Part shown: piece by piece, positions 1 to 64,000 of the stretch | Layout of the letters: each line of letters starts with the position of its first letter | How positions within the stretch are numbered: position 1 is the first letter of the stretch | DNA from: Promethearchaeota archaeon | GTDB lineage: Archaea; Asgardarchaeota; Hermodarchaeia; Hermodarchaeales; Hermodarchaeaceae | DNA: 64,000 nt | Assembly (NCBI GenBank): GCA_048938385.1 | Contig: JBHLMG010000010.1 | Span: 9,785 to 73,784 of the forward strand | Reading direction: 5' to 3' | Notes under the pieces: model-generated | Database searches by the model: none | What the model was told of the DNA's origin: nothing | What the model saw: only the letters and a program-made list of their open reading frames with translations | Position numbers and translations under genes: made by a program

Positions 1-1335
1 CGGATACTCACAGCCGTTATAGAGGGACAGGAATTTCCTACACAGGAAGTCGCCCTCATTGCCCATCTCTGTCATCCACGACCCAGTGCAAACGACAACG
101 CTAGCGGTTCAGCACTGCTCATGGAAATCGCTCGAACCGTTGCAACCCTCATTGAAACTGGCAAGCTTCCCCTACCATTACGCACCATCCGATTTCTCTG
201 GGTTCCCGAATTCTTCGGCACTATTGCCTACTTACACACTCATCCACAATTCGCCCACCGAGCATTGAGTGCAATTAATTGTGATATGGTCGGTGAAAAT
301 CCCCAACTGTGTGGAGGTACCCTGAACTTACATCGAACACCAGACTCGTTACCCAGTTACATCAACGATCTCCTTGAACACCACTTAGCTGCTGCAGCAA
401 AGGACTCCCGATTAGTTTCACCGATGGGAGGAACTCAACCCTTTCATTATCAGCTGAAAGACTTTGACTGGCGAAGTGATCACTTCATATTTGTTGACCC
501 AAGCATTGGCATCCCCTGCCCGATGCTTAACCACTGGCCCGATGCCTTCTATCATAGTAACCTAGACACCGTGGATAAATGCGACGCGACGCATCTTCAA
601 CGGGTGGGTTATGCAGTGTGTATGACCCTTCTTACCCAAGCCTATGCAGAATCCGACGATGCCATGTTCCTCGCCACGCAGGTCCATGCTCTCGCTCATA
701 CACGTATTACCCAAACCACACAACGGTACATATATGATGCCATCGAATCAATCGGAGAAACAAGTAAAGGTTCCTTGCTTGCTCGAACGCTCCGGAAAGC
801 CATGGAGAGCATTCGTCAAATAAGCCGCCGAGAAAGCATGGCCCTGCAGAGTGTAAAAATTCTCAGTCCGCACGATTCTGAATTATACGAATTCATCGAT
901 GCCATGGTGGCAGACCTAGATCAGGAACGCCACGAAGAACTCCGAAAACTCCGCCAGGCCGAGCAACTCCTTTCACGATCTATTGGCTATGCGCCGCTTC
1001 AGCGGTTAGTGCTCCTGAAAAAAGAGCGAGAAGCCAAATCCATCCGCCCTCGGCGAAAGTTTCAAGGTCCACTTAACTTTACAGATCTCCGACAACTAGC
1101 TAGCCCTGAAGATGCAGAGTGGCTACGCATTTCTCAAAAAGACCAAACAGGATTCGTCGAAACCCTCATTGAACTCACTAACTTCATGGATGGACACCGC
1201 ACCCTCTATGAAATCTTGACAGCCTTAGAGGCGGAATTTGGCGAGATCGCCAACATTCAGACTATCGACCGATTCGTTAAAATTCTCTCAGCTGCAAACT
1301 ACATTGAAGTAGAGAAGATTAAGTCCTCGTATTGA
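1..1335 (+). CDS. M28-type aminopeptidase-like protein (DUF4910-style); 5' end outside window
   Basis: Frame 1 is open from base 1. Before the listed Met it reads RILTAVIEGQEFPTQEVALIAHLCHPRPSANDNASGSALLMEIAR, the H..P.ANDNASG loop I associate with M28-like aminopeptidase-domain proteins. Stop at 1333-1335. Confidence 0.6.
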   Translation, partial: RILTAVIEGQEFPTQEVALIAHLCHPRPSANDNASGSALLMEIARTVATLIETGKLPLPLRTIRFLWVPEFFGTIAYLHTHPQFAHRALSAINCDMVGENPQLCGGTLNLHRTPDSLPSYINDLLEHHLAAAAKDSRLVSPMGGTQPFHYQLKDFDWRSDHFIFVDPSIGIPCPMLNHWPDAFYHSNLDTVDKCDATHLQRVGYAVCMTLLTQAYAESDDAMFLATQVHALAHTRITQTTQRYIYDAIESIGETSKGSLLARTLRKAMESIRQISRRESMALQSVKILSPHDSELYEFIDAMVADLDQERHEELRKLRQAEQLLSRSIGYAPLQRLVLLKKEREAKSIRPRRKFQGPLNFTDLRQLASPEDAEWLRISQKDQTGFVETLIELTNFMDGHRTLYEILTALEAEFGEIANIQTIDRFVKILSAANYIEVEKIKSSY

Positions 1336-1347
1336 GGAGAATATATT

Positions 1348-1800
1348 ATGAGTCATGATCAAACGCTGCATTTACGAGACCGCCTTGAGACAGTCCTTGA
1401 ACAGTTCGAAGCCGATGTGAATCTGATTAGCGAAAGCACCACTTCCGAACAGGCCGCTCAGGTCCGTGAATCCGCAGATCATCTCGAGGAGGTCCTACTC
1501 GAAGTTAAACGCTACTTCGTTGAGGTTCGGAATAAGCTTGCTGAGGTTTCAGGGATCCCTCCTGCAAAAGAGCTTGCCCAACTTGTTATAGGTGCTTCCA
1601 CCGAAGCGCTCAGTGCTATTCGTGAAGTTGAATATAACCTCGAAGAACTTGAAAACAAAGTAAAACGCCAACGCCGGAGCACCATCACTCGAAGAGAAAT
1701 CTTTTACGCTGAATTAGGGGCAAAAGAAGCCATCCGCAAATCCCACTACATCCTCAAACGCATCGCCGAAGAAGCCGAACACCTCCCAGACCAAATTTAA
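1348..1800 (+). CDS. hypothetical coiled-coil protein
   Basis: ATG lies 12 nt after the upstream stop and is preceded by GAGGAG. 150 aa, E/L/K/R-rich and helical-looking, no TM segment. No family recognised. Confidence 0.5.
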   Translation: MSHDQTLHLRDRLETVLEQFEADVNLISESTTSEQAAQVRESADHLEEVLLEVKRYFVEVRNKLAEVSGIPPAKELAQLVIGASTEALSAIREVEYNLEELENKVKRQRRSTITRREIFYAELGAKEAIRKSHYILKRIAEEAEHLPDQI

Positions 1801-1869
1801 ACACTCACAAGAACCCTGGAGGTTTTAAATCTGAAACGATGGTACCTCGTTACCATTATCAGCGTCTGT

Positions 1870-2103
1870 TTGACCATTCTCATGATTGTGCTAGCCCTGA
1901 TTATCCCGGGCTTTCCCCTTTTCCTCTTCATTGCTCTTCCACCTCTCTTTTGCTGGGGCACCCAACAAGAAAGGGAAATGGAAAAACACCATCCTATGTT
2001 AGCTAGACCTCGTTTCTGTAGCCAATGTGGAAAACAGCTTCTCGAACCTTTAGAAAGCTATTGCCCACGCTGTGGAGCACCTACTAGTGAGCCAGAGGAC
2101 TAA
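1870..2103 (+). CDS. small membrane protein with C-terminal zinc ribbon
   Basis: One hydrophobic helix (ILMIVLALIIPGFPLFLFIALPPLF) followed by CSQC-x11-CPRC. The TTG start is uncertain because the frame is open back to 1801. Confidence 0.4.
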   Translation: MTILMIVLALIIPGFPLFLFIALPPLFCWGTQQEREMEKHHPMLARPRFCSQCGKQLLEPLESYCPRCGAPTSEPED

Positions 2104-3551
2104 TTCCCCAACCCGGTTCCCTCACTTGGTTCTGCTGAGCGATGCCTATGTTTCCGTTGCTTAAATGGTGACCAGATGTATCGGTAGATGCTGAATCCGA
2201 GGAGAGGGAGAAATACAGAAAATAAAAGCAGGTGTGTGAAATATCGATCAATGAAGAAGACGCCTGTGCTGACTATGATGGCGAAGATAAACCAGACTGT
2301 GGACCAATTGTTGATAGCACCCCAAAGATGGTAGCGCAATCGTCGTTGTGGTGTCGCTATTTGATTCGCAGTTTTATGAGGTATTATTGGGCGATTCAGT
2401 GATGTGCCAAATAAAGCCAAAAAGGGAAGAAGGGCAATAAGGTAGTACTTGTATAATCCTCGAGCAAGGAAAATATGCGACGCCAATGAAAGAAGCAAGG
2501 CTATTAGGAGTAGCTGGTTTGTGTACTCTTTCCCAGATTTTTCAGCAATGAATCCGCCTGTCACCCAAAAAACCGCAAGGAACACAGCCCACGGAATTCC
2601 GTAATAGACTGCAGAAATAGCGATGAACTTGAAGGGTTCCGGCCAGCCAATCGCTAGTATTGATACGGGAACTGGGTGAGTGACTGGAGGAAGCTCACCA
2701 GAGAACCAATAAGCGCCTATTCCCCCTATGAGGGCTTGAAAATAGGAGAGAGGATACAGCGCAATGTACGGCAACGAGAGGAGGAGAATTATTACACCAA
2801 TGATAGCAATGGATGTATAGAGCCGTTCTAGACTCCGGCGAAATTCCATGAAAACAACTAATGGGAGAAGTAAAGCCGCCGTTTGTTTGGTCATGGTTGC
2901 GACCGTGATCCATATAGCCGCCCACAGCATGTTACCACGGACTAAAAAGTAGAATCCAAGGGTTAAGAAAAATGTATGAATCGGGGTGCTCAGCCACAAG
3001 TAGTTCCCCCACCAAATCGAGATGGGATTTAGAGCAAATACCAACATCGCAACGACTGGAATGAAACGATTCGCCGTCAAGCGCCGGGCAGTTGCATAAA
3101 TCACCGCACAGGTCGCAAGGTCAAAAAAAATGAATGCAAAGCCTACACGGAGAAATTCCAACGACCGACCCAACAGTAGGCTCTCAACAATGAGATTGGG
3201 AAACACGACTTCAGACGGTACGAAGTAAAAAGCACTTAGAATGTAGACAAACAACGGGGGATAAATGTAAACTTGTCGACCGTAGATCGTGTACAAAGCG
3301 TCAGTATATGGTAAATGCCCTTGCACAAACTGGCGAACGAAATTCATGTAATAGTAGGTAAAGTCCGAATAGCCTTCTACTACCTGGAAGTCCATACCGA
3401 AGAGCGGATGAGAGCCTAAAATGAGATAATGCCATGCAGCAAAATAGAATACCGCGAGTTTCACGATGATTATGGGTATGAATACTACCCAGAAATACGA
3501 ATCCGCTATGCGACGAAGTTTAGTTTTTATCCACAAAACCTCTCCGGACAT
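2100..3551 (-). CDS. polytopic membrane protein, GT-C-type glycosyl/mannosyltransferase-like (DUF2029/GT87-like)
   Basis: 483 aa with more than 10 hydrophobic helices. The first loop, DFTYYYMNFVRQFVQGHLPYTDALY...YIYPPLF, resembles the D..Y...G..pY...YPPL signature of DUF2029-type membrane glycosyltransferases. Recalled from memory, not searched. Confidence 0.5.
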   Translation of the reverse strand: MSGEVLWIKTKLRRIADSYFWVVFIPIIIVKLAVFYFAAWHYLILGSHPLFGMDFQVVEGYSDFTYYYMNFVRQFVQGHLPYTDALYTIYGRQVYIYPPLFVYILSAFYFVPSEVVFPNLIVESLLLGRSLEFLRVGFAFIFFDLATCAVIYATARRLTANRFIPVVAMLVFALNPISIWWGNYLWLSTPIHTFFLTLGFYFLVRGNMLWAAIWITVATMTKQTAALLLPLVVFMEFRRSLERLYTSIAIIGVIILLLSLPYIALYPLSYFQALIGGIGAYWFSGELPPVTHPVPVSILAIGWPEPFKFIAISAVYYGIPWAVFLAVFWVTGGFIAEKSGKEYTNQLLLIALLLSLASHIFLARGLYKYYLIALLPFLALFGTSLNRPIIPHKTANQIATPQRRLRYHLWGAINNWSTVWFIFAIIVSTGVFFIDRYFTHLLLFSVFLPLLGFSIYRYIWSPFKQRKHRHRSAEPSEGTGLGN

Positions 3552-3669
3552 TTCGCCTCACTAAGTCTATGGGTGCTTTCTCCGTAAAAGGCTTTAATGA
3601 AGAATGAAGCCATGGATTCCTCAAGGTTTTTGAGGTTTCTTCCATCCGTCACCCTTAATAAGCTACGAT

Positions 3670-5781
3670 ATGAAACAATGGGTCGAACCAATGATTCGGG
3701 ATGTCTACATACTCAAACGCAGTGGCGAGGTCATCATTCACAAAGCCTTCAGTAAACGTGGCGTGGATGAAGCCATTTTTAGTGGATTTTACAGCGCTTT
3801 AAGCGCCTTTGCTGAGGAACTCGGACACGGAGGAATTGAAACCATCCAGATGGGTGATGTGAGTTTCTATTACGAACATAGCAAAGACCTCCTTTTCGCC
3901 ATTGCAGCTGATAAATCCCACAACGCCAAAGATGTCCAAATTGTGTTGACCGAAATCAAACGCCAGTTCACCGAAAACTACGCTGATCGCGTTGCAGACT
4001 GGGATGGTACTCCTACGCCCTTCCAGAAGTTCAACAAAGAAATCGAAGGAATCGTCTCTGTAAAGCATGTTACAGAAGGTGAAACCGGACTCTACATCCT
4101 ACCCTTCGCCGTAGATGGAGCTAAACTGAAAGGGAAGACTCTAGATGACACAGACATCAATGGTGACATCATTTTAGATCCCCGACTTGAACTAGCCGCT
4201 GTCCACCTGTTGCTAGACGACATTCGACGTAACACCACTGGCTTAAAACCTCTAAACGAAGGGTGCTTCGAATTCCTGACCAAACTCCTCTGGCCTATAT
4301 GGATTGTATCAAGCCCAGATAATCGCATTCTCCTCATCGACGGACTCAAACTCCTCCAGCCCCAGGTCGCCCGCGGCTTCGTCCCTCCTGCTAGCCGATA
4401 CGAAGCCCTACTCAAAGTCAACGCATCGCCGGAATACCTCGCTGTCATTGAGAAACTCACCGAGGAGGTGCGAACCGCAGCCCGATCCACCCCCTTTGAC
4501 CTTCATGTCATCCCTGCCGAACTTACCCAACAACTCCGACACCTTGCTCGAATCACTAACGGCAACGACCAGTTCGGAGTCCAACTACCTAGCCAAATGA
4601 ATCGTGACCAAGCCAACAAGGAAGCCGAACAATTCTTCACCGAGGCTATCGAAACCTACAAAGAATCTAGCAAGCAATGGACCCAGTTTCGTACCTACTT
4701 TCAAAAAGATGTACAAAAATGGAAGGAACGCATCCAAACTGAAATCATCACTCTCAAAGACCACTACGCCACCCGAAAAGCAGACTTAAAACACGAAATT
4801 GATCAAGCCTTCGTTCAAATAGCCAAAGAAGAAGAAGCTGCTATGACAGAAGTTGAAGAGTGGCGACAAGACCAAACTCAACAAATCCTCACTCCGCTGA
4901 AAACTAGCCTGTCCCCTATCGACCAAGAACTCATCGAACAGCAATCGACCTTGAAACGGCACCTCTCCGACAAGAAAAGCAAGATCACAGACCCAGAAAC
5001 CTTCCTAAACCAGCTTACTAAAGCCTTAGACCAATTTGACGACTTTGCTAATGATCTCCGAAATCTAACCAAAGCATCGCGGAAGGAAATTCAACAAACT
5101 CGACGCAACCTTCAAGATTTGGATCGACAGGTTCAAGAGCGGAAAGCCCAGGTACGACAACGCTTCGCGACCCAAGAAGAACAAGAAGCTCAACAGTTAG
5201 ACGAATTGGATGAAGAACGCCAAGACCGGCTTCAAGAAACCCAAGACCGGCTTAAACAACTCGAAGAATACGCCACAGAAATTGATGACCTCATCCAACA
5301 ACACATTACCCACAGCAATACACAACTGACCACCTTCGAACACTACCTCCTCGAAGCAGGAACCCCCCTTCCCACTGATATTAAAACCCCCATTTACATT
5401 CCTATTTATCTTGCAGGACTCAAACAGGAGAACGATACTACCCACCTGTTAGTAATTCCTCCAATCATGGTCCCACCCTCCAAACAGGTCGAAAAAATTC
5501 CCATTGGTCAACGCACCGTACCAGTTGGTGCCTTATCCTCTGAAATGGTCCAATACCTTAAAACCAGCTTGGAAGCTGCCTTCGCGGACGATCCTAAATT
5601 TGCTAAACAGGTGACCCAACTCTCTCCCCGACACAATCTCCTCTCAGATCCCCATATCGAAAGCCTACTCTACTCTGGATTACACGCCCTTTGGCAAGCC
5701 CACCTTATTCCTGAACGGGTGCATACTCAAATTAAACTCGCCTGCATCGACATGTACCGCAGCAGCCACACCGCCTGCTAG
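3670..5781 (+). CDS. longin/roadblock-like N-terminal domain protein with long central coiled coil
   Basis: The N-terminal ~115 aa (MIRDVYILKRSGEVIIHKAF...FSGFYSALSAFAEELG...VSFYYEH..LLFAIAADKS...VQIVLTEIKRQFTENY) follows the strand-strand-helix-strand-strand-strand-helix pattern of longin/AP-sigma-like folds. Residues ~300-560 are Q/E/K/R/D-rich and heptad-like. No TM segment. Confidence 0.6.
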   Translation: MKQWVEPMIRDVYILKRSGEVIIHKAFSKRGVDEAIFSGFYSALSAFAEELGHGGIETIQMGDVSFYYEHSKDLLFAIAADKSHNAKDVQIVLTEIKRQFTENYADRVADWDGTPTPFQKFNKEIEGIVSVKHVTEGETGLYILPFAVDGAKLKGKTLDDTDINGDIILDPRLELAAVHLLLDDIRRNTTGLKPLNEGCFEFLTKLLWPIWIVSSPDNRILLIDGLKLLQPQVARGFVPPASRYEALLKVNASPEYLAVIEKLTEEVRTAARSTPFDLHVIPAELTQQLRHLARITNGNDQFGVQLPSQMNRDQANKEAEQFFTEAIETYKESSKQWTQFRTYFQKDVQKWKERIQTEIITLKDHYATRKADLKHEIDQAFVQIAKEEEAAMTEVEEWRQDQTQQILTPLKTSLSPIDQELIEQQSTLKRHLSDKKSKITDPETFLNQLTKALDQFDDFANDLRNLTKASRKEIQQTRRNLQDLDRQVQERKAQVRQRFATQEEQEAQQLDELDEERQDRLQETQDRLKQLEEYATEIDDLIQQHITHSNTQLTTFEHYLLEAGTPLPTDIKTPIYIPIYLAGLKQENDTTHLLVIPPIMVPPSKQVEKIPIGQRTVPVGALSSEMVQYLKTSLEAAFADDPKFAKQVTQLSPRHNLLSDPHIESLLYSGLHALWQAHLIPERVHTQIKLACIDMYRSSHTAC

Positions 5782-5794
5782 TTTGAATGAAACT

Positions 5795-6721
5795 CTAAAG
5801 CTTCGGTAAAATTTCCTTTTGGATAAGTTCCAAATCCCGTTCAACAGTAGTGGGATTCACTAACCGAAGTGTCAAATGCGTCGCACCCATCTCAGCATAG
5901 GCTTTGAGCCGTTCAGCGCAATCCTCTGAAGAGCCCAGAATAACCCGAGAATCGTCAAGAGATTTACCCCATTTAGGAAGATGCTTCCGAGCATCCACAG
6001 CGTTCTTGCCATGCTGAAACAACATATTCGGAATCACTTCAAAGTCCTCCTGCGATCGATCGTTAAAGGCTAACAAATCCCACAGTTGATTAATCCGTGT
6101 TTGCAAGCCCTGTAGGGTTGGAGCAAAGGGCATCCAACCATTACCGTAGTAGGCCATTAGTTCTAAAATACCCCGTGAACCTCCGCCAAAGAAGAAGGGC
6201 GGATGTGGTTGTTGTACGGGTTTTGGTTCCAAGGAAACAGCGTTAAGCTGGTAGTAGATTCCTTGAAAGGACACCGTCTTTTCAGTCCATAACCGTTGAA
6301 TTACATGGACAGCCTCCTCGATTTGGGCAAGGCGTTCAGGATGCCGATGAAAGGGTACTTCTAGCCACTGAAACTCCTGACGGTACCACCCTGCACCCAC
6401 GCCCATAAGCAAACGACCCGAAGTCAACTGATCCACAGTTGCCGCCATTTTGGCGAGAAGAAAGGGATGCCGTAAGGGTAGAGGGGTTACGCTGGGTCCG
6501 ATTCGTACCGAGTGTGTCACCGTTCCTATAGCGGCGATGACCGTCCACGCCTCCTCCACCTTTGATCCTCTTGGAAGACTGAAATGATCATTGACCACCA
6601 CATGGTCAAATTCGGCTTTCTCAATGAGTTTCGCAGCGTGGATAGTTTGCGAAGGAGTGAAAAGTTCTAGGGGGAGATGAATACCCAGCTTCAAAGGGAT
6701 CTCAGCCTGGCAGTGTATCAA
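5795..6721 (-). CDS. LLM-class (luciferase-like) F420/flavin-dependent oxidoreductase
   Basis: 308 aa. Contains FDHVVVNDHF, GRLLMGVGAGW and TIM-barrel LLM-family hallmarks through to the C-terminal GATHLTLRL. Confidence 0.75.
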   Translation of the reverse strand: MIHCQAEIPLKLGIHLPLELFTPSQTIHAAKLIEKAEFDHVVVNDHFSLPRGSKVEEAWTVIAAIGTVTHSVRIGPSVTPLPLRHPFLLAKMAATVDQLTSGRLLMGVGAGWYRQEFQWLEVPFHRHPERLAQIEEAVHVIQRLWTEKTVSFQGIYYQLNAVSLEPKPVQQPHPPFFFGGGSRGILELMAYYGNGWMPFAPTLQGLQTRINQLWDLLAFNDRSQEDFEVIPNMLFQHGKNAVDARKHLPKWGKSLDDSRVILGSSEDCAERLKAYAEMGATHLTLRLVNPTTVERDLELIQKEILPKL

Positions 6722-6732
6722 TGGTCCTGGGA

Positions 6733-7419
6733 TTATTCCACGTCTTCTTGCTTTTTAGATTCTTCGAGCCCTGCCGACCGGCGGGCCGCAAGATGTCGCA
6801 ACAGGCTCACCGTTGTTCGCAACTTTGAAGCCTCTTTCAAAATCAGCGTCTCCGCGGCTTCCTTGTTAGAAATCATGGTGGCCCGCAACAACACCTTCCG
6901 CATCCATGCGAGCTGTTCGTCATCGAAGGCCGTGTTTGAAATCTCCTTCGTCGCGATGTTCATCGTCATGAACTGCTTTGTGGATTCTGGCAACAACATG
7001 TACTCCTCTAAAGTCACGGTGTACAACAAAGACCCCACATCCAGGCTATCCGGAAGGACCCGCTCCAAGAACTCCCGAACCCCCATCGTCACGGCTAAGG
7101 ACCCAATCAGGACTACGGTGACTTCACTGATCCCAGCCGTCAACAAAGCCGCGACCAATTCGGCACTTAGGTTTTGGGTTATCGATTGAACGGTGAACCG
7201 CACGGGACGCACTTGCTGGTCTTCCAACTTTGCATCGAACGCGTGATAGCCTAACACCAGCCCGGACCCTGAAAACTCCACCGTAAACCCATGTTCACAA
7301 ATCTTGCCTGGCACAACCCGTCCCGTGATGATGTTGCTTTTCGCCTTTACGAAGGCGTCTTCAGGCACTTCTAATTCACCGGTAGTCCCACACTGAGGAC
7401 ACCGTACCTTTAACTTCAC
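6733..7419 (-). CDS. hypothetical protein with N-terminal zinc-ribbon
   Basis: N-terminus is VRCPQCG...x30...CEH, followed by an alpha/beta-looking core (VTVVLIGS...VLPDSL) and a helical acidic tail. Lies 11 nt upstream of the LLM gene on the same strand. Confidence 0.5.
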   Translation of the reverse strand: MKLKVRCPQCGTTGELEVPEDAFVKAKSNIITGRVVPGKICEHGFTVEFSGSGLVLGYHAFDAKLEDQQVRPVRFTVQSITQNLSAELVAALLTAGISEVTVVLIGSLAVTMGVREFLERVLPDSLDVGSLLYTVTLEEYMLLPESTKQFMTMNIATKEISNTAFDDEQLAWMRKVLLRATMISNKEAAETLILKEASKLRTTVSLLRHLAARRSAGLEESKKQEDVE

Positions 7420-7634
7420 GGTTAGGTTCCCCGTTATGGCAAGCCAACAAAACTCAAGGGATGAAACTCCCTAAAATACCCTTGCTTTGTTACGACAAAT
7501 GGGATTTACAGCCAGGTTCCTGATAGCAACCCCTTTATACGCCTTTACCACAATCAACGCCTATACAATTCATCACTGAGTTCGCCTTTAACTACGGCTA
7601 CAAGATTTTGTTTAGACAAGCGAACAGGTAAAGG

Positions 7635-7642
7635 TATTTAAA
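7635..7642 (+). promoter_or_regulatory. candidate archaeal TATA box (TATTTAAA) for the giant gene
   Basis: TATTTAAA preceded by purine-rich GGTAAAGG (BRE-like), ~140 nt upstream of the ATG at 7779. This would imply a long leader. Confidence 0.25.
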
Positions 7643-7778
7643 GCGTCTTGCATCCAGCACTGTAGCGGTTTGACAGAAGAAACGGCGAAAAACACTCCCA
7701 TTAGAGCGGAAGTGGTAGTTTCCTCCACTTAGATGGGCTCTGCTGTTCTCAGACCACCGCGGCTCCGGGGTTAACATC

Positions 7779-10700
7779 ATGCAGCGTCGCACACTCACTT
7801 GTTTGGTATTACTCACGCTTTTTCTCTTCTCGTCGGTGAACCTCTTCACCTCGAATGTTGGTACTCCACTCCTTGGAGAACCCGCCACCGATTCTTCGGG
7901 TGGCACCCAGATCGAATCTGCGCGCTCACCTACGGCGCCTCCACCGCCAGAAGGCCCGACCTGGGACGGGAGCGAATACCTCTATCAAGGCCTTGGACAG
8001 ACCCTACCGTCCCAAGAATTTTCTTATGGACCAACTGCAATTTTAGGCGTTACCGATCTAGATTTTGGAGAAACCGCAACAGGGCAAATCGATATCCCTC
8101 AGGGATGGACTGGCTACTATCTCACTGCTTCGGTGTACAATCTGTTTGACAAAATTTCCCACATAGCAGGTAATACACGGAACGGTAATTTTGAATCAGG
8201 TACGACATCACCGAATTACTGGGTTGAAAGCAAACGCGGAATGTCGGGAGGAGGTATTGCTGGGCTGTCTTGGAATTGGGGAACAGATTGGGGAGAAACA
8301 GACAAGGGCATCAATATTTGGGCTAATACAAGTGGTTATCCATGGCAAGCCAATCTTAACCTCATAGAATATATTGGCTGGACACAAACAATCGATCTCA
8401 ACCGCATTGATCCCACCTATGCTTGGCTGTCCTTCGATGTTCGATTCTACGATGACAATGTCCATGGACGCGATGATGATGACGAGATGGCCGTCTATGC
8501 AGAAGTGGGAGGAGCCGAGCGTATTTTTGTCTGCTGGAGGTATTGCCCTAATGCCTGGAGACAAGGCTGGCAATTTTACAACATCAATTTTTCTCTTACA
8601 CCCGACGAGCTCCAATCGTGGACTTCAGACACGATTAATGTCACCTTAGGCATGACGGTGGACTTTGATTGGACGATTAACAATTATTTTGCCATGGATT
8701 TTGATAATGTTGAACTCATCGTCCGAGGAAAAGCTAGCCCGACTGCGAATGGCTTACAACTCCGACTCAACAGCTCATCCTCCTGGGTGAATCCCACCTA
8801 TGGTTCTGGAACGATCTCCTTAGCTGGCACATGGGGTCCCTATCCTTCCGACGACTATGTTGTGGCTAGCTGGACGACTGTAAGTGCCATTAGTAGAAAT
8901 GTCGACTTCAATTATACTTTGACACTTTACATTAAACGAAGCGGAACGACCGAAGCTCAAACTGGCCCCGAGGGCTCTACCTTTTTGGTTAAGCATGGAC
9001 TTAATGCGTCCTGGACGGCTTGGTTTTTCGCCGACTTTTATTCCACTTACTATACCAACTACAACTTCACGATAAAGAAGCCAGCGGGAGGAACCTGGTC
9101 CCTGAGTAGCGTTACTGATCCGAACTTGAATTCAAAGACGGCTGAGGTTCTCGCCCAAAGTAACGCTACATATTGGTGTCTCCCCGCCTCTCTGATTACC
9201 GCCTTTGGCTGGTGGAAATTCACCTTCACCTCCTTCAACCAGATCGAATCGGTATCCGGACTGCAAAGCCTCTATCGTATTAATCCTCGCTCCCCGTCTA
9301 TCCTCTCCATCACGGTGACCTTTGAGAGCGTCACTTCCGGTGAGGTTAACCTAACCATCTACAATGCACAGCACCAACATGTGTATAGTGCGCCCACAGG
9401 TACCGTTACTGGCGGAACGCATCCCTTCACTGTGGACTTCGATGATGGAGACCTGTTTCCAGCTGGGACTTACGATTTGTGTATTTCTTACGATGATAAT
9501 GTAACCTTATCGCAAGTAGGTTTCTATCGTGCCACCTTTGATATTGAACATGACTCAAGCCTTACGCCAGAAACGACCCCGCTGACTGTGGGCTATAACG
9601 ATGGTGGTTTCTTCTATCCCCGAGTCGCCTACAACGACATCGAAACTTCTGGGAGTCCATTCATTGGTAACACCTCAGGAAGCGTCACAGTTACTGGGCA
9701 AGTGAGTGGTCGACCCCTAGTTACCTTCCGTCAAGTCGGCAGCTTATATCAAGCCATTGTCCCCGACACCTATGCCCAACCTGGCGATCACAACCTCGCA
9801 GTAACTGCCGATGACCCCTTCTACGATGCAGCGCAAACAACGATTGTTCTTCGAGTGCGTAGTTCTACTACACTCTCATCACCGACTCCTGGTTACACCG
9901 CTTACTACCTTGAAACCTTCATGCTGCAAGTCTTTTATGAAGACAACAATGGCACGGGTATCTCTGGTGCAGCTAGCTGGTTTACAACTCCGGGTTGGTC
10001 GGGCACTTCGATCACTCCAGGTGGTTCTGCGGGTTGGTACAACATCCAAGCCGACTCTGACGCGGACGGGCGAATCATTGGCACCCACACGCTCACCGTG
10101 ACGGTGACGGACCCCTCAGCCTACTATCAATCACGCACTCTCCAATTTACCATCGTCGTCCGAGGTCGTAACACCCTATTGACCTCCACGACCCCCAGTT
10201 CTGTGCCCTATGGCGCCACGGCACGATTTAGCATTACTTTATCTGATTTAGATGGAGGTGCTCCGCCTAATAATAGCACGAACAAGCTTCACCTTTCCCT
10301 TTGGCGTGGGGGAGTTCGTTGGACTTCACCAGAAGCCTCCATTATCTATGGTGGGGCAAATGGGAAATGGAACATCTCTGTTGATACAGGCTTTCTTCCT
10401 GGTGTAGGAGACTACACTTTTGAGGTGCGGTTCGAGTGGTACCACATATCCAGTGATAACTCGCCCTTCTACGGAAACCGAACCGTGGATGTCACCGTGT
10501 CTGCCCGCCTTGTGGGTACCAGCATCACCTATGATCCCCCCAATCCCATCCCCATCAATGATGACGCAGACATCACCATTTACTATCAGATCGATGATCC
10601 GATTTACTTCCCCATCAGCCGAATCTTTGGGATAGTCAAAGCGGATGTTACTGTGCTCCTAAATGGGACGAACTTGGGCACTGGATTTGATTGGGACCCA

Positions 10701-13700
10701 CAACTTGACGGTTCTTATATCCTCACGATTTACTCTTCGGACCTAAATCAAGTCGCTGTTTGGGAAATTAAAATCACGATTAATAAATCGGGTGACTCTT
10801 ATCAAGGAGCCAGTCGCACCTTTCTTTTCAATGTTCGACAACGCTTAACCCAGGTCATCGTTGATCCTCCCACTTCTACACCCTATCAGCAAAATACGCC
10901 CATAACCTTTAGTTGGTTTGATCTGGATGCGGGTTCAACACCGATCGCGCTCTCGAGCGTCTACCAGGTTACGATCTCCGGATATGGGTCTCCACAAACC
11001 TTCACTAACCCTGGAACCTGGACAGTTACCCTCGTCACCAATACATGGACTCCTGGAATCTACAGTCTAAAGCTACTCATTACTGGAGATGATCCTCCGG
11101 GAATTTATAATCAGACCAAGTCGGCTGTGACCGTCCGAATTCGCATCCACTATACGGGTGTAACGGTGCAACCCCCGAATCCCACTCCTTGGGGTCGGGA
11201 CACCCTTATGACCGTACTCTGGACCGATTTAGACATCGGAGGAAATGTGCCCATTATTGAATTGGTTCAAGTTGTTGTTTCGGATGGTCCTGGTGGGGAT
11301 CAGACCTTCTTCAGCCTCTCCTTCACCTTAGATACAGATACCTGGAGTATCGGTGAATACATTCTCAATGTGACCGTGTATGCGAGAACTTCACCCTCCC
11401 GGTCATATAACGATGCCTGGGGGAGCGTGACCGTTGTTATTCGTATACATCGCGTCGAGGTTGTGGTGCCCACCCCCTCCCCTCGAGCCTGGGGACAAGA
11501 TACAGCGATGTCGGTAACCTGGAAGGACTTGGACACCAAAACCACTATTCCGGGAATTAACCTTGACAGTATCGTTGTCTCCGACGGTCCTGGCGGCGAT
11601 CAGACCTTCTTCAGCCTCTCTTTCATATTAGACACGGATGCGTGGGGTGTCGGGGAATACCTACTCAATGTGACGGTTTACCCGGATATGACGCCGCAGC
11701 TGTACGAGATTGCGAGTTATTTAGTCACCATCACGATTCGGGCCCACTATGTCAGTGTGACGGTTGATCCGCCCGCCCAAACACCGTGGGGAGCAGACAC
11801 CTCTCTCACTATTGCCTGGCGCGATGTTGACATGGATGCGCTAATTTCCGACACAGGCCTGGACAATGTCACCATCACTGGTGGGCCAGGGGGGAATCAG
11901 GTCTTCTTCACCCTCACCCCCACTTTGAGCACTAGTAGTTGGAGTGTTAACAGTTACAGCCTCACTGTTTGGGTATATGGCAACGCTTCTTATTATGTCA
12001 ACAGTGGACCCGTAACGGTAGTAATTCGCGGACACCAGACCCAAACCGTCGTTACCCCACCCCAGCAGACTCCCTTTGGCTTTGACACAGCCATCTCTGT
12101 TTCTTGGCTAGATCTCGATCTTGGCAGTATTGATGTGCCTGGAGGAAACCTACTGTCTGTTACTGTTTCGGGAGGTCCTGGTGGGGCCCAAGTGTTTGGC
12201 AGCCTGAGTTTCACCCTAGTTACCAATACTTGGAGCGTGAATACCTACATTCTCACCGTTACCGTTTCACCCTCAAATGCGAACTACCTTGGTAGCAGTT
12301 CGCAGACCACGATCATCATCCGCATTCACTACACCTCAATCACGGTCCAAACCCCCGAACCGACCCCTTGGGGGCTTAACACCCCCCTCACCGTGACCTG
12401 GACTGACCTGGACACTGGAGGACCAGTTCCCGGAGGCCAGTTACTCCAAGTGGTGGTGTCAAATTGCCCCGTCGGTGGCGATCAACCCTTTGGTAGCCTC
12501 AGCTTCACCCTCGTCACTGACACCTGGGCTCTGAGCTCTGGCTACTCGCTTATCGTCACCGTTTACGCCACTACTGGACCCCGCTCTTACAGCGACGCCA
12601 TTGGCAGCGTACTCGTGGCCATTCGCACCCACCGCGTCAATGTCGTCGTAACTGGTCCTGCACCCGTGCCTGAAGGTGGTCGTATTTTCATCAGCATCGA
12701 ATGGTCTGACATCGATACCTTAACACCAATTGGCACTGGAGTCTTAGATTATGTGATTGTCACAAAAACATCAGGTCCTCTAAACTCCCCTGGTTTACCA
12801 TATACTAACTGGACCCACCTTGAGTTCTACATCGATGCAACTGGTTGGGATACAGGTACCTTCAAGTTAAATGTCACCGTGTATTCGTCTAACCCTAACT
12901 ATGCTGATGGTTGGGGACCAGTAAACATCGTAATTCGTGTGCACTCTATTACAGCAGATGTCGATCCTATCCCCCGAGTTCCGTTTGGCAATGATATCAA
13001 CATAACGCTCCGCGTTGATGACAGTGATGATGCCATCCCACTGCCAGAAAACCATATTTCCTCTGTGGTGATCTCTGGGGGACCGTCAACTATCACCTTG
13101 GATAGTAGTAACTGGTGGATCTGGGTTGAAAACGGCACATTCGGCGTTGGCACTTATCTAATCACCTTAGATGTGTCAGGCTGGGCACTCAGTACCTATA
13201 ACCTTCAAATCAATGTGTATACCTCTTCGAGTTACGGAAATGGTGTGGTTTATACTCGACTAATAGTCCGAGCCCTCGCGATTAGCTTTACTTACCAAAG
13301 CCCACCCGTTGTTCCTTGGGGCGAAGATGGACTGCTCATCGTCACCTACATTGTGAGCGATGATGCCACGCAAGATGGTAATCCAATTGAACCGCCTGGG
13401 ATTACCATCAACATCGCCACACTAACGCAAGGTGTGCATTTTGATTGGACTTATTGGACGAACGGAAAATACAACATCACCTTTTACAGTTCGTACCTCA
13501 CATCCGTGCAGACCTACCAATTTGACATCACCATCTCTAAATCCGCTGAATATTCCACGGGCGTACTGAATGCTGTACCACTAACGGTCCGTTCGTTGTA
13601 CACCTGGTTACATCCGACAGATGTCCCAATAACCCCCTTCGGCGATCATGTCCTAATCGATGTCGAATACATCGTACTCGATGGTGAAAGCTCCCTTTTT

Positions 13701-16700
13701 GGACAACCCATCCATACTGGAAGCGAAATACTAACTATCACAGGCCTTGATGGCTTCAACCCCACCTCTGTAACCTGGCAATGGGTTGGCGCATTATCGA
13801 TCTATCGAATCAACATCAGTGCTACCGATATCACCGCCATCCAAGCTTACAAAATCATGATCAGCATTTCCGGCTCAGGCGCTGGGTATGACCCCGACAT
13901 TATTCCTTCACTCACTTTCAATGTGCGCACCGTTTTCACCGCACTAGCTGTGACGCCTGTCGACGCCCAGGCCTACCTTGACAACTTCACCATCCAGATT
14001 ACATATACGGTTAATGACCCTGACAGCTCCCGCAATGGGCGAGGCATCGATGGCCAAGCCTCTATCATTGAACTCGTCGAATACCCTGGGCTATTTACTG
14101 TGATTCCACTTGGCAATGGGATCTACAACATCATTATCAACTCAACTGGTGTAGGTGCGCCTGGTTCGTATCTCGCCACCATCACCACCGCCTGGACCCA
14201 ATCGCCACCCCCCTACGCCATCCAGACCCGACAAGTCACCCTCTTCGTAACCGAACGCCCTACCAGAATCCGAAACACCATCGGCGAGGAATATGGGTAT
14301 CTCGACGAAATCCTCATAAACTTCACCTACTCGGATCTAATACGCCTTGAATGGATCCTGAATACCTCCTATGGGGGAGGACACATCTTCATTTCGGTCT
14401 ACAACAATACTCCTGCGACTCCAGTTTTGATTCCAAACGATGCGTGGTATGTTACAGAAATCATTGGAGGAACTCATGCTTTTCAACTTCATATCCAAGC
14501 TAACTATTTCCTTAGAGTCAACACCTTCTTTGATTTCCTAGTCAATGTAACTTGGCAACCCGCAACAGCCCCCTACTTCCAATTCCGAATTTTCGAATTC
14601 CGAGCCTATGTGGTAGGTCAACGAACCAATGTGATCTTCCAACCAAGTACAGGACCTACTCCCTACTACTCGAACATCAACATCGTATTTCGATTTGTCA
14701 CTGAACAGGGTGCACCTATTAACCAAGATAGCTGGCCTTTAGTTGCTGTATCCCTTCTCTGCGAACAAGTGCCTAGCTTTGGCATTCAAGGACTAGACTG
14801 GGATTACACCTTTACAGGAAGTGGGTTTTATGAAATCTGGATCGACTCTACCCGACTCATTGGAATTGGCTCTTACACCTTCTATGTGAATGTAACCTAC
14901 CCTGGAGGGGCTGACCCCTTCTTTGAATCCCAGTACAACGAACCTGTCACACGATTAGTGCGATACATCGATACCTTGTTAACCTATATCGATCCCGGTC
15001 CCTTGTATTATGGCGATGACCTGACCCTCACGGTCCGATATTGGGATCGCGATAACGATGTCCCAGTACCAAACATCCCACCAATTAATTTCACTCTTAC
15101 TGGTGGAACCTACTCAGGACCAACTCCATTGGGAGGGGGATGGTGGGAATTTATCGTTGCCACCTCGGGAATAGGTGCTGGTGGAGAATTCACGATTTCA
15201 GTCTATGCAAATCAAAGCTATTACTATTGGCAGAGCCTATCTGTTCCAGTCTACATCTATGAAGTCCCATTACAAATCACACTCGATACTCCACCCATCA
15301 TCGATAGGTATTATGGGCAATTGGACCCTGCTTGGGTTAATGTAACCATAACAATTGGTGCGGGTTCGTTGAAAGACACTGAAGTCCTCAATGCCTTAGT
15401 TCAAGCCATATGGGATGAACCCACCCTCACTTTCATTAACAACACCGATGGAACTTATTCGTGTGACATAGGCACACTTTGGAATAAGGGTCGATACACC
15501 ATAGAAATTCGAGCATCATTACCTGGATACTACTCCAACGATTCAATTTTCATCATTTATACCATTACAGCTGGTCCAAGCATCCTCGATGTGTATGGAA
15601 GGCCAAGCACATCATTCTACTTGTATGCGGGTGACCTCTATTTTATCGCCGTCAACTTTACAACTCCAGACGGAACGCCCCTAACAGGTGCAGAAGTCAC
15701 TTGGAGTAGTGCAGATTTAACACCATCCTCCGGAGACCTTTCTGAGACTTTCCCTGGAATCTATAATGCGAGTTTCAGTTCGCTTGGTTACGGATTATTC
15801 ATCTACACAATTTCTGTCAAGGCATCCTTAGGCGGAAATGTCCAGTCGCAAACGCTCACATTCCAAATTGATGTCCGCTACACACCGGCAAAGATCCAAC
15901 CTGCAGACAACAACTATTTCATACCTGTAGAGTATTCTGAAAACTTCACCCTCATATTCTACTTCAATGACACACTGAATAACCAACCAATACCTAGCGA
16001 ACTAATCCTTGCTAGATGGGATCCACTTCCTGGGGGAAATGCAACGCTAAATCCAATGGCCGGTGGGTTCTACAACTACACATTTCCAGCTACACTGTTA
16101 GCTGGGCTCACATATCCATTATATCTTACTTACATTGGTTCGACAGCCTTTGATTGTCCTCCAACCACAATAACCATCCAAATAACACCACGCCTAACAA
16201 GCCCTGTCGACCAAGCGAATATCGTGTCCGTTCGTGAAGACTGGAATAAGACGATTAGTATTCTTCAAGTACCTGTTGGTGATTGGCTCTACATCTACCT
16301 CAATTATACTGATGCTGATGGCATACCAATTCTTTACGGAGAAGGGATCGTTACTGTTGGCGATGTCGGAGTGTCCGGAGTGTTCTATTTTGATGCGAGT
16401 AAAGGACTGTATGTGGTAACTCTCAATGCTAGTGACTTCGGTCGTGGAACTTGGTCCTTACGGGTGACAGTTTCGAGAACCAACTTCGAAAGTTCAACCT
16501 ATGCAACTAACTTCGAAGTGATTCAGATTCCCACAGCACTGACGGTCACAGAAATTGATGAAGTCCCAGTAGTGGAACCCGGAAGTGCGTACTTCTATAT
16601 TGGATCACCACTGACCATTCACCTCTTTCTAAATGACACTTGGCACAATGAAGGGGTTGAAGGCGCTACGCTTACCCTTCCCAGAACTCTAGTTGATGCA

Positions 16701-17678
16701 GGTTTTGTAATTGTACCACTAGAAGACGGTTACTATGAAATCCAAGGAACCTGGAATCTCTTTTCGCTCACAACAACTTCAATAGCTCTCACGGTTACAG
16801 CTGAGAAGACTGAACCGCTAAGGCACGAAACCGCCCAATTGTCAGGGTGGGTTCTGACATTTTCGCCCCCAGCCACTTTGCTAATAACAGTGTATGGTGG
16901 AATCGGTGCGGCGGTGATGCTCATCGTCGTCCTTATGACTTGGCTCTTATGGGTTCGTGTCTTTTCTATTCCTTGGGAAGTTCGTCGGATGCGATCGTTA
17001 GCAAAGACCGTCGAGAAGGACGAAAACTTCAAGCTAAGTAAGAAGGATCTAAAGCGCTTCCATGCCCGTGAACTTACGCTCAAGGATAAGGTCACTACAG
17101 CCATGGCTACCGTTGGGGTGGCGGCAACGCCCGCGATGATGCCGGCTATCGAAACGGTTGAAGAGGTTACAGCCACTGAGGAAGACATCATGGGAGAACT
17201 CGACAAGATTCCTGGGTTAGGCCCTGAAGAGAAAGGTGTACTCGCTGAAGAGATGCGCAAGATTCCACGCAAGGATCGAATCTGGTTCCTAGACGACCTC
17301 CGCAAGCAGATGGGCCAGCGTCGGATGGACTTTCTCACAAAACGTGAATTAGGGGAAGTGACCGAAGTACCCGAAGCAATACCACCGACGGAAGCTCCAC
17401 CAGAGGTGCCCCTGGACAAAGTGAAGGCCGCTGAACCACCACCACCTGAGAAGGCGTTAACGGAGGACCGGACCGCACCAACTGTACTACCACCGGAGTT
17501 TCAGCCACCACCGGTTGACCCCGCGGTGGAAGCGGAGATTAACCGTGAGTTAGCCAAGATTCCTGGCCTCTCGGCGCAGGAGAAAAAGGACTTACTTGAC
17601 CACCTGAAGTACCTGTCGAAAGAGGAGCGGAAGGCAACTTACATTTCGTTACGCCAGTCTGCGGACAGGGAAGACTAG
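7779..17678 (+). CDS. giant (3299 aa) type I surface protein: signal peptide, jelly-roll-like head, ~25-30 Ig-like modules, one TM helix, ~235-aa cytoplasmic tail
   Basis: Single uninterrupted ORF. N-terminal signal peptide is MQRRTLTCLVLLTLFLFSSVNLF. The body is reiterated ~100-aa beta-rich modules, each ending in (V/I)x(V/I)R, with many N-x-S/T sequons. TM helix is LLITVYGGIGAAVMLIVVLMTWLLWVRVF (nt ~16881-16967), followed by a charged tail. Confidence 0.9.
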   Translation: MQRRTLTCLVLLTLFLFSSVNLFTSNVGTPLLGEPATDSSGGTQIESARSPTAPPPPEGPTWDGSEYLYQGLGQTLPSQEFSYGPTAILGVTDLDFGETATGQIDIPQGWTGYYLTASVYNLFDKISHIAGNTRNGNFESGTTSPNYWVESKRGMSGGGIAGLSWNWGTDWGETDKGINIWANTSGYPWQANLNLIEYIGWTQTIDLNRIDPTYAWLSFDVRFYDDNVHGRDDDDEMAVYAEVGGAERIFVCWRYCPNAWRQGWQFYNINFSLTPDELQSWTSDTINVTLGMTVDFDWTINNYFAMDFDNVELIVRGKASPTANGLQLRLNSSSSWVNPTYGSGTISLAGTWGPYPSDDYVVASWTTVSAISRNVDFNYTLTLYIKRSGTTEAQTGPEGSTFLVKHGLNASWTAWFFADFYSTYYTNYNFTIKKPAGGTWSLSSVTDPNLNSKTAEVLAQSNATYWCLPASLITAFGWWKFTFTSFNQIESVSGLQSLYRINPRSPSILSITVTFESVTSGEVNLTIYNAQHQHVYSAPTGTVTGGTHPFTVDFDDGDLFPAGTYDLCISYDDNVTLSQVGFYRATFDIEHDSSLTPETTPLTVGYNDGGFFYPRVAYNDIETSGSPFIGNTSGSVTVTGQVSGRPLVTFRQVGSLYQAIVPDTYAQPGDHNLAVTADDPFYDAAQTTIVLRVRSSTTLSSPTPGYTAYYLETFMLQVFYEDNNGTGISGAASWFTTPGWSGTSITPGGSAGWYNIQADSDADGRIIGTHTLTVTVTDPSAYYQSRTLQFTIVVRGRNTLLTSTTPSSVPYGATARFSITLSDLDGGAPPNNSTNKLHLSLWRGGVRWTSPEASIIYGGANGKWNISVDTGFLPGVGDYTFEVRFEWYHISSDNSPFYGNRTVDVTVSARLVGTSITYDPPNPIPINDDADITIYYQIDDPIYFPISRIFGIVKADVTVLLNGTNLGTGFDWDPQLDGSYILTIYSSDLNQVAVWEIKITINKSGDSYQGASRTFLFNVRQRLTQVIVDPPTSTPYQQNTPITFSWFDLDAGSTPIALSSVYQVTISGYGSPQTFTNPGTWTVTLVTNTWTPGIYSLKLLITGDDPPGIYNQTKSAVTVRIRIHYTGVTVQPPNPTPWGRDTLMTVLWTDLDIGGNVPIIELVQVVVSDGPGGDQTFFSLSFTLDTDTWSIGEYILNVTVYARTSPSRSYNDAWGSVTVVIRIHRVEVVVPTPSPRAWGQDTAMSVTWKDLDTKTTIPGINLDSIVVSDGPGGDQTFFSLSFILDTDAWGVGEYLLNVTVYPDMTPQLYEIASYLVTITIRAHYVSVTVDPPAQTPWGADTSLTIAWRDVDMDALISDTGLDNVTITGGPGGNQVFFTLTPTLSTSSWSVNSYSLTVWVYGNASYYVNSGPVTVVIRGHQTQTVVTPPQQTPFGFDTAISVSWLDLDLGSIDVPGGNLLSVTVSGGPGGAQVFGSLSFTLVTNTWSVNTYILTVTVSPSNANYLGSSSQTTIIIRIHYTSITVQTPEPTPWGLNTPLTVTWTDLDTGGPVPGGQLLQVVVSNCPVGGDQPFGSLSFTLVTDTWALSSGYSLIVTVYATTGPRSYSDAIGSVLVAIRTHRVNVVVTGPAPVPEGGRIFISIEWSDIDTLTPIGTGVLDYVIVTKTSGPLNSPGLPYTNWTHLEFYIDATGWDTGTFKLNVTVYSSNPNYADGWGPVNIVIRVHSITADVDPIPRVPFGNDINITLRVDDSDDAIPLPENHISSVVISGGPSTITLDSSNWWIWVENGTFGVGTYLITLDVSGWALSTYNLQINVYTSSSYGNGVVYTRLIVRALAISFTYQSPPVVPWGEDGLLIVTYIVSDDATQDGNPIEPPGITINIATLTQGVHFDWTYWTNGKYNITFYSSYLTSVQTYQFDITISKSAEYSTGVLNAVPLTVRSLYTWLHPTDVPITPFGDHVLIDVEYIVLDGESSLFGQPIHTGSEILTITGLDGFNPTSVTWQWVGALSIYRINISATDITAIQAYKIMISISGSGAGYDPDIIPSLTFNVRTVFTALAVTPVDAQAYLDNFTIQITYTVNDPDSSRNGRGIDGQASIIELVEYPGLFTVIPLGNGIYNIIINSTGVGAPGSYLATITTAWTQSPPPYAIQTRQVTLFVTERPTRIRNTIGEEYGYLDEILINFTYSDLIRLEWILNTSYGGGHIFISVYNNTPATPVLIPNDAWYVTEIIGGTHAFQLHIQANYFLRVNTFFDFLVNVTWQPATAPYFQFRIFEFRAYVVGQRTNVIFQPSTGPTPYYSNINIVFRFVTEQGAPINQDSWPLVAVSLLCEQVPSFGIQGLDWDYTFTGSGFYEIWIDSTRLIGIGSYTFYVNVTYPGGADPFFESQYNEPVTRLVRYIDTLLTYIDPGPLYYGDDLTLTVRYWDRDNDVPVPNIPPINFTLTGGTYSGPTPLGGGWWEFIVATSGIGAGGEFTISVYANQSYYYWQSLSVPVYIYEVPLQITLDTPPIIDRYYGQLDPAWVNVTITIGAGSLKDTEVLNALVQAIWDEPTLTFINNTDGTYSCDIGTLWNKGRYTIEIRASLPGYYSNDSIFIIYTITAGPSILDVYGRPSTSFYLYAGDLYFIAVNFTTPDGTPLTGAEVTWSSADLTPSSGDLSETFPGIYNASFSSLGYGLFIYTISVKASLGGNVQSQTLTFQIDVRYTPAKIQPADNNYFIPVEYSENFTLIFYFNDTLNNQPIPSELILARWDPLPGGNATLNPMAGGFYNYTFPATLLAGLTYPLYLTYIGSTAFDCPPTTITIQITPRLTSPVDQANIVSVREDWNKTISILQVPVGDWLYIYLNYTDADGIPILYGEGIVTVGDVGVSGVFYFDASKGLYVVTLNASDFGRGTWSLRVTVSRTNFESSTYATNFEVIQIPTALTVTEIDEVPVVEPGSAYFYIGSPLTIHLFLNDTWHNEGVEGATLTLPRTLVDAGFVIVPLEDGYYEIQGTWNLFSLTTTSIALTVTAEKTEPLRHETAQLSGWVLTFSPPATLLITVYGGIGAAVMLIVVLMTWLLWVRVFSIPWEVRRMRSLAKTVEKDENFKLSKKDLKRFHARELTLKDKVTTAMATVGVAATPAMMPAIETVEEVTATEEDIMGELDKIPGLGPEEKGVLAEEMRKIPRKDRIWFLDDLRKQMGQRRMDFLTKRELGEVTEVPEAIPPTEAPPEVPLDKVKAAEPPPPEKALTEDRTAPTVLPPEFQPPPVDPAVEAEINRELAKIPGLSAQEKKDLLDHLKYLSKEERKATYISLRQSADRED
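10834..13270 (+). repeat. in-frame tandem array of ~8 units of ~300 bp (about 100-aa Ig-like modules) inside the giant gene
   Basis: Units share HY/HR-x-V-x-V-x-PP-x-PTPWG-x-DT...W-x-DLD...VVVSDGPGGDQ-x-FFSLSF-x-LDTD-x-W...Y-x-LNVTVY. A 23-nt exact match, GATCAGACCTTCTTCAGCCTCTC, occurs at 11298-11320 and 11598-11620, exactly 300 nt apart. Confidence 0.8.
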
Positions 17679-17681
17679 CTT

Positions 17682-19094
17682 TTACGGGCGTTGGCACCAC
17701 GCCGCGTACCGGGTCATGGTGCCCATGGTCCTTGCAGCGCGTTCAGGCATAGGATAGACCGGAATTCCTGCGTTCTGAAGTTGTCGGATGCCTGAGTCGC
17801 TGTTATCTTGGGTCGAAGAGATGAGGACCGGTTTGTCGTACTGTTGCACAGTGTGAATGAGGCGTTGTGTTGCGTCGAGGAATTCTTGGCGCATCGATGT
17901 GACGAGGGGTTGGGGGACATCGGGGCTGTGTTGGAACTGGTCCATGAGGTCGGGACCAAAGAAGCCGTGAATCAACAGGGAGTCGATGGTGGGTTGCTGT
18001 AAAAGGATATCAGCACATTGGGCGAAGAGGTTCATATTGATAGTGAAAGTACTATCCACGGGGTTACCAGTGACTGCTGTGGGTGGCAGAATGGTGCGGA
18101 GCTGTGCTTGCACTGCGTCTTCTAGTAAAGGAACCTCCAGACCTTCTTCTGCACACACATCAGTCAAGGAGACGCCTGGGCCACCTGAGTTGGTGAGGAT
18201 CGCTACACGGTTCCCCCTAGGAAGAGGTTGATGCCCCAAGGCCATAGCCCAGTCGAAGAGATCTTCTAGACTTGTTCCTAGGTGTATACCAGCTTGTTTC
18301 ATGGCTCCCTGAAACACTTCATTACCTCCGACTAAGGCACCGGTATGAGATTTAGCCGCGCGTTGTCCAGCTTGAGTGCGTCCGACTTTCATCAACAGGA
18401 TTGGTTTGTTCCAGGTGATCTCTTTGGCCGCTTGGAGAAATCGAGGACCGTCCCGAAAGCCTTCGATGTACAAGATGATAACGCGGGTTTCAGGGTCATC
18501 GACCAGGAGCTTGATGTAATCGGTGCAGGTGAGGAGGGCTTCGTTGCCGGTGCTGATGACGGTGCTGAGTCCTAAGCCCCAGCGTTCGATAGCGAGGAAG
18601 TTTTGAGCTGCAAAGGCTCCGCTCTGAGAGACGAAGGCAACAGGTCCTTGGCGCGGAAAATAGGGCATGGAAGTGAGGTTGAGTTTGAGCGCGGGGCGAC
18701 TGATACCAACGCAGTTGGGTCCCATGAGGTTGAAGTTATGGCGTTTGGCAATAGCAGTAATCTCTGCTTCAGCGGCTTCTCCGTTAGGTCCGACTTCACG
18801 GTAGCCTGCGGTGATCAGGATGACATTCTTAATGCCGGCTTGGGCGCATTGGTCCAGAATCTCTGGAACCGCAATTTTTGGAACGATAATTGCAGCAAGG
18901 TCCGGGGTAGGGCAGTCTAAGACGCTAGCGTAGGCGGGGTAGCCATGAACGGTTTTGGCTTTAGGATTAATGGGATAGACTTGGCCTTGGTAACCACCCG
19001 CACGGACATTGAAGGTTATGAGGGAGCCCATTTTGGTGATGTTAGTGGAGGCTCCCACGATGGCGATGGATTTAGGATTGAGTAGGCGTTCCAT
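17682..19094 (-). CDS. acetate--CoA ligase (ADP-forming) alpha subunit / CoA-binding domain protein
   Basis: The N-terminus LLNPKSIAIVGAS...YPINP, then ITAGY and GPNCVG, matches the ACD-alpha / succinyl-CoA-synthetase-like CoA-binding and flavodoxin domains. 470 aa. Confidence 0.8.
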   Translation of the reverse strand: MERLLNPKSIAIVGASTNITKMGSLITFNVRAGGYQGQVYPINPKAKTVHGYPAYASVLDCPTPDLAAIIVPKIAVPEILDQCAQAGIKNVILITAGYREVGPNGEAAEAEITAIAKRHNFNLMGPNCVGISRPALKLNLTSMPYFPRQGPVAFVSQSGAFAAQNFLAIERWGLGLSTVISTGNEALLTCTDYIKLLVDDPETRVIILYIEGFRDGPRFLQAAKEITWNKPILLMKVGRTQAGQRAAKSHTGALVGGNEVFQGAMKQAGIHLGTSLEDLFDWAMALGHQPLPRGNRVAILTNSGGPGVSLTDVCAEEGLEVPLLEDAVQAQLRTILPPTAVTGNPVDSTFTINMNLFAQCADILLQQPTIDSLLIHGFFGPDLMDQFQHSPDVPQPLVTSMRQEFLDATQRLIHTVQQYDKPVLISSTQDNSDSGIRQLQNAGIPVYPMPERAARTMGTMTRYAAWCQRP

Positions 19095-19257
19095 GTAACG
19101 GGTCTCCTGTGACCCTTTCTGTTTTCACTTTCGATTGTAGTGCATTGAGGGAGGTGGATTCCCATAAGCCTTCTGGCTGGTATGCAAAATGGAAAATAAT
19201 TAAGGGACCAACCACAAGTAGCAGTTCCAAGTTTTGGTTCTACAAGGAGGGTTCCAC

Positions 19258-20448
19258 ATGACCTCAGAAAAAGTTGAAATTACCAAAGGCGTCTACTGGG
19301 TGGGTGCCATTGATTGGATGCTCCGTGACTTCCACGGACTCTGGACACCTAAAGGTGGTACCTATAACGCGTACCTGATCTTGGATGAGAAAATCACGCT
19401 TATCGACACCGTTGCTCCGAATTTTACAAATGAACTCTTAGACCGAATTCGCACCATCGTAGATCCCGCGAAAATCGATTACATCATCTGCCAACATGTG
19501 GAACCAGACCATTCCACGACCTATGCAGACATGATCAAGGTAGCACCAAAAGCGACAATTATCACTTCAAAACGGGGAGCAGAGTTCCTCAAACTAAACT
19601 ACCCCGGTGTCGAGTTCCCCTTACAAATCGTCGAAGATGGCGAAACCCTGAGTCTAGGCAAACGGAACCTCAAGTTCGTGCAAATCCCCATGGTCCATTG
19701 GCCCGAAACGATGGTAAGCTACATGCCAGAAGACCAGCTGCTTTTCAGCAATGACGCCTTTGGCATGCAAATTGCGACCCCCTATCGTTTCGCTGATCAA
19801 GTTGATGATTGGTATGAACCACTACGCGCTTACTACAGCTATATCGTGCGGTGGAATGCCCGAGCCGTTCTGAACGCCTTTAAGAAATTCGAAGGAGTCC
19901 CAGTTAAGATTATTGCGCCCTCGCATGGACCGATTTGGCGAAAAGACATTGAGAAGATTATGGAGATCTATTACCGCTGGTCCAGTAGTCCCGAAACGGA
20001 GCATGCCATCGTCGTCTATTCTACCATTTGGCAGAGCACTAAACAAATGGCGTATGCGATTCGAGAAGGAATATCAAGCGTAGGCGTTGCTGCAGATCTC
20101 TATAACCTAGAAGACGAAGTCTTCAGTCGCGTTCAAGGCGCGGCGATGGAAGCAAAAGCCGTGGTTGTGGGAGCCATGACCTACAACATCGATCCCTACT
20201 ATCCGACGGCAGCGTTCATGCCGTACCTAAAGCATTTACGCCCCGAGAATAAAATCGGTGCCGCCTTCGGATCCTATGGGTGGGGCGGTGGAGCCACGAA
20301 AGTCCTCACCGAGCAGTTGAAAGAGTACAAGTTTGGTGAAGTCTTAGAGCCATTGAATGTACAGTTCCGCCCGAATCAAGAAGACCTCCAACGGTGTTTC
20401 GAGTATGGACAAGAAATCGGACGGAAGGTAAAGGCAGCCTTCAAGTAG
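19258..20448 (+). CDS. fprA: flavodiiron protein (metallo-beta-lactamase + flavodoxin; F420H2 oxidase / O2-NO reductase type)
   Basis: Diiron motif CQHVEPDHS and a C-terminal flavodoxin-like domain (IVVYSTIWQST). I prefer the ATG at 19258, preceded by AGGAGGG, over the TTG at 19234. Confidence 0.8.
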   Translation: MTSEKVEITKGVYWVGAIDWMLRDFHGLWTPKGGTYNAYLILDEKITLIDTVAPNFTNELLDRIRTIVDPAKIDYIICQHVEPDHSTTYADMIKVAPKATIITSKRGAEFLKLNYPGVEFPLQIVEDGETLSLGKRNLKFVQIPMVHWPETMVSYMPEDQLLFSNDAFGMQIATPYRFADQVDDWYEPLRAYYSYIVRWNARAVLNAFKKFEGVPVKIIAPSHGPIWRKDIEKIMEIYYRWSSSPETEHAIVVYSTIWQSTKQMAYAIREGISSVGVAADLYNLEDEVFSRVQGAAMEAKAVVVGAMTYNIDPYYPTAAFMPYLKHLRPENKIGAAFGSYGWGGGATKVLTEQLKEYKFGEVLEPLNVQFRPNQEDLQRCFEYGQEIGRKVKAAFK

Positions 20449-20655
20449 TGCCCTTAATAGTAGTCGTTTAAAATCAATGACCACCTATGAAACCGTTAAA
20501 AAGAAACTGTAAGTAGTGGGTTCGTTTGTTACCCCTGCTGCATGAGAAACTTGGGGCATCGCCAAAGCCTCGGAGTCGAGAAGCAAAAGATTCAAAAGCC
20601 CCGACACAGCGGATGCGGTAACATTGCGACCCCCACCAGGAGGCACTGACACACC

Positions 20656-21705
20656 TTGCCAGAAGTAGGAATCTTAGGATACGGCGGATACATTCCCAAA
20701 TACCGCATCAAAGTCGAGGAGATTGCCCGCGTTTGGGGCAAAGATGGCAAAGCCATTGCCAGCGGATTAAGCCTACAAGAAAAGAGCGTCCCTGGACTCG
20801 ACGAAGACACCACAACCATCTCGGTCGAAGCAGCCCGTAACGCTTTAAAGTGTGCACAAATCAACCCAAACCGCATCGGCGCAATTTATGTGGGGTCCGA
20901 ATCCCATGTCTACGCAACCAAGCCAACAGGAACCGTGGTTGCAGAAGCCATTAACGCGCCGCACAGCTTGCAGTGCGCTGATTTTTCGTTTGCGTGTAAA
21001 GCAGGAACGGCCGCCATCCAGGTCTGTATTGGTCTTGTAAAATCCAAGGAAGTGGACATCGGACTCGCCATCGGATCAGACACCGCCCAATCCAAACCTG
21101 GTGACGCCCTTGAATACGCTGCAGCCGCTGGCGGAGCCGCTTTTCTGATTGGTGCTGATGACGACATGGTTGCCAGCTTTGAAGGAACCTACTCGTATAC
21201 CAGCGATACCCCCGACTTTTGGCGACGGGAAGGAACCGACTTCCCCGAGCATGGCTCACGATTCACGGGAAAACCTGCCTACTTCAGGCATGTCCATCAG
21301 GCCGCGATGGGTCTCTTTGCGAAAATGGGCACCAAAGCAAATGATTACAACTGGGGGGTCTTCCATTCGCCGAATGGGAAATTCCCACGTCGTGCAGCGA
21401 AGGATTTAGGCTTCAAAGAAGACCAGATCAAACCCTCCCTTATCGTCGATTATGTGGGGAATACCTATGCAGGGAGTTCTCCTCTGGGACTTGCAGCAAC
21501 CCTTGATATTGCAAAACCTGGCCAGAAAATTTTGGTTGTGTCTTACGGATCTGGTGCAGGAAGCGATGCCTTCCATATCGAAGTCCACAAACCTATCGAA
21601 GAAAAACGAAAACGGAAACCCATGGTGGAAGACTACATCACAGACAAAGTCTATGTAGATTATGCACAGTATGCGAAGCACCGACGCACCATCAAAGTGG
21701 AGTAG
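20656..21705 (+). CDS. hydroxymethylglutaryl-CoA synthase (archaeal type)
   Basis: [16 protein letters not shown]-terminus and catalytic-Cys region [12 protein letters not shown]. 349 aa. Immediately upstream of the thiolase and DUF35 genes. TTG start preceded by CAGGAGG. Confidence 0.85.
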
Positions 21706-21711
21706 AAGCAA

Positions 21712-22893
21712 ATGACAGAAACAATTCCGATCAAGGATCGCGTCGCCATTATTGGTGTAGGTCAAACAGCATTTGGCGAACAATGGGACCGTAGTATTCG
21801 ACGCATCACCTTAACCGCTGCCACCGCCTGTCTGGCAGACGCTGGTGTGGGTGGTGATGACATCGATGGCCTCTATGTTAGCAACACCTCAACAAGCTCG
21901 TTCATTCAACAAGAGCATCAAGCGGCCATGGCAGCAGACTCTGGGGGTCTCCTTCCAGTGGCGTCCACGGAGGTTGAAGCGGCTTGCGCAAGTGGTGGCG
22001 TTGCCGTTCGCCATGCTTACATGGCCGTGAAATCCAAGGAACATGAAGTTGTAATGGTCATTGGTTGCGAAAAGATGAGCGACATCTCCGAAGCAGCCAT
22101 CGCTGATACCCTCATGAGCGCAGCTGACCGTGAATGGGAGGGACAAGTAGGAGCCACATTCCCCGCACTCTTTGCATTGCTAGCTCAACGCCACATGTAT
22201 AATTTTGGAACTACCGAAGAGCAGCTAGCTGCTCCAGCAGTTAAAGCTCATGCCAACGCGGTGGATAATCCTTACGCGCAATTCCGCTTCAAAATCACTC
22301 CTGAAGCTGTCATGCGAAGTCCTATTGTAGCTGACCCAATCCGGGTCTTACATTGTGCCCCCATCTCCGATGGCGCAGCAGCCCTTATTTTATGTCGCGG
22401 CGACTTGGTCGATAAATTTGAAGGCGACCCCATTTGGGTGGATGCCTCCACCCAAGCATCAGACACTCTAGCCGTACACGACCGTCCCCATATCACACGA
22501 TTCAACGCAGTTATAAGCGCCGCGAAAAAAGCCTTCACTAAACTTGACATGAAACCTAAAGAAGTCGATATCGCAGAAGTGCATGATTCTTTCAGTATTA
22601 GCGAAATCATATCAGTCGAAGACCTTGGCTTCGTGGAGAAAGGAAAAGGTGGAAAAGCTATTCAAGAGGGATTCTTCAACAAGGATGGTACAATTCCCGT
22701 CAATGTGAGTGGAGGATTGAAAGCCAAAGGTCATCCCGTAGGTGCCACAGGAATAGCTCAAGTTGGAGAAATTGTTGAACAGTTACGCGGAACTGCTGGT
22801 AAACGCCAAGTAAAAGGCGTCAAGCGCGGTTTAACCCTCAACCTCGGAGGAACCGGCTCCACTGCCGTAGTCCATATTCTCAATCGTGAATAA
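21712..22893 (+). CDS. acetyl-CoA C-acetyltransferase (archaeal thiolase)
   Basis: 393 aa. Thiolase-fold motifs are EAACASGG (active-site Cys), VHDSFSI and GHPVGATG. Starts 6 nt after the HMGCS stop. Confidence 0.85.
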   Translation: MTETIPIKDRVAIIGVGQTAFGEQWDRSIRRITLTAATACLADAGVGGDDIDGLYVSNTSTSSFIQQEHQAAMAADSGGLLPVASTEVEAACASGGVAVRHAYMAVKSKEHEVVMVIGCEKMSDISEAAIADTLMSAADREWEGQVGATFPALFALLAQRHMYNFGTTEEQLAAPAVKAHANAVDNPYAQFRFKITPEAVMRSPIVADPIRVLHCAPISDGAAALILCRGDLVDKFEGDPIWVDASTQASDTLAVHDRPHITRFNAVISAAKKAFTKLDMKPKEVDIAEVHDSFSISEIISVEDLGFVEKGKGGKAIQEGFFNKDGTIPVNVSGGLKAKGHPVGATGIAQVGEIVEQLRGTAGKRQVKGVKRGLTLNLGGTGSTAVVHILNRE

Positions 22894-22910
22894 AATGAAA
22901 GGTGAACTTG

Positions 22911-23507
22911 ATGTCTGATCAAAGCGTACCCATGCTATGGCGACGAATCAAACAGGTCTATAACCTTGTAGGTCGACGATGCCGTACTTGCGATACCAAA
23001 TACTTTCCCCCTATCCCCTTGTGCCCGAAGTGTCGACGTAGAAGCGACCTCGTGGACCATCAATTTTCTGGGTTAGGCAAGGTTTATTCTTACACCATCG
23101 TGCACGATCCCCCTGCGGGCTTCAAGGATTTAGCACCTTATGTCTTAGCCCTTGTTCGTCTCGATGAAGGCCCTCTCGTCCTCTCACAGATAGTGGATAT
23201 TGATCCCGATAACCTCAAAATTGGAATGAGCGTCCAAGTGGTGTTTCGTCGGCTAGGTGATGCAGGGCGTACTGGTGTTTTGCGTTATGCCTACAAGTTT
23301 CGACCACTCCCTGAATACGCTACTGGTTATGTTATTGCCACTATTGAAGGTGAAGAAGGCGTCGCGCATTTAGAGGTTCCCATGGAAGAACGCAAGCGCA
23401 GTTCAGTTCGGCGAGTGCTTCGAGAAGCAGCTGATAGGGCAAAAAAACGATTTCGTCGACAAAAGAATGAGACCGAAGCACCAGCTGATGAAGAAAGTAA
23501 AGAATGA
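22911..23507 (+). CDS. DUF35 Zn-ribbon/OB-fold protein (thiolase-HMGCS scaffold) with C-terminal basic extension
   Basis: CRTC-x12-CPKC zinc ribbon followed by an OB fold (GKVYSYTIVH...). I prefer the ATG at 22911, after AAAGGTGA, over the GTG at 22902. About 65 extra charged residues at the C-terminus. Confidence 0.75.
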   Translation: MSDQSVPMLWRRIKQVYNLVGRRCRTCDTKYFPPIPLCPKCRRRSDLVDHQFSGLGKVYSYTIVHDPPAGFKDLAPYVLALVRLDEGPLVLSQIVDIDPDNLKIGMSVQVVFRRLGDAGRTGVLRYAYKFRPLPEYATGYVIATIEGEEGVAHLEVPMEERKRSSVRRVLREAADRAKKRFRRQKNETEAPADEESKE

Positions 23508-23631
23508 TCCTTCGCCTTGGCTCATTGTTGGTTGACTCTGCAACCACGCGATTTATAAGAGCAAATGATATGGAAGGTCCCCTCAGCATAAAGCATCCAG
23601 CTTCATTTCGTGCCCTGCTTGGGGTTGTGTT

Positions 23632-26028
23632 ATGTCTCGTCGACAGCAACGCGTTTTCACTTGTAAGAACATGATAATCATCATGATTTCAGCCTTAATC
23701 TTAGGCATCATGTTTAGCGTCATGCCATGGATACAACCGAATGGCGGATTGTGGCAGGATATCCATTGGGCAAACCTTCCACCCTATTCCAGCCATACAA
23801 TTCCAGGACTAGATGATGAAGTTCGAATTATCCGGGATCAGTGGGGCGTTCCCCACATTTTTGGCAACAGCCTTAACGACACCTATTTCGCGTGCGGTTA
23901 TACTCACGCACAAGATCGCCTCTTCCAATTGGATCTCACCCGTCGAATAGCAAAAGGCCGTCTTTCAGAACTCTTTGGTCCTCTCTATGAAGATTTAGAT
24001 GTGTATCACAAGCAACTTAGTTTTAATCAAGCCGCCAGCGCCTCCGAAACTTTGCTGGATTCTACGGTGCTGGGTTTATTGCAGCGGTATGCGGATGGTA
24101 TTAACACTTACATGAGTAGTATTGGCACCAAAGTGCCCGTGGAATTCCGGCTCATTGGCTACTTCCCTGCACCATGGACCGTTCTCGATACACTAACCAT
24201 TGAACGCTACCTCGCTTGGCAGCTCTCCGAAAATAACGCCTTCAATGATCTCCAAATGGCCAGCCTTATTGACACTTATGGAGCTAACCTGGTGTTTCGT
24301 GACCTGTTTCCAGAAACACATTACAATGATCAACCAACCGTTCCGTCACCCACGCCTGAAATTCTCGCAGCTGCGCGTACCCTTGCTGAAGAAGTACAAC
24401 AGCTCCAGCGAACCAATCCCTTTACCACGACATTGGCTCCGGGAAGTAACTGCTGGGTTGTAAATGGATCCCATACCACTACTGGATACCCCATCCTTGC
24501 AAGCGACCCCCACTTTGCTTTGAAACTTCCTTCTGTTTGGTATGAAATCCACCTGATTGCCCCGGGGCACAATGTGCAAGGCGTCACCTACCCTGGTATC
24601 CCCTTCATCTATCAAGGACATAACCCTGACATCGGGTGGGCATGGACCAGCATGCAATCGGATGTAACCGATTTTTACTACTACGCTTGGAATCCAAGTC
24701 AACCCGATCAATATTGGTGGCAGGGAGGGTGGCAAACCATCCAAACCCGGAGCACTACCATTGGCACGAAAACGGTTACCTTGAATTACACCGTCCATGG
24801 ACCTCTGTTCACTGAGGCCACGGGTCGATTTGCCCTCAAATGGACCGGGTACAACGGGTCACAGACCCTTGTAGCCCTTTACTCATTAGCCCTAGTAACG
24901 GATCACACAGAATTCCTTTCAGCCATAAGCTTGATTGAGTGTCCCAACCTCAACTTCCTCTACGCCGATACTAGCGGAAATATCGCCTACCACGCTACCG
25001 GTGCCCATCCCATACGCGCGCCAGGTCTAGGACCAGCGCTGCACAACGGCTCGGCAGGAACAGACGAGTGGCAAGGCTTCATCCCTTTTACGAGCCTCCC
25101 CAACAGCTCAAACCCGACCACCGGATATCTGATCAGTGCTAATAACAAGCCAGTCAATGCGAGTTATCCCTATTACCTAGGATACAACTTTGCCCCCGCT
25201 CACCGAGCCAACCGGATTACTGAACTAGTAAATGTTACTGGTCTTCATTCACTCACGGATATGGGTCAGATTCAACAGGACGCCTTTTCATTGCATGCAC
25301 TCGCAATTAAAGACATCATTGCTACTGTAATCCTCGCACAGGTCTCAGCGTCTTCAAACCCTGTAGCACATGCAGCTGCAACAGCACTCCAAAGTTGGAA
25401 TGGCGAGATGACTACTGACAGCGTAGCTGCCACAATTTGGGCGAGTTTTTCATTAAAGTTCCGTAACGAAACCTTCTACGATGAGTATGCACAAGCAGGA
25501 ATCTCGGAAGGATTTTTACCTGGAGTGACAGTTTTGGAAAACTTTACACAAATAGATTATGGACTATGGTTTAACAATACCCTCCTTCCTGGAACTCAAA
25601 CCCGCGATGACATCGTCCTTTCTAGTTTTTTGGCTACCGTTGATGAACTGACCACCAACCTCGGTGCTGATGTAAACGCCTGGCAATACTATCGCGTCCA
25701 TGTACTCTGGATGCAGCATCCCCTCGCTGAAGCTCTTCCCTACATGAGTGCCCCCCTATATCCTATTGATGGGAGCTCGTATACTGTCAACTACGCCCCA
25801 GGATTTCTGGTAGATAACGGCGCAGCTTACCGGATGCTGCTAGACTTCCAAGATTTTGATCACTCATTAGCCGTGATTGCGGGTGGACACCGGGCAAATG
25901 TGTACAGCACCCATTACTTGAACCAATTAACCCTATGGGTTACTGGTGACTACCACCCTTTACCCTTCCCCACCATGATCTCCGAGCTGACTGATTATGC
26001 GTCAATCGTCCACTTATTACCCGCGTGA
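23632..26028 (+). CDS. penicillin acylase family (S45 Ntn-hydrolase) protein, membrane-anchored/secreted
   Basis: N-terminal hydrophobic anchor. GYTHAQDRLFQLD in the alpha-chain region. Processing/nucleophile site is LAPG|SNCWVVNGSHTTTGYPILASDPH. Confidence 0.85.
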   Translation: MSRRQQRVFTCKNMIIIMISALILGIMFSVMPWIQPNGGLWQDIHWANLPPYSSHTIPGLDDEVRIIRDQWGVPHIFGNSLNDTYFACGYTHAQDRLFQLDLTRRIAKGRLSELFGPLYEDLDVYHKQLSFNQAASASETLLDSTVLGLLQRYADGINTYMSSIGTKVPVEFRLIGYFPAPWTVLDTLTIERYLAWQLSENNAFNDLQMASLIDTYGANLVFRDLFPETHYNDQPTVPSPTPEILAAARTLAEEVQQLQRTNPFTTTLAPGSNCWVVNGSHTTTGYPILASDPHFALKLPSVWYEIHLIAPGHNVQGVTYPGIPFIYQGHNPDIGWAWTSMQSDVTDFYYYAWNPSQPDQYWWQGGWQTIQTRSTTIGTKTVTLNYTVHGPLFTEATGRFALKWTGYNGSQTLVALYSLALVTDHTEFLSAISLIECPNLNFLYADTSGNIAYHATGAHPIRAPGLGPALHNGSAGTDEWQGFIPFTSLPNSSNPTTGYLISANNKPVNASYPYYLGYNFAPAHRANRITELVNVTGLHSLTDMGQIQQDAFSLHALAIKDIIATVILAQVSASSNPVAHAAATALQSWNGEMTTDSVAATIWASFSLKFRNETFYDEYAQAGISEGFLPGVTVLENFTQIDYGLWFNNTLLPGTQTRDDIVLSSFLATVDELTTNLGADVNAWQYYRVHVLWMQHPLAEALPYMSAPLYPIDGSSYTVNYAPGFLVDNGAAYRMLLDFQDFDHSLAVIAGGHRANVYSTHYLNQLTLWVTGDYHPLPFPTMISELTDYASIVHLLPA

Positions 26029-26049
26029 ATACCTTCGAGGTGAAATACC

Positions 26050-26550
26050 ATGTCCATGAAAAATCCAATGGAGAATTTCCGTGCAATTTTGCGTCAAACC
26101 CACCATCCTATCATTGGATTTGTCGTTTGCTTCATCCTCGCCTTTTTCATCCAACTCACCGGATTTGGTATTGGCATCGTAATCGCGGGTATCATTACAG
26201 GGATTTTAGTCAAAAATACCTATAAGGCAATCCTTGCCGCGTTTCTCGCGGGATTCGGTGTCTGGCTCTCTTTGTTTGGCATCATGCTTGCATTTAACAC
26301 TCAAGCGTTCATCAACGCCTGGATCGTTCTCTCGTTACAAATTCCCGCCCCACAACTTTTTGTAGCTCTTATTGGAGGCGTTGTCACCGGTGTGGGAGCA
26401 CAACTTGGCACCATGTTTGCCGAGATTGCGTACCGTCCCCCAGACGATTTGGGACTCCCACCTGCAGCGACAGAACGCGTACCGACTAAAGAACTTCCTC
26501 GACGCAAGCGCGTAAAACGCAAACGAGTGAAGAAGAAGCGAAAATCCTAA
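26050..26550 (+). CDS. membrane protein with basic C-terminal tail
   Basis: Four hydrophobic helices and a KRVKRKRVKKKRKS tail. ATG is preceded by GAGGTGA. Confidence 0.55.
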   Translation: MSMKNPMENFRAILRQTHHPIIGFVVCFILAFFIQLTGFGIGIVIAGIITGILVKNTYKAILAAFLAGFGVWLSLFGIMLAFNTQAFINAWIVLSLQIPAPQLFVALIGGVVTGVGAQLGTMFAEIAYRPPDDLGLPPAATERVPTKELPRRKRVKRKRVKKKRKS

Positions 26551-26631
26551 GACTTCTACACGCTTTACCCACTGTGCAGTATTAGGAAGATACTAATAGG
26601 AAAATCGTGGTGACCTTCGCAGGTTTCTAAC

Positions 26632-27258
26632 ATGACCCCTGCGAACACCAGCACCCCATCCACCAGGGACTCATATGAGAAGGTCCAGGAACTCACACAA
26701 CTTCTAACCAGCCCACATCAGGACATTCGGCGCCAAGCCATCAAAAGTTTGGGTCAGTTGGGATCGGAAGCCATGAGTGCCCTTCCACTGTTGCGTGACG
26801 CGTTACAGGATTCCAACTTCGTAATTCGTTTGGAAGCGGCTATTGCTGTCGGTTTCATTGGCTCCAAAAAGGATACAGAATTTTTGGTTCCCCTGTTAGA
26901 TGACGAAAATGAAGCGGTCCGGTTTCAGGCCATTAGCGCTATAGCTTTTCTGTGTGATTCAAAAGTAGCACCTGAACTAATTAAGCGGTATGAGGCGGAA
27001 ACACCGCACATCCGGGACCAAATTCTTCGAGCCTTGGGACATCTCAGGGGAAAGGAAGCCTATGCGTTGTTGAAACGGGAATTAAAGGCAGACGATCCCA
27101 CAGTGCGCACTGGAGCTGTTGTAGGATTGAGTTTCTATGGAGATGTGAAGGTTTGTTCTCTGCTGCAGGAAATAGCTGAAAACGACCCAGATGACCTCGT
27201 TGCACATGAAGCCCGGATAGCCGTGCTTCAACTCCAGTATGGACGTAAACTGGATTAA
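26632..27258 (+). CDS. HEAT-repeat (PBS-lyase-type) protein
   Basis: Repeated ~31-aa units: D..VR..A..ALG.LG ... L...L.D.N..VR..A. Examples are DIRRQAIKSLGQLG, NFVIRLEAAIAVGFIG, NEAVRFQAISAIAFL, PHIRDQILRALGHL and PTVRTGAVVGLS. Confidence 0.7.
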   Translation: MTPANTSTPSTRDSYEKVQELTQLLTSPHQDIRRQAIKSLGQLGSEAMSALPLLRDALQDSNFVIRLEAAIAVGFIGSKKDTEFLVPLLDDENEAVRFQAISAIAFLCDSKVAPELIKRYEAETPHIRDQILRALGHLRGKEAYALLKRELKADDPTVRTGAVVGLSFYGDVKVCSLLQEIAENDPDDLVAHEARIAVLQLQYGRKLD

Positions 27259-27327
27259 TTCGTGTTGTTTTGTTAAAAAAGAAAAAGATGGGAAGCACCC
27301 GAAGGTACTTCCTTGAAACGAGCTACA

Positions 27328-27945
27328 TTAGATGGGAAGGAAAGAAAGAATTCCTCCAGGGAAGAAGATAATGAGCGCGGCTTGTACAATTCCTAGAATT
27401 GCAAGGACGAGGGTTACGGGTTTTGATGCGAGGATGTAAGCAAAGGTTTTGATGAGGTCTTCTATCCATTTCAGGGATAAGAAAATGAAGAGCCCAACAA
27501 CGAGGAAAAATCCAATGACTACCCACCGGAAATCAAAGGGAATTAGAGCCACAATCCAGGGGGGCGTGAAGAAGGCTATCACAGCAGCAATAACTATAGC
27601 GATGATAAACGCGACTAATGCTGCCCAGGGTATTTTCGCCACCGGCGCAATCAATAAGACGAAGCCAATAATGCCTAGAAGTACTAAAGTCAAGGTATCA
27701 GTATAAGGGCTTGGCACCAAGCCACTTACTGAGGCAATGAGCGTAGCGAAACAGACAATTCCAACAGCCATTCCAAGAAATTGGAGGAATTTAACAATAG
27801 CCTGGAAAAAGTCTGTGATATCAAGTCCCTTTTTTTCCCGCGCCCGTAAAATTGCATCAAGAATCCACGATCCTGTGATGAATGCGGCAAATCCGAGGAT
27901 GCTTGGAGTCAGAATTACGAGGTATTGTACGATTATGTCTATCAC
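27328..27945 (-). CDS. polytopic membrane protein, unknown function
   Basis: 205 aa, ~6 hydrophobic helices. No family recognised. Confidence 0.55.
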   Translation of the reverse strand: MIDIIVQYLVILTPSILGFAAFITGSWILDAILRAREKKGLDITDFFQAIVKFLQFLGMAVGIVCFATLIASVSGLVPSPYTDTLTLVLLGIIGFVLLIAPVAKIPWAALVAFIIAIVIAAVIAFFTPPWIVALIPFDFRWVVIGFFLVVGLFIFLSLKWIEDLIKTFAYILASKPVTLVLAILGIVQAALIIFFPGGILSFLPI

Positions 27946-28071
27946 GACGCAACCACCTGTGTTATCCTGTGGTTTTTCGGGAAAAAAGCCTTATGTCAAC
28001 TTACGCGGTAGGGTTGTAGGTTAACGGAAAAATAATGGGGGCGGAGGATCTTGCCTCGCCAAATTCCCCTC

Positions 28072-28314
28072 TTATGCGGCTTGACTATCGAGGAGTTGCT
28101 TCCCCTTATCGGTTAAGTCAAACCAGACATGGTAGACACCACGTCGTTCATTAATGAGGCCGACCTGGGTCAGACGCTTTAGATGATAAGCAGCAGTCGA
28201 TGTAGGAATGTTGAGATCTTTGGCAATTTCTCGAAGGAACGCTTTGTCCTTGGAGAGCTTGAACAAGATCCGCCTCCGGGTGCTGTGTTGTAGAGCTTCT
28301 GTTTTGGATAGCAT
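28072..28314 (-). CDS. ArsR-family winged-helix transcription regulator
   Basis: 80 aa. RRRILFKLSKDKAFLREIAKDLNIPTSTAAYHLKRLTQVGLI is an ArsR/SmtB-type HTH. Confidence 0.7.
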   Translation of the reverse strand: MLSKTEALQHSTRRRILFKLSKDKAFLREIAKDLNIPTSTAAYHLKRLTQVGLINERRGVYHVWFDLTDKGKQLLDSQAA

Positions 28315-28324
28315 AATCTTAACC

Positions 28325-28347
28325 GTGTTAATTATTTACTTAAACAC
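28325..28347. promoter_or_regulatory. imperfect inverted repeat in divergent ArsR / ABC-permease intergenic region (possible operator)
   Basis: GTGTTAAttatttacTTAAACAC, followed by ATATATAAGC (TATA-like). Lies between divergent genes. Confidence 0.2.
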
Positions 28348-28555
28348 ATATATAAGCATTTTCGTTTGCACTAATAATCACCTAGACAAACGCATTCCCA
28401 TCTAAACAAGCAAACGCAAAACGAATGAGATACCGTTCAAAAACCTTGAACAGGGTGTTCTAAGCCGTAGGATAAAGAGCTATCACACACCTTAATCTAT
28501 GAGCCCGACTTGCACTCAACAGGCCTAAAGCAATGTACTGCGAGGTAATTAACAC

Positions 28556-29536
28556 ATGACTCTTCGTGAATTTGTTCTCCGACGAGTTATCAACAGTGTC
28601 ATTCTCGTTCTTGGAGCCATCGTCTTCAATTTCTTCGTCTTTAGAATGATGCCAGGTGATCCTGTTGCGATTCTTATCAGCCCCACAATGATAGGAGGCC
28701 AAGCCGATCTAGCTGAGGCTCTTCGAAGGATGTGGGGATTAGATCAACCCATGCATGTACAGTTTGCCTTATACATACAGAACATGCTCACTTTCAACTT
28801 CGGTAATTCTTTCACTGAGGGATTTCGCCCCGTCATTGAATCTATTGCAGCCCGTCTTCCAAACACCCTCCTCCTCATGGGCACAGCTGCAGTGCTCACC
28901 ATCATAATGGGCGTGGTCACGGGTATTAGTGCTGCAGCCAAGCGTGGAGGGAAAACGGACATGAGCCTAGTAATCAGCGCATTAACCTTCTATTCCATTC
29001 CGACCTTCTGGCTGGGAATGATGTTTATCATGCTTCTTGGCTTCTTCATCCCCATCTTTCCGTTAGGTGGAACTGTCTCGGTTCCAATTCCGGAAGATCC
29101 ACTGGCTTATGCGGTATCAGTTGGCCATCATCTCTTCCTGCCAGCTCTGACGCTGGCCTTAGTGTCTTATGGAGGCTATATGCTCGTAATGCGTAACAGC
29201 CTCATCGATGTCCTCACCGAAGATTACATCGTGACCGCCCGCGCGAAGGGCGTCGATGAACGAAATGTTCTCTACAAACACGCCTTACGCAACGCCATCC
29301 TTCCTCTTGTCACGATGATCGCGTTGACTTTTGGATTCCTCATTACGGGTGCGACATTAACTGAGACTGTTTTCAATTGGTACGGGCTCGGGCGACTCAT
29401 CTTCGATTCCGTCATGCTACAAAATTACCCTGTCCTCCAGGCCATCTTCTATATCATGGCCTTAACGGTCATCGTAGCCAATTTCATCGCTGACCTCTTG
29501 TATGGTTTTCTAGATCCTCGCGTCCGATACGACTAG
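28556..29536 (+). CDS. ABC transporter permease, peptide/nickel (DppB/OppB) family
   Basis: 326 aa. N-terminus is RRVINSVILVLGAIVFNFFVFRMMPGDP. EAA-like loop is YIVTARAKGVDERNVLYKHALRNAILP. Confidence 0.85.
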   Translation: MTLREFVLRRVINSVILVLGAIVFNFFVFRMMPGDPVAILISPTMIGGQADLAEALRRMWGLDQPMHVQFALYIQNMLTFNFGNSFTEGFRPVIESIAARLPNTLLLMGTAAVLTIIMGVVTGISAAAKRGGKTDMSLVISALTFYSIPTFWLGMMFIMLLGFFIPIFPLGGTVSVPIPEDPLAYAVSVGHHLFLPALTLALVSYGGYMLVMRNSLIDVLTEDYIVTARAKGVDERNVLYKHALRNAILPLVTMIALTFGFLITGATLTETVFNWYGLGRLIFDSVMLQNYPVLQAIFYIMALTVIVANFIADLLYGFLDPRVRYD

Positions 29537-29562
29537 AAGAAGGCACCTTCCAAACAAACCTC

Positions 29563-29586
29563 GAAGGGCGGGTTTCCCCGCCCTTC
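29563..29586 (+). terminator. stem-loop after the permease gene
   Basis: Perfect 10-bp stem GAAGGGCGGG / CCCGCCCTTC with a TTTC loop, 27 nt after the stop, followed by a T-containing tract (ACTACTAATTTTC). Confidence 0.5.
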
Positions 29587-29743
29587 ACTACTAATTTTCA
29601 CTGTATTTGATTAGGAGCGCACCACTGGATAACTGGTTCGAACTCTTTGAAGCAGGGGGTGTAACCAGTTCGTCTTGCACTTACCATTAGCGTTTTATGT
29701 TCTGTGAAATGAACCATCCCCCACCTATGCGATAGTTATTCTC

Positions 29744-29772
29744 AATCTATGCGGTTATCTCTTGCATAGATT
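29744..29772. promoter_or_regulatory. perfect 9-bp inverted repeat upstream of the PGF-CTERM protein gene
   Basis: AATCTATGC-n11-GCATAGATT, ~58 nt upstream of the ATG at 29830. CTATGCG also occurs once more at 29726-29732. Confidence 0.3.
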
Positions 29773-29829
29773 GGATGATTCCTCGCATCTCTCAGCACTC
29801 AATTTAACGAATAATCTGAGGACTGTTAC

Positions 29830-30582
29830 ATGTTCCAGAAGACTCGTATTCCGTCTCAAACCCTTATAGCCTGTACGATAGTCTTGCTGTTATTCGCGCT
29901 TTTTTGCACAAATACTTGCTCAGCAGTAATTGTCTGGCAAGAGGACTTTAACGATGGCACTTACGATGGATGGACAATATACTTGGGTGAATTTCAAATC
30001 GCTGATAATGTGCTTATTGCCAATGGAAGCTTCGGTGTATGGAATTTCATCCGGTACCCGAGTGATGTCGCGTACGGATTTTGGAGCTTTGATGTTCTCT
30101 CAGAAGACGCACCTCAGAACCACACTTATGTCTACATCATATCGAGTAGCATCACCGATGTTCCGAACTACCGGTTGTGTATCTGGACTGGTTCTTACCT
30201 AAACTGGGCACCCAGTCCGGGTGTTTCGCTCTTGAAACAAAACAACAGTGGAACATTCTCGATCGCTGGTTGGTTCACCGGAACTTTGAGCGGCTGGCAT
30301 TCTTACAATGTGACTCGAGACCAAACCGGACTATTCAACATCTTTGTTGATGGAACACTACGAATCACGGTCAGAGACAACGATATCACGACATCGGGCT
30401 ACTTCCGATTCGGAGCCCAAGAGAACTCAGGCATTGACAATATTATCGTCGGTGACTTTTCAACAATTACACCAACTAGCACGCCACCGCCTATCCCTGG
30501 ATTTCCTTTACTAGCCATCCTGATCGCAGTACCCTTCGCTCTCGGTTTCGCTATAATCTTACGCCGTCGTAATGTGCTCTAA
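29830..30582 (+). CDS. secreted concanavalin-A/LamG-like domain protein with PGF-CTERM anchor signal
   Basis: Signal peptide (LIACTIVLLLFALFCTNTCSA). Beta-rich domain begins W.EDFNDGTYDGWT. The C-terminus is TPTSTPPPIPGFPLLAILIAVPFALGFAIILRRRNVL: a T/P linker, PGF, a hydrophobic helix and basic residues. Confidence 0.7.
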   Translation: MFQKTRIPSQTLIACTIVLLLFALFCTNTCSAVIVWQEDFNDGTYDGWTIYLGEFQIADNVLIANGSFGVWNFIRYPSDVAYGFWSFDVLSEDAPQNHTYVYIISSSITDVPNYRLCIWTGSYLNWAPSPGVSLLKQNNSGTFSIAGWFTGTLSGWHSYNVTRDQTGLFNIFVDGTLRITVRDNDITTSGYFRFGAQENSGIDNIIVGDFSTITPTSTPPPIPGFPLLAILIAVPFALGFAIILRRRNVL

Positions 30583-30697
30583 ACGCGCCACTCAGACTAA
30601 AGCTCTTCGTAAAAGGTTATTTCTTTGGCTCAATTGTCAGATTGTTAGATTATTGTTAGTATTAAGAATAATCGTCAATGAGTACCAGAGTCCATTG

Positions 30698-31246
30698 CTA
30701 GTTTGGTTTATCTACGGGACGAAAATATAGTTGAACCCACATACCAGGGGCTTGTTCATAAGGCGACCCTTTAGGTCGAAAGCCAAAGCTTTCGACGAGA
30801 GCACGCATGGTGAGGTGGTCCTCGAGAATGTTGCAAAGGTTTCCAGGGGCATTACCTTCTCGGGCATAGTTGATGAATTGGCGATACATGGCACGGACTA
30901 GCCCGCGATGACGGTAATTGGGGTGCACGGTTTGGTGTTCACCCAACACCCCTTCAGGGGTTAAGACGGTTTTATAGAATCCAACGAGGCGGTTATTCAG
31001 ACGAGCTCCAAAATACCGGATGCCTTTTTGCATCTCTGTAATAATTTCATTAGCAGTGAGGACCCGCTTATTTCGCCACTCTAAAGGGATGTGATCGGCG
31101 TATGGCCAAACCAAGGCGAGAAGTTCAGCGATTTCAGTCGCATCTGCCTCTGTGAGTTCTTCAATGTGGATCTCTTCATCTTCCGGTGGAAAGTCCTTAG
31201 TGCTGGGTGGTATGGACATGGCGGGTACCCTTTGTGAAGTGCGCAT
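30698..31246 (-). CDS. GNAT-family N-acetyltransferase
   Basis: Motif-A-like region is HPNYRHRGLVRAMYRQFINYARE. The ORF-track N-terminus overlaps the upstream gene. Likely starts are the ATG at 31246 (1 nt after the upstream stop) or the ATG at 31219. Confidence 0.7.
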   Translation of the reverse strand: MRTSQRVPAMSIPPSTKDFPPEDEEIHIEELTEADATEIAELLALVWPYADHIPLEWRNKRVLTANEIITEMQKGIRYFGARLNNRLVGFYKTVLTPEGVLGEHQTVHPNYRHRGLVRAMYRQFINYAREGNAPGNLCNILEDHLTMRALVESFGFRPKGSPYEQAPGMWVQLYFRPVDKPN

Positions 31247-31247
31247 A

Positions 31248-32396
31248 TCAATGCTTGCTTTGAGACTGGGCTCGGATAACCTGGTAAGCCTCAGTGATCG
31301 CCGTACAACCGGTGCACCTAATACATCCAGCTCGGTGAGAGTGAGGATCGAGGTTATGGTCCCAGAGGAGTTGGGCACAATCTAAGTAAACAGTAACGAT
31401 CTGATCTAAGTGACTAATATAGCTTGGAATATGGTTTTCAAGCCGCGAACCAGGATTGGGTCGATAGGGTACAGGCACGGGAATGGTTCCGGTTTCTATC
31501 GTTTCCTTAAACCCAGTATGCAGTTGTTTAGGGGTTTCTCCTAGTCCTAGTAAAACAAAGGTGCTGACTTGTCCACGACCAAACAATTCTGTGGCTATCC
31601 GCCAAGATTGGAGATATTCTTGGTAGCTCGCATGGTGGAATTTTCCGGGACAGTACCGTTTTCGGAGTGAATCATTGTAGATTTCTAGGTGAATACCCAC
31701 GGTGTCCACGCCGGCTTTTTTTAGGCCTTGGAGGAGGGTGGGAGGTTTCGGGGGTTCGAGTTGTACATGGATGGGAATGTCAGAGTGTTTACGGATCTGC
31801 GATACGAAATCTATGTATTCCTCGATGCCTCGATCTGACCGATCAGGACTCCCAATGGTTAAGGTGAGATGGCTAGCTCGCCCTTCTTTTTTGGCGGCTT
31901 TTAGGACAGCGAGGAATTGGTCTGGGGATTTATAGAGGACTGTTTGGCGGTTTTCTAAGCTGACTGGGATGCTACAGAAGTGGCATTCTTGACCTTTGTT
32001 GAAGTATGCGCAATGTTGGATGATGGTAGTGGCAAGGCAATCTTGCCCGTGAACTAAGGCGATATGGGTCATAGGAGTACCATCGCGAAGTATGTCGTCA
32101 TAATACACCGGTTGAGGGATGAGCTCTACCTCAGGTTGTGTGCCCTCGAACTGGTCGACACGGAATCGATTCGCTGATAGATGTAGCAGTTTAAGAGAAT
32201 GAAACTGTTTAGCGCTTTTTCCTCCTCGGACCGGGGCATTAACAAGAACATCTCTGTTGATGAGAAAATAACGACCGAGAGTTGGTCCTGCTCCTCCTAA
32301 GCGCCCAAGATGTTCAGTTGGTGGGAGTTGAACACCACGAGTGAGCATTGCAACTTTTAGTTGCAGGATGGAAAGCTCAGGAAGAATCGTAGACAC
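31248..32396 (-). CDS. radical-SAM-like TIM-barrel Fe-S enzyme (non-canonical Cys motif)
   Basis: Cys cluster is C-x8-C-x8-C-x2-C (GQDCLATTIIQHCAYFNKGQECHFCSIP). Barrel-like segments HLTLTIGSPD and GVDTVGIHLEIYN. C-terminal CIRCTGC. Family assignment is tentative. Confidence 0.45.
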   Translation of the reverse strand: MSTILPELSILQLKVAMLTRGVQLPPTEHLGRLGGAGPTLGRYFLINRDVLVNAPVRGGKSAKQFHSLKLLHLSANRFRVDQFEGTQPEVELIPQPVYYDDILRDGTPMTHIALVHGQDCLATTIIQHCAYFNKGQECHFCSIPVSLENRQTVLYKSPDQFLAVLKAAKKEGRASHLTLTIGSPDRSDRGIEEYIDFVSQIRKHSDIPIHVQLEPPKPPTLLQGLKKAGVDTVGIHLEIYNDSLRKRYCPGKFHHASYQEYLQSWRIATELFGRGQVSTFVLLGLGETPKQLHTGFKETIETGTIPVPVPYRPNPGSRLENHIPSYISHLDQIVTVYLDCAQLLWDHNLDPHSHRAGCIRCTGCTAITEAYQVIRAQSQSKH

Positions 32397-32496
32397 TGTT
32401 CTCGCCGTTAGAATATACTTTGTTAAGGGTCCACCTAAAACTTTCTGTCTTACATATTCTGGGCTAGGGAAACTCTCTGAAATCTAATATTATGTG

Positions 32497-33447
32497 TTAG
32501 GAACGGAGCTTGTTGAAGAGAGGGGATAGATCGACATTTCCCCCGCTGAGAATTACACCGATGCGTTGGTTATCCAATTGCTTTTCTAAATGAAAGACTC
32601 CCGCAAGCGCGGTAGCACCGGATGGTTCGATGACGAGTTTCATGCGTTCGAAGATGAATCTCATTGCTTCGAGGATTTCCTCCTCTGAGACGGTGATGAT
32701 GTCGTTGACATGCGATTGGATTATCGAAAAGGTTAACTTACTTAGACCGGTTCGAAGACCGTCGGCGATGGTGTTGGGATTTTCACTAGGCAGAAGCTTC
32801 TTCGCTTTAAAGGATCGATAGGCATCGTCAGCGTTTGCAGGTTCGACGCCAATAACTTTTCCTCTCGGATTTAGTCCCTTTGATGCGATGGCAGTTCCAC
32901 TGATGAGTCCACCTCCCCCCACAGGCACAAAAAGATAGTCGAGGGCACCGACTTCCTGAATGAGTTCTAAGGCAGCAGTACCGGCACCTGCAATCACATG
33001 GGGGTTATCGTAGGCGTGGATGAGAACATAGTTGTGTTTTTTGATTAACTCCTTGGTGACTTCTTCGCGTGATGCAAGTGTGGGTTCGCAGAACACCACT
33101 TCTGCACCGTATCCTTTGGTAGCTTCAATTTTAACTTGCGCGGAATCTTTGGGCATCACAATGGTGACAGGGATCTCAAGCATTTTAGCCGCTAATGCAA
33201 CGGCTTGGGCGTGGTTGCCTGAGGAATGGGTGATAACACCACGCTTTTTCTCAGTGGAGGAAAGCTGAGAGATAGCGTTGTAGGCACCTCGGAATTTGAA
33301 AGCGCCGATGCGTTGGAAGTTTTCACATTTGAAGAAAAGGCTACAATTCGTTCGACGATTTGCCGTTAAGGAAGTCATCAAAGGAGTTTGGATGCATGCG
33401 CGTCGAATTCGTTCATAGGCTTCTTGGACTTCCTTAAGAGTAATCAT
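32497..33447 (-). CDS. PLP-dependent serine/threonine dehydratase (threonine ammonia-lyase / serine-racemase-like)
   Basis: FKCENFQRIGAFKFRGA contains the PLP Lys. Also SSGNHAQA and the GGGGLISG glycine loop. 316 aa. Confidence 0.8.
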   Translation of the reverse strand: MITLKEVQEAYERIRRACIQTPLMTSLTANRRTNCSLFFKCENFQRIGAFKFRGAYNAISQLSSTEKKRGVITHSSGNHAQAVALAAKMLEIPVTIVMPKDSAQVKIEATKGYGAEVVFCEPTLASREEVTKELIKKHNYVLIHAYDNPHVIAGAGTAALELIQEVGALDYLFVPVGGGGLISGTAIASKGLNPRGKVIGVEPANADDAYRSFKAKKLLPSENPNTIADGLRTGLSKLTFSIIQSHVNDIITVSEEEILEAMRFIFERMKLVIEPSGATALAGVFHLEKQLDNQRIGVILSGGNVDLSPLFNKLRS

Positions 33448-33588
33448 ACTTCATACTAGGATGTCAGGGACCATAAGTGTTCAGATTCTAACTGTGTTGT
33501 TGAAAAATCGAGGTGGAGAAAGATTTTATTACATTGCTTGTGGGGTTGTATCCCTTCATTCACAACCGATTCGAGGATGACATGAAAC

Positions 33589-34530
33589 ATGGCGAAACGA
33601 ATGGTTATTGCAATCGGAGGTAACTCCCTCATCAAGGATAAAACTCACATGACTGTTCCTGATCAGTATGTGGCAGCCATGGAAACCATGCCCCACATCG
33701 TGGATTTGGTCGAACAGGGTTGGGATATTGCAATTACTCACGGGAACGGACCGCAAGTTGGTTTTATCCTACGCCGCTCGGAACTCGCATCCCACGAATT
33801 GCATGAAGTCCCCCTTGATTTTTGTGGTGCTGACACCCAAGGTGCCATAGGGTATATGCTGCAACAAATTTTACACAACGAGTTCCGTCGCCGCCACCTC
33901 TCAAAACAATCTGTTACAGTAGTCACACAGGTACTTGTGGATCGCAATGACCCTGCATTTACTAACCCTAACAAACCTATAGGGTCATTCATGGAACAAT
34001 CAATGGCTGACCGCCGGAAAGCTGAAGGATGGCATGTCGTAGAAGATGCTGGTAGAGGATGGCGACGAGTGGTTCCTTCACCGATTCCTCAGCGTGTAAT
34101 TGAAGCTCGTGCGGTCGTGAATCTGTTAGAGGATGGTTATATAGTCATTACTGCAGGAGGGGGTGGGATACCCGTAATTGAAAATGACCAGGGGAATTTA
34201 GAGGGCGTCGCTGCTGTCATTGATAAGGATCGGGCTTCAGCGCTGTTGTGTCAGGCAATTGATGCGAAGCGATTCATCATCTCTACTTCTATTGACAGAG
34301 TATACCTCAATTTCGGGAAGCCAAACCAAACCGCGATTGATCGAATGACCTTAAGTGAGGCAAAACAATACCTCAAGGAAGGACACTTTGCACCTGGATC
34401 TATGGCACCTAAAATTGAGTCCGTGATTGCTTTTATTGAAAATGGTGGAGAGCTTGCGATAATCACCAGTCCAGAAAATCTAGCCGCGGCCTTGGATGGT
34501 AAGGCAGGTACTCGTATCGTCCCTGATTAG
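33589..34530 (+). CDS. arcC: carbamate kinase
   Basis: MVIAIGGNSL, ITHGNGPQVG and VITAGGGGIPV match the amino-acid-kinase-fold carbamate kinase signature. 313 aa. Confidence 0.85.
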   Translation: MAKRMVIAIGGNSLIKDKTHMTVPDQYVAAMETMPHIVDLVEQGWDIAITHGNGPQVGFILRRSELASHELHEVPLDFCGADTQGAIGYMLQQILHNEFRRRHLSKQSVTVVTQVLVDRNDPAFTNPNKPIGSFMEQSMADRRKAEGWHVVEDAGRGWRRVVPSPIPQRVIEARAVVNLLEDGYIVITAGGGGIPVIENDQGNLEGVAAVIDKDRASALLCQAIDAKRFIISTSIDRVYLNFGKPNQTAIDRMTLSEAKQYLKEGHFAPGSMAPKIESVIAFIENGGELAIITSPENLAAALDGKAGTRIVPD

Positions 34531-34602
34531 TAAAATTTTCAAAAGCTCTTGGCTTCATGCCTAACCAACAAGCCTTTTGAGTGATATGAGAGAGGAATCA
34601 TT

Positions 34603-35433
34603 GTGATTTCTCAGATTGTTGAAAAAGTAGCACAGTATCAAACGGAGGATGTTTTGCGCCTTCTTGAAAAGGTTCGGTTGATTCTCCGCCAAGAACCTCT
34701 CCTAGTACGACTTCCTAAAGCTCCTTTGGTCTTTATTGGTGACATTCATGGCGATTGGGAAGCAACACAAGCTCTTCTGCACCGTTATTGGGAAACGCCA
34801 ACAGTACTTGTATTCTTAGGTGACTATGTGGACCGCGGACCTCATCAACTCGAAAACATCAATCTTTTGTACACTTTAAAGGTTCAACAGCCTCTACGTG
34901 TTATTCTATTACGGGGAAATCACGAACTTCCTAGTATTAACCGAAGCTATGGATTCTACAACGAAATTCAACGCGTTTATGGGAATATCAGCGAGAAATA
35001 TTGGGAAGTCTTTGCGGAACACGCCCTAGCTGGGGTTAGTCAAGCACAAAGACTCTTTGCCGTGCATGGAGGCATTCCGCAAGGGCTTGACTCAATTGAA
35101 GAAATTGTAACACTTCCGCGTGAAATCGAACCAGAAAATCCCATTACGATTCAGCTGTTATGGAATGACCCAAAAGAAGGGTTGAAACGCTTTGCACCAT
35201 CTATGCGTGGATCTCGAATCTATTATTTTGGCCAAGAGGTTACGGAAAAATTCATGACAATGAACAATCTAGATCTTATCGTCCGTGCCCATGAAGTCTT
35301 CCCCCAAGGAATTAAGGAGTTCTTTCAAGGTCGAATCGTGAGTCTATTTTCCTGTCGTAACTATCGTGGTCCGATTGCAGGAAAAGTCCTCTATGTAGAT
35401 ACCACAGGACAACGAACTATTGTAGCAGTCTAA
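34603..35433 (+). CDS. PPP-family Ser/Thr protein phosphatase (metallophosphoesterase)
   Basis: GDIHGD, GDYVDRG, GNHE and VHGG motifs occur in canonical order. GTG start. Confidence 0.85.
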   Translation: MISQIVEKVAQYQTEDVLRLLEKVRLILRQEPLLVRLPKAPLVFIGDIHGDWEATQALLHRYWETPTVLVFLGDYVDRGPHQLENINLLYTLKVQQPLRVILLRGNHELPSINRSYGFYNEIQRVYGNISEKYWEVFAEHALAGVSQAQRLFAVHGGIPQGLDSIEEIVTLPREIEPENPITIQLLWNDPKEGLKRFAPSMRGSRIYYFGQEVTEKFMTMNNLDLIVRAHEVFPQGIKEFFQGRIVSLFSCRNYRGPIAGKVLYVDTTGQRTIVAV

Positions 35434-35452
35434 CCATCATAGCATCTAATAG

Positions 35453-35791
35453 CTATAGTGCCCTGAGTAGATCAAGGCGAGTAAATGGTTTTTCTAAAAA
35501 CCGGATACCCTCGTGAGCAGCAATCTCCCTACCTCGAAACTTCGTACCCATGAGAACGATTGTAAAACCCTCTTGTTTCAAGCTCTTGATGAACCCTGTC
35601 GTTTCAGCGTGGCCCATCCAAAAATCAAGCAAGATTATTTTAGGAGGCGTCTCACAGGCATTGAGGGCATGGCGAAATGCCTCCAACTTTGCCAATCCTT
35701 GACACACAATGTATCCTCCTTCAATCAACATCTGTTCGAGGGCAAATCGAAAGGAAGCCTGTGGTGACACAACCATTACTGCTGTTGTCAT
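35453..35791 (-). CDS. atypical response-regulator receiver domain protein
   Basis: CheY-like layout with phospho-acceptor-like ILLDFWM, T (LMGT) and K (EKPF) present. The N-terminal acidic pair is replaced by VVSPQ. Confidence 0.6.
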   Translation of the reverse strand: MTTAVMVVSPQASFRFALEQMLIEGGYIVCQGLAKLEAFRHALNACETPPKIILLDFWMGHAETTGFIKSLKQEGFTIVLMGTKFRGREIAAHEGIRFLEKPFTRLDLLRAL

Positions 35792-35795
35792 GATC

Positions 35796-37796
35796 TCACC
35801 CCGTGGAGTCGCTTTTTTGCCCTGATTTATGGAGGTATTTTTGCCCTCGTTTAGCTAAAGGGAGTAAAATCCGGAGCACTGTCCCATATTGAGCTTCTTC
35901 AGTTACACGGTTTTCAATTCGGAATTTACCTCTAAAATAATCAACTAGAACGGGTACTACGAGGAGATTTGGATTTCCGCGTTGTGGTTCTTCTGGAATG
36001 AAGCGAAAAAGCAGCGATTTTTCAACATCGCTCAGTACCCATTTCGGATGAGATATTTCCGTTTGCCAATACTCGACATCATATTCTGTGACTCGTGAAA
36101 GAGTTACAGCAATGGTGGTTGAAACGCCACTATCCACTTCTAACATATGACGAAGAATAGGAAGAAAGATACGGTTCACATATTGATTCGCAAATATGTA
36201 ACAAGATTCCTCAGGAAGGTTTAGAGCAACCTTACTTGATGATTCAGGGATCATCTCTTGGAGTTCGGAGAGAAGCTGGGTCATAATCGAACATAAGTCT
36301 AGGCGTTGAAGTTCTGGTAAGGCTTGAGCATCAATGAGGCGGAGAAGTTGAATACTATCTTGGAGATATTGAGTTTCTGCAACTTCGACTTGAACCCGCT
36401 CGAATAGCTGTTTTTGTTCAAGGGAATCTGTGGTCTGATTTCCTAGCTCTGCGAGACTGAGAATGTTTTGCATTCGATTCGTAAGTTGATTCCCAAGCAA
36501 GGCAAAATAGTAGTCTAATCGTGACAGTTGCGATGTGGAAGGTAGACGAAGCCGGTGTTCAGAAATGGTGAAGCGTCTAAGTTCTGCCCGGACTCGTGCC
36601 ATTTCAGTCAGGATTTGAATGAAAGTGTCGGATATCGCTTGGAGTTCAGAAAAGATGAGTCCAGGAGGTTCGGTGTAGGCTGTAATTCCAGGTTCAATGA
36701 CTGCAGAGGTTTCAATTTGTAAATTTTGAAGGGGGTGATTGAGTAGGAAAGAGAGGTAGTAACTGACAGCTCCACCTACCGTGAGGATAACGCCTAAAGT
36801 GATGAGGAACATGACACCAATATTCTGGAGGGCTACAGTAGCCAGGGGCGCGGTGAGGTACAAAGATAAAATGTGATCGGTCACGGTGATGAATGCGATA
36901 GCACTGAGAGTAAGGATGACTGCTAGAGTGATGATTAGGACAATGCGGTTGATCTGTGCATATCGGATGGACACAGGACGCCCCATGTGTGTTCCTTGTA
37001 AGCCTTCCATGAAGATGTTCAACACGGCGATGAGGAAAGAAAAGATGGCAAAGAGGGTAAGAGTATCAGAGATAGAGCCAGAATAGAAAATGGTGTCAAT
37101 CACGGTAAAACCCATGGCGTATTGGAAGGCAAATGCGGTATATGCTAAGACGAGGAGGAGACTCGCTGTCACTAATAGAAACCGACTGCGGGTACCTATG
37201 ACTTCGCGAGGAGGATTCCGGTTAAAGTAGAAGCTCCAGGCAAATATTGCAGTAAAAAACCCTACAAGTATTCTTAAGCCTAAGCCAATAGCTGGGATTA
37301 TCGGAGGATGAAAGGTAAGGTTCATCTGGTAAGTTGAAAAAATGCACAGCAGAAAGAAGAGTGTGATGAGGAGATAACCAAGCAGTTGTCTAAAGGATCG
37401 ACGCTGGGGTTCAATCGATACCATGGCGAATCCTACTAGGAGAACGATGTTGGCGATAGCTGAAAGATATGCGGTGCCATTGGGAAAGGTAATGGAAAAC
37501 CCGAGAAAGAGGATTTCAACTAAGAGCCAAAAATTGGCAATTACTCCTATCAAACTTGTGATTGCAACGATAATGGCCAACCGGCGAGCGACTTGGTTGT
37601 GATAACCTAACAGTAAAAGACAGATGCCAAAAAGAGTTAGGAAGACGACGAAGTAGGCACTGATGAGATAGACCAACGCGAGTTCAGGGGTTAGAAATCC
37701 CAGAATCAGAGGAATAACGGAAAGTGCAAAAGCGATGAGGAACGCAGCTGCCAAAACCCTGTGCGCGTCAGCCTTTAACCATTGACTAAATTTCAT
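35796..37796 (-). CDS. multi-pass membrane sensor with degenerate histidine-kinase-like C-terminus
   Basis: ~11 TM helices. Then a DHp-like segment in which the H-box His position reads LGNQLTNRMQNIL, and an HATPase_c-like end (…GKFRIENRVTEEAQYGTVLRILLP) lacking clear N/G boxes. Starts 4 nt upstream of the receiver gene. Confidence 0.5.
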   Translation of the reverse strand: MKFSQWLKADAHRVLAAAFLIAFALSVIPLILGFLTPELALVYLISAYFVVFLTLFGICLLLLGYHNQVARRLAIIVAITSLIGVIANFWLLVEILFLGFSITFPNGTAYLSAIANIVLLVGFAMVSIEPQRRSFRQLLGYLLITLFFLLCIFSTYQMNLTFHPPIIPAIGLGLRILVGFFTAIFAWSFYFNRNPPREVIGTRSRFLLVTASLLLVLAYTAFAFQYAMGFTVIDTIFYSGSISDTLTLFAIFSFLIAVLNIFMEGLQGTHMGRPVSIRYAQINRIVLIITLAVILTLSAIAFITVTDHILSLYLTAPLATVALQNIGVMFLITLGVILTVGGAVSYYLSFLLNHPLQNLQIETSAVIEPGITAYTEPPGLIFSELQAISDTFIQILTEMARVRAELRRFTISEHRLRLPSTSQLSRLDYYFALLGNQLTNRMQNILSLAELGNQTTDSLEQKQLFERVQVEVAETQYLQDSIQLLRLIDAQALPELQRLDLCSIMTQLLSELQEMIPESSSKVALNLPEESCYIFANQYVNRIFLPILRHMLEVDSGVSTTIAVTLSRVTEYDVEYWQTEISHPKWVLSDVEKSLLFRFIPEEPQRGNPNLLVVPVLVDYFRGKFRIENRVTEEAQYGTVLRILLPLAKRGQKYLHKSGQKSDSTG

Positions 37797-37906
37797 TGGG
37801 GATAAACCTCACCCACCCAGCCTTTCACTAGGCGATAAACAGGACGACATTCTGAAGGCTAAAAAAGCTTTTCACACTGTCGCCATTCCTTGTAATTATC
37901 CTAGAA

Positions 37907-39967
37907 TTATGTCGGTGTACGTTGAGGACGCCGCCGGTACCGAAGGAAGTAAAAAACACCCAGACTAGCGATGATTAACCCAACTATAGCTCCTCCAGCT
38001 ATCAGAAGAGTTGGATTCAATTCGACAAGAAAGGTATAGTATACTCCGTTGTTATTGTCAACTACCACATTGTCAAAGTTATCTCTTGCAAGAATATAGA
38101 ATCGTACCCGCGCTCCTGCCGGAAAGGGATCGAGGATAACACGATAAGTGTCCCCACTAACGACACGCATCAGGCGTGGCGTCCACAAAGAATAGTCCAC
38201 ACTGTAAAATAGAAGTACTTGGTTAATTCCAGACCCTTTTACATCCTGAGAGATGGTGGCGGTGACTGTTATAGAATCTGAGTCCAGTGGTCGATAAGGT
38301 AAGAACTGAACTCCAGATATGATAGGTGGATAACTTGTAACCGTTACTGTGACCATTGAAGAATTTTGCCGTCCATTGCCATCAATCACTCGGGCTTCCA
38401 TTCGAACGCGTCCAGTGCCCTGCGCGGTCCAGTTGAAGTAATAGACTTGGTTAGCAATGTACTGATAGCAGTTTTGCCACAAGGAAGCATTTACTCGTAC
38501 TTGAATAGTCGGGATATACCGATTGTCAGGATCTGTGACATTCACCCAAATAGTGTACTCTACACCTTCGTCAAGAATATCGTCATCTTGGGGAGCGTGA
38601 ATACTACAATAAATTCCCTTATCAAACACAACCGAAGTTGAAGTTTCAGCAATCCAGCCTTCAACATCATAAGCCCGTGCTCTCATTCGAGTAACCCCAT
38701 AAAAACTGGTGGCATCGAACATGTAGGTACAGTGAGTTGAATTTAATCCAGCCGTTACATTAATCCAAGGACCATCATCGATAGAAAGCTCCACATATTC
38801 AACATCGCCAAGTGCGTCATCAATTGATAAGACTACTTCAAAGGGATTCGTGGGAGCCAAATAACTTCCATAGCTGGGAGTGATAAAGTCAATTTCAGGG
38901 AATCCGACTTCGGTTGAAACAATGGTTGCAAAATCTGCAACCGCAGCCGCAGCAGTCTTTGTGGTTAGCGCTCCAAGTTCGGTAGAGTATTCGGGTTGTC
39001 CAAGGTAATCTTCACTGCTATGAATCCATGGATTGTCCCATCCTTCGTATTCGAAGAACCAGACCGCGGGGATATTTCTATCCCAAAAGGGTTTGTGATC
39101 GCTAGATAGCCATAAGGGTTGCAAATTAGCTTGGACTGGAGCATCAATCACAGATTGGCCAATGCCCTCAGCGTGCTGCGCAAACCATGCGCTGTCTCCA
39201 CCGTTATGGACGATATGCACCTTCCAATTCTCTGGAGCAGAGGGGCTATCCCATAATATCATGTCAAAATTGTACATGATTGTCACAGAGACATTTTCCT
39301 GGAAAAGCTTGTTAACAAAAGCTTCACTGCCCACAAGACCCTGCTCCTCCGCGTTGAACGCCACGAACATTATGGTATAGTTATACCTGTATTGGGAGAG
39401 AACTCGTGCCATTTCAAGGACTGCACTAATCCCAGATCCATCATCATCAGCACCTGGCGATGCGATTGGATAGGTATCCAGGTGAGCACCGACGATAATT
39501 GTCGCATTATTGTGAATACTCCCACCTTTCAGTGTGCCTATTACATTGGGTTGACCCGTGCTAAAAGAGTGGAGTTCAACCTCCAGTCCATAGCTCTGAA
39601 ATTTGTTTGCGATATATTCCACAGCGCGACTGTTTCCAGGAGTTCCCCAAAAGCGGGATCCAATGGTCCCAGAAATATAACTCAATTTGCTATTATAACT
39701 CTCGGTAGTGATTTGGTCGATGATGTTTTGGATTTCAGCGGGAGCATTTGGTATTGGTGGATTATGAGTATTCCAACTCTGGAGTTGGACATTACTTCCT
39801 GTTGAGCGAAGCGATGTAGGAGAAGTTATTGAGTCGGAAGTTGCCCCCTGTTCAATCCTTAACCCTGCATATGGGTCTTGAGAAGGAGGGATGATAGGAA
39901 TGGTTCCACCGAGCATAATGACCAAGAAGAATGTGAAAAGGAGGGATGACCGGTGCATGTATATCAC
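37907..39967 (-). CDS. secreted M28-family aminopeptidase with Ig-like stalk domains and C-terminal TM anchor
   Basis: GAHLDTYPIASPGADDDGSGISAVLE and FVAFNAEEQGLVGS are the M28 metal ligands. The C-terminus is LLIAGGAIVGLIIASLGVFYFLRYRRR. Start is either the GTG at 39967 or the ATG at 39958. Confidence 0.85.
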   Translation of the reverse strand: MIYMHRSSLLFTFFLVIMLGGTIPIIPPSQDPYAGLRIEQGATSDSITSPTSLRSTGSNVQLQSWNTHNPPIPNAPAEIQNIIDQITTESYNSKLSYISGTIGSRFWGTPGNSRAVEYIANKFQSYGLEVELHSFSTGQPNVIGTLKGGSIHNNATIIVGAHLDTYPIASPGADDDGSGISAVLEMARVLSQYRYNYTIMFVAFNAEEQGLVGSEAFVNKLFQENVSVTIMYNFDMILWDSPSAPENWKVHIVHNGGDSAWFAQHAEGIGQSVIDAPVQANLQPLWLSSDHKPFWDRNIPAVWFFEYEGWDNPWIHSSEDYLGQPEYSTELGALTTKTAAAAVADFATIVSTEVGFPEIDFITPSYGSYLAPTNPFEVVLSIDDALGDVEYVELSIDDGPWINVTAGLNSTHCTYMFDATSFYGVTRMRARAYDVEGWIAETSTSVVFDKGIYCSIHAPQDDDILDEGVEYTIWVNVTDPDNRYIPTIQVRVNASLWQNCYQYIANQVYYFNWTAQGTGRVRMEARVIDGNGRQNSSMVTVTVTSYPPIISGVQFLPYRPLDSDSITVTATISQDVKGSGINQVLLFYSVDYSLWTPRLMRVVSGDTYRVILDPFPAGARVRFYILARDNFDNVVVDNNNGVYYTFLVELNPTLLIAGGAIVGLIIASLGVFYFLRYRRRPQRTPT

Positions 39968-40036
39968 AATCTAAAAAGTCAGATAATAGTCGAAAAACAC
40001 CTAATTTTATGTTATATTCTTTCCGATTCAAGCAAA

Positions 40037-40052
40037 GCAGGAAATCTCCTGC
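40037..40052 (-). terminator. short hairpin downstream of the GTPase gene
   Basis: GCAGGA-aatc-TCCTGC, 33 nt after the GTPase stop on the minus strand, followed by TTT. Weak. Confidence 0.25.
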
Positions 40053-40084
40053 CCTTACTAAATCTGAAACACATTAATCCAAGA

Positions 40085-40621
40085 CTACTCCTGTTTTAGT
40101 TCAGAAACTAAAATCATTTCTGCGAGTTTATCGAAAACTTCGCTTACTTTGAAATCGGTCTTTGCACTGGTTTCAAAATAGGGAATGTTCTTTTCCTTCG
40201 AATAATTCTGTGCTTCCTCAATAGAAATAGTACGAGTGTCATCTAAATCAATCTTGTTCCCCACTAGCACAACTGGCACATCAAGCCCCGAATAGCGACG
40301 AATTTGATCATACCATTTCTCAGCATTGACAAAGCTTTGCCGCATGGTGATATCGAAGACTAATAATGCCCCCTTGGCTCCACGGAAATAAATCGGACGC
40401 ACACCTGAGTAGCGCTCCTGACCTGCTGTATCCCAGGCCTGAATCTTTACAATCTGGTTGTTAATCGGAATAGATTTCACGATAAAATCGACACCAAGAG
40501 TGGAAATGTACCCATCTGTGAAGGTGCCGTAAGCAAATCGTTGGGTAAGGCTAGTTTTACCAACCTCAGCGTCACCAACTAGAACGATCTTAAAAAGATA
40601 ATCGAACGCATCGTGCGGCAT
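40085..40621 (-). CDS. Rab-like small GTPase (Ras superfamily)
   Basis: G1 is GDAEVGKT, G3 is DTAGQE, G4 is GNKIDL and G5 is ETSAK. RabF-like motifs are LGVDF, KIQAW, RYSGVRP, YFRGA and LVFDIT. There is no C-terminal Cys. Confidence 0.9.
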   Translation of the reverse strand: MPHDAFDYLFKIVLVGDAEVGKTSLTQRFAYGTFTDGYISTLGVDFIVKSIPINNQIVKIQAWDTAGQERYSGVRPIYFRGAKGALLVFDITMRQSFVNAEKWYDQIRRYSGLDVPVVLVGNKIDLDDTRTISIEEAQNYSKEKNIPYFETSAKTDFKVSEVFDKLAEMILVSELKQE

Positions 40622-40740
40622 GCCCAGAACCCATACAACAGTTATTATCTATGCTTAATGCTGCAGAGGTGTCACTTAATCTTTTGGAATCTTGACAGTT
40701 TCATCAGGTTCCTTTGCAGAGTAATAAAAAGGAGAACACC

Positions 40741-41901
40741 TCATCGGGGAAAGTATTCAAAACCGCGGTAACCCTTCCGGCGTTGAAGTTTTTGCATATC
40801 GAAGAGTTTTTTGAGTTCGTTGGATGCAGTCCCCTTCGTAATGCCAACTTCCTCAGCAACGACAGCAGAGGTCACTCCATCCTTTTCCTTTGCTAAGGCG
40901 AGGATTTCACGTTGTGTCGCTGTTAATTCGTCGAATTCTTCAAACCAGTCTTCATCCTCCCCTTGGGGACTAGATTCGATAAATCGTGTCGGATCTTGTA
41001 TACTTGGAATCAGAGTAGTAACTGGTGGAGGACTAGGTTGGAGTTTTACGACTTGATGTACAAAGTCTCGAGTGATTCGATCACCGGAGGGAGTATCTTC
41101 TTGAAATGCCTGTGTAATGATGTTTTCACAAAAACGAAGGACACTCCGAGGATAACCTCGAGTATGGAGATGCATTTCATCTAAAGCCTCTTCTGTAAAG
41201 GGTGTAAGCCCCTGTCCCCCATAGAATTCGATACGTTGTCGAATGAGTTGCTCCATCTCCTTGCGGGATAACACCTCCAACCCATTCTCGCCTTCGGTTT
41301 CCAAGAAGAACTGTAAGGTAACTCGCTCTGCAAGTGGAGGAAAGATGCTCGTTAAGGCCTTGGTAAATCCAGTTAATCCAGCAATATACACCACGACTGC
41401 AGGCATGTCGCTAAGTACACGGAGCCACCGAACAGTTTTTCGCTTCTCAACCTCGACCGGCTCTGTATCCTCTTTGGTCAAGGCTAGGCTCTGACCATCA
41501 TCTATCAGTAAAATAATTCGTCGTTTACTCTGTTTATGGAACTGCCGCACCCTTTTTGCAAGATCATCGATGAGGGTAGGGACAGTATTAACCTTAAGCA
41601 TCAGCTCTTCCCGCATGAGATTCATGAGCGTGTTGCTTAAGATTGTGGAATCTAGGGGTTCAGAAACTAAACAGGGAACTAGGGCTGGAGATTCTGCAAG
41701 GTAGTCATGGAACCACCGCAAGATGTGGGTTTTCCCTGTTCCGCGACCCCCTTCAATGAGAATTATGTTACCTGTGCGGAGTTGCACCACTAAAGGATTT
41801 AGTAATCGTTTTTCAGCAGCAAAGACTTCTGGCATGACATCGATCCGAAAGGGGAAATCGGACCAACCAAGGCTTTTGAGACGTTCATCGAAAGCAAACA
41901 T
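40741..41901 (-). CDS. ExeA/AAA_22-like P-loop ATPase fused to C-terminal winged-helix domain
   Basis: Walker A is IEGGRGTGKTH and Walker B is RIILLIDDGQ. TRGYPRSVLRFCENIITQAF resembles the G.PR.IN.LC end of ExeA-type ATPases. The C-terminal wHTH is TQREILALAKEKDGVTSAVVAEEVGITKGTASNELKKL. Confidence 0.7.
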   Translation of the reverse strand: MFAFDERLKSLGWSDFPFRIDVMPEVFAAEKRLLNPLVVQLRTGNIILIEGGRGTGKTHILRWFHDYLAESPALVPCLVSEPLDSTILSNTLMNLMREELMLKVNTVPTLIDDLAKRVRQFHKQSKRRIILLIDDGQSLALTKEDTEPVEVEKRKTVRWLRVLSDMPAVVVYIAGLTGFTKALTSIFPPLAERVTLQFFLETEGENGLEVLSRKEMEQLIRQRIEFYGGQGLTPFTEEALDEMHLHTRGYPRSVLRFCENIITQAFQEDTPSGDRITRDFVHQVVKLQPSPPPVTTLIPSIQDPTRFIESSPQGEDEDWFEEFDELTATQREILALAKEKDGVTSAVVAEEVGITKGTASNELKKLFDMQKLQRRKGYRGFEYFPR

Positions 41902-41979
41902 GTTTAGTCACCGGCGATGGTGTGATTCTTGGATGCATCTCCAATTGTGTGAAAGCCACTCCTCCCAGTCTACTTCAGT

Positions 41980-42261
41980 CTACGCATCGGTAGTAATTCC
42001 GTCACCCATACGACCCAGGAAATTGTTATAGGCGAATGGACAGACGACCTCGATACCAGCGCTGGGATCGAACTCTACCTGTTCTTTGCCAATTGAGCAG
42101 AAGAAGGCACAGTATCCACCATCTACGAGTCGACCGGTCCGCTGACACACAAAGGTTCGAGCGGTGGGGGTAATTAATTCCAGAACCGCGTTGGCGTCGA
42201 GTTGTGCAATTGCTTCTTCAAGTCGGAATTTTGGTTGAAGCGCTTTGATTTTGTCACTCAC
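41980..42261 (-). CDS. hypothetical small protein with four Cys
   Basis: 93 aa. Cys residues at FVCQ, YCAFFC and VVCP. Its start overlaps the upstream ORF stop by 4 nt. Confidence 0.45.
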   Translation of the reverse strand: MSDKIKALQPKFRLEEAIAQLDANAVLELITPTARTFVCQRTGRLVDGGYCAFFCSIGKEQVEFDPSAGIEVVCPFAYNNFLGRMGDGITTDA

Positions 42262-42461
42262 GCATTCTTCACCTCGCGTTGCTGCTTCGCAAGCAGTTCA
42301 TCTTCCCGTAGTTGTGCAATTGTTCGAGCAATCCGGACACGCAGCGTAGCCGTCACCAGTGGCATCGCTTCTTGGAGCTGCTCTGCGATGCTAGGCGCTT
42401 GGAGACGACTGTTAGCATCCGGTCGAGCTCTCCCAGATGCTGTTGCTTCGTCGATTGCCAT
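42258..42461 (-). CDS. hypothetical small helical protein
   Basis: 67 aa, predicted helical and charged. 4-nt overlap with the next ORF. Candidate TATA ~55 nt upstream. Confidence 0.4.
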   Translation of the reverse strand: MAIDEATASGRARPDANSRLQAPSIAEQLQEAMPLVTATLRVRIARTIAQLREDELLAKQQREVKNA

Positions 42462-42516
42462 AGCTCATCGTCCCTCATTGAATCTCATTAACATTCATTC
42501 TTTTTCATTTTACTAC

Positions 42517-42524
42517 ATATAAAG
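42517..42524 (-). promoter_or_regulatory. candidate TATA box for the small-ORF / ATPase / GTPase transcription unit
   Basis: The minus strand reads GCTTTATATG, ~55-60 nt upstream of the ATG at 42461. Oligo-T tracts further upstream could terminate the longin-like gene transcript. Confidence 0.3.
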
Positions 42525-42790
42525 CTTCGCTTTCCCCTCTTTGCAGGTTTCAAGCGCTAAGAAAAGCCCATCATAGGGGGCACACTGAAAAAAGTTGGAC
42601 TTGAAATCAGGGCGTGTGAAATATAATTCCAAAATAAACGGTCGAGAAGGCGTTTTTTCTCAAAAAGAAAATTTAGTCGTTCATTTATGCTATCAAATGA
42701 AACGGAAAACCCCCAAAATTGTTCTAGTCTTTGGCGCGCATTCTCCCTATTCTGGAATCAAGAATAAGATCCAACAGGATAATGGCGCCG

Positions 42791-43873
42791 TTAGCGTTTT
42801 CGACGGCTGGACTCGGTAGTCGGCTGAGCCTTTTCCTCACCCTCCACCTCTGAGCTTTGCTCAGATTCCAATGTATGGGACAGTACGGATTCTTGTGCAA
42901 GAAACGCAAGGAGCCGAAATCTTTCTGAATCGAAATGGAGGAGACTTCGTAATTGCTCTAGAGTGAAGTGTTGGGCACTACGGCGAAAATCGATGAAGCT
43001 ATTTAGTTGTGCTCGGAGCGTTTCTAGTTGGAGTTCAAGGAGTTTTGCTTGAAGACGGCCATCATCACTTTGAGTAAGGGCTTGTTTGGCTAGATCCATA
43101 CTGGGTTGATGAAGGGGAGCAAGGTACACAGGAGGAGTCTTATTCAGGTTGAGAAATAGATACTGCTCTAGGTTATCTGGAGTAGTTAAGGTGCGGTAGA
43201 CTTCTTCGGTAACCCCGAGTAGGGTTGGTCGTTTGTGGGGTTGGTTTTCACGACTTTCTAGAATTCCTTTTGCAGTTTCTAATTCCGAGATTCCTGGCAT
43301 GTTGGGAACCGTGAAGGGGAGGACTTGGTCAATAGCTTCACTCAGTTGTTCGAAGGTCTTGTAATCAACACCCGTTATGATAATTGCATTACCTACAAGG
43401 ATGTTTAGAAGCAAAACATCGAGGGCATCATTAAATTTTTCGAGAATATACTCAGTTTGACTGATTCGTTTGCGTGCTACTTGCGAACGTTCGTTGTGAG
43501 CTTTCAACGCTGAGAGAATAATTGGGATGAAGGCCTGAAAGGGTTTAACATCGCCACTCCATTTCTTTAGCTGAATTTCATATTGGTTATAGAAGAGCAC
43601 ATTGAGGCTGTGAAGAACGGCTTGAACTTCGAGTTCATCAGCGTTGCCATCAGCAAGCCCAACTGTAATGAGTGGAGCTAGGACATCATAGTGGAACCGA
43701 TACTCGCCTGCACCGATGGTTCGTACCTCTTCGGCGATGGCTTCGTGTCCAAATTCTCGTATCGCAGTAAGAAGTCCGGTTAAGAGGGTTTGTTCGAGTT
43801 TGACAACTGGAGAGGTATGAGAAACTAGGGTTTCACCCGATGAGAGGAAGATGAAAACAGAATGTAGTGTCAT
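42791..43873 (-). CDS. longin/roadblock-like N-terminal domain protein with alpha/beta and helical C-terminal regions
   Basis: The N-terminus MTLHSVFIFLSSGETLVSH...LLTGLLTAIREFGHE...YRFHYDV..LITVGLADGN...VQAVLHSLNVLFYNQY has the same pattern as the 3670-5781 N-terminus. It is followed by NAIIITGVD...VLP and a helical tail. Confidence 0.6.
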   Translation of the reverse strand: MTLHSVFIFLSSGETLVSHTSPVVKLEQTLLTGLLTAIREFGHEAIAEEVRTIGAGEYRFHYDVLAPLITVGLADGNADELEVQAVLHSLNVLFYNQYEIQLKKWSGDVKPFQAFIPIILSALKAHNERSQVARKRISQTEYILEKFNDALDVLLLNILVGNAIIITGVDYKTFEQLSEAIDQVLPFTVPNMPGISELETAKGILESRENQPHKRPTLLGVTEEVYRTLTTPDNLEQYLFLNLNKTPPVYLAPLHQPSMDLAKQALTQSDDGRLQAKLLELQLETLRAQLNSFIDFRRSAQHFTLEQLRSLLHFDSERFRLLAFLAQESVLSHTLESEQSSEVEGEEKAQPTTESSRRKR

Positions 43874-44060
43874 GATCGAACGCCCTACAGCCGTAATCCT
43901 TTCAGGGGGTTTGTGCTGTTAGCGTTCGTCCTTTGGCAATTAAAGGTTTCCTCAGTAATATGAAAAATCCAGCTCTTTTGATAGAACAGTAAGCATAGTC
44001 TTAAATCCATTAAGGGTGAAAATTCTCCAAAGAGTCTTCAAAACTTTATGGTGTTAATTA

Positions 44061-45128
44061 ATGTCGATCGATAATCTTCGACCTCTCTTGAAAGAATTAT
44101 CTGAAATAATTGGCATCTCAGGGCATGAATCAAATGTTCGTGAGTTCATCCAAGGAGAAATAGAGGACTTCGTGGATGACATTTGGGTAGACCCGTTGGG
44201 AAACCTTTTAGCTGTGCAGAAGGGCTTGAAGGACCATCCACGAATCCTGCTTGACGCTCATGTTGATGAAATCGGATTCATTGTACGATACATACACGAG
44301 AACGGATTTCTTCGGATAACACCCATTGGGGGGTGGGATCCACGAATTCTGCCCGGTCACCGGGTTATTATAAAGCCTCAAGGATCGAAAGCCTCACACA
44401 AAGTGTTTGGCGTACTTGGCGCATCACCACCACATCTGACCACGGCAAAACAGCGTGAAAAGGTGATCGCGATTGAAGACCTCTATGTAGATATTGGCGC
44501 ATCCTCTCACCAGGCCGTGACCGACATGGGGATTCGAATAGGAACACCATTGACAGTATGGCAACCCTTCATCGAAATGCCAGACAAGATCGTCTCAGGA
44601 AAAGCCTTCGATGATCGCGTTGGATGTTTAATAATCATTGAAGTGCTTCGACGCCTTAAGAAAAAAGGAAAAAATACACCCACGGTAGTCGTGAATTTTG
44701 CGGTGGGTGAAGAGGTTGGGGGTCGTGGAGCACGCACTGGCGCGTATACATTAGACCCTGATGTAGCGCTTGCTCTCGAGTGTACTTCAGCAGGAGATAT
44801 GCCCGGAATTCCAAAGCATTTGTCTCCTACACAACTTGGTAAAGGCCCTGCTATTACCGTAGCTGACCGAACCCTGATTGTCCACCCCAAGGTACTCGCC
44901 ACATTAGAAGATGTGGTGCAGAAAGAGAATATACCCTTTCAGTATAAACAACCCCTGGGTGGTGGAACGGATGGAGGACCGATTTCCCAAAGTCGAAAGG
45001 GGGTCCCTACAGGCGTAGTATCCGTGCCATGCCGGTACATTCATTCTGCCATCTCTCTGCTATGTTTAAGTGATATTGCATCCACTATTGATCTGGTGTA
45101 TGGGTTCATTCAAACTTGGCAACCTTGA
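44061..45128 (+). CDS. M42-family (TET/FrvX-type) aminopeptidase
   Basis: LLKELSEIIGISGHE, LLDAHVDEIGF, GKAFDDRVG and FAVGEEVGGRGA. 355 aa. Confidence 0.85.
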   Translation: MSIDNLRPLLKELSEIIGISGHESNVREFIQGEIEDFVDDIWVDPLGNLLAVQKGLKDHPRILLDAHVDEIGFIVRYIHENGFLRITPIGGWDPRILPGHRVIIKPQGSKASHKVFGVLGASPPHLTTAKQREKVIAIEDLYVDIGASSHQAVTDMGIRIGTPLTVWQPFIEMPDKIVSGKAFDDRVGCLIIIEVLRRLKKKGKNTPTVVVNFAVGEEVGGRGARTGAYTLDPDVALALECTSAGDMPGIPKHLSPTQLGKGPAITVADRTLIVHPKVLATLEDVVQKENIPFQYKQPLGGGTDGGPISQSRKGVPTGVVSVPCRYIHSAISLLCLSDIASTIDLVYGFIQTWQP

Positions 45129-45132
45129 AGAG

Positions 45133-45555
45133 GTGATTCTTTTGGGAATTCCCACAGTTGATGAAGTCCTAGGCGTTGATAGGAATGTGTTTTTAGCAAC
45201 GGCAGAAGGCGACCAACCTCGTGTCCGCCCCGTTACCATGGTCAAGAACGAGGGATCATTCTATGTTATTACGGGTTCAGAAAACGCAAAAACGCATCAG
45301 ATCCGTAAGAACGCAAAGGTCGAAGTAGTCACTTTAGTAAAACATGAAGAACACACAGGATATGTGCGATTTGACGCAATTGCGAAAATAATAACCGACT
45401 CGATTATCCGAGAACGCGTTGCAAAAGCTACATCCTTTTTTTCTGAGTACTTTGACTCCCCCAACGATCCTAAGTATGCCTTGATCCATCTAATTCCTCA
45501 AAAAGGAGAATACCTCAAACCTGGACAGATGTACCCAGAGCCCTTTACTCTCTGA
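45133..45555 (+). CDS. pyridoxamine 5'-phosphate oxidase-family (FMN/F420-binding split-barrel) protein
   Basis: LATAEGDQPRVRPVTMVKNEGSFYVITGSENAKTHQIRKNAKVEV. I prefer the GTG at 45133 because the track start at 45070 overlaps the M42 gene. Confidence 0.65.
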   Translation: MILLGIPTVDEVLGVDRNVFLATAEGDQPRVRPVTMVKNEGSFYVITGSENAKTHQIRKNAKVEVVTLVKHEEHTGYVRFDAIAKIITDSIIRERVAKATSFFSEYFDSPNDPKYALIHLIPQKGEYLKPGQMYPEPFTL

Positions 45556-45727
45556 TATCGTTTATGAGTTTGACATTCATTGGCGAGGATTAAAGAGAGA
45601 TATTTTCGTTAATTTAGGGCGTATAGGGAAGCTATTTCTAGGTGAGCGTTGTAGATTTGGTTAGTTGGGACTCTAAGAGGTTGACTGCAGAAAGTGTGGA
45701 TCGGTGTGGATACGGTGATGTGAAGCG

Positions 45728-47887
45728 ATGGAACAGAATGACATCGACGGCGAGATCGCAGGTAGGACAGGGCAACCTACTCCTAAACTCGAAGGTTACA
45801 ACATCAAAATCCAAGCGGAACAACTTCCACTATATAGCGGTTCTGTGGATTATTGGCGGATACCAACCTCTTATTGGACGAGCGTTCTTGACCGGATCAA
45901 GGGTATGGGGTTTCGTTTCATATCCCTGACAATACCATGGAACATCCATGAAGTAGCCAGCGATCTTTTTGATTTTGGCACTACAAACAAGCAACGAGAC
46001 TTAGAAGGCTTCCTTGGATTATGTCAGGAGAGGAACCTTTTTGCAATAGTTCGTCCCGGACCTTGCGTCAATGCTGAGCTAGTTTATTACGGCTTCCCAA
46101 AACGCATCCTTTACGATAAGGATATTCAAGCAGTGTCTGCTTTTGGAACCCGAGTGGTTGTTCCAGCAATTCCAACTCCATTTCCCATGCCTAGTTACGC
46201 TAGCGAAAAATTCTATGATGAAGTTAGCAAATACTTTGACGCCCTCTGCCCTATTCTTGCCCGAAACCTCTCACCAGGCGGACCCATTGTCGGAGTCCAG
46301 ATCGATAATGATGTTCCCCTGCTATTTCGAAACGGTCCTTTCAGCGCAGACTATTCTTCCTCTGCCATCAGATGGTACCACGAATTCTTGGCTGGCAAAT
46401 ACCCCTCAATTACTGCCTTAAACCGAGCATATCGTACCAGGTATAATGCCTTTGAAGATATAGAACCCCCTCGCGCTCTCGCGACCACTGAACGTGAAGC
46501 CCTCCCACGGTATTTAGATTGGATGGAATTCAAAGAGTACTATGTAGGTCTGGCATTAAGCGTTCTTGCGAGCCTTCTTTGGTCTAGAGGCGTTCGAGGA
46601 ATTTTTACATACCACAATAGTCGAAGCAACTTCCCAACACTTCCCTTGAATGTATCACGAACTGAACGAGAACTAGACATCCAAGGCGTGGGTTTATACC
46701 TTGACAAATCTCAATACGAAGAGATCCGACGCGGTGCCCTATACATGAGCACCGTGAGTCGTTTCCCCTTCCTTTCTGAAGTAGGGATAGGCACTTGGCC
46801 AGGAGGTCCAGTGATTCCCATCCAGGATTCCCAATTTGCTCTACTTGTTGCACTGATGAATGGTGTTCGTGGTTTTAATGCACATATGCTGGTTGAACGG
46901 AATAGATGGATTGGCGGACCCCTCAGTCCATCGGGTTCAACGCGAGATCAACCTTATGCGTTCTTACATCGATTGCTGACAATTCTAGACACAATTGAGT
47001 TTCCCACTCTTCAACGGAACATACCTGTTCTCTTGCTTCGGAATTTTGAGTACGAACGCCTGTACGGATTGTGTCAAAATGGTAATTGGTTCACTGATCT
47101 TTTAGACATCCCTGCTGAATTACTCCTGGATAATCGCACATTCAGTTACACTGAAACAATTCAGAAAGCATACCCTGACCTCTGGAATGCGTTCTATTGG
47201 GGATTAACCCGTTCTAAAATCCCTTTTGCTATTGGCGATACCGAGATGGATCGACCAGCTCTAAGTCACTATCAAGCCATCTTTCTCCCTACATTTGATT
47301 TCATGTCAGGAGAACTGCAAGAGAAAATCGTAGAGTATATACAGCGCGGTGGCACAGCCATTATAGGCCCTGAACTTCCCTATCTAGGTGTGGATATGCG
47401 GGGATGCACTATCCTGTCAGATCAGACAGGCGTACAGGTTCCAAATACACGGCGACCCTTAGTTGGTTTCCATGATCCCTTCCAAATTATCGAAGATCGA
47501 GTTCGGGTTGGGAACCAGACAGCAGGAAGAATCCAACCCCATGGGAATGGCTACATCATTTTCCTCGGTATTACACTGCCACCGACTACAGACCGTGAGG
47601 GTGCAGTCGATGCTGAGTGCGTCATCACCCAATCAGTGAACCATCTAAAAATTCAAGCAGAAGGAGATATTCAAAATCCGTCGGTAGATGAAATCTATTG
47701 GGGAACCCGAGCACCACGGGTGATTTTTCAAGCGAACACAACTAATCAACCACAATCGGTGAGAGTAAATATCGCTCAACGAGCTCAACTCCGAAATCTC
47801 TGGACTGGCGAACAATTAACCCAGCGTGGTCCACAAGAGATTGCCCTTGATCCATATGAAACTCTACTCCTAGAGGTGATCCGATGA
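45728..47887 (+). CDS. GH35-like (clan GH-A beta-galactosidase-like) protein with altered acid/base motif
   Basis: YSGSVDYWRIPTSYWTSVLDRIKGMGFRFISLTIPWNIHE and VRPGPCVNAE align by eye to the GH35 N-terminal barrel. The usual GGP..VQ.ENEYG reads GGPIVGVQIDNDVP here. Confidence 0.7.
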   Translation: MEQNDIDGEIAGRTGQPTPKLEGYNIKIQAEQLPLYSGSVDYWRIPTSYWTSVLDRIKGMGFRFISLTIPWNIHEVASDLFDFGTTNKQRDLEGFLGLCQERNLFAIVRPGPCVNAELVYYGFPKRILYDKDIQAVSAFGTRVVVPAIPTPFPMPSYASEKFYDEVSKYFDALCPILARNLSPGGPIVGVQIDNDVPLLFRNGPFSADYSSSAIRWYHEFLAGKYPSITALNRAYRTRYNAFEDIEPPRALATTEREALPRYLDWMEFKEYYVGLALSVLASLLWSRGVRGIFTYHNSRSNFPTLPLNVSRTERELDIQGVGLYLDKSQYEEIRRGALYMSTVSRFPFLSEVGIGTWPGGPVIPIQDSQFALLVALMNGVRGFNAHMLVERNRWIGGPLSPSGSTRDQPYAFLHRLLTILDTIEFPTLQRNIPVLLLRNFEYERLYGLCQNGNWFTDLLDIPAELLLDNRTFSYTETIQKAYPDLWNAFYWGLTRSKIPFAIGDTEMDRPALSHYQAIFLPTFDFMSGELQEKIVEYIQRGGTAIIGPELPYLGVDMRGCTILSDQTGVQVPNTRRPLVGFHDPFQIIEDRVRVGNQTAGRIQPHGNGYIIFLGITLPPTTDREGAVDAECVITQSVNHLKIQAEGDIQNPSVDEIYWGTRAPRVIFQANTTNQPQSVRVNIAQRAQLRNLWTGEQLTQRGPQEIALDPYETLLLEVIR

Positions 47888-48681
47888 GACGACTAGCTGA
47901 ACAGTATGAGTTACTAGACATTGACCCCATGCAATGGGTGAATCTGCTTTCCTTACTCCCTGAGTTAACTGCGGAAAAAGGGATTCTCTACTTATTATTC
48001 CACGGGTCAGAAATTATTCAAGCGTTCCATTCTTTGCAGGGTATTCGTCCTGATCTAACAGGTCCCTTTTCCACTCCATCGATTGTGATTCAGCAGCTCC
48101 AACAACGAGAAGAGGTAGATGCCGTCATTCTACTTGAGCAGGGACTTGCTGTTTACCTGCTTGCCAAGATGCAGGGAGCTTTCGCACCAGAAATGGATAT
48201 CATGCAGTTTTTTGAAGTCGCTCAGGAAAGTATTGAAGAGGAGAAGGGACGACGATTATTTGTTTGGCCTGATGAATTCTGGGATAAGGGAACTTTCGGA
48301 TTCTTAGGGCGAATTCACAAGCTCATAGAAGCCTTACCACTTGATTTTGTCTTAGCGTTGGCAGTTTTTGAGGAAAACCGGATCTGGGCTAGTCTTATTA
48401 TCCAGCGGTCTGAGGGACAAATCCGAAGAATCACCACCTCACAACACTTAGAATCGTTTAACCTGAACTTTGAAGACTGGCAGACGGAGTATATTATGTT
48501 CAATCAAGCAGTTACTCAACTATTTGGTCGCCCCAACCTGGGTATATTTACTGATGATGAAACGCTTCGATTTCTTATCAAAAGTGAATCTCCGTTGGAG
48601 TTTTTACGTCAAGCTTATAAAAAAGGGCAAATCATCATTGATCCGATTCCCCCTTCAATTCGTAACAGGCTTCAGCGTTAA
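47884..48681 (+). CDS. hypothetical protein, translationally coupled to the GH35-like gene
   Basis: ATGA start/stop overlap at 47884-47887. 265 aa, soluble. No family recognised. Confidence 0.55.
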   Translation: MRRLAEQYELLDIDPMQWVNLLSLLPELTAEKGILYLLFHGSEIIQAFHSLQGIRPDLTGPFSTPSIVIQQLQQREEVDAVILLEQGLAVYLLAKMQGAFAPEMDIMQFFEVAQESIEEEKGRRLFVWPDEFWDKGTFGFLGRIHKLIEALPLDFVLALAVFEENRIWASLIIQRSEGQIRRITTSQHLESFNLNFEDWQTEYIMFNQAVTQLFGRPNLGIFTDDETLRFLIKSESPLEFLRQAYKKGQIIIDPIPPSIRNRLQR

Positions 48682-49700
48682 CGGCGTCGACGAATGAACA
48701 GTCCGATTAAGATGATGATAACACAGTACATCACAACACTGAGAATTAAGAGTAGTTCGGGGGGAAGAACTAGCCAGTATCCTACAGGGGGACCACCTGG
48801 TTCAACCTGAAGGGACATGTCCTCGGGATAAGCATCATCGATCACTGGGATAGGAGCTGTGTGATTGCTCATCACGGCATAATATGGGAAAGCAGGAAAG
48901 ACCACCGAGGAAATGTACTCCCGAGTTAAGGGTGTAGCAAATGCAAAGGCTTCCTCCACCACCACTTCCCCATCATCATCGGCATCGGCTGAAGCGTTCT
49001 GAAACGCATTGGTTAAGAAGTGATTGAATACATCACCAATAATTGGAAGCCCTTCTTCGGGTAACCCCGCCCAAGAATACTCGCCCACCTGTGAGGATGC
49101 CAAGTGCACATGACCTGCAGAATCAGTTCGCACTGGATTAATCATCGCCTCTGACCCACAAGCAGATACGACCAAGACTTTTTCCTGGCTAGCTAAATTT
49201 AACCAGCCTGATGAAAACCAATTCTCCCAGTGCATTTCGTTTAGTATCCAATTTCCATGGGCAAAGATGTAAAAAAGAACAACATCATTAGCGTCCGCGT
49301 TTTGTGCGAGGAAGTGAAGTGCTGCTTCACCCACGGATTGCGTAAGCGAGTCCTGATAGATTTGAATGTGATGGGTTTGCCATCCCAGCACAAGGAGTGT
49401 TGAGATCCATTTCTGGACATCGCTGAAACCGGTGGGCAAATCGGAATTCGTGCCAGGGTAATCATCCATTTCTAAAAGGACTGCCCAACCTTCTCTGGGA
49501 TTATTTGGTAATTGACTAGTTACGATTCTTGGCAGGAGTAGAACTCCAAGCATCATGAAGAGGACGCTCAGTTGTTTTATCAAAAGTCTTCGGTGATATC
49601 TTGCCACAGAATCACATTCAATAGATACATCTTGAGGCGCTGTTATATTAATAACCCGTAAGAGGTCAGAAGAAAAAAGGGGAAACTGCACAAAAAGCAA
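48678..49700 (-). CDS. legumain-like (clan CD, C13-type) cysteine peptidase, secreted with C-terminal TM anchor
   Basis: GWAVLLE..., DVVLFYIFAHGNW (His-Gly) and KVLVVSACGSE (Ala-Cys) parallel legumain HWVVIVAGS / HVFIYFTDHG / MVFYIEACESG. The C-terminus is LLLILSVVMYCVIIILIGLFIRRRR. Start is uncertain; the GTG at 49607 gives a cleaner signal peptide. Confidence 0.55.
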   Translation of the reverse strand: MLFVQFPLFSSDLLRVINITAPQDVSIECDSVARYHRRLLIKQLSVLFMMLGVLLLPRIVTSQLPNNPREGWAVLLEMDDYPGTNSDLPTGFSDVQKWISTLLVLGWQTHHIQIYQDSLTQSVGEAALHFLAQNADANDVVLFYIFAHGNWILNEMHWENWFSSGWLNLASQEKVLVVSACGSEAMINPVRTDSAGHVHLASSQVGEYSWAGLPEEGLPIIGDVFNHFLTNAFQNASADADDDGEVVVEEAFAFATPLTREYISSVVFPAFPYYAVMSNHTAPIPVIDDAYPEDMSLQVEPGGPPVGYWLVLPPELLLILSVVMYCVIIILIGLFIRRRR

Positions 49701-49716
49701 CTTGAAAAATTATGGT

Positions 49717-50631
49717 TCAGAGCTTTTCAAGACACAGATGAACCAATTTCTTGTCTTTATCCTGAAGGGTTCCAAGGATTTTCCCTTGAGCCTGTGCAGT
49801 TCCCTTGCCTTTCTGAATTTCTAATTTCGCGCTTAACTTTTGCAGTTCTTGGAGAATCGTATCACGAATAGAGGTGACTTTTTTTGGAGGAGTTGGTTTC
49901 GGGGCTGCGATTTCAAAGGCAAAGCGTTCCACTAAATGGTTATGGAATGCCTGATAGGTTTTAGGATTATCGAAGACTTCCACAGCTTGAACTCTGCCTT
50001 CACTTATCACGGCTAATCCGACCTGTTGTTGTTGAGGAGTTATCTGTGCGATTTCGTCGCGAATAGCATCCATGGCTTTTCCTTGCACATGGCTAAGTCG
50101 AGAGGAAGTTTCAGAAGCATCGAGTAGTTGTTTCCCTTTGAGTTTACTCGTCTTCAGTTTCTCACGATATCCATGAACTTTACTCCAAACCCGATCTTGT
50201 CCAGCAACGCTTTGGGTGATAGATACCCCTCGTACTCCTGGAGCAGCTACACTATAGTGCTCGACATCGGTCATCAGGCATTGATATTCGCGGATGGGGT
50301 GGATATCATGAGTACAACGACAGGGTAATTCTATTTGGATTTTAGGAGGGACGAGGTGGCTCCCAATGATAATGCGTGATTGAGTGCCTTCAGCATGCAC
50401 ATCCATTCCAGCAATGAACAATACGGGAAGCTTCGCCCTGTTGAAGACTAAGACCGCGTTGATGTCACCAGAGTCGCGAAGGTCAAGAAGGCCCTTTTGC
50501 AAGGCTTCGTGAGCGGTGAGGTAGTCCCGTGGAACAGCCTGTGACGGGCACAAGATAGGGATGAAGTGCGCGTTTCCAATTTGGTGAGCACCTCCCAATT
50601 CGAGAGCGTCCAAGGCTTTTATTAGGTCCAT
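49717..50631 (-). CDS. hypothetical soluble protein
   Basis: 304 aa. Beta-rich N-terminal half with ELPCRCTHDIHP and a K-rich helical C-terminus. It faintly recalls DUF6569/ARPP-like proteins, but I cannot support that. Confidence 0.5.
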   Translation of the reverse strand: MDLIKALDALELGGAHQIGNAHFIPILCPSQAVPRDYLTAHEALQKGLLDLRDSGDINAVLVFNRAKLPVLFIAGMDVHAEGTQSRIIIGSHLVPPKIQIELPCRCTHDIHPIREYQCLMTDVEHYSVAAPGVRGVSITQSVAGQDRVWSKVHGYREKLKTSKLKGKQLLDASETSSRLSHVQGKAMDAIRDEIAQITPQQQQVGLAVISEGRVQAVEVFDNPKTYQAFHNHLVERFAFEIAAPKPTPPKKVTSIRDTILQELQKLSAKLEIQKGKGTAQAQGKILGTLQDKDKKLVHLCLEKL

Positions 50632-50813
50632 TAGGGTTTCTTGGGTTTCAGTTATTGTGGTTCACCATTCCATTACACGAAATTTGTAATTTAATTACAC
50701 CTAACGCGCTAAGTATAAAAATTTTAGCACGCCCTGACAATGAAGGATAAAAGCCTAACAAAACCCCCATTTGGGAGCGAATTAAAATGGCTGGTTTTCC
50801 CGGGGATTAGGCT

Positions 50814-51737
50814 TTAGCGGGTTCGATCGAGTTTAGCTAGACGGTCCAGGAGTTGTTTTCGTTTCCGTTTGTAGAAACCCTCCGTGACTCGCCCATCTTT
50901 ATGTTGGAGTTCTAATGCACCTAAAAGATCGAGAACAGCATCTCGTTCGATCAGGGCCTCCGAGAGATATTCTACTCGATAGACTTCGTCGGATAGATCC
51001 CCCTTTTCTCTCGATGAAATCAGCAGCGATTCCACTTCATCAGGAGCGATGGTGATGGTTGTAACTTCAGTTTCTAGATAATCAATAGCAGATTGTATCT
51101 TCGTTTCAGTTTCTTCTGTCGTTGTGGTTGTCGCAGAGATTTCGTCATGCAAGGTCTGTGAAGCTGGTCTATTCTTAAGTAGAGGAAGAAGCCACGCAGG
51201 AAGTGCATCGTATTGTTCAGCCGTCGGATACCGCGAAATATCCACTGATTCTTCTTCTTGGATCCTGTCTTCAGCCCTAGCTCGACGACGGAGATGGGCA
51301 CCCTCTTGTCGTCGCCTCTGTCTTCGAGATGCCGTTCCTCGCTCAGCATTTGCTTCGCGCCGTCGACTGTGTGATCGTATTTCAGTGTATAATACTCCGA
51401 ACGCTGAATTTAACAACAATACAAGGAGGAGTGTTACTGCACTAACTAAGGATATTAAACTCCCAAATGTGATGAGCGCGTAGAGAGGGTGACTTGAACC
51501 CCATGAAGTCGAAAGAATCCCTAACCAGCCTGCGATGACAAGAAGAAGGATTGCAGTGAAGATGAGGAGACGATAACGATGCCAAGACCGACCCAAGTCT
51601 TCTGAGGGATGTCGGCTTGTGTTTGCGCCATTGGGTTCGTCGGGGTAGGACCCAGGCTCAGAGGGGGGGCGAATTGCCGAGACAACTCCGCGTTGAGATG
51701 TGAATCGGACCCACTTAAAAGTTCGGGCAGGAACCAC
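50814..51737 (-). CDS. membrane protein with Arg-rich linker and SHOCT-like C-terminus
   Basis: Two or three TM helices, an RRREANAERGTASRRQRRRQEGAHLRRRARAEDR linker, and a C-terminal DGRVTEGFYKRKRKQLLDRL (SHOCT-like). GTG start 6 nt after the GH38 stop. Confidence 0.5.
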   Translation of the reverse strand: MVPARTFKWVRFTSQRGVVSAIRPPSEPGSYPDEPNGANTSRHPSEDLGRSWHRYRLLIFTAILLLVIAGWLGILSTSWGSSHPLYALITFGSLISLVSAVTLLLVLLLNSAFGVLYTEIRSHSRRREANAERGTASRRQRRRQEGAHLRRRARAEDRIQEEESVDISRYPTAEQYDALPAWLLPLLKNRPASQTLHDEISATTTTTEETETKIQSAIDYLETEVTTITIAPDEVESLLISSREKGDLSDEVYRVEYLSEALIERDAVLDLLGALELQHKDGRVTEGFYKRKRKQLLDRLAKLDRTR

Positions 51738-51743
51738 CCTTGT

Positions 51744-54692
51744 TTAAGATTCCTTTGGGGTGACTTTAAGCGTTTGAATTTGGTAAGGAGCGGTGGGAAT
51801 TGTGAAGGTGTTACTTCCTGCCGATTTTACCAGAGATTGCTTGAAAGGCTTTTCATCCAGAGTTGCCTCCGTTACATTTAGAGTTGGTGAAAAACCGAAG
51901 GAAAGGTGTGTGGTTGTGGGTTCTCCATGGAGTTCGTAGATGCGGAGTATCGCGTTTTCGGAAGCTTCGGCTTTTTTGAGAATACTGAATGCTACATTGC
52001 TTGGGGTTAGGTCGAGGAAGCTGTGTTTTGGCGGGAGAGAGTTCTCTTCTGTGGTAAAGAGTTGCATGGCTTTCAGAGGCACCACGAAGGTTTGAACCTG
52101 TGTGCGAACTGTTGGGTGTTGCCAAGTACCCTGGTGTGGAATTATGGAGTAGTGGAAGGTGTGGTCCCCAAGGCATTGGGCACCGGGTGTGGCGATTTCT
52201 GGACCAGCATGTCCTCGACGGGTAGTGAGATCATTACGAGAGAGCCAGCCTACGCATCGGAGTAGCGTGAGGGCAATGGTGCGTTTCGTATCGGTGAGTA
52301 CTTCATATTCAGGGAGACCACGGGAGGCAATGAGGAGTCCTTTGTCATCATCTGTGACATCGACGAAGGTTTGGAGGGCATGGGTTGTGGTGGAATCTTC
52401 AAACCAACCCATGTGCTTCCCGGGCACATTTGGTTGCTTGAGAATTGAGGTCATGTAGTAGTCTATCATCATCGGATATAACGGCGCCTCCCAGTCTTGT
52501 GAAGCCGGTGTGAGGGGGCGTTCAATGACATAGAAAGGGGTATCACCCCATGCAGTATCGGTAGCAAGGTGAGTAGGAAAGAGTACGCGCAGCCGGTGGT
52601 CGAGAACCCTATTCGAGACATTAGTTTGAACATCAACTCGCGGGCTTTGCGCGTAGATAGTGATGAGGTTTTCAACAGGAAGCTCAACCAATTGAGCCGC
52701 CCGTCGCCGGCGTGAAGCCTCTAATCCTTGAGGTATCTGCAACCGCAATCGCGCCTTCAATGTCACAGCAACTGGTCCTGCCTCAACAACCCGCACCTCA
52801 CAGTCAGAAACCTCCTGACTAGAAATCACATCATCTAACTCCGGAGGACAATATGTGTACTCATCCCCCCGATCCCCACCATCCTCAAACACCAACACCG
52901 ACGAATACCGCTGCCCTGTACCCTTATCAACCACTCCCACCACTCCATTCTCACACCCCACCTCAACCCGTACACGCTTATTCTCCACCACCATCAACCC
53001 AGCCTCTTCTATTACAGTCACCCCACCAACTACATCCCCCGCCATCATCGACGCCCCTTCAGCCACAAATAGCGTCTCCACCCCCAATCCTACAACCTCC
53101 ACTAACACCGTCACCACCAACCGCCCCTCTAATCCTCCGCCCTCAGGTTCCCCCACAAACCCCCGAGGGAGAGAGTGGAGCTCAAGGAGAGGAAGGAAAG
53201 ATGGATCCATCTCTATCGCAGGAATAATTTGTGCAGGTAGCCGATTGCCCTCTGAATCATAAACACCAATTTTGGTGATGTCGCTGAATGGTTTGATTGG
53301 TTGTATGAGTACGCGTACGGGACTGGTATGGGTCCATGGGTGTGGATTAAAGATCCGAATTGTCGCTATACAGGGCTGTGGTACCTTTGGAGAGGGAGTA
53401 GAGCCGGTTAGTTGGTTGATGTAGTTTACAGCATCACTGAGGATTTGGTTTCCGAGTTGTTGACTCCAAGCCGAGCGGCGTTCCATATCGGCATGGGTAG
53501 CATCAACGCTACAACCACAAATCGAATCGTGAGGATGATTTTGGAGTACCTGTTCCCAGGCGCGGCGTAATCCTTCAGCGGGGTAGGGGGCACCGTGCCA
53601 CCAAGCAATGGTGGCGAAGGGTTCAGCCCATCGTTCCAAGAGTTGTTGGGTGGCAAAATTAGCCTGTTTGAGATAGATACGGGATGAAAAGACGCCTGAA
53701 AGTATAGAGATGTATTTGCTGCTATGTTGTTCTCCTTCAATTCGGGATAACTGATTTAGGTCAACTTCTTGGCGGATAATGTCAAGGTAGTCTTGGAGAG
53801 TGCCCTGCTTGAATTTTACACCTTGCATTTCTTGCAAGAAATCACTAAAAACTTCATCTAGAAATGGGCTTATTTGGTCGATGCCGGTGACTTCGGTTGT
53901 GATCGGGCTTTTACCTAGATCCCCTAGGAGTTGGGAAACAGATCGTCCTTGAAGTATATCTTGGGTTTGTAGGCGTTGATTTAGCTTTTTAAGCAGATTG
54001 GGAAGAAAGGGTTGGGGAGGAAGGTGGTCGCTGCCATTCATCAACAAGATAGCAGAGCTCATAGCACGCAGAGATAAGACCTTCATGGGCATCAGTAACT
54101 GCGCCAACGAAGCATCGACGGAATTAGGAAGGTTAGCTGCAGTAGAATAACTAGTGCGTAAATGAACGAGAAGCACTTCTGACCCGTCAGGTGCGCGCCA
54201 AAGTAATTCAGTCGGCAAGGTTTTACCCTGGTCTTCAAGTCCTCGCCAAAAGATCGTGGAGGTCATGTTGAAGCCTTTCAAAAGTTGTGGTAATTGGGCG
54301 ATATGACCGAAGGTATCAGGCACATACCCAATAGACATGATTGCTCCAAAATCCTTCGCAATTCGATGACCATAGAGCAGGTTACGGATGAGGGCCTCTC
54401 CACTTACTAGGAACTCATCAGCTAACACATACCAGGGGCCAATTTGGAGGCGATTGTGTGAAATCAGGTTTTGAAGATGTTTCCGCTTATTGGGGCGTAA
54501 ATCGAGATAGTCATGAAGAATCAGGGTTTGGCCGTCTAAGTTGAAAGCTGTGAAGTCAGAATCCTGTTCTAGAAGGTTAATCAGTTGGTCCATGGTTTTT
54601 ACGAGTTGCCAGCGAAACTCCTCGAAGGGTAAGTACCATTCACGATCCCAGTGGGTATGACTAACTACAATGACTGTCCGAAGAGGAGGCAC
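51744..54692 (-). CDS. GH38 alpha-mannosidase / mannosylglycerate-hydrolase-like
   Basis: N-terminus VIVVSHTHWDREWY, then NGSDH and HPHDSICGCS. 982 aa. Confidence 0.85.
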   Translation of the reverse strand: MPPLRTVIVVSHTHWDREWYLPFEEFRWQLVKTMDQLINLLEQDSDFTAFNLDGQTLILHDYLDLRPNKRKHLQNLISHNRLQIGPWYVLADEFLVSGEALIRNLLYGHRIAKDFGAIMSIGYVPDTFGHIAQLPQLLKGFNMTSTIFWRGLEDQGKTLPTELLWRAPDGSEVLLVHLRTSYSTAANLPNSVDASLAQLLMPMKVLSLRAMSSAILLMNGSDHLPPQPFLPNLLKKLNQRLQTQDILQGRSVSQLLGDLGKSPITTEVTGIDQISPFLDEVFSDFLQEMQGVKFKQGTLQDYLDIIRQEVDLNQLSRIEGEQHSSKYISILSGVFSSRIYLKQANFATQQLLERWAEPFATIAWWHGAPYPAEGLRRAWEQVLQNHPHDSICGCSVDATHADMERRSAWSQQLGNQILSDAVNYINQLTGSTPSPKVPQPCIATIRIFNPHPWTHTSPVRVLIQPIKPFSDITKIGVYDSEGNRLPAQIIPAIEMDPSFLPLLELHSLPRGFVGEPEGGGLEGRLVVTVLVEVVGLGVETLFVAEGASMMAGDVVGGVTVIEEAGLMVVENKRVRVEVGCENGVVGVVDKGTGQRYSSVLVFEDGGDRGDEYTYCPPELDDVISSQEVSDCEVRVVEAGPVAVTLKARLRLQIPQGLEASRRRRAAQLVELPVENLITIYAQSPRVDVQTNVSNRVLDHRLRVLFPTHLATDTAWGDTPFYVIERPLTPASQDWEAPLYPMMIDYYMTSILKQPNVPGKHMGWFEDSTTTHALQTFVDVTDDDKGLLIASRGLPEYEVLTDTKRTIALTLLRCVGWLSRNDLTTRRGHAGPEIATPGAQCLGDHTFHYSIIPHQGTWQHPTVRTQVQTFVVPLKAMQLFTTEENSLPPKHSFLDLTPSNVAFSILKKAEASENAILRIYELHGEPTTTHLSFGFSPTLNVTEATLDEKPFKQSLVKSAGSNTFTIPTAPYQIQTLKVTPKES

Positions 54693-54815
54693 ATCCGTTA
54701 CCGCCTTTCAGTGTTTATACAGAAGTATTGTTCGTTGCTGCTTTATGTGGTTTTCACTTATCAAGAACCCTCTCTAGCTTTTTGTGTGCTCTTTCGATTT
54801 CTCAATCAAGTGAGG

Positions 54816-55076
54816 ATGAGTAGCGTGACACACCTCTCGCAACCGCAAGCGGACTCAGACCGTATTCTCTGGGAAGTGCTCCAAGAACTCCAACCCCACC
54901 GAGGCCACCAGCAGCAAGCCCAACTGCTTCGAGCAGGTCAGATTCAACGAATCCGGCCCCTTCTTGATTACGCAATTCGCCTTCAATGGCGGGCTGGTCA
55001 TACTCCGGAGAGCGAAGCGGCTCTCAAACGGTTTGTCTACAGGTTTCTCAGCGGCTCAATCCCTCTCTACGATTAG
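54816..55076 (+). CDS. possible small hypothetical protein
   Basis: 86-codon ATG ORF in an otherwise empty 484-nt gap. No recognisable family or good RBS. Confidence 0.25.
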   Translation: MSSVTHLSQPQADSDRILWEVLQELQPHRGHQQQAQLLRAGQIQRIRPLLDYAIRLQWRAGHTPESEAALKRFVYRFLSGSIPLYD

Positions 55077-55176
55077 CACCGTTTGGAATAACCTGTTTTT
55101 CCTTGAAAAAAAGGTGTACTAGGAGCGGGCATCTGGGCGTTGGTGCCGCTCCTAGCCATTTTCATTGAGGCAAGAT

Positions 55177-56769
55177 TTACTTGCGCTTCTTCATCCAGTT
55201 GTATACAAAGATGATGATAACCCCGATCGCGATAACCGCACCAGCAATGATGATCCATTCGGTTGGTATACCAGGCGGGGGGATTGTATAGACGACAGTT
55301 GCAACATTACTCCAGTTGGAGGTAGAGCCATTGATGAAGATTGCACGGGTACGGAAGTAATAGGTGCCTTCAACTTCTGCAGAGATATTCGCTGTATAAG
55401 CCTTGGTAGCAATGGTAGTGTTGATCAGGAGAGTAGCGAATGCAGCTGAACTGCTTCCTTGGAACTGGTACATAGCAATCTCGGTTTCATTGATCGTTGT
55501 TGTCCAGGTGAAAGGGATCAATCCTGTAGAGGTGGTGGTAGGTCCTGTTAGCGTTATGGAAGCCGGTGGGGCACCGAGGTATTCGCCAACTTCCCAGTCC
55601 CATTGGAAGACTTGGGCAAAGTAGTTGGCAACACCATTGTGGTGGATGATGACGCCAGCTTCACGGTTTTCTGAGACCGATTCGTTACTCCAGTTGATGC
55701 TGGATATTAACACGCGTTGACCATCGGCAATGACGCCTTTGTTATGGGTCCATCCGAAATAGGTTTGGTTGGTAAAAGCCACATGGACACCGTTGGCTTT
55801 GAGATCCTCCGCCACCAACTGCATTCCAGAACTCCTGTTATCTAACATCACACGGCAGTAGACGCCTCGTAACACGGCTGCTTTAATGGCATCATTGAAT
55901 TGGTTGGGATACCCGTCCCAATCAGCCTTGGAATACATTTGTTGGACATCTAAGGTTGTTGTCGCACTATCGATGAGGGCGACAATCGCAGGAATACAAT
56001 AGTCAGGAGATACAAGGGAGGTAATCGTCATGGACCCAGTGAAGGTTTGGGCGCTGAATGGTGCAGGATAAGGACCGGTGTAGTTGAGGTTAGAGAGGTG
56101 GTCATAATCGTTGATATCTTCGCTATATAGTGTGGCTGCAGCAACATCTGAAGTGAAGACATTGAGGAAGTATTGGACGACATCCGCATTTTGGATCGCG
56201 ACCCCCCATTCCCGATTGCCATCACTTGTCTCAGGGGGAATTCCTGATTTGGCCCAATTAGCGCTTTGCACCAACACCACCTGTCGGTCGATGATGATGT
56301 ATTTGGCATGAGTGAATCCAAGGTCGGTGCGAGATTTATAGGCAAAGACGGTCGCGCCATACCCTGGGAGCTGGGAGATATTGTAGAGCGCGGCGTGGGT
56401 CCAATGGTTTTCAGAAGCACTTGCCCATTTCCAAGAGACTATGACATGAATGATCATGCTGCCATTCCTTGCTTTCGCATCCGCCAGTTCGTGGAGTAGA
56501 TAGCCATGGCTAATAGCATACATGGTGATCAGAATTTCGTTCTGGGCTTGACGGAGATATTTCAAGGTCGTCACATAAGAGGAGTCTGGAGAGGTATACG
56601 CTTCGACGGTTGCTGACCCCGTGGTGGTATTCGCCACGAAGTGAGTCTGCGCTTGTGCAGTCAATGGAAAATTAGGAGCATCGTTGTTAGGAGCAATGGG
56701 TCGTATGAATAGAACCATGCCCAGAATCATGATAATAAAGGATAATTGAAGGAGATGTGAGCGTTTCAT
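55177..56769 (-). CDS. secreted phospholipase-D-family (dual HKD) protein with FN3/Ig-like stalk and C-terminal TM anchor
   Basis: Two HKD motifs, FTHAKYIIIDRQVVLVQSANW and WTHNKGVIADGQRVLISSINW. Signal peptide present. The C-terminus is WIIIAGAVIAIGVIIIFVYNWMKKRK. Confidence 0.85.
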   Translation of the reverse strand: MKRSHLLQLSFIIMILGMVLFIRPIAPNNDAPNFPLTAQAQTHFVANTTTGSATVEAYTSPDSSYVTTLKYLRQAQNEILITMYAISHGYLLHELADAKARNGSMIIHVIVSWKWASASENHWTHAALYNISQLPGYGATVFAYKSRTDLGFTHAKYIIIDRQVVLVQSANWAKSGIPPETSDGNREWGVAIQNADVVQYFLNVFTSDVAAATLYSEDINDYDHLSNLNYTGPYPAPFSAQTFTGSMTITSLVSPDYCIPAIVALIDSATTTLDVQQMYSKADWDGYPNQFNDAIKAAVLRGVYCRVMLDNRSSGMQLVAEDLKANGVHVAFTNQTYFGWTHNKGVIADGQRVLISSINWSNESVSENREAGVIIHHNGVANYFAQVFQWDWEVGEYLGAPPASITLTGPTTTSTGLIPFTWTTTINETEIAMYQFQGSSSAAFATLLINTTIATKAYTANISAEVEGTYYFRTRAIFINGSTSNWSNVATVVYTIPPPGIPTEWIIIAGAVIAIGVIIIFVYNWMKKRK

Positions 56770-57010
56770 GGTAACACTTTCCCTAGGAAGCCTAGAAGGA
56801 TGGTTCCCCTCATATCAACTTCCTATTATATCTCTTCCCTTTATCTAGATTCATGAATTTAAACACGACATAAACCAGCACAAGAGGAACGGAACCGTCT
56901 CGGAGCCTATGTAAGAGCTATCTTCCTGTGTTGCCTGAAAACTTGATATATGAACAGCTAATCAGTAGTAACGAAGTTTCTCTTGATTAGAGAATCGACG
57001 AATTCACTCG

Positions 57011-57502
57011 GTGGTAACAGTGGGTAAAGAACTTCATTATGAATATGCGCAATATCCACCAGCTGAAACAGCGTTCAAATGTCTAGTTAATCGCTTGGAT
57101 TTGCAGGTAAGAGAAGAAGATATGGGTGGGGGATTGCGGGCGGTGAATGAGACACGAAGTTTAGTTGTTCATTTACAAACCCGCGCCACGCAGCGAGGGG
57201 GATTAAAAGTGGAAGTTCACATTCGGGTCTCAAGAGACGACGATATGGCGGCAGTGATGGCTTGTTTTGGTGAACCCCAGAAAGAACGCAAGATGGCCCC
57301 AACAGCCAAGGATTTCGCGAACCACGTGATAGCCTTAGAAGTTGGGGAGGATTCAGATGCCTTTGTTGCAGAAATTTGTGAACAGCTAGATATTACTGTG
57401 GATCAGTTTGGAAATTACCGCGCTATGGTTCTGTCCACTTCAACCCTTCCCGGTGCTTCTAAGGAGTTAAAACAAGCAGCGAAGAAGCTCAAAACCTTGT
57501 AG
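57011..57502 (+). CDS. hypothetical protein
   Basis: 163-aa ORF with GTG start. No family recognised. Confidence 0.45.
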   Translation: MVTVGKELHYEYAQYPPAETAFKCLVNRLDLQVREEDMGGGLRAVNETRSLVVHLQTRATQRGGLKVEVHIRVSRDDDMAAVMACFGEPQKERKMAPTAKDFANHVIALEVGEDSDAFVAEICEQLDITVDQFGNYRAMVLSTSTLPGASKELKQAAKKLKTL

Positions 57503-57524
57503 TCAACGCGAGGACGGAACGGGG

Positions 57525-57695
57525 TTACCCATAGGTGAGAGCATAAGATTCTGCTTTGTGACCACATTGTGGACAGACATACAAGTTTTTCTTCTTTTTG
57601 ACACACGCCATGTGAAAAGCCGCGTTGCATTGGGAGCATTTTAGGGGGGTTTTGACGATACTACCACAGGCTTGGCATACATCTTCAGAGCTCAT
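57525..57695 (-). CDS. 56-aa C4HC3 (PHD-like) zinc-finger protein, below ORF-track cutoff
   Basis: Hand translation of the minus strand gives MSSEDVCQACGSIVKTPLKCSQCNAAFHMACVKKKKNLYVCPQCGHKAESYALTYG*. Ligand spacing is C-x2-C-x9-C-x2-C-x4-H-x2-C-x9-C-x2-C. AAGGT lies 10 nt upstream of the ATG. Confidence 0.55.
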   Translation of the reverse strand: MSSEDVCQACGSIVKTPLKCSQCNAAFHMACVKKKKNLYVCPQCGHKAESYALTYG

Positions 57696-57786
57696 GATAT
57701 CACGGACCTTATTGGTAATACTCTACAAATTACCTGATTAAACATTTCTCTAGACCTGCTATTGACGCCGATTTGGTGTAGATACC

Positions 57787-58713
57787 TTAGCCTTCCCTTT
57801 CTTTGATGTAGGGGACTCCGATCGACTTTGGCGGAATGGATCGTCTAATGATGCCCAAGGCAACGATGACGCTGATATATGGGATCATCGCGATAAACTG
57901 TACATAAGGTGCAAGGTAGGAGAATTCGGGAAGCACATCAATTGATCCTTGGAGGGAGCTCAGGAAGCCAAAAAACAATCCTGATAAGACCACTCCAAGG
58001 GGATTCCAGTTCCCGAAGATAAGTGCTGCCAAGGCGATGAAGCCACGCCCACCTGTCATGAGTTCAACGAATCGGCTACCAAACCCGATAGATAGATGAG
58101 CCCCTCCAAGAGCTGCAAGGACGCCGCTGAGGAATACGCCAATAAGGCGTGTAGTTTGGACATTCACTCCTGCGGTATCAAGAGCACTAGGATCTTCACC
58201 TGCTGCTCTAAGGCGTAATCCAAACGGGGTTCGGTACAAGACATACCAACTGATGGGCAACATTAGGAACATGAGCACAATAAGTGGAGAGATTTTTCCT
58301 AACCAAGGCAGAGTCACTCTTGGCAATTGGGTGACGCTGGGAGTGATGCCGCGAATTCCCCAGATGCCATACACCATGAATGATGTAAATCCTGAGGCAA
58401 AAAGGATAATGCCAGCACCGCTGACAATTTGGTTGCCTCGTAATTGTACTGAGATTAGTCCATGAATAAGACCGAGAATACCTCCTGATACCATGGCACT
58501 TAACAAGCCTATCCAAGGATTGCCAGAAAACCAAGTTCCAACTACTGCCATGAAAGCGCCCATGAGCATCATACCCTCTAACCCGATATTAACGACACCA
58601 GATCGCTCTGAGAACATACCACCTAAAGCAGCAAGGACTAACGGTGTGGAGAATTGCAATGTAGTGTTAATGAACCAAATGATTACCAAAGGATTCAGGA
58701 AAGAGCTCTGCAT
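57787..58713 (-). CDS. ABC transporter permease (BMP/nucleoside-type, YufQ/NupQ-like)
   Basis: 308 aa, ~8 TM helices. Its start overlaps the upstream permease stop (TAATG, 1 nt). Confidence 0.85.
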   Translation of the reverse strand: MQSSFLNPLVIIWFINTTLQFSTPLVLAALGGMFSERSGVVNIGLEGMMLMGAFMAVVGTWFSGNPWIGLLSAMVSGGILGLIHGLISVQLRGNQIVSGAGIILFASGFTSFMVYGIWGIRGITPSVTQLPRVTLPWLGKISPLIVLMFLMLPISWYVLYRTPFGLRLRAAGEDPSALDTAGVNVQTTRLIGVFLSGVLAALGGAHLSIGFGSRFVELMTGGRGFIALAALIFGNWNPLGVVLSGLFFGFLSSLQGSIDVLPEFSYLAPYVQFIAMIPYISVIVALGIIRRSIPPKSIGVPYIKEREG

Positions 58714-60191
58714 TATGAGACACCTCCAATAAGGACCCTCTTCTTTAGTACGAGAAAGCTAGATATGAGAGATAGAAGAACTCCAATCAGTCCTAGAATT
58801 GTGAGTGGAATCGTCAAAGTCCCCTTTGGGAAAACTACAGTCAAAAAGGCTAGGATAATCCACGCGATGGATGTTATGAGGGCGGTTATGAATCCTCCTC
58901 TTCTCTTCATGAGGATGGCAATGAATGACCAAAGGGCTAAGATTCCAATTCCAAGCATCTGGGCTGTGAATACCAGGTCGCTTCTGATGTTAGCGAAACC
59001 GATACCAAAGCCAATAAAGGCACCAATTAAGACGATTATTGCCGTGAGAAAGAGGGGGATAGCGTTTTTCGGTTCCTTGACTATCCATTTGGCGTACGAA
59101 ACATTCTCTTTTGCAAGCCATTTGATAATCTTAGGAGCAGCAACGAACAAGACAACCAGGCCTTGAATGATATTTACCATTTCAACTGGAACACCTGCTA
59201 ATGTCTGCATAGCAACGGCTCCAGCACGAAGAAACCCAAAGAAAACTGCTGCAAATATGACTCCAAAGGGATTGTTAAGCCCTAACACAGCAACAGTGAT
59301 TCCATCAAACCCGATTCCCCCAGACCATCCGATTATAAAACGTCGGTACTGTCCGAGTATTTCTGCAGCTCCAGCTAATCCTGATAATGCACCACTCATA
59401 ACCAAAGATAAGACAATTAATTTCTTTGAATTTATACCAGCGGCTTCAGCAGCAGTGGGATTTTGTCCGACAGCCCGCATTTCATAACCAGACACGGTTC
59501 GACCTAGGAAGAAGTAAATGAAAATCGCAGCTATAATGGAAATGAAAATACCTGCATGGAGAACGGGAGAGCCAAACACATTAGGAAGCACCGCAGAAGG
59601 AAGAATTGTCATGGTCTGTGGAAAAGGCGTTCCAGGTTCTCTCAGTGGTCCACTAACCAAGAATTCAGTCAGTAAGATCGCCACAAAACTAAGCATCATT
59701 GTAGAAACAACTTCATGAGTACCACGATACGCCTTTAACAGACCGGGAATCATACCCCAAAAAGCGCCGCAGAGTGTTCCGATAGCTAGGCAGATGAATG
59801 GATGTATGATGATGGGAAAGAAGAGATAGATTCCAAGAATAGTGGCCACCATTGAGCCTATATACAATTGACCCTCTGCCCCAATATTAAAAAGTCCAGC
59901 TTTGAACGCTAATGCGACTGAAAGGCCGGTAAGAATGAGAGGAGTAGCCCATGAAAAAATCAGGTCAGGTGCCGACAAGGCACCCTCCAGAAGAGCGGAA
60001 TAAGCTAGGAGAGGATTACTACCTGTCGCTATCATGATAAGTGCAGCAACAAGCAAAGCGAGAAAAATGGAACCAAGCGCCCAACCGAGTTCAGTAAGAA
60101 TCCGCCAGAAAATCCTTTCAAAAGCGCCTTCCCCCTCATCTTTAGCATCTTGTGCGAGCTTGGTTCCAATTTCTTTTTGATCTTCTTTCAT
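58713..60191 (-). CDS. ABC transporter permease (BMP/nucleoside-type, YufP/NupP-like) with extra C-terminal TM helices
   Basis: 492 aa. The permease core contains FNIGAEGQLYIG. An additional ~120-aa hydrophobic C-terminal extension is present. Confidence 0.85.
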   Translation of the reverse strand: MKEDQKEIGTKLAQDAKDEGEGAFERIFWRILTELGWALGSIFLALLVAALIMIATGSNPLLAYSALLEGALSAPDLIFSWATPLILTGLSVALAFKAGLFNIGAEGQLYIGSMVATILGIYLFFPIIIHPFICLAIGTLCGAFWGMIPGLLKAYRGTHEVVSTMMLSFVAILLTEFLVSGPLREPGTPFPQTMTILPSAVLPNVFGSPVLHAGIFISIIAAIFIYFFLGRTVSGYEMRAVGQNPTAAEAAGINSKKLIVLSLVMSGALSGLAGAAEILGQYRRFIIGWSGGIGFDGITVAVLGLNNPFGVIFAAVFFGFLRAGAVAMQTLAGVPVEMVNIIQGLVVLFVAAPKIIKWLAKENVSYAKWIVKEPKNAIPLFLTAIIVLIGAFIGFGIGFANIRSDLVFTAQMLGIGILALWSFIAILMKRRGGFITALITSIAWIILAFLTVVFPKGTLTIPLTILGLIGVLLSLISSFLVLKKRVLIGGVS

Positions 60192-60202
60192 CTCCGTGAC
60201 TC

Positions 60203-61855
60203 CTAAGTTGTTTGTTCAAGCTGAGATCCAGCCATTAACAGCCCAAGTTCCCGTTCATCAGTTTCATCAGGTTCTTTGACAGCCACTATACGACCTTCGA
60301 AGATGACAGCGATTCGATCAGCCACATTACGGATTTCATCAAGGTCCGCTGAAACGAGTAAAATTGCCACGCCTTTATCACGCATCTCAATGAGTAGGCG
60401 ATGAATGTATTCGGTTGCACCTACATCTAATCCTCGGGTCGGGTGAGAGGCGATAAGAAATTTTGGTTGGAAGGCAAGAGCTCTAGCTACAATGATTTTT
60501 TGTTGATTACCACCTGATAGAGTGTTCGCTAACGAGTCAAGATCTCTAATCTTAATCGCGAAATCTTTTACTAATTGATTTGAATCATTGGCTATTCGCT
60601 GGGGATTCAATAAGAAATGAAGAGGCCCCATTGAGTAGGGAGGTCGATAATGAGCACCCAGAATCATGTTTTCCTTTATCGAAAAATCTAAGATAAGACC
60701 TCGTTTATGCCGATCTTGGGGAATGTACCCTATACCATGTTCACGGATTTTTCGTGGATGAAATCGTTTGATACGCTGCCCCTCAAATAAAATTCGTCCT
60801 TTGAGTGGTTTTCGAAGCCCCCATAGGGTTTCGACTAGCTCTAATTGCCCATTACCTTCGACACCAGCTAACCCAAGGATTTCACCTGCGTGTATTTCCA
60901 AATCAATATCCTTAATGACTTCAAATCCTCGATCGTCTTTTACATGGAGGTTTTCAATTGTAAGGACTGGTTGACCAGGCGTTGCCTTAGTTTTTGAGAC
61001 CCGAAACACGACTGGACGACCAACCATCATCTCAGCAAGCTTTGATTGAGTTGTCTCGTCTTTTTCGACCGTGCCTACGAGGCGTCCATCACGCAACACG
61101 GTAATTCGGTCACAAAGTGCCATGGGTTCCCGAAGCTTGTGTGTAATGAGAATAATGGTTTTTCCTGCTTCTCGTAAACGAGTTAAAGTTTCAAACAGCT
61201 CATCGACTTCTTGCGGAGTTAACACTGCAGTCGGCTCGTCAAGAATGAGAATGTCTGCTTCACGATACAAAACCTTGATGATTTCCACTCGTTGCTGCAT
61301 CCCCACAGAGAGTTCCTGAACTTTCACATTAGGATCAACGAAGAGCGCGTTTTCTTCCGCGATTTCTTTGATTTTCACTTTTGCCTTCCTGTAATTCACC
61401 GGAGTAACTCTATCCATGGACCCAGTGAATAATCTCGCAATACTGCGAGAGAATTTGCTTACATCGCCTCTGAAACCAGAGGGGATGTCAGCTTGGATAA
61501 CCCGTTTTTCGAAGCGGCTCTCCCAATTGGTAAAGAGTGGTTCAGCACCCAAAACAACATTTTCAGTCACTGTAAAAGTAGGAATGAGTTTGAAATGTTG
61601 ATGAACCATTCCAATTCCCAAACTGATAGCATCACTAGGTGAATGGAAATCCACCTCTGCACCTCTAATCTTAATCGTCCCAGCATCCCTTGAAATCAGC
61701 CCATAGAGGACATTCATCAGCGTGGTTTTTCCGGCTCCATTCTCACCAAGAAGGCCATGAACTTCCCCCTCTTTAATTCGAAGAGTGATATCCCGATTGG
61801 CTTCGACGCCTCCTGGGAAAGTCTTGCTGATGTTTTCAAGTTCTATGGCGTAAAT
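60203..61855 (-). CDS. ABC transporter ATP-binding protein, duplicated NBD (BMP/sugar-type)
   Basis: The first-NBD Walker A (GENGAGKTTL) lies upstream of the first ATG at 61717. The frame is open to the stop at 61895-61897 and contains no ATG/GTG/TTG. An in-frame ATT at 61855 sits 7 nt after AAGGAGGT. LSVGMQQR and LSGGNQQK signatures are present. Confidence 0.8.
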   Translation of the reverse strand: MYAIELENISKTFPGGVEANRDITLRIKEGEVHGLLGENGAGKTTLMNVLYGLISRDAGTIKIRGAEVDFHSPSDAISLGIGMVHQHFKLIPTFTVTENVVLGAEPLFTNWESRFEKRVIQADIPSGFRGDVSKFSRSIARLFTGSMDRVTPVNYRKAKVKIKEIAEENALFVDPNVKVQELSVGMQQRVEIIKVLYREADILILDEPTAVLTPQEVDELFETLTRLREAGKTIILITHKLREPMALCDRITVLRDGRLVGTVEKDETTQSKLAEMMVGRPVVFRVSKTKATPGQPVLTIENLHVKDDRGFEVIKDIDLEIHAGEILGLAGVEGNGQLELVETLWGLRKPLKGRILFEGQRIKRFHPRKIREHGIGYIPQDRHKRGLILDFSIKENMILGAHYRPPYSMGPLHFLLNPQRIANDSNQLVKDFAIKIRDLDSLANTLSGGNQQKIIVARALAFQPKFLIASHPTRGLDVGATEYIHRLLIEMRDKGVAILLVSADLDEIRNVADRIAVIFEGRIVAVKEPDETDERELGLLMAGSQLEQTT

Positions 61856-61958
61856 CCTTGTGACCTCCTTGTTCTGGAATAATTCAAGGATGCATTATTG
61901 CTAGAAGTGTCGGGTTTAAGTTGTATTTAATCTCAATGATTATTCCGAACAAACTTTT

Positions 61959-61994
61959 AAAAAAAATGTGAAGAGGGCCACAAAAAAATGGCCC
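61959..61994 (-). terminator. hairpin plus T8 tract between the binding-protein and ATPase genes (attenuator/terminator-like)
   Basis: The minus strand reads GGGCCA-tttttttg-TGGCCC, then ...CACATTTTTTTT. It begins 11 nt after the SBP stop. Confidence 0.45.
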
Positions 61995-62004
61995 TTTCGA
62001 AGAA

Positions 62005-63120
62005 CTAAAGCCACCCAAAGTCTGTCGGGACAACTATGGTTCCATTAATGACGGCTGTTGCTAGGTCGGCCATCAAGTCTTGTTCTGGCACTGTGATCTT
62101 GTAAGGTGGTGCGAGGAGATCGTTTTGGAGTTCCCATCCAATACCGCCGTCTTCAAGTTCGAAGATTTGTAGACCACCTGTGAAGTTATTAAAGATGGAA
62201 GCAGCGAGGATGGTTCGGTATACGACATAGTCGACTTTCTTGAGCATCGATGTTAGCATTGTGGTGTAGGTACCACCAGAAGGAACGCCAAGATACATCT
62301 GTGGCTTATCGACACCGATAGACCAGCAATCGTAGGCGAGAGTTCCATTTTTGGCGATGGCAGCATCAAACACTCCAATGCTTGATCCACCAGCCGCGGC
62401 AAAGCATATGTCTGCACCCGCGTCGTAATGTAGCTCCGCTTGAGATTGCCCGGTTGCTGGATCATCCCAAGCACCAACATAACTGAAGAGGTAATTGGTA
62501 TGATGGGTAGCATTCACACCAATATTCGGATTCGTATAGTTAGCACCAAAGGCATACCCAGCAGCAAACTTGTGGATAAGTGGTTCGTCTTTTCCACCAA
62601 CAAAAGCAACTGTATCCTGGGTAGTTCGCAAACCAGCGAGTGCACCGACAAGGAAGGCGCCTTGTTCTTCGTTAAAGCACAGCGCCGCAATGTTAGGATA
62701 TGTGGTGTGGTTGATCCAGTTAATATCGATTACACAGAAGTCTTGATCTGGGTACTCACCTGCAACTGTGGTTATCGGATCAAACACTTCATAGCCTACA
62801 CCGATAATGAGATCGTAAGGTGTAGAATAGCCTATGTGCATTGCGTACTGTCTGAACAATGGTAGGAAATCAGAAAGCGCTTGCGGTTCTGAGTATGTGA
62901 AATTCACATTGTAATTTGTTTTCGCTAGATCTGCTGCATCAAAGGTCAGGTCGTTGAATCCGAGGTCACCGAGACCCCCTAACCCGAAGACAATAGCCAC
63001 TTGGAAAGGATTCTCCGGTGGGGGAGGCCGTAGGAATAACCACCAGTATGCGGCACCACCGCCGACACCGCCGACGATAATGACAAGTGCAACAATCGCA
63101 TAAACTGTTGTTCGTTTCAT
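62005..63120 (-). CDS. BMP-family (PnrA/Med-like) ABC substrate-binding protein, N-terminal TM-anchored
   Basis: The ATG at 63120 is preceded by GGAGGAG. N-terminus is MKRTTVYAIVALVIIVGGVGGGAAYWWLF, followed by VAIVFGLGGLGDLGFND. The track's 83-aa upstream extension looks spurious. Confidence 0.8.
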   Translation of the reverse strand: MKRTTVYAIVALVIIVGGVGGGAAYWWLFLRPPPPENPFQVAIVFGLGGLGDLGFNDLTFDAADLAKTNYNVNFTYSEPQALSDFLPLFRQYAMHIGYSTPYDLIIGVGYEVFDPITTVAGEYPDQDFCVIDINWINHTTYPNIAALCFNEEQGAFLVGALAGLRTTQDTVAFVGGKDEPLIHKFAAGYAFGANYTNPNIGVNATHHTNYLFSYVGAWDDPATGQSQAELHYDAGADICFAAAGGSSIGVFDAAIAKNGTLAYDCWSIGVDKPQMYLGVPSGGTYTTMLTSMLKKVDYVVYRTILAASIFNNFTGGLQIFELEDGGIGWELQNDLLAPPYKITVPEQDLMADLATAVINGTIVVPTDFGWL

Positions 63121-63398
63121 TTTTTGGCTCCTCCATATTTCTCCATGGTATTTCGCATGAAGGCAACAGAGCATTCCTGTTAAGAAACGAAGATGTATAA
63201 AAATATAGATTACTTGGAAACCCACAGAATTTTCACTCAGCGTCATTGTAGGAGGGATTGATTGTTCGACACATGTCGATGAGAAAGTCGCGTGTGTTGC
63301 ATTTGGTTTGCACGAAGATATTTTACTAATGATCTCAGCAAAACACGATTCGTTAATTCGGGAAGACATTAATTCTCAAAAAACAAGAGCTCTGTGTA

Positions 63399-64000
63399 TG
63401 AACAAGCTCACCGAGATGAAGACGAAAATATTTGCAGTTGAAGTCTTGCAGCTGCTGAAACATGATCACTCGTACAAGCAACTTTCGAAATTAACTAGAT
63501 TGCCTGTCCAGGTGTTAAGTCGATATGTTAACGGTCATGTTCTACCGAATTATAATCGATCCAAAGAAATCATTCAATTGTTTACAGACCGATTTCTAAT
63601 CGAGTTGCTTAAGACAAAGATTCGCACCGATAGTGCAGGGGGTTTAGCAGGTGTTGAAATTCGATCTGACCCAGTGCTACTCGATAAAGTGGCCAAAGCC
63701 GTGTTTCAGGAATTTAACTTCATGAAAATCGGTAAGGTGTTAACGAGAGAGACTGGGGGCATTTTTCTTGCCGTCCCTATTGGTAAGGAATTTGGGGTAA
63801 AGGTTGTCGTTGCAAGAAAAGAAAAAGAGATGGGTGTTAGCGAGTTTGATGAGGTAAGGATGTTCGATGAATCGGGGAAATATTCCTATCTGTACATTCC
63901 AGCGAATTCAATAAAGAAACGGGAAAATATTTTGATTGTCGATGATTTCGTCAGGTCAGGGAAATCCGTAGAAGCTTTGATGCATCTTTGTGAGAGGAGA
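63399..64000 (+). CDS. HTH + phosphoribosyltransferase-domain regulator-like protein (PurR-type architecture); 3' end outside window
   Basis: Hand translation from the ATG at 63399 gives MNKLTEMKTKIFAVEVLQLLKHDHSYKQLSKLTRLPVQVLSRYVNGHVLP... and a PRPP-binding loop NILIVDDFVRSGKS. The frame is open to the window end. Confidence 0.7.

Follow-up and report, generated by a model that had tools for sequence, protein, structure and literature searches.

A candidate docking cassette with duplicated three-helix modules in the predicted cytoplasmic tail of Asgard giant surface proteins

The window analysed here, a 64-kb stretch of an Asgard archaeal genome, includes one ORF for a 3299-aa protein that raises the question of what a 240-aa segment carrying two related motifs may do at the C-terminus of a giant surface protein. 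A sequence-only reading of positions 16881-17678 had described a transmembrane helix, a basic segment and two helix-hairpin-helix-like motifs on either side of a proline-rich linker, and had proposed that the tail was an intracellular adaptor platform, possibly with cytoskeletal partners. The helix, the basic segment, both motifs and the linker were found exactly as quoted in the translation of this region. In the two cultured Asgard archaea for which images exist, there is no ordered S-layer, and complex surface proteins are displayed in large numbers on protrusions filled with actin (PMC9834061).

Topology of the giant surface protein

The features on which the topology depends are the following, all on the + strand:

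7779..17678, +: gene of the giant type I surface protein, single ORF, 3299 aa
7779-7862, +: signal peptide, aa 1-28
16878..16955, +: single transmembrane helix, aa 3034-3059 (Kyte-Doolittle 19-mer maximum 2.5)
16956..17090, +: basic juxtamembrane region, aa 3060-3104, net charge +7, modelled as helices
17091..17150, +: uncharged 20-aa stretch with two prolines, aa 3105-3124

The ORF is laid out as a signal peptide, a sequon-rich ectodomain of about 3000 aa with weak Ig-like Pfam matches, one transmembrane helix and the 240-aa tail, and only two hydrophobic segments were found in the whole protein. There were 51 NxS/T sites in the ectodomain and 0 in the tail, and the net charge flanking the transmembrane helix was +3 on the C-terminal side versus 0 on the N-terminal side, in the positive-inside sense. 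When 49 proteins were considered, the tails had 0.07 sequons per 100 aa versus 1.99 in the ectodomains (8 sequons in 10,959 aa of tail, where 218 were expected at the ectodomain rate), 0.7% versus 5.7% Asn, and 36% versus 14% charged residues. Because of this composition and these sequon counts the tail was placed in the cytoplasm, suggesting that the protein is a giant surface glycoprotein of type I topology whose last 240 residues face the cytoplasm, as had been proposed, with indirect support for this topology.

The juxtamembrane region opens with a conserved box, S-I-P-W-x-V-R-R-M-R, whose P, V and R were invariant in 28 tails, and is followed by the uncharged stretch. If aa 3105-3124 formed a second membrane span, the repeats described below would lie outside the cell, and both the length of the uncharged run in this protein (20 residues) and its position between a basic loop and an acidic part would be compatible with such a span. 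However, the Kyte-Doolittle 19-mer value was 1.21 here and its maximum was 0.2-1.75 in the family tails (two misanchored rows left out), the uncharged run varied from 6 to 21 aa across the family, being only 6-17 aa in many members, with two or three prolines, and the stretch was charged rather than hydrophobic in distant members. Moreover, the predicted structure did not make one helix of aa 3105-3124. A second transmembrane helix in the tail was thus rejected on the hydropathy values, the prolines, the short uncharged runs and the sequon deficit of the tails, and we consider this topology exceedingly improbable.

The duplicated repeats and the linker between them

The part of the tail that follows the uncharged stretch contains:

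17172..17309, +: repeat 1, predicted three-helix module, aa 3132-3177 (repeat HMM E 3e-23)
17349..17522, +: Pro-rich disordered linker, aa 3191-3248 (pLDDT <50)
17463-17498, +: short conserved motif E-D-R-T-A-P-T-V-L-P-P-E in the linker
17523..17660, +: repeat 2, predicted three-helix module with a K-I-P-G-L-S connector, aa 3249-3294 (repeat HMM E 6e-20)

The motif pair gave a local score of 67 versus a shuffle mean of 23 +/- 4.4, none of 5000 shuffles scoring as high, and the motif-1 and motif-2 profiles from 19 homologous tails were aligned by hhalign over 52 columns with a probability of 96.9% and an E value of 1.6e-10. The shared nucleotide core noted earlier was also confirmed, since the window contained exactly two copies of the 11-mer AAGATTCCTGG, one at 17205 and one at 17556, with 0.05 expected. 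These sequence comparisons indicate that the two repeats are a true duplication. The relatedness claimed for the pair was confirmed, whereas the length of 37 aa assigned to the motif was too short, the unit being of about 46 aa when its third helix is included.

In the AlphaFold model each repeat was an independent three-helix bundle of about 46 aa with pLDDT around 90, with disordered linkers in between, and two independent models of the tail agreed on bundles and linkers (pTM 0.28 and 0.37). The predicted helices of repeat 1 occupied tail residues 72-80, 87-99 and 102-129, the third one reaching aa ~3191 (nt 17348), and those of repeat 2 occupied residues 186-197, 204-214 and 219-236 with pLDDT >90. 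Repeat 1 combined a K-I-P-G-L-G connector with a near-invariant helix, R-I-W-F-L-D-D-L-x-x-Q-M, and it contained 9 of the 16 columns that were invariant in 28 diverse tails.

The K-I-P-G-L motif had been labelled as a helix-hairpin-helix (HhH) signature, in which case the repeats, lying just inside the membrane, could bind nucleic acid as HhH motifs or form a domain of the (HhH)2 kind. The literal h-x-x-h-P-G-h-G pattern was indeed found between two helices, only in repeat 1 of the subfamily of this protein, and several profiles touched the hairpin below threshold: PsbU in 7 of 19 tails (at best 20 bits and E 7e-4, with a cut-off of 24.5 bits), HHH_5 in two of 19 (E 0.078, 13.3 bits, cut-off 27) and HHH in two of 19 (E 0.42). 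No Pfam model (HHH PF00633, HHH_5 PF14520 or PsbU) reached its cut-off, however, and the own tail of this protein gave no HhH match in Pfam. The HhH consensus has a G-h-G hairpin together with a small residue in helix 2. Among 32 repeats less than 60% identical to each other, 13 had the first of these glycines and 5 had the second, and the small-residue position, four after the hairpin, was K or R in 28. The HhH region of RecR appeared in the Foldseek list with an E value of 5, but HhH structures were absent from the top 50 of two exhaustive VIA-align structure searches (48,161 chains). In addition, a disordered linker, 19-98 aa long across the family, splits the repeats, and neither packing between them nor (HhH)2 pairing was predicted. 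The repeats are not basic, their net charges being -3 and +1, which is a weak argument against DNA binding. On the sub-threshold profiles, the unconserved glycines and the absent structural matches the HhH identity was rejected, and we judge it very unlikely. In the models K-I-P-G-L instead forms the predicted link from the first to the second helix of each bundle, with an S/T-x-E-E helix cap after it, and is not a DNA-binding hairpin.

A LEM, HeH or SAP motif was also discarded, because the only match was to YqbF_HeH in two of 19 tails (E 0.0022), with none to LEM or SAP; an AlphaFold DB cluster named 'LEM domain-containing protein' appeared in Foldseek with an E value of 1.5 and a probability of 0.6. 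These motifs consist of two helices and an extended loop, whereas the unit was modelled here with three helices and a connector of only 6 residues.

The functional part of the tail could alternatively be the linker itself, acting as a polyproline or short-motif dock for profilin or a different module that recognises proline, and so linking the protein to actin. This linker is 24% Pro, its motif E-D-R-T-A-P-T-V-L-P-P was retained in 20 of the 27 tails with a long linker, and the genome contains actin homologues as well as a profilin-like ORF (24.2 bits versus a Pfam cut-off of 25). The ligand of a profilin-type module is a conserved run of about five or more consecutive prolines. Across the family the longest stretch of consecutive prolines was, by contrast, of one to four residues (four here), the P-P-P-P site was not conserved in orthologues, and the linker, with 5-31% Pro across the family, was Pro-poor and only 19-30 aa long in three paralogues of the same genome and in most of the family, where it is nearly absent. 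A search of this genome, which is 90% complete, found neither WW nor SH3_1 domains. A profilin-type polyproline ligand was accordingly rejected, and we regard docking through the linker as quite unlikely. The tail sequences indicate that the Pro-rich linker is restricted to one subfamily, so that the polyproline docking site originally suggested could not be upheld as a general feature.

Distribution and conservation of the tail

The tail cassette was found in five giant ORFs of this genome, namely the window protein and four paralogues, and in no other ORF; no soluble paralogue of the repeat was found in the genome either. It was present in 18 of the 18 genomes of the host's family, and the repeat alone gave matches in 216 of the 400 Asgard genomes scanned, corresponding to 45 of 85 genera. 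All 26 non-family matches that were inspected, which come from at least eight further Asgard families, had the repeat on the C-terminal side of a transmembrane helix, and next to that helix came a juxtamembrane basic box, the longin-type proteins being the exception, with no obvious box. Boxes related to the one described above, of the form h-P-x-x-h-R-K-h ... K-G-K-I-P, were seen in the other Asgard families inspected. The Loki-type proteins (loci L025, L027, L029-L032, L034 and L046) had one repeat copy after a putative longin-like part. Other giant surface proteins of Asgard archaea thus have the motif in their tails as well, a check that the sequence-only reading had itself called for.

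Identity was 54-80% in the tails versus 27-59% in the ectodomains. A full-tail profile, which is insensitive to single repeats, had 41 matches in a set of 1.84 billion proteins, including at least three non-members (P0056-P0058), two of which were low-complexity look-alikes of the 'M-S-P-E-E-R' type. Pfam and NCBIfam searches with the tail, 19 + 10 homologous tails and the non-family proteins gave nothing above cut-off, the full-tail profile had no match in the PDB sequences, and neither Foldseek (PDB, AlphaFold DB clusters and ESM Atlas) nor an Atlas feature search returned a significant match. No description of the tail was found in the literature. From the sequences we propose that these tails form a family, new here, in which a large secreted ORF ends with a transmembrane helix, a basic box and one to three repeats, in that order.

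Possible roles of the tail and comparison with known systems

We are inclined, by a modest degree, to regard the tail as a modular, Asgard-specific cytoplasmic docking cassette made of a basic juxtamembrane helix and two duplicated three-helix bundles. The basic helix would adjoin the membrane and would be followed by the two independent bundles of about 46 aa on flexible linkers, a pair that probably arose through an ancient duplication. The cassette could then connect different surface proteins to a shared cytoplasmic partner, or to one another, by way of a conserved face of the bundles, chiefly the W-F-L-D-L-Q helix of repeat 1, and the tandem copies might add avidity. A common partner is suggested because the cassette is shared by paralogues whose outer parts differ greatly. 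Of the adaptor platform proposed earlier, a conserved cytoplasmic platform was thus retained, the tail being more conserved than the ectodomain and the motif recurrent, whereas no partner, of the cytoskeleton or of any other kind, was found. Neither gene neighbourhood nor synteny among close relatives pointed to a partner, the three loci of this genome sharing only giant genes and unrelated metabolic paralogues.

The tail might instead be a signal for biogenesis, sorting or turnover, for example for placement on protrusions, quality control or regulated shedding, and not a structural link. The repeats always lie at the extreme C-terminus, adjoining the conserved juxtamembrane box, and the cassette is common to otherwise unrelated ectodomains, as could be expected of such a signal. 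Known archaeal C-terminal sorting signals consist of a short motif, a transmembrane helix and a few basic residues. The tails, in contrast, have 185-260 aa with folded, duplicated domains, and no sortase-like gene was found nearby; a signal of the archaeosortase type (PGF-CTERM and others) was rejected since 240 conserved folded residues follow the transmembrane helix and there was no match to an NCBIfam sorting domain. This role seems rather unlikely to us. A broader proposal, conceivable though doubtful, is that the juxtamembrane box and the repeats are an ancient, Asgard-wide coupler from the outside to the inside of the cell, which would tie a wide range of surface glycoproteins to a single cytoplasmic system, either the actin cytoskeleton or the longin/small-GTPase machinery, to which the putative fusion in Loki-type proteins relates the repeat.

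The interest of the docking cassette is that a module with no match above the Pfam or NCBIfam cut-offs is common to paralogues and occurs in roughly every second Asgard genome sampled, and that the 46-aa bundles or the 240-aa tail offer a small, expressible bait for an intracellular partner. Were this partner cytoskeletal, or of the GTPase/longin kind, the cassette would bear on the pre-eukaryotic origin of surface-to-cytoskeleton coupling; if the tails bound only each other, they could form an inner scaffold in place of an S-layer lattice.

The nearest structural look-alikes of the repeats were three-helix binding modules of the protein A type, including Gram-positive surface modules such as those of the streptococcal beta-protein and the GA-like modules of Embp/Ebh, and these matches were generic. 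The B/Z domain of protein A is an up-down-up bundle of three helices, about 50 aa long, and the modelled repeats have this architecture as well. A significant sequence relation to protein A was not found, single Z/B domains giving an E value of about 0.5 (13 bits) with no match to the Pfam B domain, and only engineered chains of three to five copies added up to significance. The XD domain of the Paramyxovirus phosphoprotein is also a three-helix bundle, which binds the nucleocapsid, but it is viral and soluble and has no significant sequence relation to the repeats.

Surface glycoproteins of Asgard archaea with putative longin or roadblock tails in the cytoplasm have a like design, consisting of a variable, sequon-rich ectodomain, one transmembrane helix and a conserved tail. 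In contrast to them, the tail of the window protein contains the juxtamembrane box and the repeats only, without a longin-like part. Finally, integrin beta, cadherin and CD44 are also single-pass proteins with a basic juxtamembrane segment and short, conserved, adaptor-recruiting tails. Their tails have no sequence or fold relation to the cassette and the likeness would be one of functional analogy only, such that, if the cassette were indeed a coupling device, it would be a prokaryotic counterpart of the tails of eukaryotic adhesion receptors.

Position of the tail relative to the membrane

Translation of nucleotides 16881-17678 reproduced exactly the protein sequence that a sequence-only reading had given for this region, which is the C-terminus of a giant surface-protein open reading frame (ORF). 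Apart from a signal peptide at its N-terminus, the only hydrophobic segment of the protein is one transmembrane (TM) helix, which is followed by a 240-residue tail with two repeats:

7779-17678, + strand: giant surface-protein ORF, single frame, 3299 codons
16878-16955, + strand: single TM helix (hydrophobic-segment scan), aa 3034-3059
17172-17309, + strand: repeat 1, aa 3132-3177
17463-17498, + strand: conserved linker segment E-D-R-T-A-P-T-V-L-P-P-E
17523-17660, + strand: repeat 2, aa 3249-3294

The net charge was 0 in the flank preceding the TM helix and +3 in the flank following it, and 51 N-x-S/T sites were found in the approximately 3000-residue N-terminal part and none in the tail. The same distribution was seen in 49 family members, with 1.99 sequons per 100 aa in the ectodomains and 0.07 in the tails (8 tail sequons observed vs 218 expected at the ectodomain rate); asparagine made up 5.7% of ectodomains and 0.7% of tails, and charged residues 14% and 36%, respectively. 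The 20 uncharged residues that follow the basic segment were considered as a second TM helix and rejected, given their KD19 values of 0.2-1.75, their 2-3 prolines and the short or charged equivalents in other members. On the - strand, an antisense ORF of 228 codons (16733-17419) overlaps the tail-coding region, and a comparable antisense open frame occurs in the paralogue on contig C32; the window's antisense ORF is probably no gene but an artefact arising from a sense frame rich in E, K and L.

The tail was 54-80% identical to those of 18 homologues and the ectodomain 27-59%; for a paralogue in the same genome the values were 66% and 27%. Repeat 1 holds 9 of the 16 columns that are invariant among 28 diverse tails, most of them within its helix R-I-W-F-L-D-D-L-x-x-Q-M.

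Duplication and distribution of the repeat

The motif pair is a genuine duplication, in agreement with the relationship proposed from sequence. Each motif contains one copy of the 11-mer AAGATTCCTGG, and the window has no others (0.05 copies expected); the pairwise local score was 67, a value reached by none of 5000 shuffles (mean 23 +/- 4.4), and profile-profile alignment of the motif-1 and motif-2 columns from 19 homologous tails gave a probability of 96.9% and an E value of 1.6e-10 over 52 columns. With a 46-position hidden Markov model built from the unit, one to three copies were found in all family tails, always near the C-terminus.

Within the 2.48-Mb Asgard (Promethearchaeota) assembly, the juxtamembrane box and repeats together end five giant ORFs (1424, 1515, 2175, 2182 and 3299 aa, the 2175-aa one truncated by a contig end), and no other ORF of this genome contained the repeat. 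Three of these five tail-bearing giant genes stand in tandem:

G000:C24:85929-101570 (loci L003-L005 of the window's genome): lengths 1414, 1512 and 2169 aa, counted from the first start codon

The third gene of this tandem carries an additional, third copy of the repeat as well as a low-complexity stretch rich in A, E and V, and its assembled sequence includes a run of N. A close relative (L036/L037) has a second giant gene (4066 aa, same tail) directly upstream of the orthologue, and is syntenic with the window downstream (ADP-forming acetyl-CoA synthetase, flavodiiron protein, HMG-CoA synthase/thiolase/DUF35). The neighbourhood of the tail-bearing genes gave no lead to a partner.

A full-tail profile searched against 1.84 billion representative proteins gave only 41 hits, at least three of which (P0056-P0058) were outside the family; the 38 family hits all fell at the C-terminal end, or close to it, in large proteins or fragments, and the homologues carried the names Promethearchaeota or Hermodarchaeota archaeon. 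Since the unrelated proteins P0057 and P0058, which contain many tandem L-x-x-M-S-P-E-E-R-x-x-L helical repeats, weakly match the repeat profile, an S/T-P-E-E-R helix cap is not by itself diagnostic. Of 400 Asgard species genomes scanned, all 18 that belong to the same family as the window carried the full tail. Recurrence in other surface-protein tails, posed earlier as a check, was supported by a repeat-only profile, which matched 216 of the 400 genomes (45 of 85 genera), a count that includes non-independent kin, many incomplete genomes and several families whose members had entered the profile; it matched none of approximately 100 genomes of families f2-f14. In all 26 non-family matches inspected, the ORF was large and had the repeat on the C-terminal side of a TM helix, preceded in most by a juxtamembrane box, h-P-x-x-h-R-K-h ... 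K-G-K-I-P. This box directly follows the TM helix in at least six Asgard families (loci L021-L024, L026, L028, L033, L042-L045, L047-L049, L051-L053) and may represent a conserved element in its own right, serving membrane binding or recognition. A different layout was found in other Asgard genomes:

L025, L027, L029-L032, L034, L046: Loki-type proteins, approximately 860-3030 aa

These have an ectodomain, a TM helix, a domain that by eye looks like longin/roadblock, one 46-aa repeat and, at the end, a long helical or coiled-coil stretch; Pfam gave no hit on them.

Predicted fold and the proline-rich linker

AlphaFold2 models of the window tail (19-row alignment; mean pLDDT 69.9, pTM 0.28) and of the compact tail of a same-genome paralogue (28 rows; pLDDT 80.0, pTM 0.37) concurred in predicting a three-helix unit for every repeat, with pLDDT of about 90 for repeat 2 of the former and both repeats of the latter. 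The K-I-P-G-L-x hexapeptide connects helices 1 and 2 in the modelled repeats, the juxtamembrane part forms helices of moderate confidence, and the inter-repeat segment is modelled as disordered (pLDDT <50). The models, whose pTM is low, showed no sign of the repeats packing on each other.

The KIPGL motifs had been called helix-hairpin-helix (HhH)-like, a reading that we rejected. No Pfam or NCBIfam model reached its cut-off in the window tail, 29 homologous tails or more distant relatives, the only HhH-like Pfam signals lying below threshold (7 of 19 tails matched PsbU, with at most 20 bits against a cut-off of 24.5; 2 of 19 matched HHH_5 and 2 of 19 HHH). Among 32 repeats of mutual identity below 60%, the supposed G-h-G retained its first glycine in 13 and its second in 5, and the HhH consensus has a small residue where the repeats carry K/R. 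What is kept is the connector proline (24/32), the following L (29/32), an S/T/G cap (28/32), the K/R (28/32), hydrophobic heptad-like residues and E-E. Connectors in same-genome paralogues read L-E-G-L-G, L-P-R-L-E, L-D-A-L-G, L-P-A-L-S and F-P-Q-L-S, and the net charges of the two repeats are -3 and +1, hence non-basic.

The proposal that a polyproline stretch serves for docking did not hold up either. Linker length in the family ranges from 19 to 98 residues and proline content from 5 to 31%, the longest proline run is 1-4 residues (4 in the window protein, whose P-P-P-P is not retained in its orthologues), and three of the five paralogues of this genome have a short, low-proline linker. 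The segment E-D-R-T-A-P-T-V-L-P-P-E, a candidate linear motif, is conserved in 20 of 27 long-linker tails. Actins are encoded in this genome, as is a likely Asgard profilin, an ORF of 143 aa (G000:C23:91767-92042, L039) with a Pfam Profilin score of 24.2 bits (cut-off 25); WW and SH3_1 domains had no match in the assembly, which is 90% complete. The largest family member seen, a 7129-aa open frame in another genome (L035, G108:C29), has the same tail with an inter-repeat linker of approximately 175 aa composed almost purely of P, E, V and T.

Predicted role and comparison with known systems

The best-supported reading is that the tail is a cytoplasmic multivalent protein-docking cassette common to many Asgard surface proteins, a predicted function in which the tails could bind a cytoplasmic protein or one another. 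Because of this, the intracellular adaptor platform of the sequence-only reading survives in its general form, shorn of the HhH label and of polyproline docking. Imaging of cultured Asgard cells revealed many complex surface proteins and the lack of an ordered S-layer (PMC9834061), and it is on such a cell surface that a tail of this kind would be important.

Foldseek searches of the PDB, AlphaFold DB clusters and ESM Atlas gave no significant match to the tail models. A profile of 33 diverse repeats also matched protein A, a single domain of which gave only E ~0.5, with the protein A stretch L-P-N-L-N-E-E-Q-R-N-A-F-I-Q-S-L-K aligned to the repeat connector and helix 2. We read the resemblance as one of common simple architecture, not as demonstrated homology.

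Follow-up and report, generated by a model that had tools for sequence, protein, structure and literature searches.

Five genes, which we call A to E, lie in the order A-B-C-D-E on the minus strand between positions 43873 and 40085 of the window, i.e., the whole 64-kb stretch of Asgard archaeal DNA analyzed here. Gene A (42791-43873) encodes a protein of 360 aa, gene B (42258-42461) one of 67 aa, gene C (41980-42261) one of 93 aa, gene D (40741-41901) one of 386 aa, and gene E (40085-40621) one of 178 aa. Genes B and C share exactly 4 nt (ATGA), with the stop codon of B over the start codon of C, and a spacer of 330 nt with T-rich stretches after A separates genes A and B (42462..42790, minus strand). 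Gene E is located 2.2 kb downstream of gene A, and the window contains no other Ras-family gene; besides A, a single longin protein is encoded in the window, 38 kb away. Our analysis confirmed the open reading frames and the 4-nt overlap reported in the first-pass annotation, and found all four motifs quoted there (GGRGTGKTH, ILLIDDGQ and GYPRSVLRFC in D, and NAIIITGVD...VLP in A).

The protein encoded by gene A has no match in Pfam or NCBIfam, the Pfam models of DENN, folliculin and SMCR8 gave none even at permissive E-values, and a profile of the A family found nothing among PDB sequences. AlphaFold2 models were made for the full-length protein (pLDDT 79.7) and for the C-terminal 236 residues alone (pLDDT 86.2, pTM 0.79). 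The modelled secondary structure runs beta-beta-alpha-beta-beta-beta-alpha from residue 3, continues with an alpha/beta segment and a helical tail, as had been proposed from the letters, and ends with ~25 disordered residues. The order of strands and helices from residue 3 is that of a longin domain without its N-terminal helix, and on this model the predicted longin domain covers residues ~1-103 (43565-43873, minus strand), followed at residues 105-340 (42854-43561, minus strand) by a long helix and an alpha/beta and helical DENN-like module. A Foldseek search, which the first-pass annotation had put forward as a check on the 360-aa protein, returned both longin and DENN-like structures. For example, the full-length model matches DENND10 (8p0v_M, E 1.4e-5, 385 columns) and the DENND1B-Rab35 GEF complex (3tw8_A, E 4.6e-5, 380 columns), with C9orf72/SMCR8 also among the matches, and matches of the longin part only include Sec22b (TMt 0.76). 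With the C-terminal part alone, ranks 1, 2, 3 and 5 are chains of DENN modules (7mge_B, E 2.8e-4; 6ulg_L, FLCN-FNIP2; 6lt0_B, TMq 0.56; 6v4u_B). TM scores against DENN-type structures are 0.41-0.56 for this part and just 0.32-0.34 at full length, where an rmsd of ~19 A means that the domain arrangement either differs or is mis-modelled.

Homologues of A form 39 clusters, which come without exception from Asgard MAGs or metagenomes and are annotated as hypothetical in every source. Through residues 3-125, the family profile picks up over 200 proteins, and 2 of the 10 that we checked have relevant Pfam matches, one being a longin-GTPase fusion and the other scoring above the cut-off of Pfam Fuz_longin_1. 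By its modelled fold and these profile links to Asgard longins, the N-terminus of A is a longin domain, as first read, and the models support a DENN-like C-terminal remainder. This combination means that A resembles a complete eukaryotic DENN module, and we infer that gene A encodes a divergent small-GTPase regulator of the longin-DENN class, as in DENND proteins, folliculin, C9orf72 and SMCR8. DENN modules act as GEF or GAP on Rab, Arf or Rag GTPases.

The call of gene E as a Rab-family GTPase holds, with a Pfam Ras match of E 2e-58 and with Rabs or Ypt/Sec4 making up all of the 60 best PDB sequence matches, led by Rab3C, Rab1A, Rab43 and Rab35 (E ~1e-46; 44% identity to Rab3C over 167 aa). 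The protein contains the G-motifs GDAEVGKT (G1), WDTAGQE (G3), NKID (G4) and ETSAK (G5) and the RabF-like motifs LGVDF, KIQAW, YFRGA and LVFDIT. Neither E nor its orthologues contain a cysteine, so that E has no prenylation site, unlike the clients of eukaryotic DENN Rab GEFs. We know of no endomembranes in this organism.

With a median dN/dS in related loci of 0.14 for B and 0.08 for C, both are real genes, kept in these loci. B has the conserved core QAPSIEEQLKEAMPLVTATLRVRIARTIAQLRE, and no family match or PDB sequence match was found for it; C has four invariant cysteines (C39, C51, C55 and C74), which make it a candidate metal-binding protein. No Robl_LC7 match was found in B or C, and hhalign ruled out C as a roadblock or longin protein.

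Judged by its sequence, D is an AAA+ ATPase of the AAA_22 (ExeA-like) type with a MarR-type winged helix (wHTH), in agreement with the earlier reading. It scores 32.9 bits against Pfam AAA_22, above the cut-off of 27, and contains a Walker A motif (GGRGTGKTH), a Walker B motif (ILLIDDGQ), a sensor-2-like GYPR and an acidic/Pro-rich linker before the predicted wHTH (residues ~324-386; 40744-40932, minus strand), in which residues 326-376 give weak HTH_24/MarR matches. D shares with ExeA/GspA-type AAA_22 and Orc1/Cdc6-like proteins its Walker A/B motifs, its sensor-2-like GxPR and a layout in which a winged helix lies C-terminal to the AAA+ core. However, the match of D to TIGR03015 (E 1e-13) reaches 51 bits against a cut-off of 324.5, its PDB matches are weak ones to MarR, Cdc6 and clamp loaders, with the Cdc6 similarity marginal (E 0.06-0.12), and, unlike these systems, D has a MarR-like wHTH, occurs in one Asgard clade and has no secretion or replication context. 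Relatives of D form 43 clusters at >=56% identity, i.e., at least 56%, with nothing beyond them closer than E 2.5e-4, and A, C and D occur only in one and the same narrow clade of Asgard archaea.

Examination of the regions upstream of these genes identified three promoter-like elements on the minus strand. The BRE/TATA-like element GGAAACCTTTAATTGCC (43935..43951), ~60 nt upstream of the start codon of A, occurs once in the window and is kept in alignments of close relatives, and is a candidate promoter of A. A BRE/TATA-like box, GCGAAGCTTTATATG (42516..42530), is a candidate promoter of B-C-D; its core TTTATATG is invariant in 10 of 10 aligned loci, and the flanking GCGAAGC in 9 of 10, differing in L005. 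The motif TTAAGTGAC (40671..40679), which reads TTTAAGTGAC in most relatives and lies ~50 nt upstream of the start codon of E, is a candidate separate or internal promoter of E. Between the TATA-like box and the start codon of B, (A/G)ATGA is repeated five times with a period of 10 nt (42465..42509, minus strand). No second AATGA array of this kind exists in the window (3 overlapping matches vs 0.02 expected). The array was found in 17 related loci, with exactly one copy per locus that in every case shortly precedes B or the positional equivalent of B; no conserved RNA structure was found at the array. We infer that the A, B-C-D and E boxes are promoters. In addition, the A-B spacer contains insertions in three genomes, one of 2.7 kb with TnpB/IS605 (L009) and two of other genes (L010 and L015). 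Since separate conserved TATA-like elements precede A, B-C-D and E, and since the spacer takes insertions, the five-gene cluster is apparently not one operon, and the proposal of a self-contained unit was not borne out as regards transcription.

These findings are consistent with an explanation in which we have middling confidence, namely that A is a longin-DENN regulator acting on E, with B-C-D a separate autoregulated unit and E under its own promoter-like box. The most likely client of A would be the non-prenylated, Rab-like E, and A would most likely promote nucleotide exchange or form a platform specific to a nucleotide state, rather than act as a folliculin-type GAP. The B-C-D unit between them would encode a small helical protein, the Cys4 protein and the AAA+ ATPase with its wHTH, driven by the conserved TATA-like promoter with the five AATGA repeats at 10-nt spacing behind it, and D (or B) may bind this array and so autoregulate the unit. 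The coupling of ATPase to GTPase suggested in the first-pass annotation is conjectural, as adjacency and a shared narrow distribution are what connects D and E, with no other result. A and E are a concrete candidate for a regulator/GTPase pair in an Asgard archaeon.

The combination had been thought undescribed, and this is true in part. Asgard DENN proteins, and a predicted operon of a roadblock (LAMTOR1-like) protein, a Rab-like GTPase and a DENN protein, were reported by Liu et al. (bioRxiv 10.1101/2020.10.19.343400; Nature 2021), i.e., a longin and DENN protein encoded near a Rab-like GTPase, with a GEF-type regulator proposed. The arrangement here is a lineage-specific variant of that one: it lacks a roadblock gene and has in its place B, C and D, for the helical protein of 67 aa, the Cys4 protein and the AAA_22-wHTH ATPase, no sequence match between its A family and DENN models could be detected, and its promoter-like elements indicate separate transcription units instead of one operon. 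The AAA_22-wHTH and small-protein additions appear to be undescribed in the literature searchable here. Domain order (longin/uDENN, alpha/beta core, helical tail) and size (~350 aa) are shared by A with DENND1B-Rab35 (PDB 3TW8) and DENND10 of Commander (PDB 8P0V), and the Rab-like E is a plausible client; however, sequence identity to DENND Rab GEFs is 14%, A has no Pfam uDENN, DENN or dDENN match, and exchange activity is putative.

It is possible, if on the doubtful side, that these genes are neighbors and not partners, with A serving other small GTPases or a GTPase-unrelated scaffold, B-C-D an unrelated regulatory ATPase module, E independently transcribed, and regional synteny in a narrow clade holding the genes together. 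Small GTPases number dozens per Asgard genome. Gene order in related archaea had been named as a check, and the A-(B)-C-D-E order is indeed kept in all related Asgard MAG loci whose contig extends over these genes, down to 51% identity of A, with B unrecognised in the most divergent group (L003/L023/L024). However, the flanking housekeeping genes (GH35, PNPOx, M42 peptidase and M28 peptidase) are likewise syntenic, so that the conserved order is weak evidence that may just reflect relatedness. The separate promoter-like elements and the spacer insertions also fit mere adjacency, as do the remoter relatives of A (L025, L146-L148), with no GTPase gene within ~5 kb, and Ca. Prometheoarchaeum MK-D1, where small-GTPase genes generally lie outside longin/roadblock operons and are rarely paired with regulators (Tran et al., PMC10933270). 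Against this, A, C and D have one narrow distribution in common and are always adjacent, and E, with no other Ras-family gene in the 64 kb, is just 2.2 kb from A. Better evidence than gene order comes from L001/L002, where a 44%-identical A homologue is located, in an unrelated context, between two extended Arf/Roc-type GTPase genes, with an Arf-like + Rab-like + SCP2 fusion next and with B, C and D missing; this supports a link between the A family and small GTPases that recurs in an independent context.

That A is a GAP, dimerizing via longin domains like FLCN-FNIP, C9orf72-SMCR8 and GATOR1 and stimulating E or another GTPase to hydrolyze GTP, is improbable. These complexes share the longin(-DENN) architecture and include the best matches of the C-terminal domain alone (C9orf72/SMCR8 and FLCN-FNIP2; TMq 0.41-0.56), and Asgard longins of the FLCN/SMCR8 type have been proposed as GAPs (PMC12290439). 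However, A lacks the GP motif that is said to mark GAP longins of the folliculin/SMCR8/NPRL2 type specifically (PMC12290439), and throughout the A family the beta1-beta2 loop has the residues S-G-E. No arginine finger is evident in a loop; R39, the sole nearly invariant arginine of the longin domain, is located within helix alpha1 in the model. In addition, no paralogous longin-DENN gene for a heterodimer lies nearby (the other longin of the window being the distant one), the GTPase beside A is Rab-like, not Rag- or Arf-like, and keeps its catalytic Gln (DTAGQ), and DENND10 and the DENND1B GEF lead the full-length matches.

A defense or mobile-element-derived NTPase module comprising B-C-D (with or without E), with A an unrelated neighbor, is very improbable: TniB/TnsC-type transposition ATPases likewise belong to AAA_22, and D weakly matches defense-associated models (mad8, E 3e-6; RdrA, E 5e-5; several nSTAND Pfam families), but these matches are limited to the P-loop region and far under family cut-offs, A, B, C, E and F have no PADLOC match, and the cluster itself carries neither an integrase nor a transposase and is not bounded by repeats in the compared genomes, where its chromosomal position is fixed and its flanks are stable. 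Fast-evolving defense genes would not typically show the strong purifying selection seen here or the 56-88% identity of D across the clade.

The five minus-strand open reading frames reported at 43873-40085 in the first-pass annotation are present exactly as described, including the 4-nt overlap between the two small ones, and we consider that the first of them, gene A, most likely encodes a putative regulator of the Rab-like GTPase encoded by the last, gene E. The 360-aa product of gene A (42791-43873, minus strand) has no match in Pfam, NCBIfam or PDB sequences. Its full-length AF2 model, built with 27 homologues (pLDDT 79.7, pTM 0.63), has strands at residues 3-10 and 15-20, a helix at 28-48, strands at 52-55, 58-65 and 68-75, and a helix at 80-103, i.e., the beta-beta-alpha-beta-beta-beta-alpha order of a longin domain, opening directly with two strands and without an N-terminal helix; a roadblock domain would begin with a helix. 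Foldseek searches of PDB matched this part of A to AP sigma/mu, Sec22b (TMt 0.76-0.77), Mon1/Ccz1 and the TRAPP subunits Bet5/Trs23. In a search of 1.84 billion representative proteins, the family profile of A reached more than 200 proteins through the longin part only (residues 3-125), whereas full-length family members numbered about five, including two fragments. One of the longin-sharing relatives, P0046, scores 30.1 bits against Fuz_longin_1 (cut-off 26.1), others among those checked have sub-threshold Longin or Clat_adaptor_s matches, and the checked proteins include a longin-GTPase fusion. The N-terminus, first read as longin/roadblock-like, is therefore a longin domain, both by fold and by profile homology to recognised longins.

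After the longin domain, the AF2 model continues with a helix of 38 residues, an alpha/beta domain of Rossmann-like type and a tail of helices. Foldseek matches in PDB that span the whole protein include DENND10 (385 columns, E 1.4e-5), the Rab35-bound GEF domain of DENND1B (380 columns, E 4.6e-5) and C9orf72/SMCR8. Since these E-values could stem from the longin part alone, residues 105-340 were modelled separately (pLDDT 86.2, pTM 0.79). With this C-terminal domain as the Foldseek query, DENN-module chains of C9orf72/SMCR8 and FLCN-FNIP2 occupy ranks 1-3 and 5 (probability 0.96-1.0, TMq 0.41-0.56), with E 2.8e-4 and TMq up to 0.56 for the C9orf72-SMCR8 complex and E 4e-3 for FLCN-FNIP2; generic AAA+ and Rossmann folds rank below them with lower probability. 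The order of longin, alpha/beta core and helical C-terminal lobe corresponds to the tripartite DENN architecture, and is fold evidence of moderate strength that A is a longin plus DENN-like protein, which sharpens the original longin reading. Full-length TM-scores are 0.32-0.34 with an rmsd near 19 A, so the domain arrangement is either different or mis-modelled. The DENN assignment rests on predicted folds: Pfam models of DENN, folliculin, SMCR8 and C9orf72 gave no match to A (E<=1) or to five homologues (E<=5), the family profile found no DENN protein among PDB sequences, and the sole sequence hint is a “faint” precomputed match between SMCR8_C and P0181, one of the remote relatives. Within the DENN-like core lies the most strongly conserved polar cluster of A (S207, R208 and Q211, followed by PTLLGV), a candidate functional surface.

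Characterised longin-DENN modules all act on small GTPases, either as GEFs for Rabs (DENND proteins) or as GAPs for Rag/Arf (FLCN-FNIP and C9orf72-SMCR8), and a GP motif closing the beta1-beta2 loop has been reported as specific to the GAP longins of the folliculin/SMCR8/NPRL2 type (PMC12290439). This motif is absent from the A family, where the loop reads F-L-x-S-G-E-T/N, with the G kept and followed by E in 27/27 aligned sequences. GAP longins of this type would also carry a catalytic arginine finger next to the motif; the longin domain of the A family seems to lack a conserved loop arginine, the only nearly invariant arginine of this part being R39, inside helix 28-48 of the AF2 model. No second A-like gene that could supply a heterodimer partner was found in any locus examined, and A may form a homodimer. 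Because GP is replaced by G-E throughout the family, a conserved loop arginine is apparently missing, and no partner longin-DENN subunit is encoded nearby, we favour a model in which A would act on E as a GEF or platform rather than as a GAP. Just one further longin protein is encoded in the window, by a 703-aa ORF (3670-5781, plus strand), with an N-terminal domain homologous to the A longin (hmmsearch E 1.7e-16) and a weak Pfam Longin match; its family consists of Asgard proteins of ~680-700 aa that the profile search recovered, and its 483-aa neighbour (2100-3551) was assigned to no family.

Gene E (40085-40621, minus strand) encodes a 178-aa Ras-superfamily GTPase (Pfam Ras, E 2e-58), as first annotated. 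All 60 of its best 60 PDB sequence matches are Rab, Ypt or Sec4 proteins, headed by Rab3C (44% identity), Rab1A, Rab43 and Rab35 at E ~1e-46, which places E, as judged by sequence similarity, closest to Rabs rather than to Ras, Rho, Arf or Ran. The G boxes are intact, with GDAEVGKT (16-23), T41, WDTAGQE (63-69) including the catalytic Gln, NKID (122-125) and ETSAK (150-154), and four RabF motifs can be recognised (LGVDF, KIQAW, YFRGA and LVFDIT), whereas the fifth, RabF3, is divergent (RYSGVR). Neither E nor any of seven orthologues contains a cysteine anywhere in its sequence, making prenylation impossible; a C-terminal cysteine is likewise lacking in Thor-Rab, which has been crystallised and characterised (PMC10933270). 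With the geranylgeranylation cysteine(s) missing, “Rab-like” rather than “Rab” is the right label for E.

We compared 16 genome loci and several metagenome contigs, and the order A-(B)-C-D-E is kept on every contig of sufficient length, even where identity in A falls to 51%. Conservation of gene order in related genomes had been proposed at first pass as a test of the functional module; the order does hold, but the housekeeping flanks (GH35, PNPOx and M42 peptidase genes on one side and an M28 peptidase gene on the other) are as conserved as the cluster itself, so that order alone is no proof of a functional link. Spacers in the window are 330 nt (A-B), 78 nt (C-D) and 119 nt (D-E). The A-B spacer is an insertion hotspot, being interrupted in three genomes: by a TnpB/IS605 OrfB (Cas12f1-like TNB) element in L009 (9709-11148), by a gene for a 301-aa membrane protein in L010 (1194-2099), and by a 292-aa gene on the opposite, minus strand in L015 (3030-3908). 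Homologue searches returned clusters numbering 39 for A, 27 for C and 43 for D, with nothing closer than E 2.5e-4 beyond the D clusters, and all three proteins are confined to one and the same Asgard clade. A copy of A identical in sequence is on record at NCBI as a hypothetical protein in a MAG labelled “Candidatus Hodarchaeota archaeon”, whereas the MAGs with the nearest relatives (77-83% identity) bear the labels Hermodarchaeota or Promethearchaeota, and once Odinarchaeota. The names Hodarchaeota and Hermodarchaeota fall within the Asgard kingdom Promethearchaeati, and given these conflicting labels, MAG names should not be taken at face value.

The best evidence tying A to small GTPases comes from L001 and L002, the loci of a homologue with 44% identity to A (P0038), where two extended Arf/Roc-type GTPase genes immediately flank the A homologue, a gene fusing Arf-like and Rab-like GTPases to SCP2 comes next, and B, C and D are absent. 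The fusion gene (L001 8358-10703; L002 5693-8038) lies downstream of P0038 with one GTPase gene between, and encodes 781 aa in which Arf/Rag-like and Rab-like GTPase domains are fused to SCP2, a lipid-binding domain, at the C-terminus; a 514-aa PD-(D/E)XK protein is encoded after it. More remote relatives do not extend the association: in L025, the locus of the more distant member P0042, there is a roadblock gene at a distance of 1.8 kb but no GTPase gene, and the neighbourhoods of P0181, P0163 and P0157 have neither.

Asgard archaea have dozens of Rab-, Arf- and Rag-like GTPases in their genomes, along with many proteins of the longin or roadblock type, and to our knowledge hardly any regulator among them has been matched with its GTPase. 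Genome layout seldom helps to pair the two (Tran et al., PMC10933270). The locus described here supplies a candidate pair that is concrete, compact and looks soluble, a 360-aa longin-DENN-fold protein with a 178-aa Rab-like GTPase. L001 and L002 provide a second natural test case, and such pairs could reveal if Rab-like GTPases were under DENN-type control before eukaryotes arose. For Asgard archaea, proteins with DENN domains were described by Liu et al. (bioRxiv 10.1101/2020.10.19.343400), who also reported longin+DENN proteins resembling folliculin from Heimdallarchaeota and predicted an operon in which genes for a roadblock protein and a Rab-like GTPase accompany one for a DENN protein, to which they ascribed a possible GEF role. 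In later papers, DENN domains appear among the trafficking components of Asgard archaea, and the fold is described as widespread. Thus, this kind of longin-DENN/Rab-like locus was already known, and the suggestion in the first-pass annotation that the combination had not been described went too far, except that we found no description of an AAA_22-wHTH protein associated with longin-DENN and GTPase genes in open-access papers and bioRxiv. Unlike the operon of Liu et al., the cluster in the window has, by sequence, no roadblock (LAMTOR1-like) gene, with no Robl_LC7 or longin match in B or C; its A protein belongs to a sequence-orphan longin-DENN family; the clade adds the specific partners B, C (Cys4) and D (AAA_22-wHTH), and F in relatives; and it carries a conserved repeat array. 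We expect the locus to be no great surprise to specialists, and its value, which we rate as moderate, to lie in a directly testable regulator-GTPase pair. It also illustrates how complete DENN modules can escape profile libraries when they reside in Asgard proteins that are sequence orphans annotated as “hypothetical”.

The small genes B (42258-42461, minus strand, 67 aa) and C (41980-42261, minus strand, 93 aa) overlap by 4 nt (ATGA) and are conserved; median dN/dS values of 0.14 for B and 0.08 for C indicate purifying selection. Four cysteines are invariant in C (C-x11-C-x3-C-x18-C), and a large homologue search with it returned only the same clade as A; at the sequence level, hhalign probabilities below 1% against both a Robl_LC7 protein and the A profile speak against a roadblock or longin identity for C. 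A sixth gene, F, encodes a helical protein of 402-436 aa after E in all other loci (L003 9636-10865, L005 10071-11381, L009 14217-15425, L013 11817-13025, L016 11845-13056 and L024 11614-12843) and is absent from the window, where the M28 peptidase gene follows E after 117 nt in its place. Neither B, C nor F has a match in Pfam, NCBIfam, PADLOC or PDB sequences. B is not recognised in the most divergent group of loci; in L003 (7311-7463), and at the same position in L024, a 50-aa ORF occupies its usual place, starting inside the AATGA array described below and overlapping the C start by 4 nt; this ORF may represent B in strongly diverged form or a gene that has replaced it.

Gene D (40741-41901, minus strand, 386 aa) encodes an AAA_22 ATPase (PF13401, 32.9 bits, cut-off 27) with a C-terminal MarR-type winged helix, in agreement with the initial reading of a P-loop ATPase-wHTH protein. 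Across 17 homologues, the Walker A (GGRGTGKTH) and Walker B (ILLIDDGQ) motifs are invariant or nearly so, and a GYPR sensor-2-like motif, an acidic/proline-rich linker and the highly conserved wHTH are also kept. D is not an equivalog of the XrtA/PEP-CTERM-associated or GspA-ExeA proteins (TIGR03015, 51.4 bits, cut-off 324.5), and there are no secretion or exosortase genes among its neighbours. The D profile found marginal PDB matches only (MarR, Cdc6, clamp-loader, Pch2 and NB-ARC). We rejected a defence-system reading of the cluster, as PADLOC matches were at the P-loop level only.

Upstream of B is a BRE/TATA-like element, GCGAAGCTTTATATG (42516-42530, minus strand), whose core, TTTATATG, is invariant in 10/10 aligned loci, and after this TATA-like box five AATGA repeats with 10-nt spacing (42465-42509, minus strand) run up to the B start codon. 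The array is unique in the window (0.02 matches expected), and in the 17 related loci where it was found, the most divergent included, it occurs once per locus and always at the same position. In search of a regulon, we scanned metagenomes for four AATGA repeats spaced 10 nt apart; this returned at least 120 unrelated stretches, many with tandem matches, and none of those listed has a homologue of A-F. The 10-nt period equals the DNA helical repeat and so suits one-sided binding by an oligomerising DNA-binding protein, for which the wHTH of D would be the obvious candidate. Alternatively, the array may have a translational role, as its periodicity creates overlapping 7-codon ATG...TGA mini-ORFs in the leader that end 3 nt before the B start codon; the B leader has no conserved RNA structure (RNAalifold -1.5 kcal/mol), and no Rfam family or tRNA was found in the window. 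Returning to DNA binding by D, adjacency and co-distribution suggest possible roles for B, C and D and a possible coupling to E. We can picture D, perhaps with B and C, assembling head-to-tail on the array, gated by the nucleotide state of E as set by A, although we think this improbable; if true, a eukaryote-type small-GTPase switch would be wired to transcription, not membranes, in a lineage near the origin of eukaryotes. The conserved promoter array and the clade-specific AAA+-wHTH protein together make an experimentally approachable regulatory element from an uncultured lineage.

The self-contained, operon-like switch proposed at first pass was overstated, as A, B-C-D and E each have their own conserved promoter-like element. 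Only a Shine-Dalgarno-like GGTGA is conserved between C and D, which fits co-transcription of B, C and D, while TTTAAGTGAC is conserved ~50 nt before E and A has its own GGAAACCTTTAATTGCC element upstream; these separate elements divide the cluster into at least three units with putative promoters. The AATGA array is absent upstream of A and E, leaving co-regulation through that element unsupported. Elsewhere in the window, a giant 3299-aa ORF (7779-17678, plus strand), with a sub-threshold Ig-like match (FlgD_ig) as its sole Pfam signal, is probably a surface protein, and a 340-aa protein (48678-49700, minus strand) has a borderline match to the caspase-domain family Peptidase_C14 (E 2.8e-4, 21.1 bits against a cut-off of 21.4).

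Follow-up and report, generated by a model that had tools for sequence, protein, structure and literature searches.

A conserved zinc-finger micro-protein family of Hermod/Hod-type Asgard archaea with PHD-like sequence features

The 56-residue ORF on the minus strand at 57525..57695 of the window (the whole 64-kb stretch of DNA analysed here) is a genuine, conserved gene under selection, and the family to which it belongs is so far restricted to Hermod/Hod-type Asgard archaea, always as stand-alone proteins. In sequence, the family is PHD-like beyond the spacing of its ligands. Profile matches and a structural model lead us to favour, with some reserve, one compact binuclear finger with the treble-clef ('cross-brace') fold of the PHD/RING type, which would act as a stand-alone binding module and would be a remote relative of PHD fingers. 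The main rival is a four-knuckle protein of the aS21/DUF1610 type.

Re-translation of the minus-strand ORF gives MSSEDVCQACGSIVKTPLKCSQCNAAFHMACVKKKKNLYVCPQCGHKAESYALTYG, with the ligands C7, C10, C20, C23, H28, C31, C41 and C44 spaced as C-x2-C-x9-C-x2-C-x4-H-x2-C-x9-C-x2-C, exactly as the original prediction had it. The gene and its parts are located as follows:

57525..57695, minus strand: CDS of the 56-aa zinc-finger micro-protein, with ATG at 57695-57693 and TAA at 57527-57525 (ORF list and identical GenBank protein)
57564..57677, minus strand: eight-ligand core C7...C44, invariant in the 13-sequence alignment A3 and in register with the PHF21A PHD finger
57675-57677, minus strand: codon of C7
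57666-57668, minus strand: codon of C10
57636-57638, minus strand: codon of C20
57627-57629, minus strand: codon of C23
57612-57614, minus strand: codon of H28
57603-57605, minus strand: codon of C31
57573-57575, minus strand: codon of C41
57564-57566, minus strand: codon of C44
57588..57599, minus strand: polybasic loop K33-K36, lying between the sixth and the seventh ligand, with the conserved aromatic Y39 after it (family alignment)

When all six frames of the window were searched with a regular expression, the eight-ligand motif turned up at a single place, 57564-57677. Y39 is the aromatic residue that had been expected two positions N-terminal to the seventh ligand, C41, and the 74-aa ORF at 57415..57639 (minus strand) does lie in another frame, as had been stated. 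The 60-aa cutoff is the sole reason why the 56-aa ORF was absent from the ORF list available to the original prediction. The ORF had also been called unannotated, which is wrong: GenBank already holds an identical protein, 'hypothetical protein ACFE89_09995 [Candidatus Hodarchaeota archaeon]', with a gene called at the place of the ORF on the 115.5-kb contig JBHLKQ010000009.1.

A word-index homology search with the single protein matched nothing but the protein itself, and an exhaustive HMMER search of 1.84 billion proteins was required for its relatives, recovering the family members P0002, P0003, P0006 and P0012. The search for orthologues in related MAGs, which had been proposed along with the original prediction, yielded more than 20 stand-alone orthologues of 55-82 aa in Hermod/Hod-type Asgard MAGs and metagenomes, their ligands invariant. 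The family gene is present at nine GTDB species loci, all of them in Hermodarchaeota or 'Promethearchaeota' MAGs, as well as at nine further metagenome loci; together with the GenBank entry, these loci support the prediction of a stand-alone protein of small size, here in an Asgard archaeon. The residues C7, C10, C20, C23, F27, H28, C31, K36, C41, C44 and H46 are invariant throughout the 13-sequence alignment A3, and all eight ligands are kept also in orthologues from other contigs. K35 is nearly invariant (the loop reads KKKK, RKKK or KGKK across the family), the aromatic residue at -2 from ligand 7 is Y or F in every member and never Trp, and loop 3 measures 9 residues in the window protein, 8 in its close relatives and 15 in a long-loop subgroup. 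Among the orthologous CDSs dN/dS is 0.01-0.13, with synonymous sites saturated and changes mostly at third codon positions, which points to strong purifying selection on the codons of the ORF. This selection and the invariance of the ligands place the eight-ligand motif far beyond chance.

A domain-fusion search returned true family members exclusively as stand-alone proteins. The sole 'fusion', P0013, in which the last knuckle is joined to rubredoxin, comes from a contig of 1 kb and could have arisen through chimeric assembly. About 70 of the 80 loci from a scan of genome contigs were spurious partial matches covering residues 18-54 only and were excluded from the family, an exclusion based on this partial coverage and on inference from translated metagenome loci of the same type. 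Four metagenome loci were rejected on translation: L095 and L096 read as acetyl-CoA carboxylase beta-like (the AccD N-terminal zinc ribbon), and L097 and L098 as Mrp/ApbC-like ATPases with a 'YYVCPQCGH' motif. A search of the literature on PHD fingers in Asgard archaea found no description of the zinc-finger family.

The ORF would give an independently transcribed micro-protein of this small stand-alone family. Upstream of it and beside it lie the following features:

57733..57751, minus strand: upstream block AGAGAAA[T/C]GTTTAATCA[G/T]G, read as a BRE plus a TATA-like box (alignment of six orthologous loci)
57699..57703, minus strand: SD-like GTGAT, 4-8 nt upstream of the start codon
57011..57502, plus strand: 'conv163', a convergent neighbour of 160-163 aa (tblastn synteny table; alignment A4)
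55177..56769, minus strand: PLD-like membrane-anchored protein with 2 x PLDc_2 (Pfam PLDc_2 at 7.1e-39)

The upstream block is nearly unchanged in the six orthologous loci, whereas the synonymous sites of the CDS are saturated; its TATA-like TTTAAT at 57737-57742 ends 42 nt 5' of the ATG, and the BRE/TATA-like block probably acts as a promoter. Closer to the start codon, GTGA is kept in six short-loop orthologues, and GTGAT would pair with the anti-SD of 16S rRNA. The gene order of zinc finger, convergent conv163 and PLD-like protein is conserved: conv163 adjoins the zinc-finger gene in every locus with the flank available, and the PLD-like gene follows conv163 in loci L003-L011, L013 and L014. 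Since conv163 has no Pfam, NCBIfam or PDB match, it was dropped as a functional clue, and no such clue came from the genomic context of neighbouring genes. The length of only 56 aa might suggest that the ORF is no gene at all but lies by chance in the 3' part of an ABC-transporter operon. Such an accident is practically inconceivable here: the more than 20 orthologues with invariant ligands, the low dN/dS of 0.01-0.13 and the conservation of both upstream motif and gene order already refute it at the level of comparative sequence data.

PHD fingers follow the consensus C-x2-C-x(8-21)-C-x(2-4)-C-x(4-5)-H-x2-C-x(12-46)-C-x2-C. The claimed C4HC3 order holds across the 13-sequence alignment and in further members, and the consensus also accommodates loop 1, loop 2 and the C4-H5 spacer (9, 2 and 4). 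The third loop had been described as short: it is, with the 9 residues of the window protein and the 8-9 of its subgroup falling under the consensus range and the 15 of the long-loop subgroup falling within it. The core residues of PHD fingers are also present, with F27 before the His invariant and Y/F at -2 from C41. Searches of the PDB with the family profile rank PHD fingers first among single-domain matches, led by the PHF21A/BHC80 PHD at E 1e-5 and followed by more PHD and RING fingers. Note that the nominal top PDB match with profile A3, 'Aart', is an artefact in which five weak C2H2 linker-repeat matches are summed. When the family alignment A3 was compared with the PHF21A PHD by hhalign, a probability of 88% was obtained, with all eight ligands in register.

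Against Pfam PHD (PF00628), the window protein scores 22.3 bits, 1.7 bits short of the gathering threshold of 24, and it stays under every Pfam and NCBIfam cutoff. Of the 13 members, 12 match the model at E <= 0.01 over its full length (1-47/47), and a single one, the L005 orthologue at 26.2 bits, passes the cutoff of 24; P0012 reaches 23.7 bits. Ten shuffles in which the ligands were kept fixed score at most 13.2 bits for both PHD and C1_2, and the similarity to PHD thus exceeds what ligand spacing provides. No PHD protein was found at E <= 1e-3 among the 1.84 billion proteins searched, and the relationship to PHD is therefore remote. The minimal PHD-like finger of the original prediction is accordingly upheld as regards ligand order, core residues and similarity beyond spacing, but strict membership of the PHD family is borderline.

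The resemblance extends to details. With the PHF21A/BHC80 PHD finger (PDB 2puy, 2yql) the family has in common the C4HC3 order, the C-x2-C, C-x2-C, x4-H-x2-C and C-x2-C spacing, and acidic residues directly ahead of the first ligand (ED-V-C vs ED-F-C); with PHD fingers in general it shares a hydrophobic residue before the His and an aromatic residue two positions before ligand 7. They differ in that PHD fingers occur almost exclusively in eukaryotes, mostly as one part of a larger protein, whereas the family is archaeal, stand-alone and 55-82 aa long. Loop 3 usually has 12 or more residues in PHD fingers and 8-9 (window subgroup) or 15 in the family, the PHD aromatic is usually Trp and that of the family Tyr or Phe, and the family is set apart from PHD fingers by its polybasic loop and by the His that follows ligand 8, both of them invariant. 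To our knowledge, PHD/RING-type cross-brace fingers are almost unknown outside eukaryotes.

The C1/DC1 domains (PF00130, PF03107) share with the family a C-x2-C...C-x2-C-x4-H-x2-C core, and Pfam C1_2 matches all 13 members and is the top Pfam match in each. Four of eight rescanned orthologues score above its cutoff, while the window protein has 24 vs 26. However, these matches are confined to the second half of the model, positions 15-48 out of 48. The C1/DC1 consensus, H-x12-C-x2-C-...-C-x2-C-x4-H-x2-C-x7-C, begins with a His ligand and ends in a lone Cys, whereas the family has no His upstream of C7 and carries a C-x2-C pair 8-15 residues after C31.

An AF2 model built from a 5-sequence alignment has a pLDDT of 78.7; a single-sequence AlphaFold model was discarded as helical nonsense (pLDDT 57.9). 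When the AF2 model was run against the PDB with Foldseek, the best 50 matches were all cross-brace domains, with TM 0.45-0.54 and weak E of 0.03-0.26, among them the EHMT2 Cys-rich region, RING1B, TRIM RINGs, the BHC80 and UHRF1 PHD fingers, Nse1 and a U-box; neither a zinc ribbon nor an aS21-type chain was among these 50. Structure prediction had been named as the means of telling a cross-brace from sequential knuckles, and the predicted model, resting on five sequences and on matches of weak E, resembles cross-brace RING/PHD domains only. None of the three outcomes named as refuting the original prediction was therefore borne out: there are orthologues, the fold is predicted as a cross-brace, and signals resembling a promoter and an SD are conserved. 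The predicted sites are Zn1 = C7/C10/H28/C31 and Zn2 = C20/C23/C41/C44. The stretch with pairs 2 and 4, residues 19-46, aligns with the AccD ribbon and its single zinc, and this fits pairs 2 and 4 holding one common metal. In archaeal CPxCG micro-proteins AF2 draws tetrahedral zinc sites even where none forms (PMC11241148), and models of this kind cannot tell whether a zinc site is truly formed.

This caveat bears on a different arrangement, in which C7/C10/C20/C23 and H28/C31/C41/C44 would be two sequential, independent knuckle pairs (a double zinc ribbon), the PHD pattern would be convergent and the protein a generic zinc ribbon that binds nucleic acid or protein, for the cross-brace topology rests on the AF2 model (PMC11241148). 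The 9-residue spacers would permit two short ribbons, P0013, natural or chimeric, joins the last knuckle to a rubredoxin knuckle, and there are sub-threshold matches to Zn_ribbon_8, rubredoxin-like and other ribbon models, as well as to DZR (PF12773), which matches 7 of 13 members at E <= 0.01 and scores 19.5 bits for the window protein vs a threshold of 27.3. We nevertheless consider a double ribbon unlikely, as it is PHD and Nse1 RING-like models, and not ribbon models, that are matched at full length and in register, the invariant 4-residue C23-H28 spacing and the F-H-x2-C are hallmarks of the PHD/C1 cross-brace, the AF2 model matches cross-brace domains only, and the AccD alignment pairs knuckles 2 and 4. 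The same Foldseek matches are dominated by RING E3 domains, and zf-RING-like matches 11 of 13 members and Prok-RING_1 5 of 13; these matches speak for a minimal RING-type E3 ligase recruiting an E2 of the Asgard ubiquitin system. Stand-alone archaeal E3s of this kind, the srfp proteins, exist and are active in vitro; they are RING-H2 (C3H2C3) proteins encoded in the Ub/E1/E2 operons of Caldiarchaeum and Asgard archaea (PMC5654768). Like srfp and the prokaryotic RING families (Pfam Prok-RING_1), the family would be a stand-alone small archaeal finger with a binuclear cross-brace, as predicted by the model. However, an E3 ligase is very improbable: the ligand order is C4HC3 with the C-x2-C-x4-H spacing of PHD fingers and neither C3HC4 nor C3H2C3; the residue before C10, an E2-contacting hydrophobic in RINGs, is A, V or K; and C44 is followed by G/K/E and then by the invariant H46, with no Arg/Lys 'linchpin' (the E2-contact and linchpin criteria are those of PMC5654768 and general knowledge). 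Moreover, srfp genes lie in Ub operons (PMC5654768), whereas the +/-10 kb around the zinc-finger gene and the orthologous loci contain no gene for ubiquitin, E1 or E2.

The reading that competes most directly with a PHD/RING-type finger is that the protein belongs, as a divergent branch, to the archaeal four-knuckle family DUF1610/HVO_2753, i.e. ribosomal protein aS21, or is its analogue in function, and that it binds 30S rRNA or other RNA. aS21 is a known and widespread archaeal protein (PMC7005279, PMC12605026), and at ~56-65 aa it is, like the family, a basic archaeal micro-protein with four knuckles at similar spacing; the window protein is itself basic, with a KKKK patch. The best single-sequence PDB match is the M. 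acetivorans aS21 (9o17_AZ, 56 aa, E 0.0046), which has the C-terminal 'N-x-Y-x-C-P-x-C-G' knuckle in common with it, and S. solfataricus 9fhl_C and HVO_2753 (6ydh) are also among the PDB matches. By hhalign, A3 scores alike against aS21 (88.8% probability) and PHD, and it was ligand register alone that set the two apart: aS21 has four CxxC pairs of the C(P)xCG type (C4C4), whereas the third pair of the family is an invariant H-x2-C after an invariant F, out of register with aS21. With the family profile the aS21-type chains drop to E 0.012-0.1 while PHD fingers climb, and the scores of the window protein for the NCBIfam models HVO_2753 (NF041909; 13.2 bits vs a cutoff of 80) and PRK14890 (NF011481; 17.7 bits vs a cutoff of 61) are far below their cutoffs. 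The 1.84 billion proteins yielded no DUF1610 protein at E <= 1e-3, aS21-type chains are missing from the Foldseek best 50 though present in the library, and the family is limited to one Asgard clade whereas aS21 is widespread. Taken together, we regard kinship or analogy with aS21 as improbable.

If the protein is a PHD/RING-type finger, ligand pairs 1+3 (C7, C10, H28, C31) would hold one Zn2+ and pairs 2+4 (C20, C23, C41, C44) a second, while F27 and Y39 would pack a small hydrophobic core like their counterparts in PHD fingers. Because it has neither a catalytic domain nor a fusion partner, the micro-protein would most likely be a binding module and not an enzyme. The beta-strand before C20 and the acidic residues just upstream of C7 may form a peptide-docking edge, as in PHD fingers, and the invariant polybasic loop K33-K36 may contact something negatively charged, be it nucleic acid, the acidic face of a protein or an acidic lipid. 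What we say on the number of zinc ions, on how the ligands pair, on the binding surfaces and on what they bind is inference. One long shot is that the family represents a pre-eukaryotic or independently evolved PHD-type 'reader' that would dock lysine-rich N-terminal tails, for instance the ones that some Asgard histones carry, or else a different N-terminal peptide that is unmodified. The beta1 edge and the acidic residues preceding C7 would serve in docking, in the manner of BHC80-type PHD fingers.

PHD fingers, like the chromatin readers related to them, are regarded as eukaryotic inventions, and Asgard archaea, some of which have histones with lysine-rich tails, are the closest known prokaryotic relatives of eukaryotes. 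Histone-mark readers have been described as 'virtually absent from prokaryotes' (Grau-Bove et al., bioRxiv 10.1101/2021.11.30.470311). If the family did comprise readers, this would contradict a purely eukaryotic origin of histone-mark and histone-tail readers. Should it turn out to be convergent, or an aS21-like RNA binder, it would be of modest interest, yet still a clearly delimited, uncharacterised family whose putative promoter and gene neighbourhood are conserved. The finding also illustrates that 60-aa ORF cutoffs hide genes of this size, and the zinc-finger micro-proteome of archaea, of which little has been charted, gains a new family. As a 56-residue peptide, this conserved Asgard PHD-like finger offers a cheap, testable candidate for reader-like cross-brace modules outside eukaryotes.

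Re-translation yields a minus-strand ORF at 57525-57695 (ATG...TAA, 56 codons by translation and ORF list) whose 56-aa product matches the original prediction exactly, as does the ligand spacing, C-x2-C-x9-C-x2-C-x4-H-x2-C-x9-C-x2-C; the ORF list likewise agrees that the 74-aa ORF at 57415-57639 lies in a different frame. C7, C10, C20, C23, H28, C31, C41 and C44 are the eight candidate metal ligands, and a six-frame scan of the whole window locates this type of motif at a single site, 57564-57677. The ORF had been called unannotated, which is incorrect: an identical protein is already in GenBank ('hypothetical protein ACFE89_09995 [Candidatus Hodarchaeota archaeon]'), with a gene call at this ORF on the 115.5-kb MAG contig.

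A word-index homology search with the window protein returned the self-match only. Exhaustive HMMER searching of 1.84 billion representative proteins found the true relatives P0002, P0003 and P0006 (58-71 aa), and P0012 and P0013 were recovered with a profile. Nine further loci came from a scan of one genome per GTDB species, all nine in MAGs labelled Hermodarchaeota, Hermodarchaeum yapensis, 'Promethearchaeota' or uncultured archaeon, and a metagenome scan supplied another nine family loci. True members are all stand-alone and 55-82 aa long; no domain fusions were seen among them in the genome, protein and metagenome searches. The ligands are invariant in the 13-sequence family alignment (invariant positions: C7, C10, C20, C23, F27, H28, C31, K36, C41, C44 and H46), which splits in two by loop 3, with 8-9 residues (window protein included) versus 15. 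Six short-loop orthologues show saturated synonymous sites but conserved amino acids: pN is 0.02-0.26, dN/dS 0.013-0.13 where computable, and pairs differ at 21-37 third codon positions versus 1-17 first and second positions. The ORF is a real, conserved gene.

Two kinds of match stand apart. In the 88-aa P0013 (L099 187-453; ENA scaffold_103258, 1053 nt) the first ~45 family residues, through the last C-x2-C-G, are fused in frame to a complete rubredoxin, and a PAS-domain gene, not the convergent neighbour conv163, lies downstream; the fusion reflects either a real recombination or chimeric assembly at the shared knuckle. Partial matches to residues 19-46, 46-54% identical, occur at ~70 bacterial genome loci (untranslated) and two metagenome loci (partial-match loci: L015-L085 from the genome scan, L095-L098 from the metagenome scan). 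In translation L095/L096 look AccD-like, with its N-terminal zinc ribbon, and L097/L098 look Mrp/ApbC-like, with a 'YYVCPQCGH' motif. Short Cys-rich queries are prone to false positives of this kind.

Read from single-sequence searches, the identity of the finger is ambiguous. All Pfam scores of the window protein fall under cutoff (C1_2 24.0/26, PHD 22.3/24, zf-RING-like 22.2/26.6, many ribbon models), and its best PDB match is the ribosomal protein aS21 of M. acetivorans (9o17_AZ, E 0.0046), with bL32m and the PHF21A PHD finger next. With a 4-sequence profile the PHF21A/BHC80 PHD finger ranks first (E 1e-5, 28.4 bits), ahead of many more PHD and RING fingers, and aS21-type chains fall to E 0.03-0.1. 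The 13-sequence profile gives the same picture; its nominal best hit, the designed C2H2 protein Aart, sums five weak repeat matches. Across the 13 members Pfam matches number 13/13 for C1_2 and C1_1, 12/13 for PHD (covering the full model, 1-47/47), 11/13 for zf-RING-like and 5/13 for Prok-RING_1. The L005 orthologue clears the PHD gathering score (26.2 vs 24) and P0012 is 0.3 bits short, while four of eight rescanned orthologues reach the C1_2 cutoff, over the second half of that model only. Ten control sequences with the eight ligands fixed and the remaining residues shuffled scored <=13.2 bits for PHD or C1_2; therefore ~10 bits or more are owed to non-ligand residues. Contributors include the strand leading into C20, the F-H-x2-C motif, the aromatic ahead of C41 and the acidic residues preceding C7 (ED-V-C in the window protein, ED-F-C in PHF21A). 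No PHD proteins were found at E <= 1e-3 among the 1.84 billion proteins (HMMER), and by these comparisons the relationship to PHD fingers is remote. The proposed PHD-like reading is partly supported: full-length matches, ligand register and the shuffle control favour it, but the window protein itself stays under the Pfam PHD cutoff and hhalign scores aS21 equally.

An aS21-like RNA-binding or ribosomal role is a live rival; aS21, also DUF1610 or HVO_2753, is a zinc micro-protein of the ribosome and widespread among archaea (PMC7005279, PMC12605026). In hhalign comparisons of the family with single sequences, aS21 reaches 88.8% probability and the PHF21A PHD finger 88.2%; all eight PHF21A ligands are in register with the family, whereas the third ligand pair of aS21 is out of register. 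A single-sequence AlphaFold model was useless (pLDDT 57.9); with a 5-sequence alignment (pLDDT 78.7) the model has three short beta-hairpins and a C-terminal turn. Its top 50 Foldseek matches in the PDB are exclusively cross-brace domains (EHMT2 Cys-rich region, RING1B, TRIM21/25/2/69/30/31 RINGs, BHC80 and UHRF1 PHD fingers, ARID5 PHD, Nse1, U-box), and zinc ribbon, rubredoxin and aS21 chains, though present in the library, are absent from these 50. TM-scores are 0.45-0.54 and probabilities reach 0.97, but E-values are just 0.03-0.26. Knuckles 2 and 4 (residues 19-46) can be aligned with the N-terminal ribbon of AccD, and in the E. coli AccD structure the four ribbon cysteines bind one shared zinc, which may lend weak independent backing to a cross-brace. 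For Haloferax CPxCG micro-proteins, AF2, RoseTTAFold2 and AF3 place tetrahedral sites even in proteins that bind no metal in reality (PMC11241148). Between cross-brace and sequential knuckles, the cross-brace with its predicted ligand pairing is therefore the best-supported reading and rather probable, but is not established.

RING fingers recur among these matches, but a RING-type E3 role is unlikely, because the ligand order is wrong, the conserved E2-contact hydrophobic residue and the linchpin Arg/Lys (RING features from PMC5654768) are missing, and no ubiquitin-system gene lies nearby. The protein is basic, always stand-alone and without an enzymatic domain. It has an invariant polybasic loop (K33-K36), all members carry an acidic residue <=3 positions upstream of C7, and the C-terminal tail is conserved as H46-x-(S/A)-x-x-(Y/H/F)-x-(L/M)-(R/T/Q)-x-G (P0012 ends in T, L005 has an extra E). 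It would most plausibly act as a small binding module, combining a putative PHD-like peptide-docking edge with an electrostatic anchor.

The conserved gene order is Bmp-type ABC ATPase, two permeases, zinc-finger gene, convergent conv163 and PLD-like protein, with these features around the zinc-finger gene:

57011-57502, plus strand: conv163, convergent to the zinc-finger gene, 160-173 aa (orthologues e.g. L006 6194-6685, L013 1452-1934)
55177-56769, minus strand: PLD-like membrane-anchored protein, two PLDc_2 domains
57733-57751, minus strand: upstream block AGAGAAA[T/C]GTTTAATCA[G/T]G, inside the 91-nt spacer, from the alignment of orthologous loci

In the more distant long-loop group the upstream ABC genes are replaced (L013 has a 198-aa ORF there) and the triad of zinc finger, conv163 and PLD is retained. 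conv163 sits 22 nt from the zinc-finger stop, is present in every locus with enough flank and is invariant at 26 positions, among them a YRAM motif and, near the C-terminus, K-x-AA-x-KL-x-x-L. No Pfam, NCBIfam or PDB entry is related to it, so the gene context offers no functional handle; the conserved order may be mere collinearity inside one clade. The PLD-like gene is conserved beside conv163 across the whole family range, and its product combines a hydrophobic N-terminal segment with a transmembrane helix at the C-terminus and a short KKRK tail, which would probably place the catalytic part outside the cell. Two paralogous, divergent Bmp-type (nucleoside-like) ABC transporter clusters flank a phosphoribosyltransferase gene (L001 1-9909, contig JBHLKQ010000009.1 38034-47942; window equivalent about 57787-67700), each comprising a Bmp binding protein, BPD_transp_2 permeases and a double ABC ATPase; identity between the ATPases is 36%. 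A 304-aa gene ~7 kb from the zinc-finger gene carries PF20208 (ARPP-1) by precomputed annotation (L001 17065-17979; window about 49717-50631, minus strand).

The spacer from the upstream ABC permease gene (57787-58713) to the zinc-finger ATG measures 91 nt. Its upstream block, nearly constant in six orthologous loci despite saturated synonymous sites, may combine a BRE with a TATA-like box that ends 42 nt before the start, and the conserved GTGA(T) 4-8 nt upstream of the start resembles a Shine-Dalgarno remnant. In L007, L008 and L010 a TTG (locus positions 6001, 6001 and 4101), homologous to the window ATG, opens the CDS; since stops close the upstream frame within 4 codons, TTG apparently serves as the start codon in these Asgard MAGs.

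Prokaryotic binuclear treble-clef fingers are known (noted in a passage of PMC4506424 citing Burroughs et al. 2011), as are archaeal small RING proteins (PMC5654768) and the prokaryotic Pfam family Prok-RING_1, so an archaeal cross-brace finger is not in itself a new category. Readers of the PHD type are reported to be 'virtually absent from prokaryotes' (Grau-Bove et al., 10.1101/2021.11.30.470311), and our literature searches turned up no PHD-like family described from Asgard archaea. The zinc-finger protein offers a clean, cheap experimental target. A bearing of the family on the origin of chromatin readers is very improbable. Its narrow distribution speaks against any simple 'ancestor of eukaryotic PHDs' account; it may instead have arisen by lineage-specific invention, by convergence from ribbon-type micro-proteins or through old horizontal transfer. 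The family is a minimal, stand-alone, clade-restricted C4HC3 finger.
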